A stretch of DNA of 64,000 bases from Gemmatimonadota bacterium (lineage in GTDB: Bacteria; JAAXHH01): positions 456,936 to 520,935 of the forward strand of contig VXTP01000043.1 in NCBI GenBank assembly GCA_009837395.1, in the 5' to 3' direction. Below, in pieces: positions 1 through 64,000 of this stretch. Every line of letters begins with the position of its first letter. Position 1 is the stretch's first letter. A program made the position numbers and the translations under genes. Under the pieces are notes generated by a model. The model saw only the letters and a program-made list of their open reading frames with translations, did not search any database and was not told where the DNA came from.

Positions 1-29
1 TGTCCACCGTATGCGACGGCCGGTCCTGG

Positions 30-938
30 TCATCCATCGTTACGCTCCTCGTGCATTGAACATGATGAGTCGGCGGCATTGTCCGGAATCGATTCCATAT
101 TTACCTCCACTTCAAGCTCGATATCGCCCCCTCCGAACAATACGCCTCGCGTGGGGGACACGTCCTGGTAGTCCCGCCCCACCGCCACCCGTACGTGGCG
201 TTCGTCGGCCAGCGTTGCGTTCGTGGGATCAAATCCCGTCCAGCCGGGGCCGGGCAGACGGCACTCCGCCCAGGCGTGCGAGGTCGTTCCCCCGCCGGCC
301 GCGGACTCGTCATGGAGATAGCCGGATACGTACCTGGCGGGAATGCCCCAGGTCCGCGCGACGGCGATCATGACGTGGGCGTAATCCTGGCATACGCCGC
401 GACCGGTATCCAGAATGTGTTCGATCGTGGAAGAGATCGAGGTACTCCCGGGCACGTACTCGAAGCATTCGAAGAGTGCGCCGGACAGCCGTTTCAGCGA
501 GGCCAGCGGGTCTCCCGCGGGTGCTATGCCGCTTCGTTGCACGAACCTTTCAAGGGCAGGAGAAGGAAGGGCCAGGCCGCTGTGATCCATATAGTCCCAC
601 TGGTGGAACGAATCGCGCCAGCTCCGGATGGTCTCCCAGGCGCCTTCTTCGCACTTTTCGGGTGGCGCATCACTTGCCCTGACGTCAACCGTTGAACGTG
701 CGGTGATGGACAGCGACTGGTGTTCGTGGTTCAGGTGAAGCTGGTGACGCGCATTGCCGAACGCGTCCGTGACCGGAAAGACCGAGCCTTCCGGTTCCGT
801 CCCGACCCGGAACGCGGAGACGCGCTGCCTGCGGTCCTCGATTGGTCTGAGTGCCAGGGACATGGCGCAGTTTCGCACGGGTAAGCCATAACGGTACTTC
901 GTGACATGCTCAATCCGGTATCGCACGTGTTTGGCCAT
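30..938 (-). CDS. Transglutaminase-like family protein (N-terminal bacterial TGase-like region plus TGase core)
   Basis: 302-aa ORF. Motifs GRGVCQDYAHVMIAVARTWGIPARYVSGY and SHAWAECRLPGPGWTGFDPTN are typical of the transglutaminase-like cysteine protease core. It is the last gene of a cpATP-grasp/alpha-E/TGase triad, 5 bp from the upstream gene. Confidence 0.8.
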   Translation of the reverse strand: MAKHVRYRIEHVTKYRYGLPVRNCAMSLALRPIEDRRQRVSAFRVGTEPEGSVFPVTDAFGNARHQLHLNHEHQSLSITARSTVDVRASDAPPEKCEEGAWETIRSWRDSFHQWDYMDHSGLALPSPALERFVQRSGIAPAGDPLASLKRLSGALFECFEYVPGSTSISSTIEHILDTGRGVCQDYAHVMIAVARTWGIPARYVSGYLHDESAAGGGTTSHAWAECRLPGPGWTGFDPTNATLADERHVRVAVGRDYQDVSPTRGVLFGGGDIELEVEVNMESIPDNAADSSCSMHEERNDG

Positions 939-942
939 AGCG

Positions 943-1911
943 TCATCGTACAGCCAGAGATTCCAGGGGATAGTCGATATAGGCGTCCATAATCTGCCGG
1001 TGAAGCTTCCGGCTGGCGCCGTTCACCTGTTCCAATGTGGCGCTCCAGGCCGAAACGTCGTTCCTGCCGTCCCGGACGACCACGCAAAGAGAGGCGCTGA
1101 TCGATACCGCTTCCCTGCTCGCATCGGGCGACGGACCCGATCCAATGGCGTCCAGCACGGAGGCGATCGCGTCGAGGGACCGGCGCAATGAACCTGGAAG
1201 CAGTGCGTCTGTTACGATCAGGTCGAGCACCTGTCCGGGCTGAACCACTACGCTGTAGGCATGCACGTAGGCGTCGAAGGCGCGGAACACGTGCAGCAGG
1301 TTCGCCCAGTCCGCGTCGAACGATTCGTCCTGCCTGTCCTGCGCCGCGATCTGCGCCAACAGGACCGATGCGGAAAGCTGCACCCGTTCAATGTACCTGC
1401 CCAGCTGGATGAAATGCCAGCCTTCATCGCGGTACATGGTCGCCTCGGCCACGCCGGTGAAAGTGGCGATGTCCTTTGCCGTCCCCGCGTAAAAAGACTC
1501 CGGGGCCGTCTTCCATATCTCCTGGATGGTCAACCCCTGCAAGCGCAGGAAGGTCAGATTCAGCGAAAGCCACATCTCGGCGCTGATGTAGTTGCGGGCC
1601 TGCCGCGCGTTCTCCCGGGCATAGGCGAAACAGTTCCATATGGAATCCGGATTCGTGGGTTCGAAAGTAAGATGATCGGCCAGGGTATAGGAGTCGGCCA
1701 GCGCGTAGTCGTCGCTGCCGAAGGCTTCCAGCGTACCGGCTGGGGGAAGCTGGCTCATGCTGCTGTACACGCGGTTCCAACCGAAATGGATCTCGCGAAG
1801 CGGACGGTCCACCAGCGTCTCCACCTGCAGCTGCATCAAGCGGCTGAGGTGGGCAGCGCGCTCCAGATACCGGCCCATCCAGTACAGGCCCTGTGCGCTT
1901 CTGGACAGCAT
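943..1911 (-). CDS. Alpha-E domain protein (DUF403 family)
   Basis: 322 aa. The N-terminus LSRSAQGLYWMGRYLERAAHLSRL is the hallmark of the alpha-E family. Its start abuts the stop of the upstream ATP-grasp gene (1911/1912). Confidence 0.8.
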   Translation of the reverse strand: MLSRSAQGLYWMGRYLERAAHLSRLMQLQVETLVDRPLREIHFGWNRVYSSMSQLPPAGTLEAFGSDDYALADSYTLADHLTFEPTNPDSIWNCFAYARENARQARNYISAEMWLSLNLTFLRLQGLTIQEIWKTAPESFYAGTAKDIATFTGVAEATMYRDEGWHFIQLGRYIERVQLSASVLLAQIAAQDRQDESFDADWANLLHVFRAFDAYVHAYSVVVQPGQVLDLIVTDALLPGSLRRSLDAIASVLDAIGSGPSPDASREAVSISASLCVVVRDGRNDVSAWSATLEQVNGASRKLHRQIMDAYIDYPLESLAVR

Positions 1912-3345
1912 TCAGTCCCCCAGTACCCAGACGTCCTTGCCTCCGCCCCCCTGGCTGGAGTTTACGACCAGGCTGCCCTCACGCAGCGCGACCCGGCAGA
2001 ACGCACCCGGCACGATACGGGTCTCGCGGCCATGGAGCACGAAGGGCCGCAGGTCCACGTGCCGCGGCGCGGCACGGCCCCCGATCAGGCAGGGCGCGCG
2101 CGAAAGGTCCAGTACGGGCTGCGAAATGAAGTCCGCGGGGTCTTCCCGCAATGCGCGGGCGCAGGCTTCTCGTTCATCAGGCGTCGATTCCGGCCCGACC
2201 AGCATGCCGTGACCTCCCGACCCGCCTACCTGTTTCACGACGAGGTCCCGGAGGTTGTCCAGGGTGAACTCGAGATCCTCCGGACGTCGGCAGATGTAGG
2301 TCTTCACGTTCGGCAGCAGCGGTTCTTCGGCCAGGTAGTACCGTATCATATCGGGGACGTAGGCGTATACGCTCTTGTCGTCCGCGACGCCGGTGCCCGG
2401 CGCGTTCACCAGCGTGACGTTTCCGGCCCGGTAGACGCCCATGAGGCCCGGGAAGCCCAGCAGGGAGTCCGTCCGGAATACGAGCGGGTCCAGGAAATCG
2501 TCGTCCACCCGCCGGTAGATGACGTCCACCCTTTGCAGCCCTGATGTGGTGCGCATGTATACAAAACCGCCGTCGACCAGCAGGTCCCGTCCCTCGACCA
2601 GGGTCGCACCGATCTCGTCCGCCAGGTAGATGTGCTCGTAAAACGCCGCGTTGTATACGCCGGGCGTCAGCAGCACGACGCAAGGATCGTCCTCCGCGCG
2701 CGGCGCGAGTTCCCTCAGCGTTTCACGGAGCATGTGCCCGTAATGTTCGACCTCCCGCACCCGGCAGCTGCGGTAGAGCCGGCGCAGGTTGGCCTTGACC
2801 GCCTTCCGGTTGGCGACCATGTAGGATACGCCGGAAGGTACGCGCAGGTTGTCCTCGAGCACGTGAAACCCTTCGTTCGTGCGGACCAGGTCGGTGCCGC
2901 AGACCGCGACATAGGTCCCGTGCGGCACGGTCACTCCCCGCATTTCGACGCGATATTGGGGACAGCCGCGCACCAGGTCGACCGGGACGATCCCGTCTTC
3001 GACAATGCGGGCGGGACCGTATACATCGGCAAGAAACCGGTTCAACGCCTTCAACCGCTGGGCAAGTCCGGCTTCTAGCTGCCGCCAATCTGCTGCGGGC
3101 AGGATCCGGGGCAGGCAGTCGACGGGCATGATGCGCTCGCCGGCTTCATCTCCGCCGTATACCGTAAACGTGATGCCTTCGCTGGAAAAGGAATGCGTGA
3201 CCCGCTCCTGCATGCGAACGAGTTCTTCGACGGGAAGCCGGAGCAGAGATTCGTGCAGACTGCGGCAATGTGCGCGCGGCGTACCGTCAGGCAGGAACAT
3301 CTCGTCGTAGAAAGCGCTGTCCAGGTCGTATGCGTCGAAATCCAT
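1912..3345 (-). CDS. Circularly permuted type-2 ATP-grasp protein (amidoligase-like)
   Basis: Long ORF 1912-3525. The conserved N-terminal YDEMF motif lies just after Met61 (MDFDAYDLDSAFYDEMF), which is preceded by a GGGGA Shine-Dalgarno. I therefore place the start at 3345; alternatives are 3396 and 3525. Family assignment is from overall pattern (DUF404/DUF407-like). Confidence 0.7.
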   Translation of the reverse strand: MDFDAYDLDSAFYDEMFLPDGTPRAHCRSLHESLLRLPVEELVRMQERVTHSFSSEGITFTVYGGDEAGERIMPVDCLPRILPAADWRQLEAGLAQRLKALNRFLADVYGPARIVEDGIVPVDLVRGCPQYRVEMRGVTVPHGTYVAVCGTDLVRTNEGFHVLEDNLRVPSGVSYMVANRKAVKANLRRLYRSCRVREVEHYGHMLRETLRELAPRAEDDPCVVLLTPGVYNAAFYEHIYLADEIGATLVEGRDLLVDGGFVYMRTTSGLQRVDVIYRRVDDDFLDPLVFRTDSLLGFPGLMGVYRAGNVTLVNAPGTGVADDKSVYAYVPDMIRYYLAEEPLLPNVKTYICRRPEDLEFTLDNLRDLVVKQVGGSGGHGMLVGPESTPDEREACARALREDPADFISQPVLDLSRAPCLIGGRAAPRHVDLRPFVLHGRETRIVPGAFCRVALREGSLVVNSSQGGGGKDVWVLGD

Positions 3346-3693
3346 TACGAGGGTCCCCGATCGTCGGACCAGCTCATGCTTTCCACCGGCTAACATGTTA
3401 TATCGGGCAAAGCGGTAGATCAAGGGAAGTCTCCTCGCGCGATCAGGGCCCGGACGGCAAGACTTCATTGTCCAGCCGTGACATAAGCAAACCTGCCTTC
3501 TGCCGCCAACATTTCTATTGCGCATTCAAGTTCACTCGGTATAATCACGCTTGGGTCTATTCACTCGTCAGGTGTACCGTCCGCGCACGAATCCCGTCTC
3601 GCTGATACCGGTAACAACGGCCTGATCGTCCTTTCAACACAACCTGAGACATAACCGGAGGTTTCCGCGTTAGTCAAAGCAGCGGGAGATGGA

Positions 3694-5046
3694 TTGATGG
3701 GCGCTACGCTGGCGAATACACTTACCGCGTATTTTGACTTCATCTGGATGTCCTTCCTGTTGCTGGGTCCGATGTTGATCCTGGGTCTGCTGCTCTCCGG
3801 CCTGATCCACGTGTTCATCTCCCGCGAAGCGATCCTCAGATGGCTCCGGGACGACAGCCTCCGGTCGGTCTCCGTCAGCTCCGCGGTCGGTGTGCCAATT
3901 CCGCTTTGCAGCTGCTCTGTCGTCCCCGTCGTGGCTGAAATGCGACGGAAGGGCGCATCCCGTTCGTCTTGCATGGCCTTCCTGATCACCGCGCCGGAGA
4001 CCGGAGCGGACTCCATCCTCGTCACCAACGCATTTTTCGGGTTCGTCGCCGCCTTGGTACGTCCCGCCATCAGTTTTATCACGGCTGTCGTGGCGGGCGT
4101 TTTCTGCATTGGTCTGATCAGGGACGACAGCGGTGCTGTCAAGCCGAGGGAGGAAGATCACGACCATGGCCGCGACCAACATGACCATCACGACCAAGGC
4201 CGCGACCAACATGACCATCGCCACGCGGGTCACATTCCGTTGACATCGGTCAGGGACGATTGCTATGTCAGTCCCTCCGCCATGAAAGTCATGGTAACGC
4301 GGTGGATAAATGAAATAACCACCGTGGCTTCCACCTGGAGGTTCGGATCGAGGATCAAGCCCGGATTATACCGCGAAATCGATGGTGAACAGGCGAGAAA
4401 GTCTGGCAAGGTCGGCGAAGCGGACCGGGTGGAAGCGCAATACCCCGGGCTCGATTTCAAGAAGATCGTCCGTCACATCATGCACTACGGCTTTGTGGAG
4501 ATCGCCGACGATATACTCTTTGCGCTGCTCGTCGGTATCGCGCTGGGTGGCGTGCTCTTTCTTGTCATTCCGGCCGACCTGATGTCGAACGATTACGCAC
4601 GTTGGCTGTCCTATCCCGTCATGATTATCGTCGGTGTGCCCCTCTACATCTGCGCCTCGGCCAGCACACCGATAGCGGCTGCGCTGGTTGCCCGAGGCGT
4701 GAGCCCCGGCGCCGCGCTGATTTTCCTGATGACAGGACCGGCTACCAACACGAGTACCATCGCCATCATCATGAGTCGATTCGGCGCGCGCTTCGCGGCC
4801 GTTTACGTTACCTCCGTCATCGCGGTTACCGTCGTGATTGGCATAGCCATCGATTTCATGCTGCTCTCGACGGGCTTCACGATTACCGTCAACCTGCTCC
4901 CTTCCGAATCCCCCACGATCCAGTTCATACAGTGGGGCGGTGCAATGGCATTGATCGCGCTGATCATCTGGCGGTACCGCGCAGGTGCCATGCGCAGAGG
5001 ATACGAAGACATGATGGCCAACTTCAGGACTCGTACTGCGAAATGA
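3694..5046 (+). CDS. SO_0444-family (COG0701) metal permease with a His-rich cytoplasmic loop
   Basis: 450 aa with multiple TM segments and CxC motifs (PLCSCSVVP). The loop DHDHGRDQHDHHDQGRDQHDHRHAGH is encoded by a tandem DNA repeat at about 4150-4218. The stop overlaps the downstream ZIP gene start (ATGA at 5043-5046). Confidence 0.7.
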   Translation: MMGATLANTLTAYFDFIWMSFLLLGPMLILGLLLSGLIHVFISREAILRWLRDDSLRSVSVSSAVGVPIPLCSCSVVPVVAEMRRKGASRSSCMAFLITAPETGADSILVTNAFFGFVAALVRPAISFITAVVAGVFCIGLIRDDSGAVKPREEDHDHGRDQHDHHDQGRDQHDHRHAGHIPLTSVRDDCYVSPSAMKVMVTRWINEITTVASTWRFGSRIKPGLYREIDGEQARKSGKVGEADRVEAQYPGLDFKKIVRHIMHYGFVEIADDILFALLVGIALGGVLFLVIPADLMSNDYARWLSYPVMIIVGVPLYICASASTPIAAALVARGVSPGAALIFLMTGPATNTSTIAIIMSRFGARFAAVYVTSVIAVTVVIGIAIDFMLLSTGFTITVNLLPSESPTIQFIQWGGAMALIALIIWRYRAGAMRRGYEDMMANFRTRTAK

Positions 5047-5993
5047 ACGATATCGTCTTGCTACTCCTTGCGTATTCGACGGTGATCTTTGCCGTGTCCC
5101 TGATCGGTGGCAAGCTCTCGGCCGTTGTCACCCTGACCCACACCCGGACGCATCTGGTCATGAGTTTCGTGGCGGGGTTTCTTCTGGGCGTCGCCATGTA
5201 CCATCTGCTGTTGCACAGCCTCGATGACATCCCCGGTCCGCATGCCGGTGAAATCGCCGTGGGTTGCGTGGTACTGGGCGTCATCATGATGATCGTACTG
5301 CTGCGGTTCTTCAGGTTCCATCAACACGAATTCGGCCAGGATGCGGTCCTAATATCGGATCATGATGACCAGCCCGACCAGCCCGACCAGCACGGCCACC
5401 CGGTCCAGCACGGCCACCCGGTCCAGCACGGCCACCCGGTCCAGCACGGCCATCATGCTGCGGTAGTCGTCAATCCCCGAAGCGTGTTCGGTGTCGCCAC
5501 GGGCCTCGGCCTGCATACCATCACCGAGGGGATCGCCCTCGGCTCAAGCATGCGAGTGGGACTGATTCACGACGAGGGAGCGAGCCTCGTGGGACTGGGC
5601 GTGTTTCTGGCGATCATGCTGCATAAACCCCTGGACGCATATTCCATCATCGGATTGATGCGGGTATCCGGTTACCGGAAGCGGGCCTGCTCGCTGACCA
5701 ACATCGGGTTCGCCCTGCTGTGTCCGCTCATCACCGTATTGACCTTTTACGGCGTCGGCCTGCTGAGTGAACTCGACGAACTGCATGTGGTGGGTTACGT
5801 CATGGCCTTCGCCGCCGGTGTTTTCCTGTGCATCGCCCTGAGCGACCTGCTCCCCGAGATACAGTTTCACAGCCACGACCGCGGAATCCTCGTCCTGGCC
5901 TTTCTTATAGGGGTCGGGCTCGCATACGCCCTTTTCCTCTTCGAATCCGAGACTATGCACGGGCTGGAGACGTTGGATACTCATATCCATTAG
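5043..5993 (+). CDS. ZIP-family (ZupT-like) divalent metal transporter with an (HGHPVQ)n loop
   Basis: In-frame Met (MNDIVLLLLAYST...) inside the long ORF 4602-5993. It has a ZIP-like TM topology, conserved HxxxD/E-type TM motifs and the central loop DQPDQPDQHGHPVQHGHPVQHGHPVQHGH. The start overlaps the upstream stop as ATGA. Confidence 0.7.
   Translation: MNDIVLLLLAYSTVIFAVSLIGGKLSAVVTLTHTRTHLVMSFVAGFLLGVAMYHLLLHSLDDIPGPHAGEIAVGCVVLGVIMMIVLLRFFRFHQHEFGQDAVLISDHDDQPDQPDQHGHPVQHGHPVQHGHPVQHGHHAAVVVNPRSVFGVATGLGLHTITEGIALGSSMRVGLIHDEGASLVGLGVFLAIMLHKPLDAYSIIGLMRVSGYRKRACSLTNIGFALLCPLITVLTFYGVGLLSELDELHVVGYVMAFAAGVFLCIALSDLLPEIQFHSHDRGILVLAFLIGVGLAYALFLFESETMHGLETLDTHIH
5370..5455 (+). repeat. 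In-frame tandem repeat (9-bp x2 then 18-bp x3-4) encoding DQPDQP(HGHPVQ)n in the ZIP transporter
   Basis: The unit cagcacggccacccggtc is repeated three times, followed by a degenerate copy. Confidence 0.8.
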
Positions 5994-6020
5994 CATCCCC
6001 CAGCGCCGCGAGCTGCGCCT

Positions 6021-8249
6021 ATGTCGACTTCCATCCAGGGAACACCAAACGACGTGGATACCGAAACCCGCGTATTCCAGGTAGAGGGCATGACTTGCAG
6101 CGCGTGCTCGGCAAGGGTAGAAAAGATCCTCGCCCAGGTCCCCGGTGTCGCTGCCGCCCACGTGAACCTCGCGCTGGAAAGAGCGACGCTGACCGTTGCG
6201 CCCGGCGTGGAAGAAGGCGCGCTGGCCGGGCCCGTAGCCGCCGCGGGGTACCGGCTGAACGCCATTCAGGACGATCGACACGAGCCCGAGAAGAATCCTG
6301 GTCAGTCACGCCGGGACCGTATCGCCATGGTCGTCGCGATTTGCCTGACGATTCCCTTCCTGCTGCAGATGCTGGCCGGACTGCTGCGGGGCTGGACCGG
6401 TTTCGACGGGCACATGCCCGTATACGCGGAAGCGATGCTCGCGACCGTACTGCAGATCGGGGTCGGCGCCCGCTACTACCGGAGCGCTTTCCACGCGCTG
6501 CGCGGTGGCAGCGCGAACATGGACGTACTGGTGGCCCTTGGAACCACTGCGGCCTATGCGTACAGTGGTTACCTCGCCTTCCGCCTGGGGGCCGCCGCGG
6601 CAGGCCTGCTCTACTTCGAAGCCTCCGCGATCATCATTACCCTCGTACTCATCGGCAAGCACATCGAGACCCGGGCGCGTCGCAGCGCGAGCCGGGCGAT
6701 TCGGGAACTGCTCGCGATCCGGCCGGTCACCGCGCGGGTACGGACTGCAGACGGCACGGAGCGGGATACGCCGGTACATGCCTTGAAGGCCGGTGACGTC
6801 GTCATCTGCCGTCCAGGCGACCGGGTGGCCGCAGACGGTGTCGTGCTCCGGGGCGAAGCCGAGATCGACGAAGCGCTTATCACAGGTGAGAGCGTCCCGG
6901 CGTCCAAACACCCGACCGACAACGTGATCGCCGGATCGATGAACGTCAACGGCTTCCTGGAAATCGAGGCCCGGGCCGTAGGGAGCGATTCGACGCTGGG
7001 ACGGGTGATACGCCTGGTCGAAAGCGCGCAGGCTGCCAAGCCGGCGATTCAGCGCATGGTGGATCGCGTAAGCGCTGTTTTCGTACCGGTGGTCGTCGGC
7101 CTGGCCGTGATCACCTTCACCGCGTGGGCCCTTTCAGGGGCCGGCCTGGATTCCGCGTTGATCAATGCCGTCTCCGTCCTCGTCATCGCCTGTCCTTGCG
7201 CGCTGGGCCTGGCGACGCCGACGGCCATCGTGGCCGGTGCGGGCGTGGCGGCCAGGGCGGGCATCCTGATCCGGGATATCGAATCCCTGGAACAGTCGAA
7301 CGACCTGACGCACGTCATTTTCGACAAGACGGGCACGCTGACCGAAGGCCGGCCCGTGATCGCGGCCGTCACGCCCCTGGCCGAGCGGGATGAAGGCGAT
7401 CTGATACGGATCGCCACATCGCTGCAGCAGGGCAGTGAGCATCCCTTCGCCGCCGCGTTTCTGCGCATGGCCACGGAACGGTACCTCGCCCTTTCAGATG
7501 TAAGAGGATTCAGGAGCGTGGTAGCGAAAGGCGTCCAGGGAGACATCGATGGCACACGCTACCTGCTGGGAAACCGGAGGCTCTTCGAAGCATACTGTCC
7601 GGGCATCACGCCGCCCGATGTACCGGATGACGGGGGTTTCACGGCGGTTTGGCTGGCAGCCCGAACCGATGCCGGATGCGCATTCCTCGCGCGATTCGAT
7701 CTCATCGACGCGTTGCGGTCCGATGCCGTCGAGGCGGTGGACGGGCTCAGAAAGCTGGGGGTCAGGATCCTGCTGGTTTCGGGCGACGCGGAGACCGTCG
7801 TGGAGCGTATCGGACGGCAGGCCGGCGTTGACGAAACCCACGGCGCCGCTACGCCGGTAGAAAAGGAGCGTATCGTAAGCCGGCTGGCAGAAGGCGGCGC
7901 GAAGGTCTGTATGGTCGGCGACGGGATCAATGACGCACCCGCCCTCGCCCGGGCTACCGTGGGGATCGCTATGGGCTCCGGTACGGACGTGGCCATGGAA
8001 ACGGCCGCGATCACGCTGATGAGACCCAATCCGACCCTTGTGGCCGGCGCGATCGACGTGAGCCGGAAGACGATCCGGAAAATCAAGCAGAATCTGTTCT
8101 GGGCGTTTATCTACAACGTGATCGGACTGCCCCTCGCGACGCTGGGATTCCTCGTCCCCGCGTTCGCTGCGGCCATGATGGCAGCCTCCAGCATCAGCGT
8201 CGTCCTGAACGCGCTGACGCTTCGCTCGTGGCGTCCAGGAACCAGGTAG
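6021..8249 (+). CDS. copA: Copper-translocating P1B-type ATPase
   Basis: 742 aa. N-terminal HMA domain with GMTCSACSARVE, TM CPC motif (ACPCALG), DKTGTLT phosphorylation site and GDGINDAPAL hinge. Confidence 0.9.
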   Translation: MSTSIQGTPNDVDTETRVFQVEGMTCSACSARVEKILAQVPGVAAAHVNLALERATLTVAPGVEEGALAGPVAAAGYRLNAIQDDRHEPEKNPGQSRRDRIAMVVAICLTIPFLLQMLAGLLRGWTGFDGHMPVYAEAMLATVLQIGVGARYYRSAFHALRGGSANMDVLVALGTTAAYAYSGYLAFRLGAAAAGLLYFEASAIIITLVLIGKHIETRARRSASRAIRELLAIRPVTARVRTADGTERDTPVHALKAGDVVICRPGDRVAADGVVLRGEAEIDEALITGESVPASKHPTDNVIAGSMNVNGFLEIEARAVGSDSTLGRVIRLVESAQAAKPAIQRMVDRVSAVFVPVVVGLAVITFTAWALSGAGLDSALINAVSVLVIACPCALGLATPTAIVAGAGVAARAGILIRDIESLEQSNDLTHVIFDKTGTLTEGRPVIAAVTPLAERDEGDLIRIATSLQQGSEHPFAAAFLRMATERYLALSDVRGFRSVVAKGVQGDIDGTRYLLGNRRLFEAYCPGITPPDVPDDGGFTAVWLAARTDAGCAFLARFDLIDALRSDAVEAVDGLRKLGVRILLVSGDAETVVERIGRQAGVDETHGAATPVEKERIVSRLAEGGAKVCMVGDGINDAPALARATVGIAMGSGTDVAMETAAITLMRPNPTLVAGAIDVSRKTIRKIKQNLFWAFIYNVIGLPLATLGFLVPAFAAAMMAASSISVVLNALTLRSWRPGTR

Positions 8250-8272
8250 GTCTATCGGATCATCGAACCGGC

Positions 8273-10456
8273 TCAGGCGGGTTGGTCGGAAGGGGAAGCG
8301 GCGGGGGGTTCCGGTGCGTTCTCGACGGCGGCCAGTGGCAGCCTGATGGCCATTTCGGTGTATTGGCCAGATTCCGAATCCACCTCGATCGAACCACCGT
8401 GTTCACGGACGATATCGTTCGACAGGGCCAGGCCGAGGCCAGTGCCCTCGTCGGTGGGCTTGGTGGTGAAGAAGGGGTTGAAGATCTTGTCGATCACGTG
8501 GGGCGGAATCCCCTTGCCGTTGTCCTTTATCCGGACGACGAGCTGATCCTCCTCGCGGCGGGTGGACAACCAGATGCCAGGTACGTAACCGGATTCCGTG
8601 TCCGGATCCTCACGCTTCTCGTTGGTGGCGTGACAGGCGTTGTTCACCATGTTCAGGAATACCCGGGCCATTTCCTGGGAAACGATCTCGATCTCGCCCA
8701 GATCGGATTCGAAGTCTTCGTGGATTTCAAGCTGGAAGTCCGCGTTCGATGCCCGGGCGGCATGGTAGGCGAGGCGGGCGTGTTCTTCCAGCAGGGCATT
8801 GATGTCCGTCGACTGTTTATCTCCCGAACCTCGGCCCATCTGAAGCATATCGCGCACGATGCGGTTGGCCCGTTCGCCATGCTCCCGGATCCGGCGCAGG
8901 TTTTCCGTGAGGTCGCCGCCGATCTCCTTGATCAGTCCGTCCTGCTCCTCGTCGATCGAGCCGCCGGCCTCGGGCAGTTCTTCCTTCATTTCCTCGAGGA
9001 GTTCTTCCGAGGACTCCGCGAAGTTCTTGACGAAGTTCAACGGGTTCTGGATCTCGTGCGCCACGCCCGCGGTGAGTTCGCCCAGGGCCGCCAGTTTCTC
9101 CCGCATGACGATCTGGTCCTGCGCTTTCTGCAGTTCTGCCAGGGTGCTCTCCAGCTCGTCGTTTTTTCCGCGCAGTTCCTCGGCCAGTTTCTCAACGAGG
9201 TTCAGCCTTTGCGCTTCGATGGAGTGAAGCCTGAAGACTTCCAGCGCGGCGGCCATGTCCGCCACCTCGTCACGGCCGTCCAGTTCGACTTTCTGCTTCA
9301 GATCCCCTCCCGCCATCCGCCGCATGTGTTCCGATAGAAACCCCAGCCTGCGCAGCAGCACCTTGCCGACGAACAACCACGCGATCAGCAAGGCGCCGAC
9401 CAGACTGACCGCGTTCAGGGCCAGGAGAAGCTGCCGGCCCACCTGGATCGTCTGCGTCGACGCGACCGTGGCGGCCCGGGTACTCTCCTGCGCCGAATTC
9501 ACGAGGCTTTCCACTTCGGCCACCAGTTCGACGGAGAGATCCCGGTTGTTTTCGATCAGGGCCCGTTGCTGAGCGATCAGGTCCAGGTCCTCTCCGCGAA
9601 TCTCGAAGATCTTCCCCTGGCCGCTGCCCAGTTCGAAGAGCTGGGCGAATACCGGTTCGAGCCGTTGCCGCAGGGGCGCCGTACCCAGGCCGGCGAGACT
9701 TCGCTCCACGCCGCCGTCGGCCGACTCGAAGCGTTCCAGCAGGGGTTCCAGCCGATCGGCATCGGACAGGTTGAAGACGTTAGACAGGATCCGGGTGCTG
9801 ACGGTCGCCTCGGCCTGCAGATCGGCCAGATGCCTGTAACGTTGCAGTTCCTCTTCGGAGAGGTATTCCTCGCGGGGCGCCACCGGCTGATCGATGTCCC
9901 GGTATCCCGTTACCGTGTAGAACAACTGGTTGTCAATCGCCGGGACCAGGATATTCGTCAGTTCGAACTGCAGCCGTTCCAGTTCAAGACGAAGCTGCCG
10001 GCCCTGCTCCTGGAGCACGAAGCGTCTGGCCACGGACTCCTCGATCATTTCGATATTCGACATCAGCGTGTTGCCGGCTTCGCTGATGTGTTGAAAGCGT
10101 TCGTCTTCCATGCCGTAGCCGGCGATGGCTTCCAGCTGCACCGCGAAACTCTCCCGTTCCTCGGCGATGCTCGCGGTTACGGATTCAAAGGTTTCGGGGG
10201 TTTCCGCGGCCGTCAGGCGCGGCGCGGCCGCCGCCAGCGTCCCGCTCCGCTGGGCCACGCCGAAGGCCGCCGCGATCTCCGGTACGGCGACCTCGTTTAC
10301 TTCGCGCTGGGCCTCGCCGACCTCGTTGAAGGCGAACCACGCCACCATACTGGCCAGCATGGTCAGCGCTACCGCCGCCCCGATGCCCAGGTACAACTGC
10401 CCCGATATTCGGGAAGGGCCCTTGTCGTACAACCACAACAGCCACTGCTTGATCAT
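8273..10456 (-). CDS. Sensor histidine kinase (TM-periplasmic domain-TM-HAMP-HisKA-HATPase)
   Basis: 727 aa. Two hydrophobic segments flank a periplasmic region of about 300 aa. A HAMP-like region follows TM2. H-box LAALGELTAGVAHEIQNPLNF and G-box GTGLGLALS are present. The start overlaps the upstream binding-protein stop (10453-10456). Confidence 0.85.
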   Translation of the reverse strand: MIKQWLLWLYDKGPSRISGQLYLGIGAAVALTMLASMVAWFAFNEVGEAQREVNEVAVPEIAAAFGVAQRSGTLAAAAPRLTAAETPETFESVTASIAEERESFAVQLEAIAGYGMEDERFQHISEAGNTLMSNIEMIEESVARRFVLQEQGRQLRLELERLQFELTNILVPAIDNQLFYTVTGYRDIDQPVAPREEYLSEEELQRYRHLADLQAEATVSTRILSNVFNLSDADRLEPLLERFESADGGVERSLAGLGTAPLRQRLEPVFAQLFELGSGQGKIFEIRGEDLDLIAQQRALIENNRDLSVELVAEVESLVNSAQESTRAATVASTQTIQVGRQLLLALNAVSLVGALLIAWLFVGKVLLRRLGFLSEHMRRMAGGDLKQKVELDGRDEVADMAAALEVFRLHSIEAQRLNLVEKLAEELRGKNDELESTLAELQKAQDQIVMREKLAALGELTAGVAHEIQNPLNFVKNFAESSEELLEEMKEELPEAGGSIDEEQDGLIKEIGGDLTENLRRIREHGERANRIVRDMLQMGRGSGDKQSTDINALLEEHARLAYHAARASNADFQLEIHEDFESDLGEIEIVSQEMARVFLNMVNNACHATNEKREDPDTESGYVPGIWLSTRREEDQLVVRIKDNGKGIPPHVIDKIFNPFFTTKPTDEGTGLGLALSNDIVREHGGSIEVDSESGQYTEMAIRLPLAAVENAPEPPAASPSDQPA

Positions 10457-11754
10457 GGCATCACGTCCCGGAGGGTACGGATGGGATGGTAACGGCCATC
10501 CTGTCCGATCACCGTAAGGAAGACCGCGTCCGAACCCTGGTTATCCCCTTCGCCGAACTCGAGACGAAGACCGCCCAGGTCGATCGTCCCCGCCCGGTTC
10601 AGACTCTCCATGAGGCAGGATCGCCTTACGTCAGGGCCACAGCCCTCGAGGGCGGTGATCGTCAGCTTGCCGGCGAGGTATCCTTCGAAGGAAACGAATC
10701 CGGGGGTCGTGCCCGGCGCGTGCGCGGAGAGCGCTCTGCGGTACTGGACGGCGATGGCGATGTTACCGGCCGCGGGGAAGGGCACCACCTGAGAGACCAG
10801 GACACCGCGTCCGTCGGGACCCAGTTCTCCGGCCAGCGCATTACTCCCCACGAATGAAATCGTTGCGAATACGGGATTGAAACCCACGTGCCGCGCCCAC
10901 GCGATGAGCGTGGCAACCGGCTGGTAGGCGCCGATCACCACCACAGCGTCCGGTTTTCCCTGCTGCAGATCGAGCAGGCCGGCCTTGATCGCGGTGGTGT
11001 TCCTCGGATACACGCCGATCGCTACGGGATCGAGTTGCCGGCGCTCCAGCGCGCGCCGTACGCCGCGGTATCCGACCCGGCCGAAGGAGTCGTTCTGGTA
11101 CATCACACCGATGCGGGTGATGCCGAGATCGCGCGAAAGCCGGTCGACGATTTCCTCGGTCTCCTGGAAATAGGAGGCCCGCAGGTTAATGACGCCCGTA
11201 TCCGTGTTGTCACGTAAAAAAATCGCGCCGGTGAATGGCGCGATATAGGGTACGCCGGCCTCCGAAGTAATGGGAACGGCCGAGCGGGAGGTAGGGGTGC
11301 CGACGGCACCGATGAGCGCGAAAACCTCTTCTTCCTCGATCAGTTTCCGGGTATTCGCGATCGCGGCTTCCGGTTCATAGGCGTCATCGAGCGTGATCAG
11401 CTCGAGCTGCCTTCCGTGTACGCCGCCCCGGCGATTCGCTTCCTGGAAGGCCGCCTCGATCCCGAGGTTCATGTTCCGCCCGAGTTCGCGGGCGGGTCCG
11501 CTGAAGGCCGCGGACTGGCCGAAGAGTATGCGTTCGGCCGTCACACCGGGCTCGGTCGCCGCTCCGGGCTCGGTCGCCGCTCCGGGCTCGGTCACCGCTC
11601 CGGGCTCGGTCACCGCTCCGGGCTCGGTCACCGCTCCGGGCTCTTCGACCTGGGAGGCGTTCGCGCCGCTGTTTTCAGAGGATAAAGCGGGAGAGAACGC
11701 CGTCGCACAAAGGGCGAGCAGGATGACCGCCCAGTGGTCGCGCGTTCGTCTCAT
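10453..11754 (-). CDS. Periplasmic solute-binding protein (type-1 PBP, Leu/Ile/Val-binding-like) with an (EPGAVT)n linker
   Basis: 433 aa with an N-terminal signal peptide (ILLALCATAFSPALS). It has the LivK-like fold pattern. The low-complexity linker TEPGAVTEPGAVTEPGAVTEPGAATEPGAATEPG is encoded by an 18-bp tandem repeat at about 11539-11646. It overlaps both neighbouring genes by 4 nt. Confidence 0.75.
   Translation of the reverse strand: MRRTRDHWAVILLALCATAFSPALSSENSGANASQVEEPGAVTEPGAVTEPGAVTEPGAATEPGAATEPGVTAERILFGQSAAFSGPARELGRNMNLGIEAAFQEANRRGGVHGRQLELITLDDAYEPEAAIANTRKLIEEEEVFALIGAVGTPTSRSAVPITSEAGVPYIAPFTGAIFLRDNTDTGVINLRASYFQETEEIVDRLSRDLGITRIGVMYQNDSFGRVGYRGVRRALERRQLDPVAIGVYPRNTTAIKAGLLDLQQGKPDAVVVIGAYQPVATLIAWARHVGFNPVFATISFVGSNALAGELGPDGRGVLVSQVVPFPAAGNIAIAVQYRRALSAHAPGTTPGFVSFEGYLAGKLTITALEGCGPDVRRSCLMESLNRAGTIDLGGLRLEFGEGDNQGSDAVFLTVIGQDGRYHPIRTLRDVMP
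11539..11646 (-). repeat. In-frame 18-bp tandem repeat (about 6 copies) encoding the (EPGAVT)n linker of the solute-binding protein
   Basis: The units ggctcggtcgccgctccg and ggctcggtcaccgctccg are repeated back to back. Confidence 0.8.
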
Positions 11755-12176
11755 CCGTTTTCCTTCCGCTTGACGATCGTGAGTATGTTCTGGTTGTCTT
11801 CGCGGCGGTAGCTCAGTTCATCCATCATGGTCCGGACGAGGTAGATACCCAGGCCGCCCACGGGCCGATCGTCCAGTCCGGAGTCGACATCCGGTTCCGG
11901 CGAATCGGTCAGGGGGTTGAAGGCCCGTCCCTCGTCCCGCAATTCGATCGTGAGGGCTTCGGTATCCGAGCTCATCACGATTTCGAATTCATGGTCGGGA
12001 TCGCCGCCGTGGCCGTGCGTGACGATATTCACGCCCAGTTCCTCGAGGACCAGCTTGACCTGGTAGACCATACCCGGCGGCCATTCTTCGGTCTCGCCGA
12101 GTTCATCCACCGCTTCGTAGATGCGCTCCAGCTGGTCAAGCTTCGTGGGCAGGCTTAGGGACAGTCTTCTGCTCAT
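11751..12176 (-). CDS. Anti-sigma regulatory factor, serine kinase (RsbW/SpoIIAB-like, HATPase_c_2)
   Basis: 141 aa. GHGGDP, DEG..FNP and GGLGIYL motifs are typical of RsbW-type GHKL kinases. It lies between the REC-PP2C gene and the binding-protein gene. Confidence 0.75.
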   Translation of the reverse strand: MSRRLSLSLPTKLDQLERIYEAVDELGETEEWPPGMVYQVKLVLEELGVNIVTHGHGGDPDHEFEIVMSSDTEALTIELRDEGRAFNPLTDSPEPDVDSGLDDRPVGGLGIYLVRTMMDELSYRREDNQNILTIVKRKENG

Positions 12177-12178
12177 GG

Positions 12179-13342
12179 TCAGACCTGGCGTTGAAGCACG
12201 GTAACACAGGTAATATCATCCGATTGCGGCGTTTCTCCGGCGAACTCATGGACCGCCTTGAACACCGCTTTGTTTGCGTCTTCCGTACTGCCGGGAGGGT
12301 CATCCGCGAAAACCGCCTGCAGGCGGTCCATGCCGAATTCCTCCCCGTCGGCGTTCATGGCTTCCGTTACGCCGTCGGTATAGAGCAACAGGAGATCGCC
12401 CGGGGAGAGCACAACGGCGGACTGGCCGAAATTTACGCCCGGAAAAACCCCGAGCGCCAGGCCGTCCGTACCGGGGAGAAGCGTCGATGAGCCGTCGGAA
12501 TGCACCACCAGCGGAGGATTGTGCCCTCCGTTGGAATAGTCCACCTGTCCGGTCTGGGGGTTGTATACCGCGTAGAAAGTCGTGACGAACATGGCCGCTT
12601 CGTTTTCCTCGGTAAGCAGGTCGTTGACCTCCTTGAGCACGGCGCCCGGTTCGATGGCGCCGATCGCCGAGCCCTTCAGCAGGGTCCTGCTGGACATCAT
12701 GAACAGGGCGGCAGGAACGCCCTTGTCGGAAACATCGGCGATGGCCAGGGCGATCTTGCCTCCGGGCAGGCCGAAAACGTCGAAAAAGTCGCCGCCAACC
12801 TCCCGGGCCGGTTCCATGTTCGCGTATATCTCGCAATGATCGGAATCTGGGAACTCGGTGGGCAGAATCGACTGCTGCATCTTGCTGGCCACGTTCAGTT
12901 CGTTCTGCAGCCGAACGAGCTTGTCCCGCGACTCCAGGGCTTCGCGCCATTCCTCCATGTTCTTCAGCGTACGTTCAATCGTTACCCGCAAGTCCTGGAA
13001 ATCGATCGGCTTGGTAATGAAATCGAAGGCGCCCCGGTTCATGGCCGTGCGGATGTTCTTCATGTCCCCGTAGGCGGATACCACCACGGCGCGGATGTCG
13101 GGGGCAATGTTCGGTATCTGCGCCAGCAGCGTAAGACCGTCCATCCGGGGCATGTTGATATCGGACAGGACCATGTCTATATCGGGCACTTCATTGAGGC
13201 GTTCCAGGGCTTCCACGCCGTTCTGGGCGAAATATAGCGTATACAGGCCGGAACGCACGTCACGGCGCATGCGCTGCCGCATCAGGTGTTCGAGATCCGG
13301 CTCGTCGTCCACTACAAGGATTTTGTACGGTGTCTGCGTCAT
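12179..13342 (-). CDS. Response-regulator receiver fused to PP2C (SpoIIE/RsbU-type) phosphatase
   Basis: 387 aa. N-terminal REC domain (ILVVDDEPDL, phospho-acceptor LSDINMPRMDG). C-terminal PP2C domain with GGDFFDV and ADVSDKG metal-binding motifs. Confidence 0.85.
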   Translation of the reverse strand: MTQTPYKILVVDDEPDLEHLMRQRMRRDVRSGLYTLYFAQNGVEALERLNEVPDIDMVLSDINMPRMDGLTLLAQIPNIAPDIRAVVVSAYGDMKNIRTAMNRGAFDFITKPIDFQDLRVTIERTLKNMEEWREALESRDKLVRLQNELNVASKMQQSILPTEFPDSDHCEIYANMEPAREVGGDFFDVFGLPGGKIALAIADVSDKGVPAALFMMSSRTLLKGSAIGAIEPGAVLKEVNDLLTEENEAAMFVTTFYAVYNPQTGQVDYSNGGHNPPLVVHSDGSSTLLPGTDGLALGVFPGVNFGQSAVVLSPGDLLLLYTDGVTEAMNADGEEFGMDRLQAVFADDPPGSTEDANKAVFKAVHEFAGETPQSDDITCVTVLQRQV

Positions 13343-13443
13343 TTCACCCCCGGAAACCGCCGCGGCCTATACTGTTTCCGCTATACGCCACACAGCGCTT
13401 TGGAATAAACGCTGCGACGCAGTGTGGAAACAGGTAGAGGCGT

Positions 13444-13782
13444 TTACCGGCCGATCTTATCCACTGCTTCGGCCTGGGAATCGTGAATGGATATGATCTT
13501 GTCGAAACCGCTGATTTCGAAGACTTCCCGGATCGGATCCGAAAGCGAGCACAATGCGAACGCGGCATTACGCTTCTGGAGCAGTCGCGCGATCAGCAGG
13601 ATGACCCTCAGGCCCGCGCTGCTTATGTAGGACAAGGCACTGAAATCCAGCAGCACCTTGCTGTCGTCTTCACCGATGGCGCCGTTGAGCGCGTCTTCGA
13701 ATTCCCGCGCGTTGGCGCCGTCGATTCGACCTTCAACCTTCGCAATAAGTACTTCGTTTGCTCGGTCGACACTGATCTCCAT
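13444..13782 (-). CDS. STAS-domain anti-sigma-factor antagonist (RsbV/SpoIIAA-like)
   Basis: 112 aa. The motif DFSALSYISSAGLRVIL carries the conserved phosphorylatable Ser in the DxSxxxxxSSxG context. It is the first gene of the minus-strand operon. Confidence 0.8.
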   Translation of the reverse strand: MEISVDRANEVLIAKVEGRIDGANAREFEDALNGAIGEDDSKVLLDFSALSYISSAGLRVILLIARLLQKRNAAFALCSLSDPIREVFEISGFDKIISIHDSQAEAVDKIGR

Positions 13783-13924
13783 GAAACCAACCCCCTTTAC
13801 AGGTTTATAATACTGCCTTGTTCGGCAAAATCAGCAATCTGTACTCCATAGGTTTTTCCTGGTTTCTGTACATCTGGACCTGCCTGGCCCGGTCCGGCCA
13901 GGATCTGCCCGGCCACGCGTCTGC

Positions 13925-14716
13925 TCAACCCGACGCCAGGATGGGATGCAGCGGTCCACCGAACGGCTCGCCCGGTTTCATAGTCTGGTCGCCGCCCGCG
14001 TCCCACCGGCCGTTGTAGTTCACGTACTCCGGTATGTATATGATCGCCAGCGCTCTCCGGGGAGATGCGGTGCGATTGGGCGTAGCGTAGTGGAACGTGC
14101 ATCCATGGTGAAACGTCACGCCGCCCGCTTCCATGTCCATCACGACGGGTTCTACATCGACTTCGACGTCCGTACTCTCGATATCTTTCAGTACGCTGGC
14201 GCCTTCCGTGCTCAGTGCCACCGGCGCCAGCCGGCCATACTTGTGCGATCCTGGTATGAACTGCATGCAACCGTTGTCCACCGTTACATCGTCCACGGCG
14301 ATCCATGCCGAAAGCGCGCCGACCTGTTCCATGGGCCAGTACGGTGCGTCCTGGTGCCAGTTGGTGGCCTTGCTCTGTTCACCACCGGGCTTGATCAGAC
14401 CATGGTCATGGTAGATGACCAGGCGCTTGCACTTCGAAATCTTCCGGGCGATCTCCGCCAGCCGCGTATCAAACGAGTATTTCCGGATGACCTCGTAGTC
14501 GACCCACAGGTTGACCATCTGGTTGAAAACGCGGTTGTAATCGTCGTCCGTCTCGCGTCCACCGCCCAGTATACGTGCTCTCTTTTCGGCAACCGTCTTG
14601 TCCAGCGCGTCGGCCAGTTCCTCGATTTCCCGCTTCGAGAAAAACCCCGGAATCTGGAGATAGCCGTTCTCCTGAAAGAACTCAACCTCATCGGCGCCAA
14701 TGTGATTTGGATTCAT
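13925..14716 (-). CDS. PhyH-family Fe(II)/2-oxoglutarate dioxygenase (paralogue 1)
   Basis: 263 aa. HQD facial triad (WHQDAPYWP) and distal His (FHHGCTFHYATPN). Phytanoyl-CoA dioxygenase fold pattern. Confidence 0.75.
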   Translation of the reverse strand: MNPNHIGADEVEFFQENGYLQIPGFFSKREIEELADALDKTVAEKRARILGGGRETDDDYNRVFNQMVNLWVDYEVIRKYSFDTRLAEIARKISKCKRLVIYHDHGLIKPGGEQSKATNWHQDAPYWPMEQVGALSAWIAVDDVTVDNGCMQFIPGSHKYGRLAPVALSTEGASVLKDIESTDVEVDVEPVVMDMEAGGVTFHHGCTFHYATPNRTASPRRALAIIYIPEYVNYNGRWDAGGDQTMKPGEPFGGPLHPILASG

Positions 14717-14962
14717 AACGCTGTAGAACCCGGGGACTGGAACGCATAACTCATATATAGTCCAAGCCTATACAAATCAACAACAATAAACATTTCAGTG
14801 CAGAATTTCGCACGAATAACGTAAATTAACTTACGAGCAAGAAATTTCAACCCCTTTTCACAAATCGAGGGTTTTATTCGACATTGCAGCGCCCGGTCGG
14901 AATGTGTACGGCGCCGGCCGAAATCGATACATCCATCATCGTACAACCCGGAGGAATGCACC

Positions 14963-15940
14963 ATGTCGACGGACCGGTACCGGATCGGCGTCCAGGACTA
15001 TATCGATTTCCACCGCGACGGCTACCTCGTCGTCCGCGGACTCGTGCCCGGAGCGGAAGTGGAAGAAATACGCCGCCATACCGAAGCACTGATGCAGGGA
15101 AGGATTACCATCGAAGGGGTCGATCCGCCGCCGCCCGGATTGACGTCCGAACAGATGGGACAGCACTGGCTGCGCATACACATGCTTCACCGGAAGCACG
15201 CGCTGCATGAGCGGTTTCTGCTCCAACCCCGTATCCTGGACGTGCTCGAAGCCCTGATCGGCCCGGACGTGCTGGCGCTCCAGACCATGTTGTTCCTGAA
15301 ACCGCCCGGCCGCGAAGGCCAGGGTTTTCACCAGGACTCGTACTACATACCCACCTATCCCGACACGCTGATCGGTTCCTGGCTGGCCGTGGATCCCGCC
15401 GATGAAGAAAACGGCTGCATGATGGTCATGCCGGGATCGCATCATGAGCCGATTTATCCGGACGAAAACAAGCTCGGCCAGAACCACACCGACGGCGCCA
15501 TAGGGGACCTTGGGACCATCGAGGGCGCCAGTGCGACGGATGAGTCCCTGAACGGACTGGCCCCTGTCGCCGGGAAGTACGCCGGCGGCGAGGTGGCCGC
15601 GCGCATGGTGCCGGGAGATGTCCTGTTCTTCCACGGGCATCTCCTGCACCGGTCGCACGAGAACCGGACCGGGACGCGGTTTCGCCGGGCATTCGTGGGT
15701 CATTACTGCAACGCGAGGTCCTGGGTGCCGTGGAATCATGGCGCCGAATTCGAGGGGCCGACTGCGAATAACCTCCACATCCTCGCCCGGGGAAATACCC
15801 ACCTGCCCTTCGCCCTGCCGAAGTTCGGCACGCCATGCGACGCGCTCAATCCCAGGGAAACGGCCGGCGGCGTGCGGCCCGCGCGCATGATGGGCGACAT
15901 GCCCAAATCGACCGTGAAGGGCGTCATGGTACCGCGTTGA
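14963..15940 (+). CDS. PhyH-family Fe(II)/2-oxoglutarate dioxygenase (paralogue 2)
   Basis: 325 aa. Motifs FHQDSYYIP and MVMPGSHHEP, distal FFHGHLLHRSHEN. Divergent from paralogue 1 across an AT-rich 246-bp spacer. Confidence 0.75.
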   Translation: MSTDRYRIGVQDYIDFHRDGYLVVRGLVPGAEVEEIRRHTEALMQGRITIEGVDPPPPGLTSEQMGQHWLRIHMLHRKHALHERFLLQPRILDVLEALIGPDVLALQTMLFLKPPGREGQGFHQDSYYIPTYPDTLIGSWLAVDPADEENGCMMVMPGSHHEPIYPDENKLGQNHTDGAIGDLGTIEGASATDESLNGLAPVAGKYAGGEVAARMVPGDVLFFHGHLLHRSHENRTGTRFRRAFVGHYCNARSWVPWNHGAEFEGPTANNLHILARGNTHLPFALPKFGTPCDALNPRETAGGVRPARMMGDMPKSTVKGVMVPR

Positions 15941-16030
15941 CCGATCCGACATCAAGCCGGTTGAATGGATCAGGCGGGAACCGGAGACCGGACGGAAGAA
16001 CCAGGTACGGCGCTCCGGACTGACGAACGA

Positions 16031-17311
16031 CTACGTGCCGAAGAGGTTCCGTGCCCGGTGGATGGCTCCGATCATGATATCGATTTCTTCGGAGGTGTTG
16101 TAGAAATAGAGGCTTGCCCGCGCCGTGGCGCCGTAGGGCGTCCCGATCCGGCGCATGAGGGGCTGCGCGCAGTGGTGCCCGGCGCGGATGGCGATGCCCT
16201 GGCGGTCCAGCACCGTCGACAGGTCGCTGGGATGCATATTGTCGAGGTTGAAGGAGATCGCCCCTCCCCGACCCGGTGCGTGACCGAAGACCGTCAGGCC
16301 GTCGATTTCCTCGAGCCGCTCGATCGTGTAGTTCGTCAGCGCCTTTTCGTGGGTGTGGATGTGCTCCATCCCGACGGCGGAGAGGTAGTCCACCACGTCG
16401 CCGAAGACGATAGCATGGGCGATATTGGGAGTGCCCGCCTCGAATTTCTCCGGGATGTCCGCGCAGGTGAACCCATCGAGCCGGACTTCGTCGATCATCG
16501 AACCCCCGCCCATGTAGGGATCCATCGATTCGAGCAGCTCCTGCCGGCCGTATAGTCCGCCGATGCCGGTCGGACCGCACATCTTGTGGCCGGAAAACGC
16601 AAAGAAATCGCATCCCAGACGCCCCACGTCCACCGGCATGTGCGGCACGCTCTGCGCGGCGTCCACGAAGACCAGCGCGCCGACGGCGTGGGCCCGTTCC
16701 ACGATGGCTTTGACGGGATTGACCGTGCCCAGCACGTTCGACATGTGTGCGATGGACACGATGCGCGTCCGCTCCGTGATCAGTTCGTCCGCCTGGTCCA
16801 TGTCGAGCGATCCGTCTTCACGGATGTCGAAATACCGCAGCACGGCGCCGGTTTCCCGCGCAAGTATCTGCCAGGGCACGATGTTGCTGTGGTGCTCCAT
16901 GACCGAAAGCAGGATTTCGTCGCCCGCCCCGACGTTCTTCCGGCCCCAGGCGCTCGCTACGAGGTTGATGCCCTCAGTCGTGTTCCGCACGAAGACCAGG
17001 TTCCGGGCCGGCGCATTGATGAAGCGCGCCACCCGTTCGCGGGCGGCCTCGTAGGCGTTGGTCGCCTCCTCGCTGAGCGTATGGAGTCCGCGGTGCACGT
17101 TGGCGTTCAACCGCGTGTAGTAGTCGTCCAGGGCGTCGAGCACGGCCCGGGGTTTCTGCGACGTGGCGCTGTTGTCCAGGTAGACCAGCGGCTTGCCGTG
17201 CACCTTCCGGTCCAGGATGGGGAAATCCCCGCGGTAACGCAGCGCGTGCTCGTCAGACAGGCGGACTGCCTCATCCAACTTGCGTGGCACTTCTACCAGT
17301 GTTTCTTCCAT
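16031..17311 (-). CDS. sufS: Cysteine desulfurase, SufS subfamily
   Basis: 426 aa. Class-V aminotransferase pattern with LDNSATSQKP near the N-terminus. PLP-lysine motif SGHKMCGPTGIGGLYG. Catalytic Cys in RAGHHCAQPL. Terminal gene of the suf operon. Confidence 0.9.
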   Translation of the reverse strand: MEETLVEVPRKLDEAVRLSDEHALRYRGDFPILDRKVHGKPLVYLDNSATSQKPRAVLDALDDYYTRLNANVHRGLHTLSEEATNAYEAARERVARFINAPARNLVFVRNTTEGINLVASAWGRKNVGAGDEILLSVMEHHSNIVPWQILARETGAVLRYFDIREDGSLDMDQADELITERTRIVSIAHMSNVLGTVNPVKAIVERAHAVGALVFVDAAQSVPHMPVDVGRLGCDFFAFSGHKMCGPTGIGGLYGRQELLESMDPYMGGGSMIDEVRLDGFTCADIPEKFEAGTPNIAHAIVFGDVVDYLSAVGMEHIHTHEKALTNYTIERLEEIDGLTVFGHAPGRGGAISFNLDNMHPSDLSTVLDRQGIAIRAGHHCAQPLMRRIGTPYGATARASLYFYNTSEEIDIMIGAIHRARNLFGT

Positions 17312-17331
17312 GATTCCCTAACCGTCTGCGA

Positions 17332-17646
17332 TCAGTAGTCTATGCCAAGTTCGAGCTTGGCGTCCTCGGTCATCATGTCGATATGCCAGGGCGGCTCCCA
17401 GACGATTTCGATCAGGGCGTCCGACACTTCGTCCAGGTCCTTGACCTTGGTTTCCACCTCGGCGGGCAGCGACTGGGCCGCCGGGCAGTTCGGCGAAGTG
17501 AGCGTCATCTTGATGTTGGTCATGCCGTCCTGCTGCACGTCGATTTCGTAGATGAGTCCCATTTCGTAGATGTTGACCGGGATTTCCGGGTCGTAGCACG
17601 TCTTCAATACGTCCACGATCCGTTCTTTAACGGCATCCGTATCCAT
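17332..17646 (-). CDS. DUF59/MIP18-family Fe-S assembly protein (SufT-like)
   Basis: 104 aa. CYDPEIPVNIYEMGLIY and conserved Cys in TSPNCP are typical of DUF59. Located between sufD and sufS. Confidence 0.75.
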   Translation of the reverse strand: MDTDAVKERIVDVLKTCYDPEIPVNIYEMGLIYEIDVQQDGMTNIKMTLTSPNCPAAQSLPAEVETKVKDLDEVSDALIEIVWEPPWHIDMMTEDAKLELGIDY

Positions 17647-17678
17647 TCGTCAGCCCCTGTGCGCGTGTAAGGTATCCG

Positions 17679-19076
17679 CTATCTTTCCGTACGGCCCCGG
17701 GCCGCCGAAAGATCCCGGATGGTGGTTTCAAAAAGCGTATCCAGCGAGGTACGGACGGCCTCGATCCCGAGTCGACGGATCAGGTCGGCCGCGAACCCGT
17801 AGGTAAGGAGGTGGCATGCGCTGTCATGGGACAGGCCGCGGGTCCGCAAGTAGAAGATCTGGTCCTCGTCGAGCTGGCCCACGGTGGCGCCGTGGGTGCA
17901 TTTCACCTGGTCCGCGTAGATCTCGAGCTGCGGCTTGGTGTGTATCATCGCGTTTGACGAGAGCATCAGGTTCTTGTTCAGCTGCTTGGCATCCGTTTCC
18001 TGGGCGTCCTGGTGCACGAACACCTTGCCGTTGAACACGCCGCGGGACCGGCCCTCGAGGATGCCCTTGTAAACCTCGTAGCTGTCGCAGTTCGGCACGG
18101 CGTGATCGATGGCGGTGTGATTGTCCACATGCTGGTCGCCCGCGACCAGGTACAGCCCGTTCATGCGTACCACCGCGTGCTCGCCCGTGAGCCGGGCGTT
18201 CGTGTCATTGCGGGTCAACGCGCCGCCCATGCTCATATTGAAGGTGGAGATTCTGCCGTTCCCCGCCAGGTGGAGCTGGGTGGTGGACAGATGGGCGGCT
18301 CCTTCGCCTTCCCGGTTGATCCGGTAGTGGTCCACGTTGCCGTCCCGCCCCACGGAGATTTCCGTTACGGCGTTGGTGAGGTAGACCTGATCCGTCAAAC
18401 CGGAATAACTCTCGACCACCTTGAGGCTCGCCCCGTCGCCCGCCGCGATGAGCGTGCGCGGCTGCGTGGCCAGGGGCGCGTCGAGTCCGGTCGTTACGTA
18501 GTGCACGTGCACCGGGGTTTCCAGCGCTCCCGCGCGCGGTACGTGGATGAACAGGCCGTTTTCGATCAGGGCCGTGTTCAGTGCCGTCAGCCCCGTGCTT
18601 TCGTAGTCGGCATAGCGCGCGAGGTGCGGATGAACGAGCTCCGGATGCTCCACGAGGGCATCGGCGAGGCTGCTTACCACGACGCCCCGGGGCAAGTCCG
18701 GCCCGTGCGACAACGCGGGTGCATGCACACCGTTTACGAACACGATCCGGTGCCAGCCGTCCTGGCCGAATTCGTATGGCGCGAGCGCGTCCTCGTCCAG
18801 CCTGACTTCCACTGGTCGGCCTGGCCCACCTGGACTGCCCGGTCCGTCCTGGTAGTAAGTCTCCGCGATCTGCCGGAGATCGGTGTAGATCCAGTCTTCC
18901 TTAAGTGGAAAGGAGAGCTCGCGGGCGACCGGCATGCCGAGTTCCCGGAAGCGCTTCATGGCATCCGAACGGATCCGATGCAGCCAGAGCGGTGCATCAA
19001 GGGAACGGATGCGGTCGTAAGCGTCGTAAAACGTGGTGTATCTGCTGGTCGTCGTCTGCTTCAGTGATTCCGTCAT
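17679..19076 (-). CDS. sufD: Fe-S cluster assembly protein SufD
   Basis: The C-terminal half matches the SufB/SufD beta-helix family (GATVGQLDEDQIFYLRTRGL). Start placed at MTESLKQ (19076), which avoids a 59-nt overlap with sufC; the ORF extends to 19163. Confidence 0.8.
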   Translation of the reverse strand: MTESLKQTTTSRYTTFYDAYDRIRSLDAPLWLHRIRSDAMKRFRELGMPVARELSFPLKEDWIYTDLRQIAETYYQDGPGSPGGPGRPVEVRLDEDALAPYEFGQDGWHRIVFVNGVHAPALSHGPDLPRGVVVSSLADALVEHPELVHPHLARYADYESTGLTALNTALIENGLFIHVPRAGALETPVHVHYVTTGLDAPLATQPRTLIAAGDGASLKVVESYSGLTDQVYLTNAVTEISVGRDGNVDHYRINREGEGAAHLSTTQLHLAGNGRISTFNMSMGGALTRNDTNARLTGEHAVVRMNGLYLVAGDQHVDNHTAIDHAVPNCDSYEVYKGILEGRSRGVFNGKVFVHQDAQETDAKQLNKNLMLSSNAMIHTKPQLEIYADQVKCTHGATVGQLDEDQIFYLRTRGLSHDSACHLLTYGFAADLIRRLGIEAVRTSLDTLFETTIRDLSAARGRTER

Positions 19077-19104
19077 TTCGTGATTCCATGCTCCTTGGAT
19101 GAAT

Positions 19105-19869
19105 TCAACCCGCGGCTTCCACTTCTTCCCGTATCCACTCGTAGCCCTTTTCTTCGAGCTCAAAGGCCAGTTCTTTCCTGCCCGACTTCACGATCCGGCC
19201 CTGGTACATGACATGGACGTAGTCCGGCACGACGTAGTCCAGCAACCGCTGGTAGTGGGTGATGACGATCATCGCGTTCTCCGCGGTGCGCTGCTGGTTG
19301 ATCCCATGGGCTACGATGCGCATGGCATCGATGTCCAGCCCGGAATCCGTCTCGTCCAGAATGGAGAGGGTCGGTTCGAGCACGGCCATGTGAAAGATCT
19401 CGTTGCGTTTCTTCTCGCCGCCGGAGAAGTCCTCGTTAACCGGCCGCCGGGCCAGTTCGGGGTCCATGTCGACCTGTTTCATCTTCTTGTCCAGCAGCCG
19501 CCGGAACGCGCCGGCGCTTATCTCCGGCTCGCTGCGGTACTTCAGGCGTTCGTTCATCGCCGCCCGGAGGAAGTAGGCGTTGCTGACGCCGGGGATCTCC
19601 ACCGGGTACTGAAAGGCCAGGAACATGCCCTCGTTGGCCCGCTCCTCGGGGGTGAGTTCGAAGAGATCCTTGTTCTGGAAACGTACCGTGCCACCGGTTT
19701 CTTCGTATTCCTCGTGGCCGGCCAGGATCTTGCCCAGCGTGCTCTTCCCGGAGCCGTTGGGTCCCATGATCGCATGGACCTCGCCCCGTTCGACGGTCAG
19801 GTCGATCCCGTTGATAATGTCCTGGTCCTTGATGCCGCCACGTAGATTCCTGATTTCGAGTAATGCCAT
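19105..19869 (-). CDS. sufC: Fe-S cluster assembly ATPase SufC
   Basis: 254 aa. Walker A GPNGSGKST, ABC signature FSGGEKKR and Walker B ILDETDSGLD. Confidence 0.9.
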   Translation of the reverse strand: MALLEIRNLRGGIKDQDIINGIDLTVERGEVHAIMGPNGSGKSTLGKILAGHEEYEETGGTVRFQNKDLFELTPEERANEGMFLAFQYPVEIPGVSNAYFLRAAMNERLKYRSEPEISAGAFRRLLDKKMKQVDMDPELARRPVNEDFSGGEKKRNEIFHMAVLEPTLSILDETDSGLDIDAMRIVAHGINQQRTAENAMIVITHYQRLLDYVVPDYVHVMYQGRIVKSGRKELAFELEEKGYEWIREEVEAAG

Positions 19870-19963
19870 CTTGCTTGCTTTCTCCTGTTGTTATCTTGTT
19901 TTCCGCAGTTTTGGGCCTGGCCGTCCTGGACATGGCCGTCCTGGACCCGGCCGCCCGTCCTCG

Positions 19964-21397
<1,434 letters not shown>

Positions 21398-21459
21398 TGC
21401 ATCTCCTTGAAACAATTGAAAACTGTCGTGCTAAAATCTGTCGTGCTGAACCTGCCGTG

Positions 21460-21978
21460 CTAACGGCCTATCTGGATAATGCCGCTCGTCGCCTGGTCCC
21501 GCATGGTATCCTGGGAGACCTGCTCCACCACCTCGAGGACCTGGTGTTCCGTCTGCAGCAGGTCCATCAGGGTAATGTGATCGAGCACGCCGGACAGGTA
21601 CCGGGCCAGGACCGTCCAGACCGGCCGGATGGCGCAGGCGTTCAGGTGCGCGCACGCCTCCAGGTGGCCGGAGAAGTGATCGCACATGTGGCTGTCCGGG
21701 CTGGTGATCACGATCCCCTCTTCCGAACTCAGGGCGCGCATGACCTCGCCCAGCGTTACGCTCTGCGGTTCCCGGGCCAGCGCGTAGCCGCCCCGGATCC
21801 CCCGCACGCTTCGGACGAGCTCCGCCCGTCTGAGGATCATCAGCAGCTTGGATACGTAGTCCAGGGATATGCCCTCCGACTCGGCGATCTGCCGTCCCGT
21901 AACCGGGTCGCGGGAATGGTGCCGCGCGAGTTGCAGAATGCACCGGAGGCCGTATTCTTCCTGGGCGGTCACTTTCAT
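21460..21978 (-). CDS. Rrf2-family transcriptional regulator (IscR/SufR-like)
   Basis: Start at MKVTAQEEYGLRCILQLA, the canonical Rrf2 N-terminus and wHTH. There are C-terminal Cys/His residues (SPDSHMCDHFSGHLEACAHLNAC) that could ligate a cluster. It is the first gene of the suf operon. Confidence 0.8.
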   Translation of the reverse strand: MKVTAQEEYGLRCILQLARHHSRDPVTGRQIAESEGISLDYVSKLLMILRRAELVRSVRGIRGGYALAREPQSVTLGEVMRALSSEEGIVITSPDSHMCDHFSGHLEACAHLNACAIRPVWTVLARYLSGVLDHITLMDLLQTEHQVLEVVEQVSQDTMRDQATSGIIQIGR

Positions 21979-22265
21979 GATCGAGTCTCCATCGATGGCC
22001 AGATAACAGTGTGAATATAGCAAACCTGACTTTTATGTCAAGTATTAAATCCGGTGCGTATCGAAGCGATGATCGCGTGCGCTTTCCACTGTGCTCAACC
22101 TGTGCTCAAGCTTTGCTCAGGCCTTTGATGAATCGTGCCGGCCGCTAAGAGGTGACGCCGCAGTTTCCCGAGCGATCTCCTTGACATCGAAGGCGACCGG
22201 CGTTACCGTCGGTCCCATATCCACCTAACCGAATCTCACGCTTAAGCGAGGACGAAAGATCACCC

Positions 22266-23363
22266 ATGTCCGAAAAACTCGATGTGCGCCGGCTCCCCGG
22301 CACCCAGACGGCCGACGCCGCCGTGGGACAAGGCTATTTTCCGGTCATAACCCGTCTGGGCGGCAGTGAACTGCTCATGGCCTACCGCGGCGGCGCCGGG
22401 CACATCGGCCTGGGCGGCCGGCTGGACGTGGGGCGCTCCCTGGACGGAGGCTTGACCTGGTCCGCGCCCGTGACCGTGGCCGACAGCGAACGGGACGACC
22501 GCAACCCCGCGCTCGGCGTGGCGCCGGACGGCACGCTCGTGCTGGCCTACCACTGGCAGGGCTCCTATGACGAAGAGGGCGCCTGGAAACCGGAAATGGG
22601 CCGGACCGATACCCGGGTCGTATTCTCCACGGACGGCGGCCATTCCTGGGTGGACGACGCCCTCATCGATTATGCCCCGATCAACGGCGCCTCGCCCTTC
22701 GGAAAGATCTTCACGGCAGACGGCGTCATGCACATGCTGATCTACGGAGGGGGACACCCGATATGCGAGCCCGGCGGCGTAACAGTCCGGGTCGGTGAAG
22801 GGGCGTCGACGCCGACGTACATACTCCGGTCGAAAGACAACGGCCGTTCCTGGGGCGATCCGACCCTGGTGGCGCTGGGACTGAACGAATCGGACGTGGC
22901 CCTCCTCCCCGACGGCCGCTGGTTGTTCGTCGCCCGTTCGGAGGACCGCGCCGAGCAAGCGCTGTATTCCTGCGTATCGGAAGACGGCGGGTACACCTGG
23001 CGCCTGGTCGGCCGGGTCACGGACGCGAAGGAACACCCGCCGGACCTCACCCTGTTGCCCAACGGCTGGCTGCTGCTCGTCTTCGGGCGCCGGCATCCGC
23101 CCTTCGGCGTGGAGGGCCTGATCAGCCGGGACGGCGGGACGACCTGGGATGCGCGGCGGCTGGTATTCGACGATTCCCTGCCCGGTGGCGACATCGGCTA
23201 TCCCTCCACAGCCCGCCTCGACGACGGGCGGCTGGTCACGGCCTACTACACGGCGGGCACACCGAACAGGCAGTGGGAATTGTTCCGCGCCGTGGACGCC
23301 GCATGCAAGGTCGTGACCTACGACGCAGCCAGCCTGATCCACCACTGGACCAAAAACGTGTAA
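22266..23363 (+). CDS. BNR/Asp-box repeat protein, sialidase-like, cytoplasmic (no signal peptide)
   Basis: 365 aa with five S-x-D-x-G-x-T-W type Asp-boxes: DGGLTWS, DGGHSWV, DNGRSWG, DGGYTWR and DGGTTWD. Confidence 0.7.
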   Translation: MSEKLDVRRLPGTQTADAAVGQGYFPVITRLGGSELLMAYRGGAGHIGLGGRLDVGRSLDGGLTWSAPVTVADSERDDRNPALGVAPDGTLVLAYHWQGSYDEEGAWKPEMGRTDTRVVFSTDGGHSWVDDALIDYAPINGASPFGKIFTADGVMHMLIYGGGHPICEPGGVTVRVGEGASTPTYILRSKDNGRSWGDPTLVALGLNESDVALLPDGRWLFVARSEDRAEQALYSCVSEDGGYTWRLVGRVTDAKEHPPDLTLLPNGWLLLVFGRRHPPFGVEGLISRDGGTTWDARRLVFDDSLPGGDIGYPSTARLDDGRLVTAYYTAGTPNRQWELFRAVDAACKVVTYDAASLIHHWTKNV

Positions 23364-23402
23364 CAAACTGTTCACGAACGGGTTACGGTTCTGGAGCCTT
23401 GC

Positions 23403-24533
23403 GTGCGAATCCTGGATTCCGGCACGGTCTGCGACGGCCATCCAATCCCCGGTCACCGCAGTAATTGCGCCTTCACCACCATCAACCGACTGCATGACGG
23501 CACGATACTCGTCTCGGGCCGCTGGGGCTCGGACCGCGATTCGGCGGACGGGCACGCCTGTGTCTGGGCGACCGTGGATCGCGGCCGTACCTGGGGCCTT
23601 CGATACGACGGATTCGGGAAGGGATCCTGGGAGGGTACGCCGGGCGAAATGAAGGGCCTGACCAGTACGGAACTCGCTCCGGGCAGACTCACGGCCACGG
23701 CCCTGTGGGTCGACCGATCCAACCCGGATCTTCCTTTCATCCACCCGCAAACGCAGGGCCTGCTGCCCATGCGCATCCTGCACGTCGAGTCGGAGGACGG
23801 CGGCCGCACCTGGAGCCCACCGCAGCCCATGGACACGTCGCCCCACCTCGCCGCTTCACCCTGTTCGCATGCCGTCATCCAATTCCCCGGCGGCATCCTT
23901 GCACAGCCCTACGAACAGTGGAAGGAATACGAGGATCCGACACCCGGCCGGCCCGTGGCGCGGCTGCGCTTCTCCCGGGACGGCGGCCGGACCTGGCCGG
24001 AGTTCGTCACCGTGGCCCGCCATCCGGACAACGCGCTGGCCTACTGGGACCAGCGGCTGGCTATCCACCCCGGTGACGGGCGCCTCGTCGCCACGTTCTG
24101 GACCCATGATTTCAGGATGGGGTCGGACATCGATATCCATATCGCCTATGGAACCCCGGACGGCCGGTCGTGGACCATCCCGCGGGGTACCGGCCTTCCC
24201 GGCCAGCACTGCCAGCCCCTGTCCCTGGGCGGCGACCGGCTGCTGGCCGCCTATCCGCGGCGGCGTGATCCCCCCGGCATCGTACTTTCCATCAGCGAAG
24301 ATTTCGGGAAGCACTGGGAACGCGAGCGGGATCTCCTGGTCTACGACAGCACCACCGGCACCGAATCCGGCGCCAGCGGCGGGCGAACCCAGTCTGAACT
24401 GTGGGGCGACATGGAACGCTGGCGTTTCGGGCATCCCCGGATGGTGCGGCTACCGGGCAACGAGGTCTTCGTGGTTTACTACGCGGGCGATGACGCCGTC
24501 AAGACCGCAAGGTGGGTGCGGGTGCGCGTTTAG
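23403..24533 (+). CDS. BNR/Asp-box repeat protein, sialidase-like (second paralogue)
   Basis: 376 aa. Asp-boxes DRGRTWG, EDGGRTWSP, RDGGRTWPE and EDFGKHWE. No signal peptide. Confidence 0.7.
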   Translation: MRILDSGTVCDGHPIPGHRSNCAFTTINRLHDGTILVSGRWGSDRDSADGHACVWATVDRGRTWGLRYDGFGKGSWEGTPGEMKGLTSTELAPGRLTATALWVDRSNPDLPFIHPQTQGLLPMRILHVESEDGGRTWSPPQPMDTSPHLAASPCSHAVIQFPGGILAQPYEQWKEYEDPTPGRPVARLRFSRDGGRTWPEFVTVARHPDNALAYWDQRLAIHPGDGRLVATFWTHDFRMGSDIDIHIAYGTPDGRSWTIPRGTGLPGQHCQPLSLGGDRLLAAYPRRRDPPGIVLSISEDFGKHWERERDLLVYDSTTGTESGASGGRTQSELWGDMERWRFGHPRMVRLPGNEVFVVYYAGDDAVKTARWVRVRV

Positions 24534-24560
24534 GTAGACGCGGGTACGTGTTTAACGGCT

Positions 24561-25751
24561 TCAGCCCCGCACATCCCGCCACGGCCGGGCCATGATCTGT
24601 TCGAAACCTTCCGGATCGATATCCACACCGAGCCCCGGTCCCAGGGGTACCGCCACGCAACCGTCTTCGTCCAGAACGAAAGGCTCGGCGAAGTAGCCCT
24701 TGCCGATGTACGTCCTGCCCCCCTCCCGCCAGCAGTTCACTTCGTTGTGTTCCTGCACGAGGAAATTCGAAGCGCAGGCGTCGACCTGGATAGACGCGGC
24801 CAGGGCAAGAGGGCTCAACGGGCAGTGCAGGGCGAGTTTCGCGTAGGCGCTTTCGCCCATCACCGCGATCTTGTGGCACTCGGTGATGCCGCCGGCGTGG
24901 CACAGGTCCGGCTGCATCACGGACAGGGCGTTCTTGCGCAGGGCATCATAGAAGATCCATTTCCCCATCCATCGTTCCCCGGCAGCGATGGGGATCTCGC
25001 TGTTGCGCGCGATGTCCGCGAGCACGTCGACCCGTTCCACGGGCATGGGTTCCTCGATGAACAGGGGACGATGGGGCGTGAGGGCGGAAATCATCTGCCT
25101 GGCCATCACGGGGTGGGGATTGTGGATATCCACGGCCACCTCGACATCGGGACCAGCACCCTTCCGCACGGCGGCAAAGGCTTCGGCGATACGATCCACT
25201 TCAGCGGTAGGTTCCAGCCCGGTACCCATGCCCACGTGCAGTTTCATGCACCGAAAGCCCCATTCTTCGATGATGACCCGGGCCGCTTCCTCGTGACCCG
25301 CCGGGAAATCCCAATCCGGTTCCCGGGAAGGATCCCAACCCGCGTCGTAGGGCTGTCCGGGTTCCACGTACCAGGGCAACTGACCGCCGACCGCGCGGTA
25401 CATGCGAATCCGGTCGCGGCAGGCCCCGCCCAGCATGCGGTGTACCGGCAGTCCCGCGGCCTTCCCCGCGAGGTCCCAGAGCGCCATGTCGATCCCGCTG
25501 ATCGCGCTCATCTTCACCGGGCCGCCCACGTAGCCGGAACCGCCTTCGTACATCTTCTGCCAGAGCGATTCGACGCGGCAGGGATCCTCGCCGACGAGCA
25601 ACGGCTCGAGGCGCCGGACCTCGGCGATGACGCTTTCGGGGTGGTTTTCAAGGTAGGGTTCGCCCCAGCCGAACAACTCGGTGTCCGTGTGAATCTTCAG
25701 CCACACCCAGCTCGGTGGTACGCGCAGGATTTCAAAATGGGTGATTCGCAT
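24561..25751 (-). CDS. Enolase-superfamily sugar-acid dehydratase, D-galactonate-dehydratase (DgoD)-like
   Basis: 396 aa. The N-terminus MRITHFEILRVPPSWVWLKIHTDTELFGWGEPYLENHP…DLWQKMYEGG…MSAISGIDMALWDLAGK closely follows the DgoD/ManD pattern. It has the MR/MLE-type barrel. Confidence 0.7.
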   Translation of the reverse strand: MRITHFEILRVPPSWVWLKIHTDTELFGWGEPYLENHPESVIAEVRRLEPLLVGEDPCRVESLWQKMYEGGSGYVGGPVKMSAISGIDMALWDLAGKAAGLPVHRMLGGACRDRIRMYRAVGGQLPWYVEPGQPYDAGWDPSREPDWDFPAGHEEAARVIIEEWGFRCMKLHVGMGTGLEPTAEVDRIAEAFAAVRKGAGPDVEVAVDIHNPHPVMARQMISALTPHRPLFIEEPMPVERVDVLADIARNSEIPIAAGERWMGKWIFYDALRKNALSVMQPDLCHAGGITECHKIAVMGESAYAKLALHCPLSPLALAASIQVDACASNFLVQEHNEVNCWREGGRTYIGKGYFAEPFVLDEDGCVAVPLGPGLGVDIDPEGFEQIMARPWRDVRG

Positions 25752-25762
25752 GCTCGATTCTC

Positions 25763-26740
25763 CTATCGTCCGTAGACCGTCTGGATCGTGGCCCGGATGT
25801 ATCCGTTCGCAAAGGCCTTGCCGGCCGGACCGGCCGAGGACTGAGGGAAACCCGGGGTGTGGTCCATGCCGAAGGGTCCGAAGTACCCGTTATCGCGGTA
25901 GGTTTCCATGGCCCGGTGCATATCCACTTCGCCTTCGTCGATGAAGACCTCGGCGAACCTGGGCAGCTGCCCCCGTACGTTCCGGAAGTGGACCAGGGCG
26001 ATCTTGTTCCGGGAGGCCATCTCGGCAATGATATCGTATACTTTCTGCGGGCCCGCCAGTTCGGTCATGCAGCCCTGGCAGAAGAGCATCCGGTGATGTT
26101 CGCTGGGCACCGCGTCGAAGATGCGTCCGAAATGCTCCAGCGTGGAACAGATCTGGGCGACGCCGCCCAGTGGTTCGGGAATGGGCGGGTCGTCCGGGTG
26201 AAGTGCCAGGTTGACGCCGGCCTTCTCGGCCGCCGGGACCGCGGCGCCCATGAAGGAGACCATGTTGTCCCACATCACGGTCTCGGAGACGGGCGGTTCG
26301 TGGGGCGGTGGACGGTTCCGGTCGAATTCGGCATAGTCGAAAGTGCTGTACACCGCACCGCCGCGACCGATGTCGGAGGTGGTCCGGAAATTGCCCATCG
26401 GCTTGAAATTCCAGGCCAGGGTCGGTATACCCGCCTTTCCCAGGCTTTCGATGAGCTGCAGGAAGGCGCCCAGTTCCTCGTCCCGGTCTTCTGTGGCCAG
26501 GGTGATCCCCTCCAGGACCGGCATGAATACGGTCTGCAGCTTCAATCCGTGAGACTCCGTCTTTTCCCGGGCCCGTTCGAACAGTTCCGTGCTGTCCTTT
26601 CCGGCCCTCACGTGCCGTTCAGCGTCGGATTTCCCTCCCGTCCTGAGGTCCAGCTGGATCATGTCCACGCTGATCGCGCGGTAGAAGCTGAGCGTTTCAT
26701 CATCGAAATCGGTCCAGTTTACGACATCGTGCAGATACAT
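25763..26740 (-). CDS. Mannonate-dehydratase (UxuA)-family TIM-barrel protein
   Basis: 325 aa with a xylose-isomerase-like TIM-barrel pattern and UxuA-like motifs. Only 11 bp from the upstream DgoD-like gene. Confidence 0.55.
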   Translation of the reverse strand: MYLHDVVNWTDFDDETLSFYRAISVDMIQLDLRTGGKSDAERHVRAGKDSTELFERAREKTESHGLKLQTVFMPVLEGITLATEDRDEELGAFLQLIESLGKAGIPTLAWNFKPMGNFRTTSDIGRGGAVYSTFDYAEFDRNRPPPHEPPVSETVMWDNMVSFMGAAVPAAEKAGVNLALHPDDPPIPEPLGGVAQICSTLEHFGRIFDAVPSEHHRMLFCQGCMTELAGPQKVYDIIAEMASRNKIALVHFRNVRGQLPRFAEVFIDEGEVDMHRAMETYRDNGYFGPFGMDHTPGFPQSSAGPAGKAFANGYIRATIQTVYGR

Positions 26741-26872
26741 CGGGCTCCTCCAATGCGGTCATGGCGGACCGGGTACCGGGCCTGATCAGTCAGTCCGGTC
26801 CATTCAGTCTGAATCCGGGGACGGCGGTCTGATGTCAAGATAGGCTGGCCGGTGGTCCCGGCAACTGCGAAG

Positions 26873-26890
26873 TGGACAGATGAATGTCCA
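26873..26890. promoter_or_regulatory. Perfect 6-6-6 palindrome TGGACA-N6-TGTCCA, a candidate operator in the divergent DgoD/UxuA-aldolase intergenic region
   Basis: Read directly: tggaca gatgaa tgtcca. A TATAAT hexamer lies about 30 bp downstream at about 26920-26926. Two ATGAAT-containing imperfect direct repeats (tcaaatgaatatgccag and tcaatgaatggcagg) lie at 27017-27052. Confidence 0.35.
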
Positions 26891-27072
26891 TTTCCGCAGA
26901 TTGGGCTATCGAAAAGGGACATCGCACATTATAATCGTGGTTGCCCGGACCGTGCAAGGACGGTTCGGACGGGACGGGCGGGTCCACAGAACAGCAGGTC
27001 CATAAAACCTCTGTACTCAAATGAATATGCCAGTTTTCAATGAATGGCAGGCCATCACAACAGGAGTAGCAC

Positions 27073-27798
27073 ATGGCGGAGCACAATCTGAAACAACGCA
27101 TCGGCGCGGGAGAGCAGGTCATTGGCGCCAATGTCGGCATGACCCATACCCGGGACCAGCTGAAAAAGATCGCCGAATCCGGACAGTTTGACTTTCTCTG
27201 GGTGGATGGACAGCACAGCGCCTTCAGCGAGGAACGGCTGGTGGAATTCTGCGACCGGGCGGATACACTGGATGCCGACGTCATGTTCCGCATCAAGCAC
27301 ACCCATCATAGCTACCTGGTCGGCAACCTGCTCGACCTCGGTCCCGCGGGGATCGAAGTGCCCCAGGTTGAAACGGAAGCGACGGTCGAGGAAGCGGTCG
27401 ATTTCTTCTACTATCCACAGCAGGGCACGCGAAGCTGGGGAGGCGCGGCGCGGCGCAAAGTAAGCGAAGTCGGGGGCGACCGGCTGCAGTACGCCGCATG
27501 GTGGAACAACTACGGCGTGCTGATGATGCAGCTCGAATCCATCCCGGCGGTGACCGGAGCACGACGACTGGCCAAAGCGGGCGTGGACTGCCTGTCCTTC
27601 GGTCCGAACGACCTCATGTACAGTATCGAAGCCCACCCGCAACACCCCTTCCGGGACGTGGACGACTGCGTCCGGCACGTGGTCGACCAGCTACAGGATT
27701 CGGAAACGATGGTGTGCTTCAGGAACCACCCACGTGAAGATCGGGAGAAATACGTGGATATGGGCGTGACCGTGTTCCTGGAAAGCCCGGTTATGTAA
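27073..27798 (+). CDS. HpcH/HpaI-family 2-keto-3-deoxy-acid aldolase
   Basis: 241 aa. Class-II aldolase (PEP-utilising-like barrel) motifs FLWVDGQHSAF…, GIEVPQVET and CLSFGPNDL. Confidence 0.75.
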   Translation: MAEHNLKQRIGAGEQVIGANVGMTHTRDQLKKIAESGQFDFLWVDGQHSAFSEERLVEFCDRADTLDADVMFRIKHTHHSYLVGNLLDLGPAGIEVPQVETEATVEEAVDFFYYPQQGTRSWGGAARRKVSEVGGDRLQYAAWWNNYGVLMMQLESIPAVTGARRLAKAGVDCLSFGPNDLMYSIEAHPQHPFRDVDDCVRHVVDQLQDSETMVCFRNHPREDREKYVDMGVTVFLESPVM

Positions 27799-28009
27799 AT
27801 GACCGGTTCACCCACGGGTGCCGCCGCTTCCTGTTCTGTCGATCGCACCGCTAATCCCTGCCCGACGAGAACACGCCCAGCTCCACGTTGGCCAGTACAA
27901 ATGCCTCGGCGAGCTTCAGCGATGTCGTCCAGGACAGCGTATCTACAAAAGACAACCTCCTCGATTGAGTATAGCTGCACGAGAGATCCCGATCAATTCA
28001 GCACCCTGA

Positions 28010-28062
28010 AAACAGGCAAGCCCCCGGCAGTTCGTACCACCGGAGGCCTGGTCCTGTTTCCT
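28010..28062. terminator. Candidate bidirectional intrinsic terminator between the convergent aldolase and aminotransferase genes
   Basis: Inverted repeat AACAGG…CCTGTT enclosing a GC-rich CCGG-containing core. T-rich tracts lie on both flanks (…cctgtttcctgatatccttatttt on plus; cctgttttcagg on minus). Confidence 0.3.
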
Positions 28063-28079
28063 GATATCCTTATTTTGAA

Positions 28080-29351
28080 TTAACCCTGGCTCGACCCACC
28101 CAGGATATTCTCGAGTTCATTCACGAAGACCTCGAGTTCATCGGGCTTGCCGATGGTCACCCGCAGGTGGTTGCCGAGGAGATTAACCTCTTGGGTGCGG
28201 TATCCGGAACCACTCCGAACCATGACGCCGCGCCTGAACAGTTCACCGGACATCCGGCGGCTGTCCCGCCCGACGTTCACGATCATGTAGTTCCCGTGAC
28301 TCGGCGTGTATTCCAGGCCCAGACGATCGAACTCGGCGGACAGATAGTCCTTGCCGTCGTTCACGACCGTCAGCGTACGGTCGACGAATTCATCATCGTC
28401 AATGGCCGCGAGCGCCGCGTGCATGCCCAGGGTGCTCAGTCCGCCCCCGAAGAATCCCATGTGCGCCATCAGCATATTCATCATGCGCTGGCCGCCGACG
28501 GCGTAACCGATGCGCATGCCGGCCAGGCCGTAGATCTTGGAGAAGGTACGGGCGACCACCACGTTTTCCCGCTCCAGGGCGAGTTTGACGGCATCCTGGT
28601 AGTTCGGGTCGCGAACGAAGTGGATATAGGCTTCGTCGATGAGCACGATGGCCTGTTCGGGCGCCGCATCCACCAGGGACACGAGATCATCGTAGGGCAC
28701 GATCGTTCCGGTGGGATTGTTGGGATTGGTGACGACGATCAGGGACGTTTTCGGGGTGATGGCCGCTTTCATGGCGCCGAGATCGTGTACGAAATCACCC
28801 GTGGTCGGCACGCGGACGACACTGACGTCCTTCCCCATCATCTGAAAACTCTGAAAGCCCCGGGCGACCGATCCATATCCCGGAACCGCCTCGATGCATT
28901 CTCCGCCGTTGCCGGCGGCGATGACGGCGAGCGCCTGAAGAATGGGACCGGAACCCGGCGTGACCATGACCCGGTTCAGTTCACGAAAACGCATGAACGA
29001 CCGCATGTCTTCAAAACTCAGTTCGAAACCCTCTACGCCCGGGACGTCGTGCATCTTGTTGAGGCGGACGGGCAGGTCCACACCGAAATCGTACCGGTTG
29101 ATCTTGTGCAGGTTCTCGGCGATGGCCGCCACAGCGCGAGGGGACGCGCCGAGGGGGTTCTCATTGGAACCGATATTGACCCGGCCCGGCTCGACGCCGT
29201 ATCCGCGGACGTCGCCGGCCTTCTTTCCGGTCGCCATCGCCTGCGCGATGTCCCAGGCTGAACCGGTGGCCACGGCACCGGCACCCAAAAGGGCACCCTT
29301 CATGAACCGCCGCCGCGTAAAGCCGTTCTTCAGTACACTCGCGAAACCCAT
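28080..29351 (-). CDS. Class I/II PLP aminotransferase (HisC-like) carrying a Tat signal peptide
   Basis: 423 aa. N-terminus TRRRFMKGALLGAGAVATGSA fits the S/T-R-R-x-F-L-K Tat motif. PLP-Lys motif TFSKIYGLAGMRIGYA. Last gene of the GMC dehydrogenase operon. Confidence 0.75.
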   Translation of the reverse strand: MGFASVLKNGFTRRRFMKGALLGAGAVATGSAWDIAQAMATGKKAGDVRGYGVEPGRVNIGSNENPLGASPRAVAAIAENLHKINRYDFGVDLPVRLNKMHDVPGVEGFELSFEDMRSFMRFRELNRVMVTPGSGPILQALAVIAAGNGGECIEAVPGYGSVARGFQSFQMMGKDVSVVRVPTTGDFVHDLGAMKAAITPKTSLIVVTNPNNPTGTIVPYDDLVSLVDAAPEQAIVLIDEAYIHFVRDPNYQDAVKLALERENVVVARTFSKIYGLAGMRIGYAVGGQRMMNMLMAHMGFFGGGLSTLGMHAALAAIDDDEFVDRTLTVVNDGKDYLSAEFDRLGLEYTPSHGNYMIVNVGRDSRRMSGELFRRGVMVRSGSGYRTQEVNLLGNHLRVTIGKPDELEVFVNELENILGGSSQG

Positions 29352-29405
29352 GATCTTGCCTCCACAGTTAAAGTGATTTAAACACGTTCTAAAAACCCGA
29401 TCCCG

Positions 29406-31070
29406 CTACCTGATATTGAGCCTTGCCATCTGGGTGACGATGTAATCCGCACAGCGGAAGGCCAGCGCCTGTATCGTCAGCGTCGGGTTGCTCTTGCCGC
29501 TGGTGACGAAGGACGATCCGTCCACGATGAACAGGTTGTCCACGTCGTGAGCCTGGTTGAACTTGTTGACCACCGACGTCGCCGGATCGTTGCCCATGCG
29601 GCAGGTGCCCATGAGATGGGCGTCGCCGCGGGGTACGAAGTTCGGCGAGGCCACGACCCCGTGGGCGCCGGCTGCATCGAGCAGTTCCCGGGCCCGTTCG
29701 CGGAAGAAGTCCCCGAGTTTATGTTCATTGGGATGCACATTGTAGGTCACGCGCGGGACGGGCAGGCCCCACTTGTCGTTGACGTCGGGGTCGAGGTCGA
29801 TCGTATTGGACTCCTGGGACATGGACTGCATGCTGGTGAGGGCGACCATGTACCGGGTGTAGTTGTCCATGATCCACTTCTTGCGCCGGGCGCCCCACCT
29901 GCGCAGACGCGGCATGTTCAGGTTGGCGAAAGAGATGGTCTCGCCGTCCCCCCGCGGTTCGAGCACGCCCCCGCCGAAGAAACCGTACTTGTCCGGGTCC
30001 GGGTCGTAGAAATCCTGTATGATCCGGGTATCCATGACGCCCTTGTACTCGTTCAGGTCCTTCTCGTAGAAACCCCGCGCGGACTGGTAGTAGTTGAACA
30101 TCAGGTGCTTGCCCACCTTGCCGCTGCTGTTGGCCAGGCCGTCCGGGAAGAGATTGGATTTCGACATGAGCAGCAGGCGGGGAGTATGGACGCCGTTGCA
30201 GCATACGATGACCGCGCGGGCTTCCAGCCGGTGCTCGCGCAGGTCCTTGTCCAGGTAGATGACCCCTTCCGCCCTGCCGTCCTCGTCGACCACGATCTCC
30301 CGCACGCAGGCGTCGGCACGGATCTGGCAATTGCCCGTACGCAGCGCCTGCGGAATCATGGTGACCAGCATGCTGGACCGCGCCTGGATGGTACAGACGT
30401 AGCTTTCGCAGAATCCGCAGTTCATGACCGGCGATCTTCCGCCGTATTCCCGGGAGTTGATGGCCAGGGGCGCCGGGTAGGAATGCCAGCCGAGTTTCCC
30501 GGCGGCCAGGTCGGACAGGGCGCCCGAACTGGTCCGCGGCACCGGGGGCATGGGATAGGGCCGGCGGCGCGGCGGATCGAAGGGATTGGCGCCGGCCAGG
30601 CCCGAAATGCCGATCTCGTACTCGGCTTTCTCGTAGTAATGTTCCAGGTCCCAGTAGTCGATGGGCCAGTCCTGCACGTCGGCGCCGTCCAGGTCGCCGA
30701 AGAGGCTTCGCTCTTTGAAATCGTTCTCGTGAAGCCGCCATGAAATGCCGGTGTAGTGGAGCGTGCTGCCGCCGACGGTGCTCTGCATGTGGATCCCGTG
30801 GTCTTCGGTAGCCTGCACGTCCGCCGACTGCCGGTACGTATTGGGCTGGTCGTGGCGGTAGATGTTGGGATGGTCCGGATTGTTGCTGGCGGGATGCATG
30901 GCCTGAAGCTCGTCCTGGTCGAAATGGCGGGTCTTAAGAAAAGATCCCATTTCCATGGCGACCACGCGCAGCCCCTTCGTGCTCAATTCCTTCGCCAGTA
31001 CCGCGCCCGCGGCACCGGTGCCGATGATGATTACGTCCGGCCGTCGTATGTTGGGATTGGGTAGGGACAT
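29406..31070 (-). CDS. GMC-family FAD oxidoreductase (large subunit, no own signal peptide)
   Basis: 554 aa. N-terminal Rossmann GxGxxG (VIIIGTGAAGAVLA) and a C-terminal GMC-oxidoreductase region with active-site His. Confidence 0.85.
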   Translation of the reverse strand: MSLPNPNIRRPDVIIIGTGAAGAVLAKELSTKGLRVVAMEMGSFLKTRHFDQDELQAMHPASNNPDHPNIYRHDQPNTYRQSADVQATEDHGIHMQSTVGGSTLHYTGISWRLHENDFKERSLFGDLDGADVQDWPIDYWDLEHYYEKAEYEIGISGLAGANPFDPPRRRPYPMPPVPRTSSGALSDLAAGKLGWHSYPAPLAINSREYGGRSPVMNCGFCESYVCTIQARSSMLVTMIPQALRTGNCQIRADACVREIVVDEDGRAEGVIYLDKDLREHRLEARAVIVCCNGVHTPRLLLMSKSNLFPDGLANSSGKVGKHLMFNYYQSARGFYEKDLNEYKGVMDTRIIQDFYDPDPDKYGFFGGGVLEPRGDGETISFANLNMPRLRRWGARRKKWIMDNYTRYMVALTSMQSMSQESNTIDLDPDVNDKWGLPVPRVTYNVHPNEHKLGDFFRERARELLDAAGAHGVVASPNFVPRGDAHLMGTCRMGNDPATSVVNKFNQAHDVDNLFIVDGSSFVTSGKSNPTLTIQALAFRCADYIVTQMARLNIR

Positions 31071-31083
31071 GGAGGCTTCGGAG

Positions 31084-31764
31084 TTATTCCTCGCCGATAA
31101 TCCGGCTCTTCATGGGACCGTCGTAGGGTTTCCATTCGGGATATTCGGTTTCCGGAATGGTCATGTCGAATTCGCTGAAGGGGGGATCGTAGCCGAACGG
31201 CGCCCGGCCCGGAAACCGGATCAGCTTCCAGCCGGTCTCGCGGTAGTTGCCCCCGTAGGACGGATCGCTGAACATGCCTTCCATGGTATGGGTAACCACC
31301 ATGCGCAGGAAGTCCCGGGCGCCCATGGGGGCGTCCTCCGGCCAGGTCCCGGGAGACCTCGGTCGGTCCATGCCCATCAGCACCCGACGTTGTGTCCTGG
31401 CGTCCAGTTCCAGGAAAGGCGCTTCGTGCGCATTCAGGCAATACTGATCGAAGGCGGCCAGGCCCGATTCATACGTCTCCCTGTATTCGGCCCGGTGTGC
31501 GCCCAGCGCCCGGTCGATATAGACGACTACCCGGGCTTCCGCCGCGCCCGGACCGTTGTCGTCGGACGGCATGATCATCCGGGTCAGCGCGTCGACGGTA
31601 CGTCCCTGGTGCGCGTCCAGGTGCTGCCACGCGTGTTCGAAGGGCGGCGCTTCCTGGGCGTCCAGCACGCCGGTACGGGACAGCACGCCGAGGGTGATCA
31701 CGCCCCCGGTCGCCTGCGCGGTGCTGGCGATAAACGAACGGCGGGAAAAGCGCTTCTTCGTCAT
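31084..31764 (-). CDS. Gluconate 2-dehydrogenase subunit-3 family protein (Tat signal; hitch-hiker small subunit)
   Basis: Start at MTKKRFSRRSFIAS (Tat motif). C-terminal FSDPSYGGNYRETGWKLIRFPG is characteristic of this family. 14 bp upstream of the GMC gene. Confidence 0.75.
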   Translation of the reverse strand: MTKKRFSRRSFIASTAQATGGVITLGVLSRTGVLDAQEAPPFEHAWQHLDAHQGRTVDALTRMIMPSDDNGPGAAEARVVVYIDRALGAHRAEYRETYESGLAAFDQYCLNAHEAPFLELDARTQRRVLMGMDRPRSPGTWPEDAPMGARDFLRMVVTHTMEGMFSDPSYGGNYRETGWKLIRFPGRAPFGYDPPFSEFDMTIPETEYPEWKPYDGPMKSRIIGEE

Positions 31765-31961
31765 GGTTTCAAGGCTCCGGAATCCGGCGTTTTTCAGGTC
31801 CGTACGCACATCAGGAATGTATACACGATTCAGCCCGGTTTATTCAAACTATCCGCTCCAAAAATACGGATGGACACCGGGTTGACAACAGAATTCGACC
31901 ACGCACAAACTGGCGGGCAAAGAAGTTGACGGCGATACCCGCGAATCTATATTCATTTAGC

Positions 31962-32918
31962 ATGGATATTCTGAAACCGCCGGCATTGAAACCGGGCGAT
32001 ACCATCGGGATCGTCGCACCGGCCAGCCGCTCCGCACTGCCGAGCGCCCTGAAGAACGGCCGCCGGTCGATCGAAGCCCTCGGATTCCGCACGGAGACCG
32101 CCCCGCACCTTTCGGACCGGCACGGATTCCTCGCCGGCAGGGACGCCGACCGCCTGGCCGATCTCCAGGCCATGTTCGCCGACCCGGAAATCAAGGGCAT
32201 CGCATGCCTTCGCGGGGGATACGGGTCCGTCCGCATGCTGCCCGACCTGGATTACGACGTCTTCCGCGCCCATCCGAAGGTCTTTGTCGGCTACAGCGAC
32301 ATCACGGCCCTCCACGGGGCGATTCAACGGCATGCCGGACTGGTCACCTTCTGGGGACCCATGGTCTCTTCCGACATGAGCCCCGTTTTTCAACCGTATA
32401 ATCGGGATGCCTTCGTGAAGGCGGTTGCGGGAACCGATCCCATCGGTGAGATTCCGCACCCCGACGACATGCCGCCGGTGCAGACCATACAGGGCGGCCG
32501 GGCCAGCGGACCGCTGATCGGGGGCACGCTTTCGTTGCTTGCGGCCGCGGTGGGAACGCCCTACGAATTCGATTACGACGGCGCCGTCCTGTTCTTCGAG
32601 GACGTGGGCGAAGAACCCCACCGGATCGACCGGATGCTCACGCAACTGCTGCAGTCGGGCCGGCTTGCCCGCGTCTCCGGCATCGTGATCGGCGAATGCG
32701 CCGGGTGCGGCAGTGCGCCGCACAACCCCGCGTTTCCTTACGGCAGTTTCAGTATAGAGGAAGTGTTCATCGACCGGCTGAAACCACTGGGGATTCCGGT
32801 TGTCTACGGTCTGGGAATCGGCCACGGCACGTACAAGGCGACGCTGCCCCTGGGCGTGCGGGCCACCCTCGACGGTGATGCCTGCACCCTCACGATCGAC
32901 GAGCCGGGCGTCATCTAG
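31962..32918 (+). CDS. LD-carboxypeptidase (S66 peptidase, LdcA-like)
   Basis: MDILKPPALKPGDTIGIVAPAS N-terminus. Ser-nucleophile context GYSDITAL. Conserved GIVIGEC and C-terminal GHG region. Confidence 0.75.
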   Translation: MDILKPPALKPGDTIGIVAPASRSALPSALKNGRRSIEALGFRTETAPHLSDRHGFLAGRDADRLADLQAMFADPEIKGIACLRGGYGSVRMLPDLDYDVFRAHPKVFVGYSDITALHGAIQRHAGLVTFWGPMVSSDMSPVFQPYNRDAFVKAVAGTDPIGEIPHPDDMPPVQTIQGGRASGPLIGGTLSLLAAAVGTPYEFDYDGAVLFFEDVGEEPHRIDRMLTQLLQSGRLARVSGIVIGECAGCGSAPHNPAFPYGSFSIEEVFIDRLKPLGIPVVYGLGIGHGTYKATLPLGVRATLDGDACTLTIDEPGVI

Positions 32919-33003
32919 CCCCCCGACCGGTCCAGGCGTCCAGTAGCCCCCCGACCGGTCCGGACGCCGGGCGAGTACGGGTTTCGCATGAACAGGAACC
33001 TCC

Positions 33004-33945
33004 ATGGGCATTCACATACTGCTGGACGTACCCCTGCCGGACTCGGTAATGGAACTCTTCGATGCCGGAGACCGTTTCCATATGCTCGACGACCTGGCCG
33101 ACGGTGACGAACGGTGGCATCTCATCGACGCCTATCTCACCTATGGCCATCCCCCCACGGACGGGGAAGTGATGGACCGCATGCCGAACCTGAAGGTCAT
33201 CAGCAATTTCGGGGTAGGCGTCGACCATATCGACACGGAAGCGGCCCGCGAGCGCGGGATTCCCGTGGGAAATACGCCCCACATGCTCGACGGCGCAACT
33301 GCGGATATGACCTTTACCCTCCTGATGGCGGCGGCAAGGCGCGTCGTCGTGGGCGACCGGTTCGCCCGGAGCCCCGGGTTCACGCACTATGACCCCAGCA
33401 TCCTTCACGGATTCGAAGTCCATGGGAGCACCATCGGCATCATCGGCATGGGCAGCATCGGGAAGCAGGTCGCCCGCCGGGCGAACGGGTTCGACATGGA
33501 GATCGTCTATCACAACCGGAAGCCGGACCCGGATGACCACCTTTACCGGGCCCGGTATGTCTCGCTGGAGTTGCTGCTCGAGGTCTCGGATTTCGTGACG
33601 CTGAACTGTCCACTCACGGAGGAGACGCGGGAACTGATCGACGAAGCCGCGCTGCGGCGCATGAAAAAGACCGCTATCCTGATCAATCTGGCCCGGGGCG
33701 CCGTCGTGGATCACGACGCCCTCCACATTGCCCTGAGCAACGGCTGGATCGCCGCGGCGGCGTTGGACGTCACCGAACCGGAGCCCCTGCCGCGGGACCA
33801 TCCCCTGCTCAAACTGGAAAACCTGGTGATCGCGCCGCATCTGGGCAGCGCGACCACGCGCACACGCGACGCGATGGCTCGGAGGACGGTCGAGAACCTC
33901 AAGGCGGGACTCGCCGGGCGGCCCCTCGCGAGCTTCGTCGTCTGA
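33004..33945 (+). CDS. D-isomer-specific 2-hydroxyacid dehydrogenase (glyoxylate/hydroxypyruvate reductase-like)
   Basis: 313 aa. NAD-binding GIIGMGSIG. Catalytic His context (PHLGSAT). 2-Hacid_dh family pattern. Confidence 0.8.
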   Translation: MGIHILLDVPLPDSVMELFDAGDRFHMLDDLADGDERWHLIDAYLTYGHPPTDGEVMDRMPNLKVISNFGVGVDHIDTEAARERGIPVGNTPHMLDGATADMTFTLLMAAARRVVVGDRFARSPGFTHYDPSILHGFEVHGSTIGIIGMGSIGKQVARRANGFDMEIVYHNRKPDPDDHLYRARYVSLELLLEVSDFVTLNCPLTEETRELIDEAALRRMKKTAILINLARGAVVDHDALHIALSNGWIAAAALDVTEPEPLPRDHPLLKLENLVIAPHLGSATTRTRDAMARRTVENLKAGLAGRPLASFVV

Positions 33946-33952
33946 GGCCCCA

Positions 33953-35539
33953 TTGTATTCCTTCGCGCCGCTCGAGCGACGGGTCGCCATAATCGATCTG
34001 GGTTCCAACACGGCCCGGCTTATGATCGCCCAGTTCACGCGGGACCGGGTCTTCAAGATCACCGACGAAGTCAGCAGGCGGGTCCGCCTGGGTGAAGGCA
34101 TCGCCGGGGACGGGCGGCTTCGCTCCGCGGCGCGGTCCCGTGCGCTGGACGCCGTCCGCATGTTCAAGTCGTTCTGCGACGCCCAGGGCATAGACCATAT
34201 ACTGCCTGTAGCCACCGCGGCGGTGCGGGACGCCGCGAACGGCGCCCGCTTCCTCGAGGAGATCGCCCGCGGCACCGGGTTGAACTTCCGACTGATCGGC
34301 GGCGAAGAGGAGGCGTTCTACAGCACCGTGGGCGTGATCAACAGCCTGGGTCTCTTCGACGGGATCATCCTGGACGTCGGCGGCGGCAGCGCGGAAATCG
34401 GTCTGATCCGGGACGGCGCGTTCGCGAAGGGGGCGTCCACGCCCTTCGGCACGGTCAGGACCACCGAGACCTACTTCCCTGGTACGGAGGTTACCCCTGG
34501 ACAGACGAAGCGGCTCGACGGGGACATCGACCGGGCGCTGGATGACATCGGCTGGCTCAAGACCGACGGGAAGGTACCGGTCGCCGGCGTAGGAGGCGTC
34601 GTCCGCGCCCTGGTCCGCATCGACCGGATGGAACGCAAGTACCCCCTCGGGCTCGTGCACGGCTACGAACTGAAGCGGCGCCGGCTGGAAAAGCTGATCG
34701 AGCGCATCGCGTCCATGCCCGTTTCCGAGCGGTCGCGGCGGATCCCCGGGTTGCAGAAGGAAAGAGAGGACATCATCCTGGGCGGCGCCATGATCGTGTT
34801 CGGTGTGATGCGGAAGACCGGCGCGCGGATACTGACCGTGAGCGGCCAGGGCCTGCGGGAAGGGCTGTTCTTCGAAGAGGCGTTCAAGCCCGCGTCGAAA
34901 CCGGACAGTATCGGCCGGCTTCGACGGTTCACGGTCCTGAACCTGGCGCGGCTATACGGTTACGAGGGCGCCCACACCGGCCACGTCGCCCGTTTGTCGC
35001 TCTCCATGTACGACCAACTCCAGGAAATGCATGGTTACGGCAAGCGCGAACGGGAGTACCTGTGGGCCGCGGCCCTGTTGCACGACATCGGCACGGTGAT
35101 CGACTACTACGATCATCACAAGCATTCGGCCTATATCATCCTGAACGCCGGCCTGCCCGGATTCGACCACCGGGAAATCGTGATCATCGCCTGGCTATGC
35201 CTCAATCACCGGCGCGGCAAGCCGAACTTCTCCCGGTACCAGAGCCTGTTGAAGAAGGAAGAACGGACCATGGTGTACCGGCTGTCCTCACTGCTCAGAC
35301 TGTCCGAATACCTGGACCGCAGCCGGGCGCAGATCGTCGAGGACGTCAAGCTGGAGACCGGTAGCAGGAAGGTGCGCATGAAGGTCGTTCCACGGGACGG
35401 CCGGGACGTCACCGTCGAATTGTCTGAAGCAAGAAACCGCGTGCAACTATTTGAAGAATGTTTCGGCAGGCGGCTCGCTATCGAGCTGGACCGTACGGGC
35501 GGGAAGGGAGATCCGAGCGGACCGAGCCGGGCGAACTGA
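33953..35539 (+). CDS. Ppx/GppA-family phosphatase fused to a C-terminal HD domain
   Basis: 528 aa. N-terminal actin-like ASKHA motifs (VAIIDLGSNTARL, LDVGGGS). C-terminal HD motif (LLHDIG). 7-bp gap from the upstream gene. Confidence 0.8.
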   Translation: MYSFAPLERRVAIIDLGSNTARLMIAQFTRDRVFKITDEVSRRVRLGEGIAGDGRLRSAARSRALDAVRMFKSFCDAQGIDHILPVATAAVRDAANGARFLEEIARGTGLNFRLIGGEEEAFYSTVGVINSLGLFDGIILDVGGGSAEIGLIRDGAFAKGASTPFGTVRTTETYFPGTEVTPGQTKRLDGDIDRALDDIGWLKTDGKVPVAGVGGVVRALVRIDRMERKYPLGLVHGYELKRRRLEKLIERIASMPVSERSRRIPGLQKEREDIILGGAMIVFGVMRKTGARILTVSGQGLREGLFFEEAFKPASKPDSIGRLRRFTVLNLARLYGYEGAHTGHVARLSLSMYDQLQEMHGYGKREREYLWAAALLHDIGTVIDYYDHHKHSAYIILNAGLPGFDHREIVIIAWLCLNHRRGKPNFSRYQSLLKKEERTMVYRLSSLLRLSEYLDRSRAQIVEDVKLETGSRKVRMKVVPRDGRDVTVELSEARNRVQLFEECFGRRLAIELDRTGGKGDPSGPSRAN

Positions 35540-35578
35540 ACCGGGCGGACCGGCCAAGTTGACCAGGAGATCCACAAG

Positions 35579-36307
35579 ATGAAACTGAGCGGCGGGCAGA
35601 AACGGTTTTTCAGCGACTTCGGTTACCTCGTCCTACCGGGCCTCCTGCGAGAGGAGATTCCCTGGATCATCGAGGAATTCGAACGGGTGTTCCGTGAGGC
35701 CGGGATCGTGCACGACGGTACCGCCCGGTCGAGCCTGGGGCGCTTCATCGAACGCAGTGAACGGCTGTGCACATTACTCGACCACTCCAATGTCGACGGA
35801 TTGCTGTCGGGCCTCCTGGGGGAGGGCTACAACTATCTGGGCAGCGGCGGCGAGCTGTACGTCGGTGACGGCATGTGGCATCCGGACTGTCACGGGGACC
35901 CGGTTGTCCAGGTAAAATGGGCGATGTATCTCGATCCCCTGACCCCTGAGACCGGCGCCCTCAGATTCGTGCCGGGTTCCCACCGGCAGGGATGGCAGGG
36001 CAATCTCGATACCCATGCGCTCTGGGGCATGGGCATGGAAGAAGTACCCTGCGTCGCGCCCCATAACCAGCCCGGCGATGTCGTCGTGTTTAACCAGATG
36101 ACCCTGCACAATGCCCTTGGCGGCGGAAACCGCCGTCGCATGCTGAACATGACGGCCTGTTCGTCCTGTCGTTCGGAGGCCGAACTCGCCTTTCTTCGGC
36201 GCAGGCTCCCGGCCGACCGGGGCGAACTGCGGTGGGACCTGATGCGCAGGACGGCGACGCCGGAGCGGATGCGCCACCTGGAACAGCCATGGCAGATACT
36301 GGCATAA
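35579..36307 (+). CDS. PhyH-family Fe(II)/2-oxoglutarate dioxygenase (paralogue 3)
   Basis: 242 aa. Motifs MWHPDCHGD and distal HN in MTLHNALGG. The 3' end overlaps the IlvD/EDD gene by about 19 nt. Confidence 0.6.
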   Translation: MKLSGGQKRFFSDFGYLVLPGLLREEIPWIIEEFERVFREAGIVHDGTARSSLGRFIERSERLCTLLDHSNVDGLLSGLLGEGYNYLGSGGELYVGDGMWHPDCHGDPVVQVKWAMYLDPLTPETGALRFVPGSHRQGWQGNLDTHALWGMGMEEVPCVAPHNQPGDVVVFNQMTLHNALGGGNRRRMLNMTACSSCRSEAELAFLRRRLPADRGELRWDLMRRTATPERMRHLEQPWQILA

Positions 36308-37977
36308 AGGGAATAGACCGTAACCTGACCCGGTACGGCGATACGGAATTCAGCCGCTATCTGCGGCGGGCGTTCCTGTCTTCCGCGGGCTATGACGGCG
36401 AAGACCTCGACCGCCCGATCATCGGCGTCGCGGACACGTCATCGGATTACAACACGTGTCACCGGGATATGCCGGCACTCGTGGAAGGCGTCCGGCGCGG
36501 GATCACCCAGGCCGGCGGTCTCGCCCTGGCCTTCCCCACCATCTCGCTGGCCGAAACACTGCTTTCGCCCACTTCCATGCTCTTTCGCAACCTGATGGCC
36601 ATGGGCACGGAGGAAATGATCCGGTCGCAGCCGATGGACGGCGTCGTGCTGCTGGGTGGCTGCGACAAGACCGTGCCGGCCCAGTTGATGGCCGCCGCTT
36701 CGGCCGGCCTGCCGGCGATCTCGCTGGTGACCGGCGCCATGCGCACGGGGAGCTGGCAGGGCGAACGTCTCGGCGCCTGCACGGACTGCCGACGGTACTG
36801 GCTTCGGCATCGGGCGGGTGAAATCGACCAGGAAGAAATCGAAGAAATCGAACAGTCCCTGTGCCCCACGGGCGGAACGTGCATGGTCATGGGAACGGCC
36901 TCGACCATGGCCTGCCTCACGGCGACGCTGGGGCTGATGCTGCCCGGCGGCGCCACGCCGCTCTCCGGATCGGGCGACCGGCTTCGGCAGGCGGTGATGA
37001 CGGGCAGGCGTATCGTCGAACTGGCCCGAAGCGGCGCGGTTCCGCACAAGTTCCTTACCCGGGCGTCGTTCCACAACGCGTCGGTCGTACTCGCGGCGCT
37101 GGGCGGGTCCACCAACGCGGTGATCCACCTCATCGCCATTGCCCGCCGCGCCGGCGTCCCCCTTACGCTGGAAGACCTCCACGAGGCGGCGCGGGAAACG
37201 CCCGTGCTGGTGAACTGCAAACCCGTGGGTACGGGATACATGGAGGACTTCCACAAGGCGGGTGGCCTCCCCGTACTGTGGAAGGCCCTGGAATCCAGGC
37301 TGGACCTCGATGCCACGAACGTGAACGGCGCGTCCCTGGGGGATATCCTGCAGGACACGGCCTCGCCGGACGACTGGCAGGATACCATAGGCACTCTTGA
37401 AGCACCCATCGGACCACCCGGCGCCCTGGTCGTCCTGCGTGGCAGTCTCGCGCCCGACGGGGCCTTGATCAAACGGGCCGCTGCCGCGCTGGACCGCCAG
37501 CGCCACCGGGGCCCGGCCGCCGTATTCGAATCCCCCGACGACGTGGCGGCGCGGATCGACGACCCGAAACTGGGGCTGACCCCCGATCACGTGCTCGTCC
37601 TGCGAAACGCCGGTCCCGTGGCCATGGGCATGCCCGAAGCCGGTTCGCTGCCCATTCCGGCTTACCTGGCGAAAGAGGGGGTCATGGACATGGTGCGCGT
37701 CTCCGATGCGCGGATGAGCGGTACGGCCTACGGTACGGTCGTGCTGCACTGTTGCCCCGAGGCCGCGGTTGGCGGCCCTTTGGCGCTCGTCCAGGACGGC
37801 GATCCGATCGAACTCGACGTGGAGGGCCGGCGGCTCGACCTGTGCGTGCCCGCGGAGGAACTGGCCCGCCGGAAGGCCGGACACGTCCCTCCCCCGCCGC
37901 CCGACCGGGGTTGGCGCCGGCTGTACGCCGAACACGTCCTGCCCGCCCACCTGGGGGCCGACCTGGATTTTCTATGA
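36289..37977 (+). CDS. IlvD/EDD-family dehydratase (sugar-acid dehydratase-like)
   Basis: About 562 aa. Cluster-binding Cys motifs CTDCRR and PTGGTCMVMGTASTMA. Conserved C-terminal SGT…ALITDGRFSG-like region (MSGTAYGTVVLHCCPEAAVGGPLA). Start at MADTGIKGIDRN. Confidence 0.8.
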   Translation: MADTGIKGIDRNLTRYGDTEFSRYLRRAFLSSAGYDGEDLDRPIIGVADTSSDYNTCHRDMPALVEGVRRGITQAGGLALAFPTISLAETLLSPTSMLFRNLMAMGTEEMIRSQPMDGVVLLGGCDKTVPAQLMAAASAGLPAISLVTGAMRTGSWQGERLGACTDCRRYWLRHRAGEIDQEEIEEIEQSLCPTGGTCMVMGTASTMACLTATLGLMLPGGATPLSGSGDRLRQAVMTGRRIVELARSGAVPHKFLTRASFHNASVVLAALGGSTNAVIHLIAIARRAGVPLTLEDLHEAARETPVLVNCKPVGTGYMEDFHKAGGLPVLWKALESRLDLDATNVNGASLGDILQDTASPDDWQDTIGTLEAPIGPPGALVVLRGSLAPDGALIKRAAAALDRQRHRGPAAVFESPDDVAARIDDPKLGLTPDHVLVLRNAGPVAMGMPEAGSLPIPAYLAKEGVMDMVRVSDARMSGTAYGTVVLHCCPEAAVGGPLALVQDGDPIELDVEGRRLDLCVPAEELARRKAGHVPPPPPDRGWRRLYAEHVLPAHLGADLDFL

Positions 37978-38043
37978 GTCAGATTCGTTGGCAACCAGTT
38001 TGCGATGCGCCTTGCGCCGTTCGATCGAGAAAGGAATGCTGTC

Positions 38044-38790
38044 ATGGCAGATAACTGGATTGCCCTGAAGCTGCGCCGCCAGGAGCTGGCGCGTGATAAC
38101 GGCTTTGCAGCGTGGAAGACGATCACGACCGAAACCCGCTGGGAGCCGGAGCGCACCGCGCTGGTGCTGTGCGACGTCTGGGATGCCCACTGGTGCCGCG
38201 GCGCGGTCGAGCGGCTGAACGCGCTGACGCCCCGAATGAACGAGGTCGCGGCCGCCTGCCGGTCCCGGGGCGTCCTGATCGTGCACGCCCCGTCCGACAC
38301 CCTGGATTTCTACCGGGATGCGCCCGCACGGAAAAGAGCCGAGTCCGTACCGTCCGTGGATACGCCGCCGGACCTGGGCCTCCCGGACCCGCCGCTCCCC
38401 GTGGATGCATCCGACGAAGGCGCGGATACGGGCGAAACGGAGACCTTCCGTGCCTGGTCCCGTCAGCACCCGGACATCGACATCGACCAGGAGAGGGACC
38501 TGATGTCCGACAGCGGCGCGCGGATCTACGCCTGTTTCAGGCACTACGGGATCCGCAACATGCTGATGATGGGCGTGCACACCAACATGTGCATCCTGCA
38601 CCGGACTTTCGGCATAAAGCAGATGGTCCGCTGGGGCGTTCCCGTGGCGCTGGTCCGCGATCTCACCGACGCCATGTACAATCCCGCCATGCCGCCCTAC
38701 GTCAGCCATGATGAGGGCACCCGCCTGGTGGTCTCTTTCATCGAGAAGCACTGGTGTCCCACCGTGCACAGTTCGGACATACTCTCGTAA
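38044..38790 (+). CDS. Isochorismatase-family cysteine hydrolase
   Basis: Start at MADNWIALK. Motifs ALVLCDVWDAHW and catalytic-Cys context GVHTNMCIL fit the isochorismatase fold. Confidence 0.55.
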   Translation: MADNWIALKLRRQELARDNGFAAWKTITTETRWEPERTALVLCDVWDAHWCRGAVERLNALTPRMNEVAAACRSRGVLIVHAPSDTLDFYRDAPARKRAESVPSVDTPPDLGLPDPPLPVDASDEGADTGETETFRAWSRQHPDIDIDQERDLMSDSGARIYACFRHYGIRNMLMMGVHTNMCILHRTFGIKQMVRWGVPVALVRDLTDAMYNPAMPPYVSHDEGTRLVVSFIEKHWCPTVHSSDILS

Positions 38791-38880
38791 TGACGGGAAG
38801 GGCAAGACCGTGACCAGATGGAAGGACCGTCACCTCGCCGATACGCGTCGTATCTTGCGGCCGGATTTCTGGGACATCCG

Positions 38881-39840
38881 ATGAATCGTGCGCTGGACGT
38901 GTTGGCGGTCGGGGACGGCAACCTCGACGTGTGGATGCGTGTGCCGCGCCATCCGGACCGGCACCGTGGAGGTGTTCGGGGATCCGGCGTGGTCGGCGAG
39001 GCCTGTCGGGTCGGGCCGGGCGGGGCGGCCGCGAACGTTGCCATGGGCATGGCTCGGTTGGGCGCCAGTGCGGCCTTTGTAGGCGCGATCGGCGACGACG
39101 CGCCGGGTACGCGTTTCGCGGAGGGCATGCGGGCCGGCGGCGTAGACACGTCCCGTCTTCACGTCATGGAGGGACAGGCGACTTCGTTGGCCTGCATGTT
39201 CGAGACACCGGACGGCGAATACACGTTCTACGTGTGTCCGGGTTCCCGGACCATACCTTCCCACTGCCTGGCCGGTGATTTCGTCCGTTCCGCGCGCCTC
39301 CTATACGTCACCGGCCATGTGCTTACCGAAGACGAATCGACCTGCGCAGCCATCCTCGACGCGATGGCCACGGCCCGAGACTCCGGCGTTACGGTAGCCC
39401 TCGATCCGGGAAAGTTCTGGCTCAATCCCGCCCTGGAATCCCGCGTGCACGAGGCCGTGAAGCATACGGACATCATCTTGCCCAACCAGGAGGAAGCGGA
39501 ACAGCTCACGGGCCGGCAAGCGCCTCGTGACGCCGCCGCCGACCTGCTGGAGGCAGGCGTCGGCATCGTATCGGTGACGCTGGGTGGCCGGGGTTGCCTG
39601 GCGGCCTCCGAAGACCGCATGGTCGAGCTGCCGGCCTTCCGCGTCCGGACCGGGTCCACGGTCGGTGCGGGCGACGCTTTCGCCAGCGGACTGCTTTACA
39701 GTTTTCTTTTGAAGGAGAACCTGGAGGAAATGGCGGCTTTCGCCAATGCCGCGGCGGCCATCAAGATCGGTACGCCCGGTGCGTCGGAGGGCATGCCCGG
39801 GGTGGATGAGGTAAGGGCGTTCCTCAGGGAAAACGCATAG
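38881..39840 (+). CDS. PfkB-family carbohydrate kinase (KdgK/ribokinase-like)
   Basis: Start at MNRALDVLAVGDG. Di-Gly region LGGRGC. C-terminal anion-hole motif GAGDAFASG. Confidence 0.75.
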   Translation: MNRALDVLAVGDGNLDVWMRVPRHPDRHRGGVRGSGVVGEACRVGPGGAAANVAMGMARLGASAAFVGAIGDDAPGTRFAEGMRAGGVDTSRLHVMEGQATSLACMFETPDGEYTFYVCPGSRTIPSHCLAGDFVRSARLLYVTGHVLTEDESTCAAILDAMATARDSGVTVALDPGKFWLNPALESRVHEAVKHTDIILPNQEEAEQLTGRQAPRDAAADLLEAGVGIVSVTLGGRGCLAASEDRMVELPAFRVRTGSTVGAGDAFASGLLYSFLLKENLEEMAAFANAAAAIKIGTPGASEGMPGVDEVRAFLRENA

Positions 39841-39859
39841 CGTGATCAGGCCGACCAGC

Positions 39860-40957
39860 CTACTTCCGGCTTCCGGCATAGAACGGCAGTTTTACCACTT
39901 CGGCGGCGATGTGCCTGCCTCGGATGCCGATGGCGAGGCCCGTTCCGGGTTCCGCCAGTTCGGCGGGCACGAAACCCGTGCCGATCCCCATCCCCAGCGT
40001 GGGTGAAATCGCTCCGCTGACGACCTGGCCGACCTGGACCCGGTCGTGGAGGATCTCGTAGCCTTGCCGGGGTATCCCCCGTTTCAGCAACTTCAGTCCC
40101 ACCAGCTTCCGTTTCACACCTTCACGCCGGACCCCCAGCAGGGCGTCCCGGCCGACGAAGTCCGGTTTCTTCAGCTTGACCGTCCATCCCAGGCCGGCTT
40201 CGATGGGATTGATCGATTCGTCGATCTCGTGCCCGTAGAGCGCGAGTCCGGCTTCCAGGCGCAGGGTATCTCTAGCGCCGAGTCCGCAGGGCTTCAAGCC
40301 GCTTGAAGCGCCGGATTCCAGCAAGAGATCCCATAGCGCGGCCGCATGTTCCACCGGATACCAGATCTCGAAGCCGTCCTCGCCCGTGTATCCGGTTCGA
40401 AAAACCCGGGCATCGATGCCACCGACCCGGGTTTCGACAAACCCCTGAAACCTGAGCGCATCCAATTCGGCCTCCACCAGCGGATCGAGTATCTGTTCGC
40501 TGCGGGGTCCCTGCAACGCGATGAGCATGCTCTCCTGGCTCAGGTCCCGGATTTCGACGTCGTACGCGGCGGCATGGCCGCGGAACCAGTCCAGGTCCTT
40601 TTCCCGGTTGCCCGCGTTGGGAACGACCAGCAATCGGTCCGGCATGCGGTAAACAAGGAAGTCATCGATGACGCCGCCGTCGGTCCGGCAGGCCAGGGTA
40701 TACTGGGACCGATAGGGCTTAAGCCGTTCGACGTCATTCACCGTGATGTGGTTGGCGAAGGCGACGGCGTCGGGTCCTGATATCTCGACGCGGCCCATGT
40801 GCGAGACATCGAAGAGACCGGCCGCCGTGCGGACCGCGTGGTGTTCAGCCAGAATCCCCTCATACTGGACCGGCATCTCCCAGCCGCTGAAAGGCACCAA
40901 CTTCGCGCCCAACGCCACGTGGCGGTCATATAGCGCGGTTTTTCGGAGTTCCGTCAT
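39860..40957 (-). CDS. gcvT: Glycine cleavage system aminomethyltransferase (T protein)
   Basis: Start at MTELRKTALYDRHVALGAKLVPFSGWEMPVQYEGILAEHHAVR…FDVSHMGR, the canonical GcvT N-terminus. A GGGGGAG Shine-Dalgarno precedes the ATG. Confidence 0.9.
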   Translation of the reverse strand: MTELRKTALYDRHVALGAKLVPFSGWEMPVQYEGILAEHHAVRTAAGLFDVSHMGRVEISGPDAVAFANHITVNDVERLKPYRSQYTLACRTDGGVIDDFLVYRMPDRLLVVPNAGNREKDLDWFRGHAAAYDVEIRDLSQESMLIALQGPRSEQILDPLVEAELDALRFQGFVETRVGGIDARVFRTGYTGEDGFEIWYPVEHAAALWDLLLESGASSGLKPCGLGARDTLRLEAGLALYGHEIDESINPIEAGLGWTVKLKKPDFVGRDALLGVRREGVKRKLVGLKLLKRGIPRQGYEILHDRVQVGQVVSGAISPTLGMGIGTGFVPAELAEPGTGLAIGIRGRHIAAEVVKLPFYAGSRK

Positions 40958-40997
40958 GCAACGCTCCCCCTGCAAGGTCCCGATTATCACCCATCGC

Positions 40998-41027
40998 ATT
41001 TAACGCAAGGGCTTCCTGCGGTGTCAA
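40998..41027 (-). promoter_or_regulatory. Candidate sigma-70 promoter for gcvT (TTGACA-18-TTAAAT)
   Basis: On the minus strand, TTGACA (complement of 41022-41027) is followed after 18 nt by TTAAAT (40998-41003), about 40 nt upstream of the gcvT ATG. No glycine-riboswitch-like sequence was recognised. Confidence 0.3.
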
Positions 41028-41126
41028 TACAAAACGAGATTCATGATAGGGCTTCGACTGATATGAACAGGCGGGCATCGAGGGTCAAATCACCCGAATC
41101 ACCATCATCAAAAGGAGTTCCTTATC

Positions 41127-42842
41127 ATGATACGAAACCACCATCTCGCCATCACCGTGCTATGCCTCGGTTTCGCGGGGAAGGCGGCGGGCGCGGGCAT
41201 CGTCATTTCAGAGGTACTGGCCGATCCCCATTCGGAATCCAAAGGAGAGTTCGTCGAACTCTACAACGCGGGGGAAGAACCGGTGGATCTCGAAGGCTGG
41301 CCACTCGGCGATTCACGGGATGTGAACGACACGATTACGGACTTCACCGGTCCCCATGACTTCGGCCTGGCGGGTACGGTGCTGGCACCGGGCGCATACG
41401 CGCTTGTCGTCGATCCGGACTACGAAGGCGAATACAACGCGCGAGTTGCCGCGGCGGGCGATCCTGCCCGTCTACTGATGCTGACCATCAAGGGAGACCG
41501 GACACTGGGCAATGGGCTGGGGAACAGCGGAGACCTGGTCTTCATCAAAAGGGACGAGGTTACGATCGACCAGTTCGCATGGACCGAATCGGCGGGAGGG
41601 AACGGCGTTTCGTGGGAACGGCCGCGACTCGACCTGCCCGTGGACGAGTCCAACCGTTTGCCGTCCACACATCCGGACGGATCGACTCCGGGGTTCCGAA
41701 ACAGCACGGCGAACGACCTATCTCCCACGCCCGGGCCGGAGGATCCAACAATGCCCGAGGATCCCGAGCAGCCGGTAGAACCCTCAGAGCCGGAAGAGCC
41801 AGCGACACCCGAGGAACCCGAGCAGCCCGCCGAACCTGACACACCCACCGATCCCGAGGAACCCGCGGAGCCGGATGAGCCAGCGACACCCGAGGTACCG
41901 GAAGCACCCACCGAACCTGACACGCCCACCGATACCAAGGAACCCGCCGATCCCGAGGAACCCGAGGAACCCGAGGAACCGGCAGAGCCAGCGACGCCCG
42001 AGGAACCCATGGCGCCTGTAGACACCGGGAGATCGATGGAAAACGTAGTCATCAATGAGATCATGTTCAACCCCGGCCCCAACCGGACCGAATGGATTGA
42101 ACTGTACAATCGGGGTAGTGGTGCGGTCGATCTCACCGGCAGCGCGCTGCGGCTGGATCACTTGGAACGGGTGCGCCTCATTTCCTCGGGCGGCCTGTCT
42201 ATCGAAGGCCAGGGATATGTCGTAATTGCCCATGATGTCGCCCTGTTCCGGGAAACGCATCCCGGCTTCGGCGGTACCGTGGTGGAAGCGATAGGCGGCT
42301 GGGAAAGGCTACGGAACAGCGGTGCGAGGATATGGCTTCTGGATGCAGTGGGAAAACCCGTCCATGGCGCAGAATTCGACGAGGCCTCGAATCCCGAACC
42401 GGGTCGTTCCGTGGAACTGGTGAACCCGGACTTCGATCCACCGGTCTGGGGACCATCCGCCGACACGGGCGGCGGTACTCCGGGCCGGCAGAACTCACTC
42501 TATGTTTCCCGTATACCGGACGGCGTCTCCGTGCATTTCAGCAACAATCCGTTCTCCCCGGATGGCGATAACTTCGAAGACGTCTGCCTGGTGACGATCG
42601 ACCTGCCCGCACCCCACGGTATACTTCACGCCATGGTGTTCGATATCCAGGGCCGTTTCCTTAGAACGCTCATTGATCAGACGACCGTAGCCAGCCGGCA
42701 TGTCTTTACATGGGACGGAACGGATCAGCACGGACGCGGGCTGCCTGCCGGTCCGTACATCCTATACGTGGAACAGATGCTGCCCACACTCGACAGGCTG
42801 ACGGCTTCCAAGCATCTGGTCGTGATCGCCTCTTCGCCGTGA
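41127..42842 (+). CDS. Secreted protein with two lamin-tail domains, a Pro/Glu-rich repeat linker and a FlgD-Ig-like C-terminal domain
   Basis: 571 aa with a signal peptide (LAITVLCLGFAGKAAGAG). Lamin-tail motifs ISEVLADPHS…EFVELYN and INEIMFNPGPNRTEWIELYNRG. There are about 90 aa of PEDPEQPVEPSEPEEPATPEEPEQPAEP-type repeats. C-terminus NNPFSPDGDNFED…VFDIQGRFLRTL…WDGTDQHGRGLPAGPYILYV. Confidence 0.7.
   Translation: MIRNHHLAITVLCLGFAGKAAGAGIVISEVLADPHSESKGEFVELYNAGEEPVDLEGWPLGDSRDVNDTITDFTGPHDFGLAGTVLAPGAYALVVDPDYEGEYNARVAAAGDPARLLMLTIKGDRTLGNGLGNSGDLVFIKRDEVTIDQFAWTESAGGNGVSWERPRLDLPVDESNRLPSTHPDGSTPGFRNSTANDLSPTPGPEDPTMPEDPEQPVEPSEPEEPATPEEPEQPAEPDTPTDPEEPAEPDEPATPEVPEAPTEPDTPTDTKEPADPEEPEEPEEPAEPATPEEPMAPVDTGRSMENVVINEIMFNPGPNRTEWIELYNRGSGAVDLTGSALRLDHLERVRLISSGGLSIEGQGYVVIAHDVALFRETHPGFGGTVVEAIGGWERLRNSGARIWLLDAVGKPVHGAEFDEASNPEPGRSVELVNPDFDPPVWGPSADTGGGTPGRQNSLYVSRIPDGVSVHFSNNPFSPDGDNFEDVCLVTIDLPAPHGILHAMVFDIQGRFLRTLIDQTTVASRHVFTWDGTDQHGRGLPAGPYILYVEQMLPTLDRLTASKHLVVIASSP
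41740..42010 (+). repeat. Degenerate in-frame repeats encoding the Pro/Glu-rich (PEEP/PEQP/PTEP) linker of the lamin-tail-domain protein
   Basis: Repeated gaacccgaggaaccc / gagccagcgacacccgag units. The translation is more than 50% Pro+Glu over about 90 aa. Confidence 0.7.
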
Positions 42843-42980
42843 CGGCCGGATTTCGCCGTGAACGGCCGGATATTGTACTTGACACGGTGCTTTGGTTTCC
42901 CTTGATTTACGGTGGCTTCACGCAGCATTGCTCCAGGCCGCCCGGAGCATGAATCGGGTCGCGCGTACAGAGACGGATAC

Positions 42981-43928
42981 ATGAACAGTATCGTGGTATT
43001 CAGCGGCTCTTCCCATCCCGCGCTGTCGGAAGAGGTGTGCCACTATCTCAACGTGCCGCTGAGAGCCAGTACCCTGACGCGATTCAGCAACGACTGCCTC
43101 CAGGTCCAGTTGAATGCGAACTGCCGGGAAGGCGATGTCTACATCATCCAACCGCTGGGTCCTCCGGTGCAGGAGAACCTGGTTGAATTGCTGTTGATGC
43201 TGGATGCCGCCCGGGGGGCGTCGGCGGCGCGCACCACGGCCGTGCTGCCCTATTACTCCTACTCGAGATCCGACAAGAAGGATGCTCCCCGCATATCCAT
43301 CGCCGGCCGCCTGGTGGCCGATCTGCTGGGAACGGCCGGCGCCAATCGCATTCTCACCCTGCAAATGCACCAACCGCAGGTTCACGGATTCTTCAGTATC
43401 CCGGTAGATCACCTGAACGCGATCAAGGTACTGGCCCAACATTTCCAACAGCGGGATCTGAGCAATACGGTGGTGGTTTCTCCCGACCTGGGCAACGCCA
43501 AGAACGCGGCCCATTTCGCGCGTCTGCTGATGTTGCCGGTGGCGGCGGGCAACAAGCGCCGCATTTCGGACGACAAGGTCGAAATCGACATGATCGTGGG
43601 GGACGTCACCGGCAAGAACGCGATCATCATGGACGATGAGATCGCAACCGGCGGCAGTATCTTCGAACTGATCCAACGGCTGGAAGAACGCAACGTACAG
43701 CGGGTCTGCGTCGTGTGTACGCACGGGGTATTCAGCGGCGGGGCGATCGAACGGTTCAGAGATTGTTCCCGGATCGACGAAATCGTCACGACGAATACGG
43801 TACCCATCGGTGAAGACAAGCGACTTCCCCACATGGTCATCCTTTCCGTCGCTTCACTGCTGGCGGAGACGATTCGAAGGATCCACAACGGAGAATCGGT
43901 GAGCAGCCTGTTTGCCGATACGATGTAG
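42981..43928 (+). CDS. prs: Ribose-phosphate pyrophosphokinase
   Basis: Start at MNSIVVFSGSSHP. PRPP-binding motif VVSPDLGNAKNA and DDEIATGGS. Confidence 0.9.
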   Translation: MNSIVVFSGSSHPALSEEVCHYLNVPLRASTLTRFSNDCLQVQLNANCREGDVYIIQPLGPPVQENLVELLLMLDAARGASAARTTAVLPYYSYSRSDKKDAPRISIAGRLVADLLGTAGANRILTLQMHQPQVHGFFSIPVDHLNAIKVLAQHFQQRDLSNTVVVSPDLGNAKNAAHFARLLMLPVAAGNKRRISDDKVEIDMIVGDVTGKNAIIMDDEIATGGSIFELIQRLEERNVQRVCVVCTHGVFSGGAIERFRDCSRIDEIVTTNTVPIGEDKRLPHMVILSVASLLAETIRRIHNGESVSSLFADTM

Positions 43929-44023
43929 GGTACGGCCGGGAGGGTTGCTCCCGGCCGGCCGCACGACGCAGGACGACTTTTGTAAACCAAACGCGGGACG
44001 AACCCGATTCATGGAGGAAGAGG

Positions 44024-45142
44024 ATGGACCAGATCAAACGGCGCGAGTTTCTGAAGACGGCATCCACGGCCGGATTGGCCGGCGGGGCCGCACTGATGGC
44101 GGGTTGTGGTTCCGGGCAGGAAAGCAGCGGTCCCGCCATCCGCACGGACAGGACCTATGAGTGGAAGATGGTCACCACCTGGACACCGAATCTGCCCATA
44201 TTGCAGGAGAGTGCGCGACTCCTTTCCCAATGGGTGGAGGAAATGTCCGAGGGGAGGATGAAGATCACGGTGTATGCGGGCGGCGAGTTGATTCCGGCCC
44301 TCGAGGGATTCGAAGCGGTCAGCCAGGGTGTGGCGGAAATGGGACACGGCGCCGCGTACTACTGGGCCGGGAAGGCGCCCGCCACGCAGTTCTTCTCTTC
44401 GGTACCTTTCGGGATGAACGCACAACAGGTCACCGCCTGGCTCTACAGCGGCGGCGGGTTGGAGTTATGGGAGGAAATCTACGCCCCATTCAACCTGATC
44501 CCCATGCCCGCGGGCAATACCGGCTTCCAGATGGGGGGCTGGTTCAGGAAGGAAATCAACACCGCCGACGACCTCCAGGGACTGAAGATGCGGATACCGG
44601 GCCTGGGGGGCGACGTGATCAAGCGGGCGGGCGGTTCGGCCATTCTGTCTCCCGTAGGCGAGATTTACACCAACCTCGAACGCGGCGTCATCGACGCCAC
44701 CGAATGGATCGGCCCGTATCACGACTACCTCATGGGCTTCTACCGGGCGGCCCAGTACTACTACTATCCCGGTTGGCATGAACCGGGCACCGTGACGGAA
44801 CTCATGGTCAACAAGAGCGCTTTCGAGGAACTCCCGGCCTATCTGCAGACGGTGATCCGGACCGCGGCGGCCCGGTCGACGCACTGGGTGCTGTCCGAGT
44901 TCGACGCCAGGAACAACGAGTACCTGCAGAAGCTGGTCAACGAAGAAGGGGTACAGCTCAAACGCTTTCCGGATTCCGTGCTCACGACCCTCAAGGGATA
45001 CTCGGAGGAAGTCATCGCCCAGCTGGTCGAAACAGACGAAGACAGCAGGCGGGTGTACGAGTCCTTCACGTCTTTCCGGAACACGGTTACCGGATGGACG
45101 GACCTGGGAGAGAAGATCTACTACTCGGGCGCCATGGGGTAA
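44024..45142 (+). CDS. TRAP-transporter solute-binding protein, DctP family (Tat signal plus lipobox), orphan
   Basis: 372 aa. N-terminus RREFLKTASTAGLAGGAALMAGC. DctP-family pattern throughout. No dctQ/dctM nearby. Confidence 0.7.
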   Translation: MDQIKRREFLKTASTAGLAGGAALMAGCGSGQESSGPAIRTDRTYEWKMVTTWTPNLPILQESARLLSQWVEEMSEGRMKITVYAGGELIPALEGFEAVSQGVAEMGHGAAYYWAGKAPATQFFSSVPFGMNAQQVTAWLYSGGGLELWEEIYAPFNLIPMPAGNTGFQMGGWFRKEINTADDLQGLKMRIPGLGGDVIKRAGGSAILSPVGEIYTNLERGVIDATEWIGPYHDYLMGFYRAAQYYYYPGWHEPGTVTELMVNKSAFEELPAYLQTVIRTAAARSTHWVLSEFDARNNEYLQKLVNEEGVQLKRFPDSVLTTLKGYSEEVIAQLVETDEDSRRVYESFTSFRNTVTGWTDLGEKIYYSGAMG

Positions 45143-45190
45143 GGCGGTAAATCGGCGGGGCGCTGGCGATAGAGCTGCAGGGCGCTGGCG

Positions 45191-45907
45191 CTATCCGTCG
45201 AAAACGCCTTCGATCCGGGCGATCCAGCCCGTCATCGCGTCGCAGTACAGCAGGTCGTCTCCGCAACGCGCCAGGCCGTGCGGTTCCGGATGTTCCGGAC
45301 CGATATGGATCTCGTCGAGCACGTTGCCGGTATCGACGTCCATCTTCGCGATGACGCGGTCCATCTTGAATACCATCCACAGGGCATCGTCGCCGGTCCT
45401 CACGATGCCGTGGCCGGCGTCGTAGGGCAGCGGAATGACGCGCTTCACCGACCAGTCCGGGATTCGGACCTGCGTGAGCGTCTTCTCCTTAAGCGTGCTC
45501 AGCCAGATCGTGCCTGTATCCACGAAATCGTAGTCCAGGCCATGGGTGCCGCCGGCAGCGGGAAGGGGCCGGCGGAGCAGAGTAGCGCCGGTCCGCGGAT
45601 CGACCTTGAGGATCTCGCCCGTCCCGGGCGGCGCGTCGGTCTCCCTCGAAAATCGCCACCGTTCGCCCGGACCGTTGGCGGCCAGCCACAGCCCCCCTTC
45701 GCCGAATGACATCCCACTCGTGTTGGAGGATTCCGTCGGCAACTCGCGCAGTATCCTGCTGGTTCCGTACTCGTGGGGAGCTTCCAGGGCGAGGAGCGCG
45801 ATGCGATCGGTGAATTGATCGACGACCCACAGGCCTTCGTCGGTGACCTGCAGACCGTTTGGCGCACTGTACGGCGCCCGCATGTACCGGGTGATCCGTG
45901 GGTTCAT
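45191..45907 (-). CDS. Beta-propeller protein (NHL/SGL/Vgb-like)
   Basis: 238 aa with repeated blade-like segments (LWVVDQ…, LWLAANG…, IWLST…, LWMVFK…). Its start overlaps the PhyH-4 stop by 4 nt. Confidence 0.45.
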   Translation of the reverse strand: MNPRITRYMRAPYSAPNGLQVTDEGLWVVDQFTDRIALLALEAPHEYGTSRILRELPTESSNTSGMSFGEGGLWLAANGPGERWRFSRETDAPPGTGEILKVDPRTGATLLRRPLPAAGGTHGLDYDFVDTGTIWLSTLKEKTLTQVRIPDWSVKRVIPLPYDAGHGIVRTGDDALWMVFKMDRVIAKMDVDTGNVLDEIHIGPEHPEPHGLARCGDDLLYCDAMTGWIARIEGVFDG

Positions 45908-46878
45908 GCCTCTTTCCTGTCCTTGAGACGGGTCCAGCCCCTGCCCGGGTTATAGGGCTTCGCCTCGTGGTAACGGTCCCGGAGTTCCCTGAAGGCTTCC
46001 GGCGTCGTGACCTCCCGCTCGGGATGATTCGAATCCCGGATCACGAAGTCGGCCTCGCTCGGATAGCAGGCCATGGTGACCGGATCCCGTTCCGGCGTGT
46101 AGGTCTCCGGGTCCTCCTCCGAGTTGTTCGGCGCGTCCATGGACTGGTACCTCAGGTCGATACTCCAGCGAACGATCCCGGTATGGTTCACGAAGGAGGC
46201 GTGGGGGGTCAGATTGGTCATGAACAGGACGTCGCCCCGTTTCATTTCCAGGGGAATGGGCTGGTTCTCCGGCAATTCGTCCCCGGGGATCTCCAGGTAG
46301 CCGCCGTGCCCCCCCGTGTAATGCCGGAACACGCCGCCCTTGTGGACCCCGGGAATCACGTGCAGACAACCGTTTTCCACGGTCGTGTCGACCAGCGGGA
46401 TCCAGCAGGTCACGATCAGGTGCCGGTCGCAGTGGGGCAGGAAGTAGCCTGAGTCCTGGTGCCAGGGCACTTCCGTCCGCGTATGCCCCGGAAGCTTCGG
46501 ACGGATGCGATAAGCGGAAGCGCCCACGATGTCCGGTCCGATCAGGTCCGAAACACAGTCTACCAGGTCCGCATTCCGCAACAAATCCAGCATCGACTCG
46601 CCGTTGAACTGCCCTCCACCCCGTCCCATGATCATCGCCAGGACGGCCTCGCCGGCTTCTTCGGACTCTTTGTAAATATGCGCCAACCTGGTTTCGAATC
46701 CTTCTCCCGCATAAGGGCTGGGCAGTTTTCCCTCGTCGTGCAGCCGGCGCGCGCCTTCGTCCACGATGCCGCTCAGGGCCCGGATCAAAGGATGCAGCGC
46801 GGCTTTGGACAGCAGCCCGGTTTTGACCAGGTAACCCTGATTTTCGAATTGCGTGGTTTCCGCCTGAGATAAACCCAT
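45904..46878 (-). CDS. PhyH-family Fe(II)/2-oxoglutarate dioxygenase (paralogue 4)
   Basis: 324 aa. WHQDSGYF HxD motif. Distal His in MTNLTPHASF. Translationally coupled to the downstream beta-propeller gene. Confidence 0.75.
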   Translation of the reverse strand: MGLSQAETTQFENQGYLVKTGLLSKAALHPLIRALSGIVDEGARRLHDEGKLPSPYAGEGFETRLAHIYKESEEAGEAVLAMIMGRGGGQFNGESMLDLLRNADLVDCVSDLIGPDIVGASAYRIRPKLPGHTRTEVPWHQDSGYFLPHCDRHLIVTCWIPLVDTTVENGCLHVIPGVHKGGVFRHYTGGHGGYLEIPGDELPENQPIPLEMKRGDVLFMTNLTPHASFVNHTGIVRWSIDLRYQSMDAPNNSEEDPETYTPERDPVTMACYPSEADFVIRDSNHPEREVTTPEAFRELRDRYHEAKPYNPGRGWTRLKDRKEA

Positions 46879-46940
46879 TTACGCCTCTCTTGTTCCCTGG
46901 TCCGCAACCGGCGTTGCGACCGCGTCGGCCAGGCTGACCG

Positions 46941-48701
46941 TCAGATGCGCATCATGTCCGATACATCCAGTTCGGTCTTCGGCTGGTGGGGTTTCAGGAA
47001 ACGCATGATCTCTTCCGACGTGGACAGGTCCAGCGCCTCCCGGGTAATGGTCTTGAGCTCCTGGTAATCTGCCGAGCGGATCAGGCTCTTGATCTCGGGA
47101 ATGTCGATGGGGCTCATGCTGAGCTCGTCAACGCCGAGTCCGAGCAGTATGCAGGCCGCAAGGGGATGGGCGGCCATGGCGCCGCACACGCCCACCCAGA
47201 TATCGTTGTCGTGCGCGGCGTCGATCACCGACGCGACCAGGCGGAGCACGGCCGGGTGGCACGGATTGTACAGGGAGGCGATGCTCGGATTGCCCCGGTC
47301 GGCCGCCACGGTGTACTGGATCAGGTCGTTCGTGCCGATGCTGAAGAAGTCCACCTCCTTCGCCAGGTCGTGGGCGGTCAGTGCGGCCGAAGGGATTTCG
47401 ACCATGATTCCGACGGGCATCGACTGGTTGACGGGCACCCCATCCTCCAGCAGTTCATTCCGCGCCTCTTCGAAAAGCGCCTTCGCCCTCCTGAGCTCCT
47501 GCAATCCCGATATCATGGGGAACATGAGACTCACGTTGCCCTCGGCACCGGCCCTCAGGATGGCTCGCAACTGCACCTTGAACATTTCCGGCCGGTCGAG
47601 ACAGAGCCGGATACCTCGCTGGCCCAGGGCGGGATTGGCTTCGTCCGGCATCTCTTTCGGCATCTTGTCCGCCCCGAGGTCCAGCGTCCTAATGATCACG
47701 TGGTTCGGCGCCATGCGCCGCGCGATGCGCTGGTACGTCCGGGTCTGATCTTCTTCGGACGGCAATTCGTTGCCTACCAGATAGAGGAATTCGGTACGGT
47801 ACAGGCCGATGCCGTCCGCGCCGTGGTTCAGGACATCCTCCAGTTCAGCCGGCAGTTCGATATTGGCCGAAAGCTCGATGCGCCTTCCGTCCCGCGTCTC
47901 CGCTGGCAGGTCGTGAAGTTCCTGCAGCTCATGCTCCAGCACCGATAGCTGGGACTTCGTTTCCCTGTACCGGCCGATCGTATCGGCATCCGGATCGAGA
48001 TGGACCATCCCGGTGTTGCCGTCGATGATGATCATCATGCCGTCCGAAATAGTCTGGGTGGCGATGTTGGTCCCGACTACCGCCGGCACGGCAAGACCGC
48101 GGGCGACGATCGCCGTATGCGACGTCTGACCACCGGCGTCGGTGATGAAGCCGCAGACCGCAGACCGGTCTATTTCCGCGGTGTCCGAAGGGGACAGGCT
48201 GTGCGCTACGAGCACGATCTCACCGTCCTTGGCCTCGATCCCGGTATGCGCGCTGCCGGTGAGCTTCGCCAACACCCGGTATTGCACGTCTTCGAAATCG
48301 GCGGTCCGTTCACGGAAGTATGGATTCTCTATCGAGGAGTAACTGGCGATCCATCCTCTCATGACCTCGTCGAAGATATACTCGGCGTTGGTCCGTTCAC
48401 GCCGGATACGCACGACGGTAACATCCACCACTTCCGGGTCTTCGAGTACGGCCTGGTGCGCGCGGAAAATCTTCAGTATGTCCTGGTCGAAATCAACCGC
48501 GATGCGGCGCTGCAACCGGGTCAGGTCGTCCAACGCTTCGTCGACGGCGGTCCGGAATCGAAGAATCTCCGCCTCCACGCCGTCGGCGGGAATCGGACGC
48601 TGGTGTATGGAGGCAAACCGGCGATTATAGACCAGGGCGCGTCCGATAGCGATGCCCGGCGATGCCGGTATGCCTTTAAGTACGCGGCGCTCGTCGCTCA
48701 T
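46941..48701 (-). CDS. ptsI: Phosphoenolpyruvate-protein phosphotransferase (PTS enzyme I)
   Basis: 586 aa. Active-site His region GGQTSHTAIVARGLAVPAVVG and PEP-utilising C-terminal barrel (FFSIGTNDLIQY). Confidence 0.9.
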   Translation of the reverse strand: MSDERRVLKGIPASPGIAIGRALVYNRRFASIHQRPIPADGVEAEILRFRTAVDEALDDLTRLQRRIAVDFDQDILKIFRAHQAVLEDPEVVDVTVVRIRRERTNAEYIFDEVMRGWIASYSSIENPYFRERTADFEDVQYRVLAKLTGSAHTGIEAKDGEIVLVAHSLSPSDTAEIDRSAVCGFITDAGGQTSHTAIVARGLAVPAVVGTNIATQTISDGMMIIIDGNTGMVHLDPDADTIGRYRETKSQLSVLEHELQELHDLPAETRDGRRIELSANIELPAELEDVLNHGADGIGLYRTEFLYLVGNELPSEEDQTRTYQRIARRMAPNHVIIRTLDLGADKMPKEMPDEANPALGQRGIRLCLDRPEMFKVQLRAILRAGAEGNVSLMFPMISGLQELRRAKALFEEARNELLEDGVPVNQSMPVGIMVEIPSAALTAHDLAKEVDFFSIGTNDLIQYTVAADRGNPSIASLYNPCHPAVLRLVASVIDAAHDNDIWVGVCGAMAAHPLAACILLGLGVDELSMSPIDIPEIKSLIRSADYQELKTITREALDLSTSEEIMRFLKPHQPKTELDVSDMMRI

Positions 48702-48702
48702 G

Positions 48703-48966
48703 TTACGGCTCCTGATCCTTGTCGAACATGTCGGTAATGGCCTTCAGGGCATCCGTTTCGTCCGGTCCGTCGATCTCCACCGTAATGGAACTGCCGTGCT
48801 CCGCTGCCAGCATCATGACCCCCAGGATGCTCTTGCCATTCACCGGAATGTCGTCCTTGACCAGCGTGACTTCCGACTTGAATCTGGACGCCGTGCGAAC
48901 CAGTTGCTCGGCGGGTCGCATGTGCAACCCCTTCCTGTTCTTTACGGAAACGGTTTTCCTTATCAA
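48703..48966 (-). CDS. ptsH: Phosphocarrier protein HPr
   Basis: 87 aa. His15 context NRKGLHMRPAEQ and Ser46 context GKSILGVMML, the HprK target. Confidence 0.9.
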   Translation of the reverse strand: MIRKTVSVKNRKGLHMRPAEQLVRTASRFKSEVTLVKDDIPVNGKSILGVMMLAAEHGSSITVEIDGPDETDALKAITDMFDKDQEP

Positions 48967-49004
48967 ATCGCTGCCCGATCCATTCAGACCTGCGTGACAT
49001 GCTT

Positions 49005-49988
49005 CTACTCGTAGTCTTCCCTGCGATACCGGACCTTTTCGCCTTCCTTCATGACCTCCAGCACCCGCTGATTCAATATGGATGCCGGGTTGATTCCGAC
49101 GACTTTCAGGAGATGCCGGAGTGCAACGACCTCGGAAATGACCGTCAGATTCTTGCCCGGGTTGATGGGAATCCGGACATAGGGCAGTTCCGCGTCGAGC
49201 AACGTCGTGGTCTTCTCATCGAGGGCCGTACGTTCGTAGACCTCGTCGCTGTTCCAGTCCTCCAGGTTTACGACGACTTCTATCCGCTTGCGCACGCGGA
49301 TGCTGCGTATGCCGAACATGCTGGTGACGTCGATAATGCCCACGCCGCGTATTTCCATGAAGTGCTGCGTGATCGTGTTGCTCGTCCCCATGATGACGCC
49401 GCGCCGCATCCGGTAAGCCGTAACCACGTCGTCCGCCACCAGCCGGTGACCCCGTTCCACCAGGTCCAGGGCCGTTTCGCTTTTGCCGATTCCGCTGCGT
49501 CCGGTGAACAGGAGACCCACGCCGTACACGTCGACCAGGGCGCCGTGTATGGTCGTCATCGGCGCGAAGTAGGGTTCCAGGTACTCGATCAGGGACTGCG
49601 CGAAGGCATCCGTCGTCAGTGAAGTACCCAGAACGGCGATATCGAACCGCTCGGCGGTCTCGGTCAATTCCCGGGGCGGATCCATACCCTTCGTGATCAC
49701 CATGCAGGGAAAGCCCAGGTCGAACAGCCGGTCCAGCGACGCACGCCGCTGGTCCGCGGGCAGACTGTTCAGGTAGGATAATTCGGTCTCCCCCAGGATC
49801 TGGATCCGGTTGCTGGAAAACCGCTCGACAAATCCCGCCAGCGCGAGTCCCGGCCGGTTCGTCTCCGCGTTTGTTATCTTCCTGGACAGTCCCGTTTCAC
49901 CCGTCAGCGGGGACAGTTTCAGGTCGACCTGCTCGACCAGGTTCTTGATCAGCAGGACGCGCGATTTCAGGGGCGATGTCGTGGCCAT
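49005..49988 (-). CDS. hprK: HPr kinase/phosphorylase
   Basis: 327 aa. P-loop GRSGIGKSETALDL. HprK/P family pattern. Confidence 0.85.
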   Translation of the reverse strand: MATTSPLKSRVLLIKNLVEQVDLKLSPLTGETGLSRKITNAETNRPGLALAGFVERFSSNRIQILGETELSYLNSLPADQRRASLDRLFDLGFPCMVITKGMDPPRELTETAERFDIAVLGTSLTTDAFAQSLIEYLEPYFAPMTTIHGALVDVYGVGLLFTGRSGIGKSETALDLVERGHRLVADDVVTAYRMRRGVIMGTSNTITQHFMEIRGVGIIDVTSMFGIRSIRVRKRIEVVVNLEDWNSDEVYERTALDEKTTTLLDAELPYVRIPINPGKNLTVISEVVALRHLLKVVGINPASILNQRVLEVMKEGEKVRYRREDYE

Positions 49989-49998
49989 CGTCCGCTAC

Positions 49999-50301
49999 CT
50001 AGTGACGCCGGTTTCTGTGATCGTGCAGCTTGCCGTTGTGCTTCTTCAACTGGGTTTCCATCTTGTTGACCGCCTGATCGAGGGCCGTGTAGGCTTCGGC
50101 GTTCTCCTCTTTGCTGGTCAGGACGTGCCCGCCGACGTGCACGTTCAGTTCAACCATGTACCGGTATTTTTCCTGCGAGACGATAAGGTCCGCACTCAGG
50201 ATGTTGTCGCTGTATCTGTTTAAACGGTCGATCTCTCTGTCCGCATGCTCCTTGTAAGCGTCTGCCAGTTCGCAGTGTCGGGCCGTCATGGATTTCTGCA
50301 C
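49999..50301 (-). CDS. hpf: Ribosome hibernation-promoting factor (short HPF/RaiA)
   Basis: 100 aa. Sigma-54 modulation protein pattern (…YRYMVELNVHVGGHVL…). Sits immediately downstream of rpoN, as in many Gram-negatives. Confidence 0.8.
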   Translation of the reverse strand: MQKSMTARHCELADAYKEHADREIDRLNRYSDNILSADLIVSQEKYRYMVELNVHVGGHVLTSKEENAEAYTALDQAVNKMETQLKKHNGKLHDHRNRRH

Positions 50302-50333
50302 GTTCGCCTCCCTTCGCCGTATGGCCTGTCGGG

Positions 50334-51776
50334 TCAGATCCTTCTGCGCATCCGCGCAATGGGTATTCCCAGGTTCTCGCGGTACTTCGCCACCGTCCGC
50401 CGCTTGATCTGCACGCCTTCCTTCGTGCGGAGAATCTCCTCAATCGCCTGGTCGCTCAGCGGCGCACGCGCGTCTTCTTCCTCGATGATCCGCGCGATGC
50501 GGTCTTTGACCGTCTTGGTCGCCAACTGGCCGGCCGCGGCTTCCCCGGTCTCCTCGTCCGTCTTTTTCTTCAATCGCCCGTCGAAGAAGAACCGCAGCGC
50601 GAAAATGCCCCGTGGCGTCTGAACGTACTTGCCTTGCGTGGCCCGGCTGACGGTCGTTACATGCAGGCCCACCTCGTCGGCCACTTCCTGGAGAATCATC
50701 GGCTTGAGACTGGAAAGGCCCGCATCCAGGAACTCGCGCTGTGCCCTGACGATGCAGTTTGTCACCTTCAACAGGGTTGACCGCCGCTGTTCGATGGAGT
50801 TGACGAAGTGGTTCGCTTCGGTCAGCTTGCGCCTCACGTAACGCCGGTCTTCATCTGAAGACTGCGCGTTCCGGTTCAGGATGGCCTGGTAGGCATGGCT
50901 GACACGCACCCTGGGCAGGTTGCGATCATTGAGGTAGACGAGGTACTCTCCGTCTACTTTCTCGACGATCAGGTCGGGATGTATGGCGATAACGGATGAA
51001 TCGCTGACGGCCAGCCCCGGATGAGGATTGAGTCCGGCGATCACGTTCAGGGCGTCGCCGATTTCCTGCTCGGACGCCCTGATCTTCTTTCGAATCGAAG
51101 CGATGCGCCGCAACTTGACGTCGCGCCAGTGTTCCGATACCAGCCGGTATGCAAGGGAATCGCTCAAGCTCAACGCTTCCAGTTGAAGCATGAGACACTC
51201 TCGCAGGTCCCGCGCGCCGACACCCGTAGGCTCGAGGGTCTGCACGACCTTCAGCACCCGTTCCGCCTCGTCGAACGGCACGCTCGATTCCAATGCCAGG
51301 TCCAGCAGTGGGACGTCGAGGAGACCGCTGTCGTTCAGGTTTCCGATCAGGTACTCGCCGATTTCGCGGTCCTGGGCGGAGAGGTCGAGAAGCCGCAATT
51401 GCTCGATCAGGTAGTCGGTGAGCGTCGTATCCGACTTTCCCTCCCGTTCCAGGATGTGCTGATCTTCCCTTTTTTCCGTCTCTTCACGGGCATCCATCTG
51501 GTTGTGCATGCCGTCCTGAATGTAGGCATCCCAATCGATTCGGTCCTGATCGGACGCGGGGTCCTCCGCCTGGGGTTCCTCCGCCTGGGGTTCCTCCGCC
51601 TGGGGTTCCTCCGCCGTCTCGCCCGCCTCTTCCTCGAGTTCCAGCAGCGGATTCTCCTCGATTTTCTCCTTGATCTCCTGCTCGAGTTCCAGCGTGGTGA
51701 ACTGCAGCAGCTTGAGCGAGTACATCAACTGGGGAGAAAACTGCTGCCTGGTCTGGGGCTGAAGTTGAAATTCCAT
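50334..51776 (-). CDS. rpoN: RNA polymerase sigma-54 factor
   Basis: 480 aa. Gln/Leu-rich region I (MEFQLQPQTRQQFSPQLMYSLKLLQ). C-terminal RpoN box ARRTVAKYRE. An acidic (EEPQA)n repeat is encoded by a 15-bp tandem repeat at about 51562-51615. Confidence 0.9.
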   Translation of the reverse strand: MEFQLQPQTRQQFSPQLMYSLKLLQFTTLELEQEIKEKIEENPLLELEEEAGETAEEPQAEEPQAEEPQAEDPASDQDRIDWDAYIQDGMHNQMDAREETEKREDQHILEREGKSDTTLTDYLIEQLRLLDLSAQDREIGEYLIGNLNDSGLLDVPLLDLALESSVPFDEAERVLKVVQTLEPTGVGARDLRECLMLQLEALSLSDSLAYRLVSEHWRDVKLRRIASIRKKIRASEQEIGDALNVIAGLNPHPGLAVSDSSVIAIHPDLIVEKVDGEYLVYLNDRNLPRVRVSHAYQAILNRNAQSSDEDRRYVRRKLTEANHFVNSIEQRRSTLLKVTNCIVRAQREFLDAGLSSLKPMILQEVADEVGLHVTTVSRATQGKYVQTPRGIFALRFFFDGRLKKKTDEETGEAAAGQLATKTVKDRIARIIEEEDARAPLSDQAIEEILRTKEGVQIKRRTVAKYRENLGIPIARMRRRI

Positions 51777-51791
51777 GGGCGTGCCTTCCGG

Positions 51792-52535
51792 TTACTCCAG
51801 GCGGAACCGCTCGCCGAGGTAGATACGGCGGGCTTCGGGGTCCTCGGCCAGATCCTTGGCCGTTCCCGATATGTAAATCCGGCCGTCGGCCATGATATAG
51901 GACCGGTCCGTGATCTGCAACGTTTCCCGTACCATGTGATCCGTGACCAGGATGCCCAGTTTTCGTTCCTTCAGGCGTCCGATGACTTCCTGTATGTCCT
52001 CCACGGCAATGGGATCGATGCCGGCGAAGGGCTCGTCGAGCAGAATGAACTTCGGTTCGGTCACCAGGGCGCGGCTGATCTCGGTTCTTCGCCGCTCGCC
52101 GCCCGACAGGGTATAGGCCTTGTGCTTGGCCAGATGGGCGATGCCGAAATCCTCCAGCAGATCCTCCATCTTCTGGCGCCGGGCCTTGCGGGTCATGGGC
52201 AGGGTCTGGAGAATGGACATCAGGTTCTGTTCCACCGTCATCCTGCGGAAGATCGACGGCTCCTGGGCCAGATAGCCTATCCCCACGCGAGCCCTGCGGT
52301 ACATCGGCCACCGCGTGATGTTCCGGCTTTCCCCGGTCTCCCGGTCATCGATGAGCACCCGGCCCGACCCCGGTTTGATCATGCCGACGATCATATAGAA
52401 CGAGGTGGTCTTCCCCGCCCCGTTGGGCCCGAGCAGTCCGACCACCTCGCCCTGGTCTACACGCAGGCTCACATCGTCGACGACGCGATGATTCTGGTAG
52501 GACTTCACCAGATTCTCAGCTCGCAGGCACTGCAC
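51792..52535 (-). CDS. lptB: LPS export ABC transporter ATP-binding protein
   Basis: 247 aa. Walker [10 protein letters not shown], signature LSGGERRR. Position between an lptA-like gene and rpoN. Confidence 0.85.
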
Positions 52536-52547
52536 GGATCCTCCGAT

Positions 52548-53927
52548 TCATCGGTTGCCGTCTTCGTCTTCCGGGTTGAGGTAGGATCCGTCCACGCCGC
52601 CATCCGCGTTCACCTTGACCGGTTCGCCTTCATTCAATTCGATCACGATTTCCTTCGCCCGGACCACGTTGTGGCCGGTCGGACCACTTTCGAGCGCAGA
52701 CGGATTGTAGGTACTCACCGCGTTCCCTTGCGCGGTAATCATCCTCACCGATTCGCCCTCGAAGTCCACGATCATGCTGCGGCCTTCAATGGTGCTGCGG
52801 CCAGCCTGGCCCGATTGGCCCTCCTGGTCCGCCTGATCGGTCTGGTCCGTCTGATCGGTCTGGTCCGTCTGGTCCGTCTGATCGGTCTGGTCCGCCTGAT
52901 CGTTCTGGTCCGCCTGATCGGTCTGGTCCGTCTGGCCGGTCTGGTTGTCTGCCTGGCCGGCTGTCCGGTCCGCCAAATCATCCGCCAGATTCGTCCCCTC
53001 TTGCTCTTCCGCGGTATAGGAACCCCGGGCATTGCCCGTAACCAGAGCGCGTGCGACCTCGCCGTCCTCCATTTCGAGGATGATCTCATCCCCGGTGATC
53101 TCGCTGTGAACGCTCCGAATCACCGGGTTGCCGAGGAGATCGATCTGCTGGCCTTCGCTGTCGAAGCGCAACGTATCGCAAATCCCCTCCAGCGTTCCTT
53201 TGACGACGCTGACCGAATCGAACACGTCGGCAGTCCGGTCTTCGAAGGCGTAGGCCATGCCTTTCCCGGTCGCCACGATTTCGCCCGCATTGCCTTCCAG
53301 TCGCTTGACCAGCCGGGGATCGCCGCTGAAACGAGCGCTATCCGTTGCCTTGTAATACTCCGCGTGATCGCAGTAAATAGTCACGCCTTCGCCCTCGTCC
53401 ACCACGATGACGGATTCCACTGCCAGCGCTTTCAGCAGGGAGTTGGTTTCGGTGAAGAAGTACTCAAGACGAAAGCCCTCGATGTTGATTTTGCTTTCGT
53501 TTTGCCCCCAGGTCATATTCGGCTTGCCCGTCGCCACGGCGCGGTGGGGATCCTGGGTGAAAACCATGCGATTGCCCGTCAGCACCACGCCGTCCAACGC
53601 GTCATCGAGCCTCACCTGCCCCGCTCCGATAGCCCGCTGGTCCTCCTCGTAGTACACCGCGGCGTCGGCGGTGAGCGTGGTGGTCCCGCGGATCATGCGT
53701 ACGTTTCCGTAAAGATGTACGATACCTTTCAAGCGATCATAGTTCACCCGGTCACTCGTCAGCACGGTATTTCCGTGCTTGAGCCGCACCGACTCGGCCA
53801 GGTCGAAAACCTCGTCGACACCAGTAGCCCGGAAGCTGCCCGCTTCCTCGATTTGCACCGGTTCGCGAGGCTCCTGGCCCTCCGCCTGAGCAGCGGAAAG
53901 CACGATGAAACAGCAGACCGAAATCAC
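52548..53927 (-). CDS. Elongated OstA-like (LptA-family) periplasmic protein with tandem OstA domains and a (DQT)n acidic repeat
   Basis: The ORF extends to 54137. The signal-peptide-like segment VISVCCFIVLSAAQA follows a GTG at 53927; an alternative ATG lies at 54050. Two beta-jellyroll OstA-like regions are present. The repeat QTDQTDQADQNDQADQTDQTDQTDQTDQTDQTDQADQ is encoded by tandem repeats at about 52824-52960. Start uncertain. Confidence 0.55.
   Translation of the reverse strand: MISVCCFIVLSAAQAEGQEPREPVQIEEAGSFRATGVDEVFDLAESVRLKHGNTVLTSDRVNYDRLKGIVHLYGNVRMIRGTTTLTADAAVYYEEDQRAIGAGQVRLDDALDGVVLTGNRMVFTQDPHRAVATGKPNMTWGQNESKINIEGFRLEYFFTETNSLLKALAVESVIVVDEGEGVTIYCDHAEYYKATDSARFSGDPRLVKRLEGNAGEIVATGKGMAYAFEDRTADVFDSVSVVKGTLEGICDTLRFDSEGQQIDLLGNPVIRSVHSEITGDEIILEMEDGEVARALVTGNARGSYTAEEQEGTNLADDLADRTAGQADNQTGQTDQTDQADQNDQADQTDQTDQTDQTDQTDQTDQADQEGQSGQAGRSTIEGRSMIVDFEGESVRMITAQGNAVSTYNPSALESGPTGHNVVRAKEIVIELNEGEPVKVNADGGVDGSYLNPEDEDGNR
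52824..52960 (-). repeat. In-frame tandem repeats (6/18-bp units) encoding (DQT/DQA)n in the LptA-like protein
   Basis: ctggtccgtctgatcggt and ctggtccgcctgatcg units are repeated about 8 times. Confidence 0.8.
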
Positions 53928-54033
53928 CCACCTGACGGACCCTGTTCCATGACATAATATACCGAAATTACCGTTGAACGTCAAGGATGCGTGCCCCCCG
54001 TGACGGCGGTCGAAGTACTGCTCTGCGAAGGGG

Positions 54034-54645
54034 TCATTGCGGTTGTGCATCCGGAAGAAAACGGCCTTTGACGTTGCGCCGGATGATATAACGGCGCATG
54101 CCCGGATCGGCTTCAAACCCATCGCCCGCAATGACATCCGTGTCCCCGGTCAATCGAACGGCGGCATCCGTTACGATAAGATTCGCGGCGTTCAACCAGG
54201 TCAGGGAATCGGTTTCCAGGGTGCCCCGCTCCGTGCTGTGGACCGTTACACCGCCCCGGACGCGCAGGTTGTGGGTCAGCCCGTCGATTTCGCCCCACTC
54301 CGCTTCGAGCGTAGAGGCCAGGCTGCCGTCATCTTCAAAGAACTCGACGTGGATGCCCTCATCAATGACGGTGACGTTGGTTTCCGAGAAATAAAGGCGG
54401 TGCCCTGCCCGGATCGTGGCTTCCTGCCGGCCGTCTCGGCTCAGGTATATGGTCGTGTTCCACGCTTCCTGGTCCGGCAGCGCGTCCTGCGCGCCTTCTT
54501 CAGGAACCGGCTGATCGACGGGCTGACACGCTGCCGTGCACAGGGCGATGGCCATGGCCAGGTGCCACGGCCGGAAGCGGGCGAGCCTTTTGGATGCATG
54601 GTGATTCAGGCGGGTCGGAACATGCGGATTGCGGGTAGTCGGCAT
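54034..54645 (-). CDS. LptC-like LPS export protein (membrane-anchored)
   Basis: An N-terminal hydrophobic anchor (LAMAIALCTAAC) is followed by an LptC-like beta-jellyroll region. The position upstream of lptA/lptB supports the call. The start may be the internal Met at 54555. Confidence 0.55.
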   Translation of the reverse strand: MPTTRNPHVPTRLNHHASKRLARFRPWHLAMAIALCTAACQPVDQPVPEEGAQDALPDQEAWNTTIYLSRDGRQEATIRAGHRLYFSETNVTVIDEGIHVEFFEDDGSLASTLEAEWGEIDGLTHNLRVRGGVTVHSTERGTLETDSLTWLNAANLIVTDAAVRLTGDTDVIAGDGFEADPGMRRYIIRRNVKGRFLPDAQPQ

Positions 54646-54755
54646 GACTGAATATACCTGGTTTCATGCATACCTGCAAGATCAAGTTGGACCGTGTACG
54701 CTGGGTCAAGCCTACCTGGACACCTTGTCAGTTCGCCCTGGCAGTCGCGCCGGGC

Positions 54756-55625
54756 CTACTTTGACACCCTCCATCGGTCATGCATCCATACCCACTGCTC
54801 CGGCGCCTTCCTGATGAACCGTTCCAGTTCCCCGGTATACGCCCTCGTCGTTGTTTCCACGTCTTCCGGCGTCCGTCCTGCGGGCCGGATCGGCGGCCGG
54901 ACCGTCACGAGATGCGTGTCGTCCGGAAGACGGTGAATGGCCATGGGCACGATAGGCGCGCCCGTCCGGTCCGCCAGCACCGCGGGTCCGGTCGGGGTCC
55001 GGGCCGGGTGGCCGAAGAAAGGGACCGCGATGCCGGCGCCCCGGGTATCCTGGTCCACCAGGAGCCCCACCACGTGCCCCTTTCTCAGCGCGCGTAGTAT
55101 GGCGGTGGTAGCCCGGTCGCGGGGTACCACTTCCAGTCCGCTCCGCACCCGGTTCTCCCGCAGGAGCGCGTCCAGCCTGTCGTCGTAAAGCGGGGCCGCC
55201 ACCACGGTTACCGCGTATCCCTTGAGCGCCAGGAACGCGCCCATCAGTTCGAAGTTGCCCAGGTGGGCACTTACCGCGATCACGCCCTTGCCCTCGCCAT
55301 AGGCCGATTGCAGGTGGGACAGGCCATCGGCCCCGACCAGGCCGTCCACGTTCTCCGCCGTTACCCGGGGCAGCCGGGCGACATCCACGACATTCCGTCC
55401 CAGCTCCCGGAAGACGGTCCTGCCCAGACGCCGGATCTGCCCGCGCGACTGCGTTTCGCCGTAAGCCAGCGTCAGATTGGAAAGTGCAAGGCGCCGGGGA
55501 CCGCGGGCAGACAGGTACGCCAGTCCACCGATCCACCCGCCGAAGGACAACGCCCGCGGCCTCGGTAACGCGTTCATCAGGCCGATGAGCGCGCACACTG
55601 CCCGATAGATCGCGGCATTTCGCAT
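54756..55625 (-). CDS. LpxL/HtrB-family Kdo2-lipid-IVA late acyltransferase
   Basis: Start at MRNAAIYRAVCALIGL, which gives an N-terminal membrane anchor. HX4D-like acyltransferase motif region (AVSAHLGNFE). Located directly downstream of kdsA. Confidence 0.7.
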   Translation of the reverse strand: MRNAAIYRAVCALIGLMNALPRPRALSFGGWIGGLAYLSARGPRRLALSNLTLAYGETQSRGQIRRLGRTVFRELGRNVVDVARLPRVTAENVDGLVGADGLSHLQSAYGEGKGVIAVSAHLGNFELMGAFLALKGYAVTVVAAPLYDDRLDALLRENRVRSGLEVVPRDRATTAILRALRKGHVVGLLVDQDTRGAGIAVPFFGHPARTPTGPAVLADRTGAPIVPMAIHRLPDDTHLVTVRPPIRPAGRTPEDVETTTRAYTGELERFIRKAPEQWVWMHDRWRVSK

Positions 55626-55665
55626 GCGCTTGATCAGAGAGGCCAAGAGTGCACTCGCATGGAGG

Positions 55666-56496
55666 TTAACCCGCCGCGTGGGGCCGCACGACTTCGTCGA
55701 TCGCCTTGAGGCTTTCCAGCAGAGGCTCCAGGCGGTCGAGCGGCAACATGCTCGCGGCGTCGCACAGCGCCTCGGAAACCCGGGGATGGGTTTCGATGAA
55801 TACCGCTTCGCATCCCGCGGCCACCGCGGCACGGGCGAGGGGTTCGATGAATTCGGGGGTGCCGCCGCTCGCGTCGCTGCTCGGACGGCCGTACAGTCTC
55901 ACCACGTGAGTGGCATCGAACACCACGGGGTATCCCGTCCGGCGCATGATGGCCAGCGACCGCATGTCGGCGACCAGGTCGTGATAACCGAAAGAGACGC
56001 CGCGTTCGGTCAGGAGGATGTTCCGGTTGCCTGCGCTTTCGATCTTGGCGACGACTGACACCACGTCTTCCGGCGCAAGGAACTGTCCCTTCTTCACGTT
56101 GACGGGCTTTCCGGTCCGGGCCAGGGCGAGGGTGAGCTCCGTCTGCATGGACAGGTGCGCGGGAAGCTGCAGAACGTCCAGGACCTCAGCGGCCTCGTCT
56201 ACCTCCGGCAACGCGTGAACGTCCGAAAGTACGGGCACGCCGAGCGCTCGGACTTTCCGGAGCACACGCAACCCTTCGCGCAGCCCCGGTCCCGCGTAGT
56301 AGGCGGCCGAAGAGCGGTTCGCCTTCGCATAGGATGATTTGAACACGAGCGGGATGCCCAGGTGCGTGGTAGCCGTAATCAGGCGCTCCGCGGTCTCCAT
56401 GACCACGGCCTCGCTCTCGATCACGCAAGGCCCCGCAATCAGCGCCAGCGGCCGTCCGCCTCCTATGGCCACGTCTCCCACGGCGACTTCTTTCAC
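55666..56496 (-). CDS. kdsA: 3-deoxy-8-phosphooctulonate synthase
   Basis: 276 aa. DAHP/KDO8P synthase barrel (LIAGPCVIES…, FKSSYAKANRSS). Overlaps kdsB by 4 nt. Confidence 0.9.
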   Translation of the reverse strand: MKEVAVGDVAIGGGRPLALIAGPCVIESEAVVMETAERLITATTHLGIPLVFKSSYAKANRSSAAYYAGPGLREGLRVLRKVRALGVPVLSDVHALPEVDEAAEVLDVLQLPAHLSMQTELTLALARTGKPVNVKKGQFLAPEDVVSVVAKIESAGNRNILLTERGVSFGYHDLVADMRSLAIMRRTGYPVVFDATHVVRLYGRPSSDASGGTPEFIEPLARAAVAAGCEAVFIETHPRVSEALCDAASMLPLDRLEPLLESLKAIDEVVRPHAAG

Positions 56497-57263
56497 GACG
56501 CATCTTCCTCCGCGGCCAGCCTGCGTTCCGCCTTTACCAGGTCTTCGGGCACATCGACGCCAAGGGGGGCGTAGTCGGTTTGCCGCACGGTGATACGGTA
56601 TCCGTTTTCCAGGGCCCGCAACTGTTCCAGCCTTTCGATCCGCTCCAGGGGCGTCGGTTCAAGCCCGGCGAAGGTGAGCAGGAACGACCGCCGGTACCCG
56701 TAGAGACCCACCGTATTGTAGAACCGGTGTTCTCGCAGGAATGCCCGGTCCGGCCGCTCCCCCGGCCAGGGCAACGGTGAGCGGGAAAAGTACAGCGCCA
56801 GACCCCGTCCGTCGATGACCACCTTGCCCATGTGGGGATTGAGCAGGTCCTCCGTCGTGGTGATCCGGTGGGCGAGGGTCGTCATGGGCAGGTCCGGATC
56901 GTCGACCAGGGGCTGCACGACCGTTTCGATGGCTTCGGGCGTGATCAGCGGCTCGTCTCCCTGGATGTTGACGACCACGTCCGTATCCATCTCCTGAACG
57001 GCCGCGGCCAGCCGGTCCGTACCGCTCGGGTGATCCGGCGCGGTCATGATGGGTTCGCCGCCGAACCCGCGGACGGCGTCCGCTATGCGCCGGTCGTCGG
57101 TCACGACATACAGATCGGTGAGACACCGCGCCCGGCGGGACCGCTCATAGGTGTGCTGTATCATCGGTTTGCCCCGCAAGGGCGCGAGCGCCTTGCCGGG
57201 GAAACGCGTCGAAGCGTAGCGGGCCGGTATGAGACCCGTGATTCTCGGGGTATCGGATCCCAT
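56493..57263 (-). CDS. kdsB: 3-deoxy-manno-octulosonate cytidylyltransferase
   Basis: 256 aa. Motifs GLIPARYASTRFPGKAL and NIQGDEPLI. Confidence 0.9.
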   Translation of the reverse strand: MGSDTPRITGLIPARYASTRFPGKALAPLRGKPMIQHTYERSRRARCLTDLYVVTDDRRIADAVRGFGGEPIMTAPDHPSGTDRLAAAVQEMDTDVVVNIQGDEPLITPEAIETVVQPLVDDPDLPMTTLAHRITTTEDLLNPHMGKVVIDGRGLALYFSRSPLPWPGERPDRAFLREHRFYNTVGLYGYRRSFLLTFAGLEPTPLERIERLEQLRALENGYRITVRQTDYAPLGVDVPEDLVKAERRLAAEEDAS

Positions 57264-57270
57264 ATCGTCT

Positions 57271-57555
57271 TCAGATTACCTTGGGCACCGTGAAATGGCC
57301 GCGATCGGACGCCGGAGCGTTCCGCAACGCTTCTTCCTGGCTCAGGGATGTTCCGGCTTCGTCGTCGCGGAAGACGTTCTTCAGCTGCAGCACGTGGGAA
57401 GTCGGACCTACGGCCGTCGTGTCGAGCGTATTGAGCTTCTCCATGTACGCGAGTATGGCGTTCAACTGATCTACCAGTTGTTCCCGTTCTTCTTCCGAGA
57501 ACTTCAGGTGGGCCAGTGCCGCGACATGGTCGACGTCCTTGACGGTTACCGTCAT
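57271..57555 (-). CDS. gatC: Asp-tRNA(Asn)/Glu-tRNA(Gln) amidotransferase subunit C
   Basis: 94 aa. VAALAHLKFSEEE…L.YMEKL pattern typical of GatC. Confidence 0.85.
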   Translation of the reverse strand: MTVTVKDVDHVAALAHLKFSEEEREQLVDQLNAILAYMEKLNTLDTTAVGPTSHVLQLKNVFRDDEAGTSLSQEEALRNAPASDRGHFTVPKVI

Positions 57556-57633
57556 GGTTTGTTGCCCCTTCCCATGCGCCGGATCATCCGGCGCTTGTTC
57601 ATTACATCAATATATCCATATATCGATTTAGCA

Positions 57634-59844
<2,211 letters not shown>

Positions 59845-59937
59845 TCACCGTTCCCAAACGGCCAAGAGAGAAGGACAGTCCACCCGGAATTCAGCCAGCT
59901 TCATCCATCTGGAAATTTCGGTGAGCAGGGCGATACC

Positions 59938-59967
59938 ATAATACACGGCCAAAATCGGTCCTGTCAA
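59938..59967 (-). promoter_or_regulatory. Candidate sigma-70 promoter for uvrD (TTGACA-18-TATTAT)
   Basis: On the minus strand, TTGACA (complement of 59962-59967), an 18-nt spacer, then TATTAT (complement of 59938-59943), about 90 nt upstream of the uvrD ATG. The surrounding 250 bp has lower GC than the coding sequence. Confidence 0.35.
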
Positions 59968-60020
59968 TACAATCATGGCCCGGTCGACGACCGTCGAAGG
60001 GCGTCCGAGCCAAAGTTTCG

Positions 60021-60048
60021 TTGAATATCCAGGGCAGTCGGATATATT
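60021..60048 (+). promoter_or_regulatory. Candidate sigma-70 promoter for the GHMP kinase gene (TTGAAT-16-TATATT)
   Basis: Read directly on the plus strand, about 57 nt upstream of the ATG at 60105. Divergent from the uvrD promoter. Confidence 0.25.
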
Positions 60049-60104
60049 AAGGCGGATCGATTCCAGCCTGTTTGACCGGAGCATGAAACGCGGGATCACT
60101 GGAA

Positions 60105-61562
60105 ATGCTGGATTGCCTGACGGATCGTGGAAACCTGCCCGCCGACGCGGAGGCCTTCGAACACGCCCTGGCCTGCACGCCGGAGAGTCCGTTCGGCCCG
60201 CTGGGGACGCGCTTCGCGGTACGGAAGCCGATCTACGTCGTACGGGCGCCCGCCCGGCTCGACTGTATGGGCGGCATCGCGGACTACAGCGGTTCGCTGG
60301 TCTGCGAGATGACCCTCGACCGTGCCGTTCTGATGGGCCTTCAGGCCCGGGACGACCGGAAGGTGGTCGTGCACAGCGCCGGCGTGGACGAACTGGGCCT
60401 TTCTCCAGACGTTACACTGGCGCTCGACGAACTGGCGCCGGGCTCGCGCGCCGTGGACTACGATACCGTAAAACGGCGTTTCTCCAGCGTGCCGGAATCC
60501 GCCTGGGCGGCCTACGTTGCCGGGGCGTTCAGCGTGCTGCAGGGCGAAGGGCATATGGAACGATTCCCCCACGGCGCCACGATCGTGCTGGCCAGCAACA
60601 TACCGTTCCGGGTAGGCGCGTCCTCGTCGGCCGCGCTGGAAATCGCGGCCATGCATGGACTGAACCTGCTCTACGGGATCAACCTGGACGGAATGACGCT
60701 GGCCGTCCTCTCCCAGAAGGTGGAAAACCACGTGGTCGGTGCGGCCTGCGGCATCATGGACCAGGTCACCTGCGCAATGGGTATCCGGGGCCACGTCCTT
60801 TCCCTGCTTTGCCAGCCCCATACCGTGCGGGAACAGATACCGATCCCGGACGGCGTACATTTTATCGGCATCAACTCTGGCGTCCGCCGTGAGATCAAGG
60901 GCGCGAGGTATACGAACAGCAGAATCGGCGCGTTCATGGGCCTGGCGATCTTACAGGATCATCTGCGGTCCGGCAACGGAGCCGCCGCGAATCTTCGCCT
61001 GGGATACCTGTGTAACCTGTCCACGTCCGAATATGTGGATTCCTGCCGGTCCCTGCTGCCATCTAGCATCTCGGGCCGGACTTTCAAGCGGCGATACGGA
61101 ACCACCCCCGACCCCGTGACGACCGTCGATCCGGAGGTCGTGTACAAGGTGCGCAGCCGCGTGGAACACCCGGTCTACGAACACCGCAGGGTGACCGACT
61201 TCACCGAGTGCATCCGGCTGGCGGGGTCTTCCGAAAAAACGGCACTACTCGAACGGGCGGGCAGGCTGATGTACGCGTCGGACTGGAGTTACACGCACCG
61301 GTGCGGGCTCGGGTCCACCGAAACGGCCTGGATCGTCCGGGAAGTAAGGAAACTGGGGGTGGAAGCCGGATTCTACGGCGCCAGGATTACGGGAGGCGGA
61401 GCAGGCGGGACGGTCGCCGTCGCGGGAAACGATCGCATGTTCGACCACCTCGGTCCTCTGCTGGAACGTTACGGCGAAGCGACGGGGATCGAGGCCGATG
61501 TTTTTATCGGTACTTCGCCTGGCGCACTCGAGTTCGGGCACCGCGTCTATCGGATCGCCTGA
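60105..61562 (+). CDS. GHMP-family sugar kinase (galactokinase-like)
   Basis: 485 aa. Galactokinase-signature-like VRAPARLDCMGGIADYSG. GHMP ATP-binding motif PFRVGASSSAALE. C-terminal GHMP domain (ARITGGGAGGTV). Confidence 0.75.
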   Translation: MLDCLTDRGNLPADAEAFEHALACTPESPFGPLGTRFAVRKPIYVVRAPARLDCMGGIADYSGSLVCEMTLDRAVLMGLQARDDRKVVVHSAGVDELGLSPDVTLALDELAPGSRAVDYDTVKRRFSSVPESAWAAYVAGAFSVLQGEGHMERFPHGATIVLASNIPFRVGASSSAALEIAAMHGLNLLYGINLDGMTLAVLSQKVENHVVGAACGIMDQVTCAMGIRGHVLSLLCQPHTVREQIPIPDGVHFIGINSGVRREIKGARYTNSRIGAFMGLAILQDHLRSGNGAAANLRLGYLCNLSTSEYVDSCRSLLPSSISGRTFKRRYGTTPDPVTTVDPEVVYKVRSRVEHPVYEHRRVTDFTECIRLAGSSEKTALLERAGRLMYASDWSYTHRCGLGSTETAWIVREVRKLGVEAGFYGARITGGGAGGTVAVAGNDRMFDHLGPLLERYGEATGIEADVFIGTSPGALEFGHRVYRIA

Positions 61563-61596
61563 ATACTCACGGCGGGTTTGAAGGAGTTGGACCAGA

Positions 61597-62502
61597 TTGA
61601 AACCAATTCGAAAGGCGGTCATCCCCCTGGCGGGACACGGGTTGCGCATGTTGCCGGCGACCCTCGCCGTGCGCAAGGCGCTCTTCCCCATCGTGGACGC
61701 CCGGGGACGGGTATGCCCCGTTCTTCATCTGATCGTGGAGGAAGCGGTCAACGCGGGCATTGAAGAAATCGGCCTGGTGATCGCGCCGGAGGACGAGGCC
61801 ATGGTCCGCGCCTACTTCTCGCGGATGTCCGGTCCGTTAAAATCCGCGGTCGGGCATCGTGCGGACCTGCTTGCCGCGGCCGAATCCCCCGGTGAACTTT
61901 CGGATAAGGTGACATTGATCTTGCAGGATCGTCCACTGGGGTTCGGCGATGCGGTCCTCCGCGCGAAATCCTGGGTCGGCGGCGACCCGGTCCTGGTCAT
62001 GCTCGGCGACCACCTGTACCTCAGCGGGGAGGACCGGTGCTGCGCGCGTCAGTTGCTGGACGCCTTTGCAGAACTGCAGGCGCCGGTTTCGGGCGTGACC
62101 CGCAAATCCGTCGACGGCATCCACCACTTCGGAACGGTTTCGGGCCGTCCCGTGTCCCGGTGGAACGGTCTCTACGAACTGGACACCGTGGTGGAAAAGC
62201 CCGATCCGGGCCTGGCGCGGGAACGGCTGCGCGTGGAGGGCATGCCGGCGGACACCTACCTCTGCTGGTTCGGCCTGCACGCCATGACGTCCGATATCTT
62301 TGAGTGCCTTGCGCGGATGGAAAGAGACGGCGCCACGGATGGCGGCGAACTGCAGCTGACCGGTGCACAGGCCATGCTGTCGGCTCAACGGGCGTACTTC
62401 GCCCTCGAAGTCAACGGCGATCACTTCGACACGGGTTCGCCGGAAGGGTATGTGGAGGCCGTCGCGGCCTTCGCCGGCCCAACCGGCATTACCAACAAGT
62501 GA
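61597..62502 (+). CDS. UTP-glucose-1-phosphate uridylyltransferase-like sugar-1-phosphate nucleotidyltransferase (TTG start)
   Basis: KAVIPLAGHGLRMLPATLAVRKALFPIVD matches the GalU-type G-x-G-T-R-x-L-P-x-T-K motif. The first codon is TTG, preceded by an AAGGAG Shine-Dalgarno. Confidence 0.7.
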   Translation: MKPIRKAVIPLAGHGLRMLPATLAVRKALFPIVDARGRVCPVLHLIVEEAVNAGIEEIGLVIAPEDEAMVRAYFSRMSGPLKSAVGHRADLLAAAESPGELSDKVTLILQDRPLGFGDAVLRAKSWVGGDPVLVMLGDHLYLSGEDRCCARQLLDAFAELQAPVSGVTRKSVDGIHHFGTVSGRPVSRWNGLYELDTVVEKPDPGLARERLRVEGMPADTYLCWFGLHAMTSDIFECLARMERDGATDGGELQLTGAQAMLSAQRAYFALEVNGDHFDTGSPEGYVEAVAAFAGPTGITNK

Positions 62503-62518
62503 AAGGGAAACAGATACC

Positions 62519-63235
62519 ATGTCTGAACAGCAAGCACCATCGCGGGAAACCCTCGAATCCCTGCTCATTCCGAGTACGGCCACACTGACCTCCGTACTCA
62601 CGGAATACGGCCTGTACAACACGTTCATGCAGGACGTCGCGCCCCTGGCCCCGGACATGCGCATAGCCGGGGCCGCCTTTACCCTCCGGTACATACCCGG
62701 CCGGGAAGACATCACGCACGTGCCCGTGGACAACCTGACGGACATGCAGCGGATCGGTATCGAAAGCATCGGGCAAGGCGAGGTGCTCGTAATCGACGCG
62801 CGGGGCGACACCCGGGCCGGCGTAATGGGCGACATCCTCGCCACTCGGATTCTGCAGCGCGGCGCCGCAGGGGTGGTGAGCGACGGCGCGTTCCGGGATA
62901 CCCCGGCCATCGTCGAATCCGGGCTCGCCGCGTATGCGAAGGCCATGAACGCCCACAACAGCAAAAGCGTGCACTACCCGAGCGATATACAGCGTCCCAT
63001 TGCGTGCGGCGGCGTAGCCGTGTTCCCCGGAGACATCATCGTGGGCGATGCGGAGGGTGTTGTGGTCATCCCGCGCCACCTTGCCGAAGAAGTGCCGGCA
63101 AAGGCCGTGGCGCAGGAGGACCGCGAAGTCTTCATCCTGCAGAAGATCCAGCAGGGAGCGAGCATTATCGGCGTTTACCCGCCCGATGAAAAGACCCTGG
63201 CCGAATACGAGGCCTGGAAGGCGAAAAAGGGCTGA
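62519..63235 (+). CDS. RraA-family protein (RraA / 4-hydroxy-4-methyl-2-oxoglutarate aldolase-like)
   Basis: Start at MSEQQAPS. Conserved GDILATR…GAAGVVSDGAFRD and VVVIP motifs of the RraA/MenG-like swivelling beta/beta/alpha fold. Confidence 0.65.
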   Translation: MSEQQAPSRETLESLLIPSTATLTSVLTEYGLYNTFMQDVAPLAPDMRIAGAAFTLRYIPGREDITHVPVDNLTDMQRIGIESIGQGEVLVIDARGDTRAGVMGDILATRILQRGAAGVVSDGAFRDTPAIVESGLAAYAKAMNAHNSKSVHYPSDIQRPIACGGVAVFPGDIIVGDAEGVVVIPRHLAEEVPAKAVAQEDREVFILQKIQQGASIIGVYPPDEKTLAEYEAWKAKKG

Positions 63236-63239
63236 CCCT

Positions 63240-64000
63240 TCATTCGGTGGCCAGATCCGCCATGCGCTGAAAGGCCACAACCGCCAGCAGTCTCTCCTCG
63301 GCGTGCAGGGTTCTGCTCCGGCCTTCCGATTCCAGGTCCGCCAGGACCCTGTACGCCAGTTCGAGATCGTCAGGACGCGCTGCGGGTCCTTCCGCCGGCG
63401 CCGTATCTTCGGTTGCATGGTCCGGGCGGTCCGGACGGTCCGGGCCAGCTTCCGCAACGACGTCCCGGGCGATCTCCACGAGCCGCTTCAGCACCTCACC
63501 GGTCTGCTGACGCTCGAACGCGACCATGGCGCGGTCGACGGCTTCCGTGAACCGGTTCCTTGCCGCTCTCTCAACATGCGACCAGCCACCCAGCTGCCGG
63601 CGGGCGGATCGGAAAATCCGCACCGTCGCCCGGTCCTGGTCCATCTCGCCGGACTGCAGCAATCGGTACAGCAGATCCGATGCGCCGAGGAGGTGCCCCG
63701 CCGACATGACCAGCACCCCCCGCTCGAGGCTGGTTTCGCTGCTCCGGATGAGGTCCTGAAGCCGTCCCAGGATGCCGGTACTCCCCATCCTGGCCAGCGT
63801 TTCCAGTGCGGACTGGATGATGGCGGGGTCCCGCTCATGCTCGAGCAGGGCTTCCAGCGCGGTTTCCGCGCGCCGGTCTCCGATGCGATCCAGTGCGAGA
63901 ATGGCGCTTCGTCGGATACCCGGGCGTTCGTCGTGCAGCAAGGTCACCAGAATGTTGAGACTGAGCGACGAAGGCACCGCGCCCAGGGCTTCCACGGCTT
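63240..64000 (-). CDS. HEAT/PBS-lyase-type repeat protein (partial; N-terminus beyond the window end)
   Basis: Repeated …R..A..AL..IGD… HEAT-like units (RRSAILALDRIGDRRAETALEALL; IIQSALETLARMGS). The ORF runs to the window edge. Confidence 0.55.
   Translation of the reverse strand, partial: AVEALGAVPSSLSLNILVTLLHDERPGIRRSAILALDRIGDRRAETALEALLEHERDPAIIQSALETLARMGSTGILGRLQDLIRSSETSLERGVLVMSAGHLLGASDLLYRLLQSGEMDQDRATVRIFRSARRQLGGWSHVERAARNRFTEAVDRAMVAFERQQTGEVLKRLVEIARDVVAEAGPDRPDRPDHATEDTAPAEGPAARPDDLELAYRVLADLESEGRSRTLHAEERLLAVVAFQRMADLATE

What the first reader, a model, noticed from the sequence alone, without database searches (positions are those of the whole stretch)
13925..15940. Divergent pair of PhyH-family dioxygenases across an AT-rich 246-bp spacer, two of four PhyH paralogues in the 64-kb window
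Four PhyH-type Fe(II)/2-oxoglutarate dioxygenases occur within 64 kb (13925-14716, 14963-15940, 35579-36307, 45904-46878). Such enzymes hydroxylate, halogenate or demethylate specialised substrates, for example ectoine, proline, aminoglycosides or phytanoyl-CoA. The first two are divergently transcribed. Their shared spacer, 14717-14962, contains a stretch of more than 100 bp that is strikingly AT-rich for a roughly 65% GC genome (tatatagtccaagcctatacaaatcaacaacaataaacatttcagtgcagaatttcgcacgaataacgtaaattaacttacgagcaagaaatttcaa). This is consistent with a regulated bidirectional promoter or nucleoid-protein binding region. The substrates are unknown.
Basis: partly seen in the sequence, partly recalled or inferred. 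Interest (0 to 1): 0.5.

Follow-up and report, generated by a model that had tools for sequence, protein, structure and literature searches.

The report
Head-to-head PhyH oxygenase genes, ordinary
Two unrelated iron/2-oxoglutarate oxygenase genes sit head-to-head in a sponge-symbiont genome, and the AT-rich DNA between them is most likely the conserved control region of one of them (untested by experiment); it is real but ordinary and reveals no new system.

Summary
All four ORFs are PF05721 (PhyH) proteins. The 246-bp spacer contains the most AT-rich 100 bp of the window (31% GC against 62.5%). All four keep HxD...H plus the 2-oxoglutarate Arg, so they are oxygenase-type, not halogenases. They share only 22-25% identity and match no characterised equivalog. 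NCBI already annotates them as [quoted passage not shown] from sponge metagenomes, and PhyH expansion in a sponge-symbiont phylum (Poribacteria) is published.

The head-to-head pair is confined to one clade: 19 species-level genomes. The 325-aa gene (B) is dispensable. It is absent in two relatives, fragmented in one, and separated from A by a 3.9-kb IS1595 transposon in another. More distant B orthologues lie next to other genes.

Only the AT-rich half of the spacer is conserved across 20 species. It stays upstream of the 263-aa gene (A) when B is deleted, so it is most likely A's upstream control region rather than a shared bidirectional promoter. No conserved RNA structure, Rfam hit or strong sigma-70 match was found.

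Verdict: two independent accessory hydroxylases of unknown substrate. Low interest.

The parts
13925..14716 (-). PhyH-A: 263-aa Fe(II)/2-oxoglutarate oxygenase, PF05721. Triad H121/D123/H209, 2OG Arg R220.
   Evidence: Pfam 130 bits; residues; AF2 pLDDT 77.6, nearest SnoK/SnoN/MysH with TM about 0.77; NCBI MXZ76280.1.
14963..15940 (+). PhyH-B: 325-aa Fe(II)/2-oxoglutarate oxygenase, PF05721. Triad H123/D125/H229, Arg R241. Accessory gene in this clade.
   Evidence: Pfam 139 bits; alignment to human PHYH shows HQD, H and R aligned; AF2 pLDDT 80.8, nearest 2a1x; absent, fragmented or separated in L012, L042, L044 and L010.
14717..14962 (.). 246-bp divergent intergenic spacer, GC 45%.
14754..14850 (.). 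AT-rich core (97 bp, GC 30.9%), the lowest-GC stretch of the window.
14717..14792 (-). Conserved block 3, proximal to PhyH-A: GTTTATTGTTGTTGATTTGTAT..CTATATATGAGT.ATTCGATC..TCCCCGGGTTCT. Probable core promoter and leader of PhyH-A. Retained even in L012, which lacks B.
   Evidence: Alignments A1 and A4; entropy 0.44-0.61 against 0.73 at A's third codon positions; unique in the window.
14810..14829 (-). Conserved block 2 (TTAATTTACGTTATTCGTGC on the minus strand). TAAATT in the sister subclade is a candidate -10.
14845..14860 (-). Conserved block 1 (TGAAAAGGGGTTGAAA). TTGAAA is a candidate -35, 16 bp from block 2.
   Evidence: Invariant TGAAAAG..GTT in 20 species; unique in the window; relaxed sigma-70 scan; kept in L042, which lacks B.
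14713..14754 (-). 13-codon upstream ORF (MSYAFQSPGSTAL) whose TGA overlaps PhyH-A's ATG (ATGA). Intact in 17 of 21 clade genomes, but the substitution pattern is not coding-like. Status unresolved.
14888..14930 (.). Two degenerate units of about 22 bp (AGCGCCCGGTCGGAATGTGTAC / GGCGCCGGCCGAAATCGATAC) in the variable GC-rich half next to PhyH-B. Relatives have 3-6 copies.
   Evidence: Read; the repeat tool did not call them in the window itself. 22-bp periodic repeats in L017-L021; length variation in A4.
14950..14954 (+). GGAGG Shine-Dalgarno of PhyH-B. Its core (AGGA) is the only invariant element on B's side of the spacer.
35579..36307 (+). PhyH-C, 242 aa. H101/D103/H177/R186. Lies between Ppx/GppA and an IlvD/Edd-family dehydratase.
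   Evidence: no PDB sequence hit.
45904..46878 (-). PhyH-D, 324 aa. H140/D142/H226/R237. 4-nt overlap with a downstream Vgb-lyase-like gene.

Best explanation
The locus holds two independent PhyH-family Fe(II)/2-oxoglutarate oxygenases from different, anciently diverged subfamilies. They became head-to-head neighbours in one clade of sponge-associated bacteria with genomes of about 3.7-3.9 Mb, labelled Gemmatimonadota or Latescibacterota. Each enzyme binds Fe(II) with His-x-Asp...His and anchors 2-oxoglutarate with a conserved Arg. By family chemistry each would decarboxylate 2-oxoglutarate to form an Fe(IV)-oxo species that hydroxylates, or otherwise oxidises, a small-molecule substrate. Neither is a halogenase. 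They belong to the scattered PhyH expansion already described for a sponge-symbiont phylum and probably serve scavenging or modification of host- or seawater-derived organic compounds. The substrate is inferred only at that level. The AT-rich half of the spacer, about 150 bp in three conserved blocks, is the DNA-level upstream control region of PhyH-A: promoter plus probable operator. The best candidate is TTGAAA-16 bp-TAAATT/TAATTT, about 115-120 nt upstream of the start, or a proximal TTGTTG-18 bp-TATATA. The GC-rich, length-variable half carrying 22-bp repeats lies on PhyH-B's side. PhyH-B is an accessory gene that is repeatedly lost. Shown: family, fold, catalytic residues, conservation pattern, gene loss and IS insertion. 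Inferred: promoter positions, catalysis, physiological role.
For: Family and residues. Fold. Paralogues share 22-25% identity. No equivalog membership. Core-genome context with no biosynthetic cluster. Pair present in 19 species-representative genomes plus the window. B absent in L012/L032 and L042, fragmented in L044, and separated by a 3,872-bp IS1595 element with 24-bp inverted repeats and an 8-bp duplication in L010. B orthologues of 72-73% identity lie elsewhere, next to MR_MLE genes, and the A and B orthologues of one groundwater MAG are on different contigs. The AT-rich half is conserved: entropy 0.44-0.87 with few gaps, against 1.0-1.3 with 14-66% gaps in most bins of the GC-rich half, and 0.73 at A's third codon positions. 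The whole AT-rich block is retained upstream of A in B-less L042, and block 3 in L012. No RNA structure on either strand and no Rfam hit. PhyH expansion in Poribacteria, a sponge-symbiont phylum: PMC3909097.
Against: No strict sigma-70 consensus is present in the window's spacer. Relaxed candidates score only 8-9 of 12, and the best one is weaker in the window's own subclade. Retention of the head-to-head arrangement in 19 species could reflect some shared regulation. Conservation of the AT-rich block is only modestly better than synonymous sites. No expression data exist. Substrates are unknown and neighbours give no consistent clue. A genome-wide PhyH count for this lineage was not obtained, so 'expansion' rests on 4 genes in 64 kb plus a published precedent in another phylum.
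Confidence: 0.7

Rival explanations
1. One reading: the spacer is a shared, regulated bidirectional promoter or nucleoid-protein binding region that co-controls the two dioxygenases as a functional pair.
For: The head-to-head arrangement is kept in 19 species. The AT-rich block is conserved. Relaxed sigma-70-like candidates point both ways.
Against: B is deleted twice with the AT-rich block intact upstream of A. An IS splits the spacer in L010. B is fragmented in L044. B orthologues in other lineages are unlinked to A. B's side of the spacer is not conserved apart from the Shine-Dalgarno.
Confidence: 0.17
2. The conserved leader of PhyH-A is a cis-regulatory device. A 13-codon upstream ORF is translationally coupled to PhyH-A through the ATGA overlap, acting as a leader or arrest peptide, or the leader is a structured RNA.
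For: The uORF is intact in 17 of 21 genomes with a conserved S-I-x-S-P-G-S core. Some changes in the core are synonymous (TCC>TCT, CCG>CCC/CCA). PhyH-A has no Shine-Dalgarno.
Against: Codon-position entropy is 0.83/0.38/0.70, which is not coding-like. The uORF is broken in 4 genomes. Only 14 of 37 genes here have a Shine-Dalgarno anyway. RNAalifold finds essentially no structure or covariation. No Rfam hit.
Confidence: 0.08
3. The AT-rich stretch is a relic of foreign or mobile DNA (a horizontal-transfer or IS scar), or an iteron-plus-AT-rich replication-origin-like element.
For: Low GC. An IS1595 element chose this spot in L010. 22-bp tandem repeats lie next to an AT-rich region.
Against: The block is conserved in place across 20 species and is unique in the window. 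It has no terminal repeats. The cumulative GC skew shows no inflection here. No rep or dnaA gene is nearby. The 22-bp repeats are degenerate and confined to one subclade.
Confidence: 0.03

Closest known systems
PhyH-family expansion in sponge symbionts (Poribacteria; Kamke et al. 2014, PMC3909097)
   Same: Many highly diverse PF05721 genes scattered through the genome of a sponge-associated bacterium, mostly without assignable function.
   Different: A different phylum (MAGs labelled Gemmatimonadota or Latescibacterota). The genome-wide frequency was not measured here. No phnY/phnZ-type pairing was seen.
Human phytanoyl-CoA 2-hydroxylase PHYH (PDB 2a1x)
   Same: Best sequence and structure match of PhyH-B (E 2.6e-21; Foldseek E 1.7e-17). 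HQD, the distal His and the 2OG Arg align.
   Different: Only 23% identity in the structural alignment. TM is 0.55 normalised to the query. There is no evidence for a CoA-thioester substrate, and the context is bacterial.
SnoK / SnoN (nogalamycin) and MysH (mycosporine-like amino acids), Fe/2OG enzymes
   Same: Best matches of PhyH-A (SnoK E 5.9e-26, TM 0.77; MysH E 2e-19), with the same triad.
   Different: At most 25% identity in the structural alignments. No polyketide, glycosyl or MAA biosynthetic genes are nearby. The context is a housekeeping region.
SyrB2 / CytC3-type Fe/2OG halogenases (TIGR01762)
   Same: The same PhyH-like fold, with weak HMM similarity (33-53 bits in A, B and D).
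   Different: Halogenases have Ala or Gly in place of the Asp. All four proteins here keep Asp. Scores are far below the 226-bit cut-off.
IS1595-family insertion sequences
   Same: The L010 element has a DDE_Tnp_IS1595 transposase, 24-bp perfect terminal inverted repeats and an 8-bp target duplication in AT-rich DNA.
   Different: It occurs in a relative, not in the window. It carries about 2.8 kb of extra small ORFs.

Membership tests
Pfam PF05721 PhyH (Fe(II)/2OG oxygenase, PhyH-like) | HMM score above the gathering threshold (22 bits) | tested here: met
   130.3, 139.3, 40.4 and 87.2 bits for A, B, C and D.
Pfam PF05721 PhyH (Fe(II)/2OG oxygenase, PhyH-like) | His-x-Asp/Glu...His facial triad | tested here: met
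   A H121/D123/H209; B H123/D125/H229; C H101/D103/H177; D H140/D142/H226. These columns are invariant in alignment A2.
Pfam PF05721 PhyH (Fe(II)/2OG oxygenase, PhyH-like) | Conserved Arg that binds the C5 carboxylate of 2-oxoglutarate | tested here: met
   R220, R241, R186 and R237 are invariant. In the HMMER alignment, B's fRrA pairs with PHYH's fRkA. The identification of this residue as R275 of PHYH is from my own knowledge.
Pfam PF05721 PhyH (Fe(II)/2OG oxygenase, PhyH-like) | Double-stranded beta-helix fold | tested here: met
   AF2 models of A and B (pTM 0.82 each) match SnoK, SnoN, MysH and PHYH with Foldseek probability 1.00. C and D were not modelled.
Pfam PF05721 PhyH (Fe(II)/2OG oxygenase, PhyH-like) | 2OG-dependent oxidative catalysis | not testable with these tools
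   Needs an enzyme assay.
Fe/2OG halogenases (SyrB2/CytC3; TIGR01762) | Asp of the triad replaced by Ala or Gly | tested here: not met
   All four have Asp (HQD, HQD, HPD, HQD).
Fe/2OG halogenases (SyrB2/CytC3; TIGR01762) | NCBIfam score of at least 226.3 bits | tested here: not met
   37.1, 53.5 and 33 bits for A, B and D; no hit for C.
Ectoine hydroxylase EctD (TIGR02408) | Equivalog score of at least 336.5 bits | tested here: not met
   34.3, 34.9 and 25.7 bits for A, B and D; no hit for C.
Methylphosphonate hydroxylase PhnY* (NF052437) | Equivalog score of at least 500 bits | tested here: not met
   55.8, 33.1 and 48.1 bits for A, B and D; no hit for C. No HD-phosphohydrolase neighbour was seen.
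Phytanoyl-CoA 2-hydroxylase orthologue (eukaryotic PHYH) | Orthology-level similarity and an acyl-CoA substrate | tested here: inconclusive
   B is the best match, but at 23% identity in the structural alignment (E 2.6e-21). The substrate is not testable.
Bidirectional (shared) promoter region | Two divergent transcription start sites sharing core or operator elements, with co-regulation | not testable with these tools
   No strict sigma-70 consensus; only relaxed candidates. Comparative data argue that the conserved block belongs to A alone.

The most novel reading that the evidence does not exclude
PhyH-A belongs to a subfamily kept at 55-60% identity across at least five phyla, many of them represented by sponge or coral symbiont MAGs (Latescibacterota, Gemmatimonadota, Caldilineaceae, Poribacteria, Spirochaetia). 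It could be a symbiosis-linked enzyme acting on a host-derived metabolite. In this clade it might be controlled by a dedicated conserved AT-rich operator and an ATGA-coupled 13-codon leader ORF, possibly tied to the adjacent STAS / RR-PP2C / RsbW partner-switching module.
Probability: 0.1. Interest if true: 0.5.

Novelty: new member of a known kind. Interest (0 to 1): 0.18.

Why it matters
It matters little beyond annotation. It adds another sponge-associated lineage with densely scattered, functionally unassigned PhyH oxygenases. It shows that this 'gene pair' is an evolutionary juxtaposition and not a two-enzyme unit, so it should not be used as a pathway clue. The conserved 150-bp AT-rich block gives a defined, testable promoter or operator candidate in an uncultured phylum whose promoter rules are unknown. 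The substrates of these abundant symbiont oxygenases remain an open question, but this locus offers no special handle on it.

Tried and rejected
- **Halogenase hypothesis.** Rejected: Asp is present in all four.
- **Membership of EctD, PhnY*, PtlH or the chlorinating equivalogs.** Rejected on score.
- **Structured RNA or riboswitch in the spacer.** Rfam search found nothing at E <= 1. RNAalifold on A's leader and on the distal blocks, both strands, gave 0-5 pairs with no covariation.
- **Strict sigma-70 promoter or intrinsic terminator scan.** None found.
- **Dispersed repeat or shared operator.** The conserved blocks are unique in the window.
- **Conserved neighbour as a substrate clue for PhyH-A.** Clustering ORFs around 59 distant homologues suggested a CE15-like esterase in 41 loci. 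That count was an artefact of shadow ORFs overlapping A. The true linkage holds in only 11 loci of one lineage.
- **83-aa ORF spanning the spacer (14713-14964, minus strand) and its 26-codon sub-ORF.** Rejected: 1-nt indels and length variation occur among species.
- **Replication-origin idea.** Rejected: no GC-skew inflection.
- **A's missing Shine-Dalgarno as an anomaly.** Rejected: only 14 of 37 genes have one.
- **Fifth PhyH gene at 44468-45190 (minus strand).** Rejected: it lies inside the DctP gene on the other strand and has no Pfam hit.
- **Not achieved.** A genome-wide PhyH count, and a formal tree with characterised enzymes, because no reference sequences were available in the sandbox.

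Full report
**Observation.**
ORFs 35579-36307 (+) and 45904-46878 (-) are here called PhyH-C and PhyH-D. All four hit Pfam PF05721 above the gathering score: 130, 139, 40 and 87 bits. phmmer against every six-frame ORF of the window finds no fifth member. The quoted AT-rich string is at 14754-14850, 97 bp with 30.9% GC. The window averages 62.5% GC. This stretch is the lowest-GC 100 bp of the whole 64 kb, and only one other locus (57582-57701) falls to 40% or below.

**The proteins.**
The four paralogues share only 22-25% identity with one another. They come from anciently separated subfamilies and are not recent duplicates.
- All four keep His-x-Asp...His and a conserved Arg: A H121/D123/H209/R220; B H123/D125/H229/R241; C H101/D103/H177/R186; D H140/D142/H226/R237.
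- In the HMMER alignment to human PHYH, B's HQD, distal His and Arg pair with the corresponding PHYH motifs. These are H175, D177, H264 and R275 by my own knowledge of PHYH.
- The Asp-to-Ala/Gly switch of halogenases is absent.
- Against NCBIfam, no protein comes near an equivalog cut-off. Examples are ectoine hydroxylase at 35 bits or less against 336, chlorinating enzyme at 53 or less against 226, and PhnY* at 56 or less against 500.
- By sequence against the PDB, A is nearest SnoK (5.9e-26), MysH and SnoN; B is nearest human PHYH (2.6e-21); D is nearest PHYH (1e-11); C has no hit.
- AlphaFold models of A (pLDDT 77.6) and B (80.8) have the double-stranded beta-helix fold. Their nearest structures are SnoK/SnoN/MysH for A (TM about 0.77) and PHYH for B (TM 0.70 normalised to the target), at 25% identity or less.

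They are therefore bona fide PhyH-type oxygenases of unassigned specificity.

**Origin and context.**
The window matches sponge-metagenome assemblies, including NCBI GCA_009839095.1. All four proteins are already annotated in NCBI as 'phytanoyl-CoA dioxygenase family protein [Gemmatimonadetes bacterium]': MXZ76280.1, MXZ76281.1, MXZ76299.1 and MXZ76308.1. The closest reference genomes are MAGs of about 3.7-3.9 Mb, many from sponge-metagenome projects, labelled Gemmatimonadota or Latescibacterota.

The window is core genome. It holds the Suf operon, an Rsb-like partner-switching module, Ppx/GppA, an IlvD/Edd-type dehydratase, PfkB, GcvT, PRPP synthetase, a TRAP DctP protein, PtsI, HprK, RpoN, LptA/C and LpxL. 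There is no biosynthetic gene cluster. A high density of diverse, unassigned PhyH genes is a published trait of one sponge-symbiont phylum. In Poribacteria, PF05721 is the most abundant Pfam at over 1.9% of genes, against less than 0.05% elsewhere (PMC3909097).

**Is the pair a unit?**
The head-to-head A/B arrangement between SufS and the STAS gene is present in 19 species-representative genomes of this clade. B, however, is dispensable.
- L012/L032 (A 85% identical) and L042 (A 89%) run SufS to A with no B and no remnant.
- In L044 (A 71%), B is split across three frames.
- In L010, a 3,872-bp IS1595-family element sits inside the AT-rich region. It has 24-bp perfect inverted repeats and the 8-bp duplication TAAATACC, with 44% GC. 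The sister genome L011 shows the empty site.
- B orthologues of 72-73% identity in other lineages are not next to A. They lie convergent to an enolase-superfamily (MR_MLE) gene. In L097 this is still near Suf, alongside HpcH aldolase, Ldh_2 and related genes.
- One groundwater MAG carries the A and B orthologues on different contigs.
- A homologues of 55-75% identity in other lineages have unrelated neighbours.

The juxtaposition is clade-specific, and B is accessory.

**The spacer.**
A 20-species alignment (A4) splits the spacer in two.
- **A-proximal, AT-rich half.** It is conserved in three blocks: TGAAAAGrGGTTGA; TTAAATTACGTTATT.GTGC; and GTTTATTGTTGTTGATTTGTAT...CTATATATGAGT.ATTCGATC...TCCCCGGGTTCT. 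Column entropy is 0.44-0.87 with few gaps. That is comparable to or below the 0.73 seen at third codon positions of A.
- **B-proximal, GC-rich half.** It varies in sequence and length, giving spacers of about 221-356 bp. Entropy is 1.0-1.3 with many gaps. Only the core (AGGA) of B's Shine-Dalgarno is invariant. In the window's subclade this half contains a degenerate 22-bp tandem unit in 3-6 copies. I read two copies in the window at 14888-14930, although the repeat tool did not call them there.

L042, which lacks B, keeps all three AT-rich blocks upstream of A. L012 keeps block 3. The conserved AT-rich DNA therefore belongs to PhyH-A.

Several tests on the spacer were negative.
- The blocks are unique in the window.
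- No Rfam family matches.
- RNAalifold finds essentially no conserved structure on either strand.
- The strict sigma-70 and terminator scan finds nothing.
- A relaxed scan across the alignment gives one positionally conserved candidate toward A: TTGAAA in block 1, 16 bp, then TAAATT in block 2. It scores up to 9/12 in about eight species and is weaker (TAATTT) in the window's subclade. Candidates toward B reach only 8/12 and are subclade-specific.

**A side observation.**
A 13-codon ORF (14713-14754, minus strand; MSYAFQSPGSTAL) ends in a TGA that overlaps A's ATG. It is intact in 17 of 21 clade genomes. Its codon-position variability (0.83/0.38/0.70) is not coding-like, and its core TCC-CCG-GGT is nearly invariant at all three positions. 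A DNA-level constraint is more likely than a conserved peptide. A's lack of a Shine-Dalgarno is not unusual, because only 14 of 37 genes in the window have one.

**Conclusion.**
The finding is real but ordinary. It consists of two independent accessory PhyH hydroxylases within a lineage-typical PhyH expansion. The conserved AT-rich region is best read as PhyH-A's promoter and operator region, not as a shared bidirectional switch. Substrates remain unknown. Catalysis and promoter positions are inferred, not shown.

Noticed in passing
L010:2036-5907: A 3,872-bp IS1595-family element inserted exactly in the AT-rich spacer of a sister genome. It has a 291-aa DDE_Tnp_IS1595 transposase, 24-bp perfect inverted repeats (CGCTATAAGTAGTTTTGGGCTTGA), the 8-bp target duplication TAAATACC and 44% GC. 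It also carries several small ORFs and a 263-aa ORF with no family hit on record.
   Followed up: partly
window 14713-14754 (-): A 13-codon upstream ORF whose stop overlaps PhyH-A's start (ATGA). It is intact in 17 of 21 clade genomes with an S-I-x-S-P-G-S core, but its substitution pattern is not coding-like.
   Followed up: partly
window 14888-14930; L017:5765-5832; L018:5724-5833; L019:5680-5819; L021:5764-5829: A degenerate 22-bp tandem unit (roughly GTAyCGATTyCGGCCrGGCGCC) with variable copy number (2-6) in the PhyH-B-proximal half of the spacer, seen in only one subclade. The two window copies were read by eye; the repeat tool did not call them. Function unknown.
   Followed up: partly
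L097:5001-7264; L099:5001-7112: PhyH-B orthologues (72-73% identity) in other lineages lie convergent to an enolase-superfamily MR_MLE gene. In L097 they also sit beside HpcH/HpaI aldolase, Ldh_2, a histidinol-dehydrogenase-like gene and DUF1611. This is a possible catabolic context that is absent from the window.
   Followed up: no
L015:340-6795; L016: Three PhyH genes within 7 kb, next to methionine-salvage-type genes (Aldolase_II, ARD, a HAD hydrolase). On the same locus, a MutS gene carries an intein with a LAGLIDADG domain.
   Followed up: no
window 45191-46878 (-): PhyH-D overlaps by 4 nt a downstream 238-aa gene with weak Vgb-lyase (beta-propeller) similarity, a likely two-gene operon. 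It lies convergent to a TRAP DctP solute-binding gene (44024-45142).
   Followed up: no
window 57582-57701: The only other locus with GC of 40% or below in 100-bp windows (minimum 38%). It is intergenic and lies just after a perfect palindrome, GCGCCGGAT-gat-CCGGCGC.
   Followed up: no
L054, L062, L064, L065, L067, L071, L075, L082, L086, L096 (downstream of the PhyH-A homologue); L076 (about 5 kb downstream): A glucuronoyl-esterase-like (CE15, PF22244) gene lies downstream of the PhyH-A homologue in 11 loci of large-genome MAGs labelled mostly Latescibacterota. In some it follows directly; in others it is 1-5 kb away. This is a lineage-specific linkage.
   Followed up: partly
L044:4841-5818: PhyH-B is split into three pieces in different frames in a 71%-identity relative. 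This is either a pseudogene or an assembly error.
   Followed up: no
window 10453-11754 (-): A 433-aa ORF between the RsbW-like kinase and the TorS-type sensor kinase has no Pfam hit on record here, whereas the syntenic gene in relatives (L010-L012) hits periplasmic-binding-protein families (Peripla_BP_6).
   Followed up: no

What the first reader, a model, noticed from the sequence alone, without database searches (positions are those of the whole stretch)
28080..31764. Operon pairing a Tat hitch-hiker GMC flavoprotein dehydrogenase with a Tat-signal PLP aminotransferase: a predicted periplasmic oxidation-transamination module
On the minus strand three genes are tightly packed. The first is a gluconate-2-dehydrogenase subunit-3-family protein with a twin-arginine signal (SRRSFIAS), at 31084-31764. 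The second is a GMC FAD oxidoreductase that lacks its own signal peptide, at 29406-31070; this two-subunit arrangement is the classic Tat hitch-hiker architecture of periplasmic glucoside-3-dehydrogenases and gluconate-2-dehydrogenases. The third, 54 bp downstream at 28080-29351, is a class I/II HisC-like aminotransferase whose N-terminus (TRRRFMKGALLGAGAVATGSA) is a near-consensus Tat signal. PLP aminotransferases are almost always cytoplasmic, so a Tat-routed one suggests export of a cofactor-loaded folded enzyme. Export next to a periplasmic dehydrogenase suggests sequential oxidation of a hydroxyl to a keto group, then transamination to an amino group, on a periplasmic or envelope sugar, glycoside or polyol substrate. 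The cytoplasmic analogy is keto-sugar formation followed by amination (NtdC/NtdA-type logic). The periplasmic location is inference from the signal peptides. The substrate is unknown.
Basis: partly seen in the sequence, partly recalled or inferred. Interest (0 to 1): 0.75.

Follow-up and report, generated by a model that had tools for sequence, protein, structure and literature searches.

The report
Exported dehydrogenase–aminotransferase three-gene operon
A three-gene operon, conserved in one group of uncultured Gram-negative bacteria, pairs a flavin dehydrogenase that reaches the periplasm by piggy-backing on a small signal-bearing subunit with a vitamin-B6 aminotransferase that has its own folded-protein export signal; this suggests an uncharacterised oxidise-then-transaminate step outside the cytoplasm.

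Summary
Three co-oriented minus-strand genes encode a PF13618 small subunit with a twin-arginine signal, a signal-less GMC flavoprotein and a HisC-like (subfamily Iβ) PLP aminotransferase with a T-R-R-R-F-M-K signal. Gaps are 13 and 54 bp. A promoter-like site and a terminator-like hairpin bracket the unit.

The aminotransferase signal is a family trait: 114 of 120 homologues carry an RR motif. The start codon has a GGAGG ribosome-binding site. The organism encodes KdsB, so it has a periplasm.

The triad recurs in 7 of 8 sampled loci of one aminotransferase clade (51-95% identity). These carry at least four different flanks and MAG labels from Gemmatimonadota, Zixibacteria and Latescibacteria. 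The one exception is nested inside the clade. Outside the clade the link disappears. GMC orthologues at 68% identity carry a tetrahaem cytochrome c in the aminotransferase's slot.

Tat-exported PLP transaminases are already known (PtaA), so export alone is not new. The keto-sugar (NtdC/NtdA) analogy is weak. The enzyme is not a DegT-type sugar aminotransferase and keeps both arginines that anchor a carboxylate or phosphate.

My best reading is coupled periplasmic carbonyl formation and transamination on an anionic substrate. The substrate and the electron acceptor are unknown. I class it as a new variant of known kinds, of moderate interest.

The parts
31861..31888 (-). Sigma-70-like promoter candidate upstream of the small-subunit gene (TTGTCA, 16 nt spacer, TATTTT)
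   Evidence: 9 of 12 consensus matches. This is weak evidence: the scan found 3 sites where shuffles give 1.9. Its position fits a three-gene transcription unit.
31084..31764 (-). Small 'hitch-hiker' subunit of the gluconate 2-dehydrogenase subunit-3 family, 226 aa
31657..31764 (-). Predicted Tat signal of the small subunit, residues ~1-36 (MTKKRFSRRSFIAS...VLDA). The cleavage site is approximate.
   Evidence: S-R-R-S-F-I motif. An RR motif occurs in 51 of 60 homologues and in all six syntenic loci examined. Residues 1-38 have pLDDT below 50. The Pfam TAT_signal model did not report this N-terminus.
29406..31070 (-). GMC-family FAD dehydrogenase catalytic subunit, 554 aa, with no signal peptide of its own
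   Evidence: PF00732 plus PF05199. Best PDB matches are the BcGDH alpha subunit 6A2U_B (E 2.7e-60) and the FDH large subunit 7W2J_A. None of 120 homologues has an RR signal.
30756..30758 (-). His105 codon, aligned with the His of BcGDH that is covalently linked to FAD
   Evidence: Alignment. Conserved in 107 of 121 family members. Role taken from PMC6719666.
30393..30419 (-). Cysteine loop CGFCESYVC (Cys218, Cys221, Cys226), the probable 3Fe-4S site
   Evidence: The three Cys are invariant in 121 of 121 sequences. The loop aligns with the BcGDH Cys212/218/222 loop, but the first Cys is displaced. Cluster binding is inferred.
29359..29363 (-). GGAGG Shine-Dalgarno sequence, 7 nt upstream of the aminotransferase ATG
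   Evidence: It supports the start codon that includes the RR signal.
28080..29351 (-). Subfamily Iβ (HisC/ArAT-like) PLP aminotransferase with a Tat signal, 423 aa
   Evidence: PF00155, E 1.6e-44. It scores below the curated cutoffs of hisC, PRK09105 and PtaA. All PLP and catalytic residues of E. coli HisC are conserved, including K272, D239, R280, R379 and R397. Foldseek top hits are 3FFH, 3LY1 and 4R2N.
29238..29351 (-). Predicted Tat signal of the aminotransferase, residues 1-38 (MGFASVLKNGFTRRRFMKGALLGAGAVATGSAWDIAQA). Cleavage after A-Q-A is inferred.
   Evidence: T-R-R-R-F-M-K matches the Tat consensus. Pfam TAT_signal gives 19.1 bits, E 0.0012, below the gathering score. 114 of 120 homologues carry an RR motif. 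In the AF2 model residues 1-55 have low confidence, with a lone helix at 13-41.
28017..28050 (-). Intrinsic-terminator-like hairpin (15-bp stem, 9 G-C pairs, then CCTGTTTT), 30 nt after the aminotransferase stop codon
   Evidence: It is the only minus-strand terminator-like site in 27000-32200. None lies between the three genes.

Best explanation
The three genes form one operon that places two cofactor-loaded enzymes in the periplasm of a diderm bacterium.

**Proposed mechanism**
- The small subunit carries the only Tat signal of the dehydrogenase. It takes the folded FAD catalytic subunit, which probably also holds a 3Fe-4S cluster, across the membrane (hitch-hiker export).
- The aminotransferase is exported separately through its own Tat signal, folded around PLP, as PtaA is.
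- In the periplasm the dehydrogenase oxidises a C-OH group to a carbonyl.
- That carbonyl compound is the amino-acceptor substrate of the aminotransferase.
- The aminotransferase belongs to the HisC/ArAT subfamily and keeps both arginines that anchor a carboxylate or phosphate. The shared intermediate is therefore most likely anionic, for example a 2-oxo acid such as a 2-keto-aldonate made from a sugar acid. A neutral keto-glycoside is less likely.

**Two physiological readings give the same chemistry**
- The module makes an amino compound.
- Or the dehydrogenase supplies the oxo-acid acceptor that turns PMP back into PLP, while the aminotransferase deaminates another periplasmic amine.

**Shown and inferred**
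- Shown: gene order, domain identities, conserved signals, conserved catalytic residues and clade-wide synteny.
- Inferred: export, Fe-S binding, coupling of the two reactions, the substrate class and the electron acceptor.
For: **Operon anatomy**
- Gaps of 13 and 54 bp, with no internal terminator. A promoter-like site and a terminator-like hairpin bracket the unit.

**Export**
- RR motifs are conserved family-wide in the aminotransferase (114 of 120) and the small subunit (51 of 60). They are absent from the GMC subunit (0 of 120).
- A strong Shine-Dalgarno sequence precedes the RR-containing start.
- The aminotransferase N-terminus lies outside the folded domain in the AF2 model.
- KdsB scores above its curated cutoffs, so the cell has an outer membrane.
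- PtaA shows that Tat export of a PLP-loaded transaminase of this superfamily occurs (PMC6206403).

**Dehydrogenase**
- It resembles BcGDH alpha and FDH (E about 1e-60 and 1e-56). The FAD-linking His, the invariant three-Cys loop and the catalytic His485 are conserved (PMC6719666).

**Coupling**
- The triad is present in the window, L081/L082, L083, the P0019 contig, L176 and L092, with at least four different flanks.
- All triad aminotransferases fall in one clade of an NJ tree.
- The three proteins co-diverge: GMC 91/80/71%, aminotransferase 80/66/51%, small subunit 81/60/43%.
- Contig-length matches suggest further triads, for example P0271, P0127 and P0024 on one 3,764-bp contig.

**Independent parallels**
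- A Tat-signal flavin amine oxidoreductase sits directly upstream of distant Tat-signal aminotransferases in L116 and L124.
- A PQQ dehydrogenase lies two genes upstream of another in L089.

**Anionic substrate**
- R379 and R397 align with E. coli HisC R322 and R335. The equivalent pair in the M. tuberculosis enzymes binds the phosphate of histidinol phosphate or carboxylates (PMC4703992).
- R379 is kept in 25 of 26 clade members but is T, S or G in at least 71 of 80 other Tat-signal relatives.
- There is no DegT domain.

**Context**
- The window is rich in sugar-acid catabolism genes.
Against: - No biochemical data exist for any member. Adjacency is the only evidence for coupling.
- The linkage is limited to one clade. 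One nested member, L084, keeps the aminotransferase without the GMC pair.
- GMC orthologues at 68% identity pair with cytochrome c instead.
- No electron acceptor for the dehydrogenase is encoded in the 64-kb window or in any triad locus.
- The Pfam TAT_signal score is below the gathering threshold. No dedicated signal predictor could be run.
- The two arginines could simply bind the glutamate/2-oxoglutarate co-substrate, so they say little about the other substrate.
- The flanking sugar-acid genes are not conserved in L092 or L176.
- Taxon labels come from MAG annotations.
- The NJ tree has no support values.
Confidence: 0.5

Rival explanations
1. One reading: a glucoside-3-dehydrogenase-like enzyme makes a neutral keto-sugar or keto-glycoside in the periplasm. 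The aminotransferase then converts it to an amino sugar, as NtdC/NtdA do in the cytoplasm.
For: - The dehydrogenase belongs to the family that contains sugar-oxidising FAD dehydrogenase complexes.
- The triad is conserved.
- HisC itself aminates a ketone that is not a 2-oxo acid (imidazole acetol phosphate). This is established knowledge.
- BNR/sialidase-like and sugar-acid genes lie nearby.
Against: - The aminotransferase has no DegT/DnrJ/EryC1 domain (PF01041). From my own knowledge, not tested here, known keto-sugar and inosose aminotransferases belong to that family.
- The 50 best structural neighbours listed are HisC, ArAT, CobD-type or other class I aminotransferases, with no DegT-type enzyme.
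- Both anion-anchoring arginines are retained, and R379 is kept specifically in this clade.
- The regiochemistry of the GMC enzyme cannot be read from about 30% identity to a C1-oxidising and a C5-oxidising enzyme.
Confidence: 0.15
2. The two enzymes are co-transcribed periplasmic enzymes with no shared intermediate. They might make the same product from different precursors, or act on unrelated substrates. The aminotransferase gene may simply occupy the slot left by a lost cytochrome c gene.
For: - L084 keeps the aminotransferase in the same neighbourhood without the GMC pair.
- The sister GMC clade has a tetrahaem cytochrome c in exactly that slot.
- Distant members of both families occur apart.
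- All sampled triads could descend from a single ancestral arrangement.
Against: - The order and tight spacing are kept while aminotransferase identity falls to 51%. This holds across at least four different flanks and three phylum labels.
- Other Tat-signal aminotransferases independently sit beside exported carbonyl-forming redox enzymes.
Confidence: 0.2
3. The aminotransferase is cytoplasmic. On this view the RR segment is not a functional signal, and the gene is a HisC paralogue translated from a downstream start.
For: - The Pfam TAT_signal score is below the gathering threshold.
- The best NCBIfam hit is hisC.
Against: - GGAGG lies 7 nt before the upstream ATG.
- The S/T-R-R-x-F-L/M motif, a hydrophobic stretch and an A-x-A-like site are conserved in 114 of 120 homologues down to about 35% identity.
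- The hisC score is below its cutoff, and there is no his-operon context.
- The PRK09105 profile aligns from residue 9, so the N-terminal region is part of a recognised family model.
Confidence: 0.03

Closest known systems
FAD-dependent dehydrogenase complexes with a hitch-hiker subunit (Burkholderia cepacia FAD-glucose dehydrogenase gamma-alpha-beta; Gluconobacter fructose dehydrogenase; the gluconate 2-, sorbitol and glucoside 3-dehydrogenase group)
   Same: - A GMC catalytic subunit without a signal, encoded directly after a small Tat-signal subunit.
- The His aligned with the FAD-linking His of BcGDH.
- An invariant three-Cys loop at the 3Fe-4S position.
- A conserved catalytic His (PMC6719666).
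   Different: - No multihaem cytochrome c subunit gene in the operon, the window or any triad locus.
- The third gene is an aminotransferase.
- Cys spacing is C-x2-C-x4-C, against C-x5-C-x3-C in BcGDH.
- Only about 30% identity to the solved catalytic subunits, so the substrate is unknown.
PtaA, the periplasmic transaminase A of fluorescent pseudomonads
   Same: - A HisC-like PLP transaminase with an N-terminal Tat signal, exported folded with PLP and active in the periplasm (PMC6206403).
- The NCBIfam PtaA model matches at E 4.5e-46.
   Different: - It scores 157 bits against a cutoff of 500, so it is not a PtaA orthologue.
- There is no pyoverdine context.
- It lies in FCB-group MAGs, not Pseudomonas.
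- It is fixed in an operon with a dehydrogenase.
NCBIfam NF006580 (PRK09105), uncharacterised PLP-dependent aminotransferases
   Same: The profile aligns from residue 9 to 416, so it covers the N-terminal signal region as well as the catalytic domain.
   Different: It scores 211.7 bits against a cutoff of 444, so it is a distinct subfamily. No function is known for PRK09105 either.
Histidinol-phosphate and aromatic aminotransferases (subfamily Iβ: HisC, M. tuberculosis ArAT Rv3772)
   Same: - The fold (TM about 0.82-0.85, normalised to the target).
- Every PLP and catalytic residue.
- Both substrate-anchoring arginines (PMC4703992).
   Different: - It carries a signal peptide of about 38 residues.
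- It scores below the hisC equivalog cutoff (219.6 against 276.55 bits).
- There is no his-operon context.
- The pocket position equivalent to mArAT Val86 / mHspAT Asn103 is Gly.
NtdC/NtdA-type keto-sugar formation followed by amination (kanosamine pathway)
   Same: The logic only: oxidise a hydroxyl to a ketone, then transaminate.
   Different: - That pathway is cytoplasmic. It uses an NAD-dependent dehydrogenase and a DegT-family aminotransferase. This is from my own knowledge, not tested here.
- Neither protein family is shared with this locus.

Membership tests
Tat (twin-arginine) exported protein: aminotransferase | N-terminal S/T-R-R-x-F-L-K motif, followed by a moderately hydrophobic region and an A-x-A-type cleavage site | tested here: met
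   The sequence is T-R-R-R-F-M-K, then GALLGAGAVATGSA, then A-Q-A. An RR motif is conserved in 114 of 120 homologues.
Tat (twin-arginine) exported protein: aminotransferase | Curated signal model score (Pfam PF10518 gathering threshold) | tested here: inconclusive
   19.1 bits, E 0.0012, against a gathering score of 22.7. TatP and SignalP were not available.
Tat (twin-arginine) exported protein: aminotransferase | Tat-dependent export shown experimentally | not testable with these tools
   This needs reporter fusions in tat-plus and tat-minus hosts, or periplasmic proteomics.
Subfamily Iβ PLP aminotransferase (HisC/ArAT) | The Schiff-base Lys and the PLP-binding Asn, Asp, Tyr, Ser and Arg, plus the C-terminal anchoring Arg | tested here: met
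   N212, D239, Y242, S271, K272, R280 and R397 align with E. coli HisC N157, D184, Y187, S213, K214, R222 and R335. All are invariant in the 106 Tat-signal homologues analysed.
Histidinol-phosphate aminotransferase HisC (TIGR01141 equivalog) | Score at or above the curated cutoff | tested here: not met
   219.6 bits against a cutoff of 276.55. There are no his genes nearby.
PtaA (NF051461 equivalog) | Score at or above the curated cutoff | tested here: not met
   157.2 bits against a cutoff of 500.
DegT/DnrJ/EryC1 sugar aminotransferases (the family of NtdA-type enzymes) | PF01041 domain | tested here: not met
   Only PF00155 and a weak PF00266 hit were found. The 50 best Foldseek neighbours listed include no DegT-type enzyme.
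FAD-dependent dehydrogenase complex, catalytic subunit | GMC N- and C-terminal domains, with the FAD-linking His and the catalytic His | tested here: met
   PF00732 plus PF05199. H105 aligns with the BcGDH His. H485 is invariant.
FAD-dependent dehydrogenase complex, catalytic subunit | Three Cys ligands of the 3Fe-4S cluster | tested here: inconclusive
   Three invariant Cys (218, 221, 226) lie in the aligned loop. Only two align position for position with BcGDH C218 and C222, and the spacing differs. Confirmation needs EPR or a structure.
FAD-dependent dehydrogenase complex, hitch-hiker subunit | A small subunit with a Tat signal, encoded next to a signal-less catalytic subunit | tested here: met
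   PF13618, E 6.4e-29. The S-R-R-S-F-I motif is conserved in syntenic loci, and the gap to the GMC gene is 13 bp.
FAD-dependent dehydrogenase complex, hitch-hiker subunit | Structural similarity to the solved gamma subunit (6A2U chain A) | tested here: inconclusive
FAD-dependent dehydrogenase complex, electron-transfer subunit | A multihaem cytochrome c subunit encoded with the other two | tested here: not met
   No credible CxxCH ORF lies in the 64-kb window or in L081, L083, L092 or L176. The sister clade (L093) has a tetrahaem cytochrome in the third position.
Glucoside 3-dehydrogenase or gluconate 2-dehydrogenase specifically | Orthology to a characterised enzyme of that regiospecificity | not tested
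   No reference sequence or curated model for these enzymes matched above cutoff. Only the glucose (C1) and fructose (C5) dehydrogenases are in the PDB.

The most novel reading that the evidence does not exclude
This is the founding example of a general periplasmic design. A Tat-exported flavoenzyme (GMC dehydrogenase here, flavin amine oxidoreductase in L116 and L124) makes a carbonyl or oxo-acid in the periplasm. A Tat-exported Iβ aminotransferase uses that product. Transamination could then run outside the cytoplasm without cytoplasmic oxo-acid pools. That would answer the open question of how PMP is recycled to PLP in the periplasm, and would allow amino compounds to be made or scavenged there.
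Probability: 0.25. Interest if true: 0.7.

Novelty: new variant of a known kind. Interest (0 to 1): 0.55.

Why it matters
Periplasmic PLP chemistry is almost unexplored. The PtaA authors call its periplasmic activity surprising and note that PLP regeneration there is unexplained (PMC6206403).

- This locus shows that Tat-signal HisC-like aminotransferases form a large, taxonomically broad and uncharacterised family.
- One clade is fixed in an operon with a respiratory-type flavin dehydrogenase. That gives a concrete, testable pair of enzymes for finding a periplasmic oxidation-transamination reaction.
- If the coupling holds, it adds a new kind of extracytoplasmic nitrogen-transfer step in poorly known FCB-group bacteria. 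It also offers a self-contained alcohol-to-amine enzyme pair of possible biocatalytic interest.
- If the coupling fails, the locus is still a clean case of a cytochrome c slot in a dehydrogenase operon being taken over by an unrelated exported enzyme.

Tried and rejected
- **Collection scans.** They returned mostly cytoplasmic HisC or relatives at 42% identity or less. They served only as a negative control and for the neighbour survey.
- **Rfam.** A scan of 27700-32200 at E of 1 or less found no riboswitch or leader.
- **Literature.** Searches for a described GMC plus periplasmic aminotransferase pairing, for kanamycin-type periplasmic dehydrogenase pathways with an aminotransferase, and for Tat-signal HisC enzymes found only the PtaA/PvdN precedent. 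The primary PtaA paper is not held in the library.
- **Cytochrome c search.** A CxxCH scan of the window and the triad loci found only two single-motif ORFs, and both overlap real genes.
- **HisC paralogue with a mis-called start.** Considered and rejected.
- **Functional link to the divergent LD-carboxypeptidase gene.** Considered and not pursued. It is on the opposite strand and is absent from L092 and L176.

Full report
**1. Observation**

The three minus-strand ORFs exist at the stated coordinates.
- The small subunit (31084-31764) matches PF13618 at E 6.4e-29.
- The GMC protein (29406-31070) matches PF00732 and PF05199.
- The third protein (28080-29351) matches PF00155 at E 1.6e-44.

The gaps are 13 and 54 bp. 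The aminotransferase ATG has a GGAGG 7 nt upstream. A promoter-like site (31888-31861) and a terminator-like hairpin with a 15-bp stem (28050-28017) bracket the three genes. No terminator-like site lies between them. These are consensus matches only. Rfam finds nothing in the region.

**2. Are the signals real?**

- An RR motif in the N-terminal 45 residues occurs in 114 of the 120 best aminotransferase homologues, down to about 35% identity. It is typically S-R-R-x-F-L/M, followed by a hydrophobic stretch and an A-x-A-like site.
- The motif occurs in 51 of 60 small-subunit homologues and in all six syntenic small subunits examined.
- None of 120 GMC homologues has it. That is the hitch-hiker pattern.
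- Pfam TAT_signal matches the aminotransferase N-terminus at 19.1 bits, below the gathering score of 22.7. It did not report the small-subunit N-terminus.
- The NCBIfam PRK09105 profile aligns from residue 9, so it covers the signal region.
- In an AF2 model (mean pLDDT 81), residues 1-55 have low confidence and form only a lone helix at 13-41. The confident fold starts near residue 57.
- The window encodes KdsB above its curated cutoffs, so the organism makes Kdo/LPS and has a periplasm.
- Another window protein (44024-45142) combines an RR signal with a lipobox.

**3. What the proteins are**

*GMC subunit*
- H105 aligns with the BcGDH His that is covalently linked to FAD.
- Three Cys (218, 221, 226) are invariant in 121 of 121 family members. 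They lie in the loop that holds the 3Fe-4S cluster of BcGDH, although the spacing differs.
- H485 is invariant (roles from PMC6719666).

*Small subunit*
- It has no PDB sequence match.

*Aminotransferase*
- It scores below the curated cutoffs of hisC (219.6 against 276.55 bits), PRK09105 (211.7 against 444) and PtaA (157.2 against 500).
- Aligned with E. coli HisC (sequence), every PLP and catalytic residue is conserved.
- R379 and R397 match HisC R322 and R335. In the M. tuberculosis enzymes the equivalent arginine pair anchors the phosphate of histidinol phosphate or carboxylates (PMC4703992).
- R379 is kept in 25 of 26 members of the GMC-linked clade. It is T, S or G in at least 71 of 80 other Tat-signal relatives.
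- The 50 best Foldseek neighbours listed are HisC, ArAT, CobD-type or other class I enzymes, led by 3FFH, 3LY1 and 4R2N (TM about 0.82-0.85, normalised to the target).
- There is no DegT domain.

**4. Synteny**

The order small subunit, GMC, aminotransferase recurs in these loci:
- L081/L082, at 80% aminotransferase identity.
- L083, at 66%.
- The P0019 contig, at 57%.
- L176, at 56%, whose small subunit is labelled Zixibacteria.
- L092, at 51%, whose GMC is labelled Latescibacteria.

The 96%-identical small subunit is labelled Gemmatimonadota.

Flanking genes differ between loci:
- LD-carboxypeptidase and UxuA-like genes.
- A response regulator.
- HTH_34, DUF4153 and Amidohydro_3.
- Nramp and Amidohydro_2.

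Identities fall together across loci: GMC 91/80/71%, aminotransferase 80/66/51%, small subunit 81/60/43%. Equal contig lengths suggest further triads, for example 3,764 bp for P0271, P0127 and P0024. This evidence is circumstantial.

In an NJ tree without bootstrap, all triad aminotransferases form one clade. L084 is the only sampled member with no GMC pair, and it is nested inside that clade. That fits secondary loss or relocation.

Outside the clade the link disappears.
- Four distant Tat-signal aminotransferase loci have no GMC pair.
- A tblastn of the GMC and small-subunit proteins over all 175 loci then held found the pair beside an aminotransferase only in the clade.
- GMC orthologues at 68% identity (L093/L094) carry a Sec-signal tetrahaem cytochrome c in the third position, with other cytochrome genes nearby.
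- An orthologue at 52% identity (L095) has neither an aminotransferase nor a cytochrome in that position.
- No credible c-type cytochrome gene lies in the window or in any triad locus.

**5. Parallels**

- In L116 and L124 a Tat-signal flavin amine oxidoreductase (PF01593, E 2.5e-54 and 9.2e-59) lies directly upstream of a distant Tat-signal aminotransferase. A Hint-module protein lies downstream.
- In L089, L090 and L098 the aminotransferase sits between a Sec-signal M24 peptidase and an NHL-repeat protein. In L089/L090 a PQQ dehydrogenase fused to cytochrome c lies two genes upstream.
- An exported carbonyl-forming redox enzyme next to an exported Iβ aminotransferase therefore recurs independently.

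**6. Mechanism**

My best reading has confidence about 0.5. The operon sends a hitch-hiked FAD dehydrogenase, probably also carrying a 3Fe-4S cluster, and a PLP-loaded aminotransferase to the periplasm. There the carbonyl made by the dehydrogenase is the amino acceptor of the aminotransferase.
- The retained arginine pair and the Iβ family point to an anionic intermediate, such as a 2-oxo acid. A 2-keto-aldonate would fit the sugar-acid genes in the window. Those flanks are not conserved elsewhere.
- The arginines may instead serve only the Glu/2-oxoglutarate half-reaction.
- Export, Fe-S binding, coupling, the substrate and the electron acceptor are all inferred.

**7. Comparison and novelty**

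- Tat export of a PLP transaminase is known for PtaA, and PvdN is another Tat-exported PLP enzyme (PMC6206403).
- Hitch-hiker FAD dehydrogenases are well known (PMC6719666).
- Six literature searches found no description of the two combined.
- The locus is therefore a new variant built from two known kinds. It is not a complete classical dehydrogenase complex, because the cytochrome c feature is not met. It is also not a PtaA or HisC orthologue.

**8. Verdict**

The periplasmic two-enzyme module is well supported by sequence and synteny. The coupling is plausible but unproven. The keto-sugar analogy is the weakest part.
- Interest is 0.55.

Noticed in passing
L116:3780-7595 and L124:4129-8039: A distant Tat-signal aminotransferase (about 31-32% identity) is preceded by a Tat-signal flavin amine oxidoreductase (PF01593) and followed by a Hint-module protein with a signal-like N-terminus. 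This looks like a second, independent conserved periplasmic flavoenzyme-transaminase cassette.
   Followed up: partly
L093:6305-9458 (also L094): The sister clade of the GMC pair (68% identity) has a Sec-signal tetrahaem cytochrome c (four CxxCH motifs) in exactly the position the aminotransferase occupies in the window. Two more cytochrome genes lie upstream. This suggests gene replacement in the third slot.
   Followed up: partly
L089:4418-10393 (also L090, L098): In Woeseiaceae-type contigs a Tat-signal aminotransferase overlaps the stop codon of a Sec-signal M24 peptidase and is followed by an NHL-repeat protein. In L089/L090 a PQQ dehydrogenase fused to cytochrome c and an amidohydrolase lie upstream.
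   Followed up: no
window 28215-28217 (aminotransferase R379): The arginine equivalent to E. coli HisC R322 is kept in 25 of 26 members of the GMC-linked clade. It is T, S or G in at least 71 of 80 other Tat-signal relatives. This clade-specific active-site signature could guide substrate prediction.
   Followed up: partly
window 44024-45142 (+): A DctP-type TRAP solute-binding protein has an N-terminus that combines a twin-arginine motif (KRREFLK) with a lipobox (LMAGC). It would be a Tat-routed lipoprotein binding protein.
   Followed up: no
window 24561-27798 and 33004-39840: The window holds a dense set of cytoplasmic sugar-acid catabolism genes. They include a galactonate-dehydratase-like enolase, a UxuA-like TIM barrel, an HpcH aldolase, a GhrB-like 2-hydroxyacid dehydrogenase, an IlvD/arabinonate-dehydratase-like enzyme and a PfkB kinase. 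Compared with L081, the HpcH aldolase gene is inserted in convergent orientation between the aminotransferase and the UxuA-like gene.
   Followed up: partly
L084:5313-9251 compared with L092:2521-9224: Both loci have a protein of about 200 aa and an HTH_34 regulator upstream. L092 then has DUF4153 followed by the triad. L084 has CreD followed by the aminotransferase alone. This is a possible footprint of GMC-pair loss.
   Followed up: no
L097:4706-7179: Two Tat-signal HisC-like aminotransferase genes lie in tandem.
   Followed up: no
window 13925-14716, 35579-36307 and 45904-46878: There are several PhyH or 2OG-Fe(II)-oxygenase-like genes. Two gave NCBIfam hits and the third gave none. PhyH genes also recur in the flanks of related loci (L083, L084, L087, L093).
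   Followed up: no
window 23403-24533 (+): A BNR/sialidase-like protein (PF13088) lies beside the sugar-acid genes. L081 has two such genes at the equivalent place.
   Followed up: no

What the first reader, a model, noticed from the sequence alone, without database searches (positions are those of the whole stretch)
41127..42842. Secreted double lamin-tail-domain protein with a Pro/Glu-rich linker of about 90 aa and a FlgD-Ig-like C-terminal sorting-type domain
A signal peptide is followed by two lamin-tail domains (ISEVLADPHS…EFVELYN and INEIMFNPGP…EWIELYNRG). These are separated by a highly acidic low-complexity PE-rich linker built from degenerate DNA repeats. The protein ends in an NPFSPDGDNFED…WDGTDQHGRGLPAGPYILYV domain of the FlgD-Ig/CHU_C type, which is often a cell-surface anchoring or type-IX-like sorting signal in FCB-group and candidate-phylum bacteria. 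Bacterial lamin-tail proteins are poorly understood, with proposed surface or DNA/polymer binding. The rigid, extended PE linker suggests a stalk that presents the second lamin-tail domain away from the cell. The gene is transcribed divergently from gcvT and has its own strong Shine-Dalgarno (AAAGGAG).
Basis: partly seen in the sequence, partly recalled or inferred. Interest (0 to 1): 0.55.

Follow-up and report, generated by a model that had tools for sequence, protein, structure and literature searches.

The report
Acidic two-LTD surface protein, T9SS-like tail
This gene encodes an exported, very acidic, non-enzymatic protein with two lamin-tail-type binding domains, a floppy Pro/Glu-rich spacer and a C-terminal domain resembling type IX secretion sorting tags; it is one member of a large uncharacterised family, so it is a sound but fairly ordinary finding.

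Summary
ORF 41127-42842 (+) encodes 571 aa: a signal-peptide-like N-terminus, two LTDs (PF00932, 98.7 bits), an acidic Pro/Glu linker of about 100 aa built on an 81-nt repeat, and a C-terminal FlgD_ig domain (30.9 bits, cutoff 27).

The C-terminal domain (CTD) is always terminal in homologues. Its best structural match is PorU, with the mirolase and NucA T9SS sorting domains also matching. Across 25 family CTDs, 24 give weak-to-significant CHU_C and PorU-model hits. However, this copy is below cutoff for every T9SS model. The same module also occurs as internal tandem repeats in giant proteins. T9SS machinery could not be tested.

New points:
- The gene belongs to an FCB-superphylum-wide family (at least 1,466 relatives), with no genome contributing two of the 80 loci kept, that normally has a folded CARDB-like domain between the LTDs.
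- Only this close clade replaced that domain with a hypervariable PE linker (52-172 aa).
- If the protein is CTD-anchored, the linker projects LTD1, not LTD2.
- Both LTDs are strongly acidic, which argues against simple DNA binding.

Verdict: new member of a known kind, moderate-to-low interest.

The parts
41111..41117 (+). Shine-Dalgarno-like AAAGGAG, 9 nt upstream of the ATG
   Evidence: Read directly from the sequence. The sigma-70 promoter scan found nothing above the shuffled expectation in the 127-bp gap to gcvT.
41127..42842 (+). Complete ORF of 571 aa plus stop: SP-LTD1-PE linker-LTD2-CTD
   Evidence: ORF list; Pfam; 99%-identical P0001 on a 284-kb metagenome scaffold.
41127..41195 (+). 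Predicted Sec signal peptide (aa 1-23; n-region MIRNHH, h-region LAITVLCLGFAG, c-region KAAGA, likely cleavage AGA|G)
   Evidence: Hydropathy profile and sequence. Modelled as a helix (2-16) followed by a low-confidence segment. Homologues have equivalent hydrophobic N-termini. Cys13 is not in a lipobox context and is not conserved across the wider family. Inferred; no signal-peptide predictor was available.
41196..41711 (+). Lamin tail domain 1 (aa ~24-195), net charge -18
   Evidence: Pfam LTD stretch 20-152; model pLDDT 81-92; invariant E29, E41, E44, N47, S162, P188, N192; charge.
41715..42029 (+). Acidic Pro/Glu-rich low-complexity linker (aa ~197-301), predicted disordered
   Evidence: 30% P, 26% E, net charge -37; pLDDT <50 for 198-301. 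All 6 substitutions relative to the 99%-identical P0001 fall in residues 223-250. Length is 52-172 aa in the close clade. It occupies the position of a CARDB-like domain in orthologues.
41778..41982 (+). 81-nt (27-aa) in-frame tandem repeat, 2.5 copies, inside the linker
   Evidence: TRF score 268, 83% matches. Units EPSEPEEPATPEEPEQPAEPDTPTDPE and EPAEPDEPATPEVPEAPTEPDTPTDTK share 84% DNA identity.
42039..42512 (+). Lamin tail domain 2 (aa ~305-462), net charge -8
   Evidence: Second Pfam LTD stretch; model pLDDT 82-92; invariant E311, E322, E325, W441, G449, P452, G453, N456. The LTD1 and LTD2 HMMs cross-detect each other at about 1e-17 to 1e-20.
42519..42839 (+). C-terminal Ig-like beta-sandwich (aa 465-571): FlgD_ig by HMM, T9SS-CTD-like by family-level HMM hits and fold; tail ...SKHLVVIASSP

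Best explanation
The gene encodes a non-enzymatic, strongly acidic (pI ~4.3) cell-envelope protein of a diderm, LPS-containing FCB-group bacterium. Closest public records are labelled Gemmatimonadota or Latescibacterota.

Proposed path:
1. Sec export through an N-terminal signal peptide. This is inferred from sequence features.
2. Recognition of the C-terminal Ig-like domain by a type IX-like outer-membrane translocon, followed by retention on the cell surface through that domain. Retention is more probably the non-covalent, retained-CTD mode of type B/PorU/PorZ-like CTDs than cleavage and LPS ligation. This is inferred by homology and fold, not shown.
3. On the surface, LTD2 sits next to the anchor. 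The disordered, polyanionic Pro/Glu spacer of about 100 aa acts as a flexible, self-repelling tether that holds LTD1 away from the membrane.
4. The two LTD beta-sandwiches act as ligand-binding modules whose ligand is unknown. Given their negative charge, the ligand is more likely a neutral or cationic polymer, or a cation-bridged one, than naked DNA.

The protein is the local orthologue of an FCB-wide family with the architecture SP-LTD-CARDB-LTD-CTD. In this clade the folded CARDB-like spacer was replaced in situ by a repeat-generated PE linker that expands and contracts rapidly.
For: - Domain calls and boundaries.
- CTD position: it ends within 0-25 residues of the C-terminus in 102 of 104 homologues, with a family-specific conserved tail K-x-x-V-V-[VL]-A-x-[KR]-L.
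- CTD sequence neighbourhood: CHU_C 24/25 (best 2.5e-9), PorU model 24/25, TIGR04131 17/25, PorZ 13/25, TIGR04183 13/25. P0076 passes the CHU_C cutoff, 33.9 against 27. Nearly all Ignavibacteria members have a precomputed CHU_C hit.
- Conserved features matching the published functional CTD motifs (beta3-beta4 loop Gly, Lys in the last strand; PMC11285876).
- The domain type is used as a single terminal tag on 24 unrelated ORFs in FCB loci.
- The organism is a diderm with LPS: lptB, lptA-like, lptC, lipid A acyltransferase, kdsA and kdsB are in the window.
- Orthology and domain replacement: gcvT-LTD-prs-dctP synteny is shared with P0046, which has a folded middle domain.
- Linker disorder, repeats and variability.
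- No catalytic domain was detected.
- The literature allows T9SS in other FCB phyla, including Gemmatimonadetes (PMC11285876), and notes that type B CTDs are sometimes labelled FlgD_ig (PMC11611037).
Against: - The window's own CTD is below the curated cutoff for CHU_C and gives no hit to TIGR04183, TIGR04131 or PF18962 at E<=0.1.
- The same module is a structural tandem repeat in giant proteins, and only 25 of the top 150 representatives end in a terminal copy.
- No T9SS component and no PorP/SprF-like gene lies next to the gene or was found among the window genes scanned (genes at about 13.9-28 and 29.4-31 kb were not scanned). No neighbour is conserved across 83 loci.
- A 2016 survey found T9SS only in Bacteroidetes (PMC4793230).
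- The signal peptide was not scored by a dedicated tool.
- No ligand is known for any bacterial LTD (PMC6085458).
- There is no expression or localisation evidence.
Confidence: 0.55

Rival explanations
1. The protein is exported by Sec, but the C-terminal FlgD_ig domain is only a structural Ig-like module and not a sorting signal. The protein stays in the periplasm, or is released by another route such as outer-membrane vesicles, lysis or T2SS. There it acts as a soluble binding or scaffold protein.
For: - The window copy is below cutoff for all curated T9SS CTD models.
- The module occurs as up to 34 internal tandem copies in giant proteins.
- Generic Ig and macroglobulin domains match the fold nearly as well as T9SS CTDs.
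- No T9SS gene was seen among the window genes scanned.
- T9SS was reported as restricted to Bacteroidetes in PMC4793230.
Against: - The domain is at or within 25 residues of the C-terminus in 102 of 104 homologues, with a conserved terminal strand.
- Family-level hits to CHU_C, TIGR04131, and the PorU and PorZ models.
- In neighbouring FCB loci, unrelated proteins use a single terminal copy with the canonical type A tail.
- PorU is the top structural match.
Confidence: 0.25
2. It is an extracellular-DNA-binding protein, for example a DNA-capture or biofilm-matrix factor, that uses the LTDs as DNA-binding modules, by analogy with LTD-containing secreted nucleases.
For: - LTDs are fused to secreted nucleases (ExeM, PMC6085458; DNases, PMC4486849; a 1,049-aa nuclease/LTD protein, PMC8289736).
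- LTD is fused to a ComEA-like HhH domain in P0105.
- There is a weak hit to the N-terminus of the ExeM model.
- Deleting the LTD from ExeM slows DNA degradation in vitro (PMC6085458).
Against: - LTD1 and LTD2 carry net charges of -18 and -8, and the whole family has pI 4.1-5.0.
- No nuclease, OB-fold or HhH domain is present in the protein.
- No nuclease or nucleoside-uptake gene lies nearby.
- The ExeM LTD is dispensable for extracellular DNA degradation in vivo, and its role is called unelucidated (PMC6085458).
Confidence: 0.1
3. It is a host-interaction 'eukaryote-like' protein specific to a symbiotic lifestyle. In this reading the LTDs mimic a eukaryotic domain and the PE linker is an adaptation to the host matrix.
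For: - The PE-linker variant is confined to one close clade.
- The linker evolves fastest.
- The scaffold name of the closest contig and the locus tags of relatives suggest, from my own recollection only, sponge metagenomes. This was not verified here.
Against: - The family is FCB-wide in MAGs from many lineages and is far more similar to bacterial LTDs than to lamins.
- LTDs are widespread in free-living bacteria (PMC6085458).
- No paper in the library links sponge symbionts and lamin tail domains.
Confidence: 0.07

Closest known systems
T9SS cargo with type B (CHU_C / TIGR04131) C-terminal domains, e.g. SprB of Flavobacterium johnsoniae, CHU_3220 of Cytophaga hutchinsonii, PG1035 of Porphyromonas gingivalis
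   Same: N-terminal signal peptide plus a ~100-aa Ig-like domain at the extreme C-terminus with an F-[ST]-P-[DN]-G-D-type motif. Family members hit CHU_C and TIGR04131. The protein is a non-enzymatic, adhesin-like passenger. Type B CTDs are sometimes labelled FlgD_ig (PMC11611037).
   Different: This copy is below the curated cutoffs. No PorP/SprF-like partner gene is adjacent here or conserved across 83 loci. The passenger (two LTDs) and the family-specific tail K-x-x-V-V-[VL]-A-x-[KR]-L are distinct. The host is outside classical Bacteroidota, and its T9SS is unverified.
Retained CTDs of the T9SS components PorU and PorZ (PDB 6za2, 5m11), and cleaved type A CTDs (mirolase 8qb1, NucA 8glk_D)
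   Different: No sortase or beta-propeller passenger is present. TIGR04183 and PF18962 do not hit this copy. The canonical K-M-[VI]-L-[LI]-K tail seen on other cargo in FCB loci is absent.
Bacterial LTD-containing secreted proteins such as the extracellular nuclease ExeM of Shewanella oneidensis
   Same: A signal peptide is followed directly by an LTD with the I-x-E-[VI]...E-[FW]-[VI]-E-L-x-N motif. There is a weak hit to the ExeM N-terminus. The role of the LTD is unknown in both.
   Different: No nuclease (EEP) or OB-fold domain. Two LTDs instead of one. A T9SS-like tail instead of ExeM's C-terminal hydrophobic region. The LTDs are very acidic.
Eukaryotic lamin tail Ig-like domain (lamin B1, PDB 7dtg)
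   Different: 16% identity. No coiled-coil rod, NLS or CaaX box. The protein is extracytoplasmic. A profile of the family does not retrieve lamins from PDB sequences at E<=0.1.
FlgD flagellar hook-capping protein (Ig-like domain, PDB 3osv, 7eh9)
   Same: It is the only solved sequence relative of the C-terminal domain (E=4e-8 with the family profile). PF13860 is above its cutoff.
Proline/glutamate-rich spacers such as the (Glu-Pro)n segment of TonB (comparison from my own knowledge, not tested here)
   Same: Pro-Glu dipeptide-rich, extended, low-complexity spacer between functional modules of an envelope protein.
   Different: TonB pairs an acidic EP run with a basic KP run and spans the periplasm. 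Here the spacer is purely acidic, repeat-built, hypervariable, and replaces a folded CARDB-like domain.

Membership tests
Lamin tail domain, Pfam PF00932 | HMM score above the gathering cutoff | tested here: met
   98.7 bits against 34.3, two stretches. Family-derived LTD1 and LTD2 HMMs each detect both copies.
Lamin tail domain, Pfam PF00932 | Ig-like beta-sandwich fold of the lamin tail | tested here: met
FlgD_ig, Pfam PF13860 (domain level) | HMM score above the gathering cutoff | tested here: met
   30.9 bits in the full protein and 32.7 bits for the isolated domain, against 27. FlgD chains are the only PDB sequence hits.
FlgD hook-capping protein (functional family) | FlgD N-terminal domain and full-length equivalog score | tested here: not met
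   FlgD NCBIfam equivalogs score 13-22 bits against cutoffs of 230-383, over the Ig part only. Flanking genes are gcvT, prs and dctP.
T9SS type B CTD (CHU_C PF13585 / TIGR04131) | HMM score above the curated cutoff | tested here: not met
   Window copy: CHU_C 13.5 or 17.9 bits against 27; no TIGR04131 hit at E<=0.1. At family level, 24/25 hit CHU_C and 17/25 hit TIGR04131 at E<=0.1. P0076 passes at 33.9 bits, and CHU_C is precomputed for most Ignavibacteria members.
T9SS type B CTD (CHU_C PF13585 / TIGR04131) | Domain at the extreme C-terminus of a protein with an N-terminal signal peptide | tested here: met
   The CTD spans aa 465-571 and ends at the stop codon. It ends within 0-25 residues of the C-terminus in 102 of 104 homologues. 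The N-terminus is signal-peptide-like.
T9SS type B CTD (CHU_C PF13585 / TIGR04131) | Cognate PorP/SprF-like outer-membrane partner, often encoded next to the cargo gene (PMC9143113) | tested here: inconclusive
   None is adjacent: the neighbours are gcvT and prs. No neighbour family is conserved in more than 12 of 83 loci. A partner elsewhere in the genome could not be searched.
T9SS type A CTD (TIGR04183 / PF18962) | HMM score above the curated cutoff | tested here: not met
   The window copy gives no hit at E<=0.1. Only 13/25 (TIGR04183) and 4/25 (PF18962) family CTDs give weak hits.
T9SS type A CTD (TIGR04183 / PF18962) | Canonical terminal strand ending K-[ML]-[VI]-L-[LI]-K | tested here: not met
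   The window tail is SKHLVVIASSP and the family consensus is K-x-x-V-V-[VL]-A-x-[KR]-L. Other cargo in the same FCB loci do show the canonical tail.
T9SS CTD (any type) | Seven-stranded Ig-like beta-sandwich resembling solved CTDs, with a conserved beta3-beta4 loop Gly and a last-strand Lys (PMC11285876) | tested here: met
T9SS CTD (any type) | T9SS core machinery (SprA/Sov, PorV, PorU, GldK/L/M/N) encoded in the same genome | not testable with these tools
   None was found among the window genes scanned (genes at about 13.9-28 and 29.4-31 kb were not scanned). The literature is split: PMC11285876 against PMC4793230.
CARDB, Pfam PF07705 (middle domain of the orthologous family) | Folded CARDB-like domain between the two LTDs | tested here: not met
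   The window protein has a PE-rich disordered segment there. Orthologues have CARDB: P0076 scores 25.1 against 22.7, P0049 20.1 and P0055 17.9, and several hits have it precomputed.

The most novel reading that the evidence does not exclude
The SP-LTD-CARDB-LTD-CTD protein may not be ordinary variable cargo. It could be a conserved, single-copy component of the FCB cell envelope, for example part of a surface attachment or T9SS-associated complex in lineages outside classical Bacteroidota.

Supporting hints:
- Its CTD subtype has a private conserved tail and is closest to the retained CTDs of PorU and PorZ.
- Its architecture and size are conserved across many phyla.
- In some lineages it is coupled (4-bp overlap) to a BatA-like VWA/GATase1-like membrane protein.

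In this reading, the clade represented by the window remodelled the rigid CARDB spacer into a polyanionic, hypervariable tether, possibly as an adaptation to a host-associated niche.
Probability: 0.08. Interest if true: 0.7.

Novelty: new member of a known kind. Interest (0 to 1): 0.3.

Why it matters
Bacterial lamin-tail domains have no established function, and T9SS outside Bacteroidota is poorly documented. This gene is a clean representative of a very large family (at least 1,466 relatives at E<=1e-10; at least 463 loci among species-representative genomes). The family spans Gemmatimonadota/Latescibacterota, Zixibacteria, KSB1, Marinimicrobia, Calditrichota and Ignavibacteriota, and is annotated only as 'lamin tail domain-containing protein'.

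Showing where it localises and what the LTDs bind would give a first function for bacterial LTDs. It would also test whether FlgD_ig/CHU_C-like tails are real sorting signals in these candidate phyla.

The in-situ swap of a folded CARDB spacer for a fast-evolving acidic disordered linker is a neat natural experiment on spacer design in surface proteins. None of this is categorically new: every module is a known type.

Tried and rejected
1. Searched the 64-kb window for other proteins with the same CTD or other LTDs using family HMMs on six-frame translations. None was found, which says little given the window size.
2. Looked for a conserved operon partner. All-against-all clustering of ORFs from 83 loci shows no neighbour in more than 12 loci. 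The BatA-like upstream gene is confined to a few lineages and is absent from the window.
3. Ran a CTD-only search of the 5.8-billion-protein index. Only 2 candidates were collected, so it was uninformative.
4. Ran a CTD profile search of 1.84 billion representatives. The listing was dominated by giant multi-copy proteins, so it could not give a census of single terminal copies, but it exposed the 'structural repeat' caveat.
5. The promoter/terminator scan and an RNA fold of the 3' direct repeat were no better than shuffles.
6. A fold search against AFDB was unavailable.
7. A literature search for T9SS in Gemmatimonadota or Latescibacteria genomics papers, and for sponge symbiont LTD proteins, found nothing specific.
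8. Lipoprotein reading of Cys13: rejected. The residues before it (T-V-L) do not form a lipobox, and the Cys is not conserved across the wider family.
9. The apparent 959-aa relative in L013 is an artefact of my stop-to-stop ORF extension; its linker is 142 aa.
Full report
**Observation.** The ORF at 41127-42842 (+) is real and encodes 571 aa. Pfam finds the lamin tail domain PF00932 twice (E=3.2e-28, 98.7 bits, cutoff 34.3). It also finds FlgD_ig PF13860 at aa 490-550 (30.9 bits, cutoff 27). CHU_C reaches only 13.5 bits against a cutoff of 27. NCBIfam gives no T9SS sorting-domain hit for the full protein; there are only weak FlgD Ig hits and a weak match to the LTD-bearing N-terminus of the ExeM model.

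Residues ~197-297 are 30% Pro and 26% Glu, with net charge -37. This segment is built on an 81-nt in-frame repeat (2.5 copies, 83% matches, 41778-41982). The repeat gives two 27-aa units with 84% DNA identity plus a degenerate third. AAAGGAG lies 9 nt upstream of the ATG. The divergent upstream gene is gcvT. The N-terminus (MIRNHH / LAITVLCLGFAG / KAAGA|G) has the layout of a Sec signal peptide; no predictor was available, so this is inferred.

**Structure.** An AlphaFold model built on a 32-sequence family alignment has mean pLDDT 78.5. It shows confident LTD1 (25-190), LTD2 (305-460) and C-terminal domain (465-567, pLDDT 90-97). Residues 198-301 are below 50, consistent with disorder.

**Family.** The protein is 99% identical to P0001, which lies on a 284-kb metagenome scaffold. 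It has 59-96% identical relatives on 3.5-3.9-Mb MAG chromosomes labelled 'bacterium', 'Gemmatimonadota' or 'Latescibacterota'. More distant full-length relatives (25-43% identity) occur in many groups:
- Latescibacteria
- Zixibacteria
- KSB1
- Marinimicrobia
- Calditrichota
- Ignavibacteriota
- Kryptonia
- MAGs labelled Bacteroidota

At least 463 loci were confirmed among species-representative genomes, and no genome contributed two of the 80 loci kept. A second search with an Ignavibacteria member found at least 1,466 relatives at E<=1e-10. Every name given by a source is generic: 'lamin tail domain-containing protein' or 'hypothetical'. No cultured organism appeared among the best hits.

**The middle segment.** The alignment shows that the distant members have a folded segment of ~94-129 aa between the LTDs. 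This segment is CARDB-like: P0076 scores 25.1 bits against a cutoff of 22.7, P0049 and P0055 are just below, and several hits have CARDB precomputed.

Among the aligned family members, only the close clade has the PE-rich segment in the same place; two more distant multi-LTD relatives (P0115, P0119) also have PE-rich inter-LTD segments. P0046 has a folded middle domain yet shares the gcvT-LTD-prs-dctP synteny with the window. The PE linker therefore replaced the domain in situ within an orthologous gene.

The linker is hypervariable:
- It is 52-172 aa long within the clade.
- L016 has near-perfect long internal duplications.
- All six substitutions between the window protein and its 99%-identical relative lie in linker residues 223-250.

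**Is the C-terminal domain a sorting signal?**

Evidence for:
- It ends within 0-25 residues of the C-terminus in 102 of 104 homologues.
- It has a conserved, family-specific terminal strand, K-x-x-V-V-[VL]-A-x-[KR]-L.
- Of 25 diverse family CTDs, all 25 hit FlgD_ig, 24 CHU_C (best 2.5e-9), 24 the C-terminal region of the PorU model, 17 TIGR04131, 13 TIGR04183 and 13 PorZ.
- P0076 passes the CHU_C cutoff, and most Ignavibacteria members carry a precomputed CHU_C hit.
- Invariant G509 in a D-x-x-G-R loop and the last-strand Lys correspond to the two motifs shown experimentally to matter in P. gingivalis CTDs (PMC11285876).
- In the 1.4 Mb of FCB loci fetched, 24 unrelated ORFs of 161-1,276 aa carry one terminal copy, most with the canonical type A tail K-M-[VI]-L-[LI]-K.
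- Type B CTDs are sometimes labelled FlgD_ig (PMC11611037).

Evidence against:
- The window's own copy is below every curated T9SS cutoff.
- The module is extremely common: 155,189 representatives at E<=0.001. The top hits carry up to 34 internal tandem copies, and only 25 of 150 end with a terminal copy.
- No PorP/SprF-like partner is adjacent, and no neighbour is conserved in more than 12 of 83 loci.
- No T9SS component appears among the window genes scanned (genes at about 13.9-28 and 29.4-31 kb were not scanned).

Whether the genome has T9SS machinery could not be tested. The literature is split: PMC4793230 found T9SS only in Bacteroidetes, while PMC11285876 lists Gemmatimonadetes among FCB phyla that may have it. 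The window does show that the organism is a diderm with LPS (lptB, lptA-like, lptC, lipid A acyltransferase, kdsA, kdsB). A Sec-exported protein therefore needs some route across the outer membrane to reach the surface.

**What the LTDs might do.** No catalytic domain is present. The function of bacterial LTDs is unestablished. Proposals are membrane targeting or DNA binding, and the ExeM LTD is dispensable for extracellular DNA degradation in vivo (PMC6085458, PMC4486849, PMC8289736). Both LTDs are strongly acidic here (-18 and -8) and throughout the family, which has pI 4.1-5.0. Direct electrostatic DNA binding is therefore unlikely. Cation-bridged binding, or binding to neutral or basic polymers, remains possible.

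**Mechanism proposed (confidence 0.55).**
1. Sec export.
2. T9SS-like translocation, then surface retention through the C-terminal domain.
3. LTD2 sits next to the anchor, and the polyanionic disordered linker holds LTD1 away from the cell.
4. Ligand binding by the LTDs.

Steps 1 to 4 are inferred. Only the domain architecture, the fold assignments, the family distribution and the linker evolution are shown. 'Rigid' is unsupported.

**Rivals.**
- A purely structural terminal Ig domain with periplasmic or other localisation (0.25).
- An extracellular-DNA-binding role (0.10).
- A host-interaction 'eukaryote-like' protein (0.07).

**Verdict.** The gene is a new member of a known kind: a secreted LTD protein with a T9SS-like tail, belonging to a very large but uncharacterised family. 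Its clade-specific twist is the replacement of a CARDB spacer by a repeat-driven acidic linker. Interest is about 0.3.

Noticed in passing
L007:5655-7850, L009:5842-8004, L017:109-2295, L019:4431-6611: In Zixibacteria, a KSB1 MAG, a 'Gemmatimonadota'-labelled MAG and one unlabelled contig, the LTD-CARDB-LTD-CTD gene lies directly downstream of a ~720-730-aa membrane protein, with a 4-bp overlap in L009. That protein has weak VWA and GATase1_like (BatA-like) matches, and the copies are homologous to each other (34% id, E~1e-114). The window and most other loci lack it.
   Followed up: partly
window 46941-57263: A run of minus-strand genes: ptsI, ptsH, hprK, hpf, rpoN, lptB, an LptA/OstA-like protein, lptC, a lipid A acyltransferase, kdsA and kdsB. 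This shows a diderm with LPS and a PTS-Ntr-like regulatory cluster next to rpoN.
   Followed up: partly
window 42833-42871: A 20-nt direct repeat (TTCGCCGTGAACGGCCGGAT, 2 copies, 95%) overlaps the stop codon of the LTD gene. The region does not fold better than shuffled sequence, and no terminator was detected.
   Followed up: partly
window 8273-13782: A partner-switching-type signalling cluster on the minus strand: HAMP/TorS-like sensor histidine kinase, periplasmic binding protein, HATPase_c_2 anti-sigma-type kinase, response regulator-SpoIIE phosphatase, and a STAS protein.
   Followed up: no
window 30-3525: An operon of a transglutaminase-like protein, an Alpha-E domain protein and a circularly permuted ATP-grasp protein, a conserved triad of unknown function.
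   Followed up: no
P0121 (4,065 aa) and other representatives P0122-P0270: Giant proteins carry up to 34 tandem internal copies of the same FlgD_ig-like module with F-[ST]-P-[DN]-G-D motifs. The module therefore has a structural-repeat role as well as a terminal-tag role.
   Followed up: partly
P0105, P0060, P0115: Other LTD architectures among the hits: LTD fused to a ComEA-like helix-hairpin-helix domain (P0105); beta-helix/NosD plus four LTDs (P0060); four LTDs with a PE-type linker and a weak FlgD_ig tail (P0115).
   Followed up: no
L020-L081 (24 ORFs, e.g. L051:3433-6003, L076:1074-3716): Unrelated proteins in Ignavibacteria, KSB1 and Calditrichota loci end in a single related domain with the canonical T9SS type A tail K-M-[VI]-L-[LI]-K. 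The LTD family keeps its own tail, K-x-x-V-V-[VL]-A-x-[KR]-L, in the same genomes.
   Followed up: partly
window 45904-46878; also L001:4453-5181 and L001:14778-15752: At least two PhyH (phytanoyl-CoA dioxygenase family) paralogues lie within ~12 kb in the orthologous locus L001, one of them at window 45904-46878. Two further window ORFs (13925-14716 and 14963-15940) may also belong, judged only from their N-terminal sequences and not scanned.
   Followed up: no
window 51021-53957 (+): A 978-aa ORF on the plus strand overlaps rpoN, lptB and the lptA-like gene on the minus strand. It is almost certainly a spurious high-GC antisense ORF (its GC3 is lower than its GC1).
   Followed up: yes
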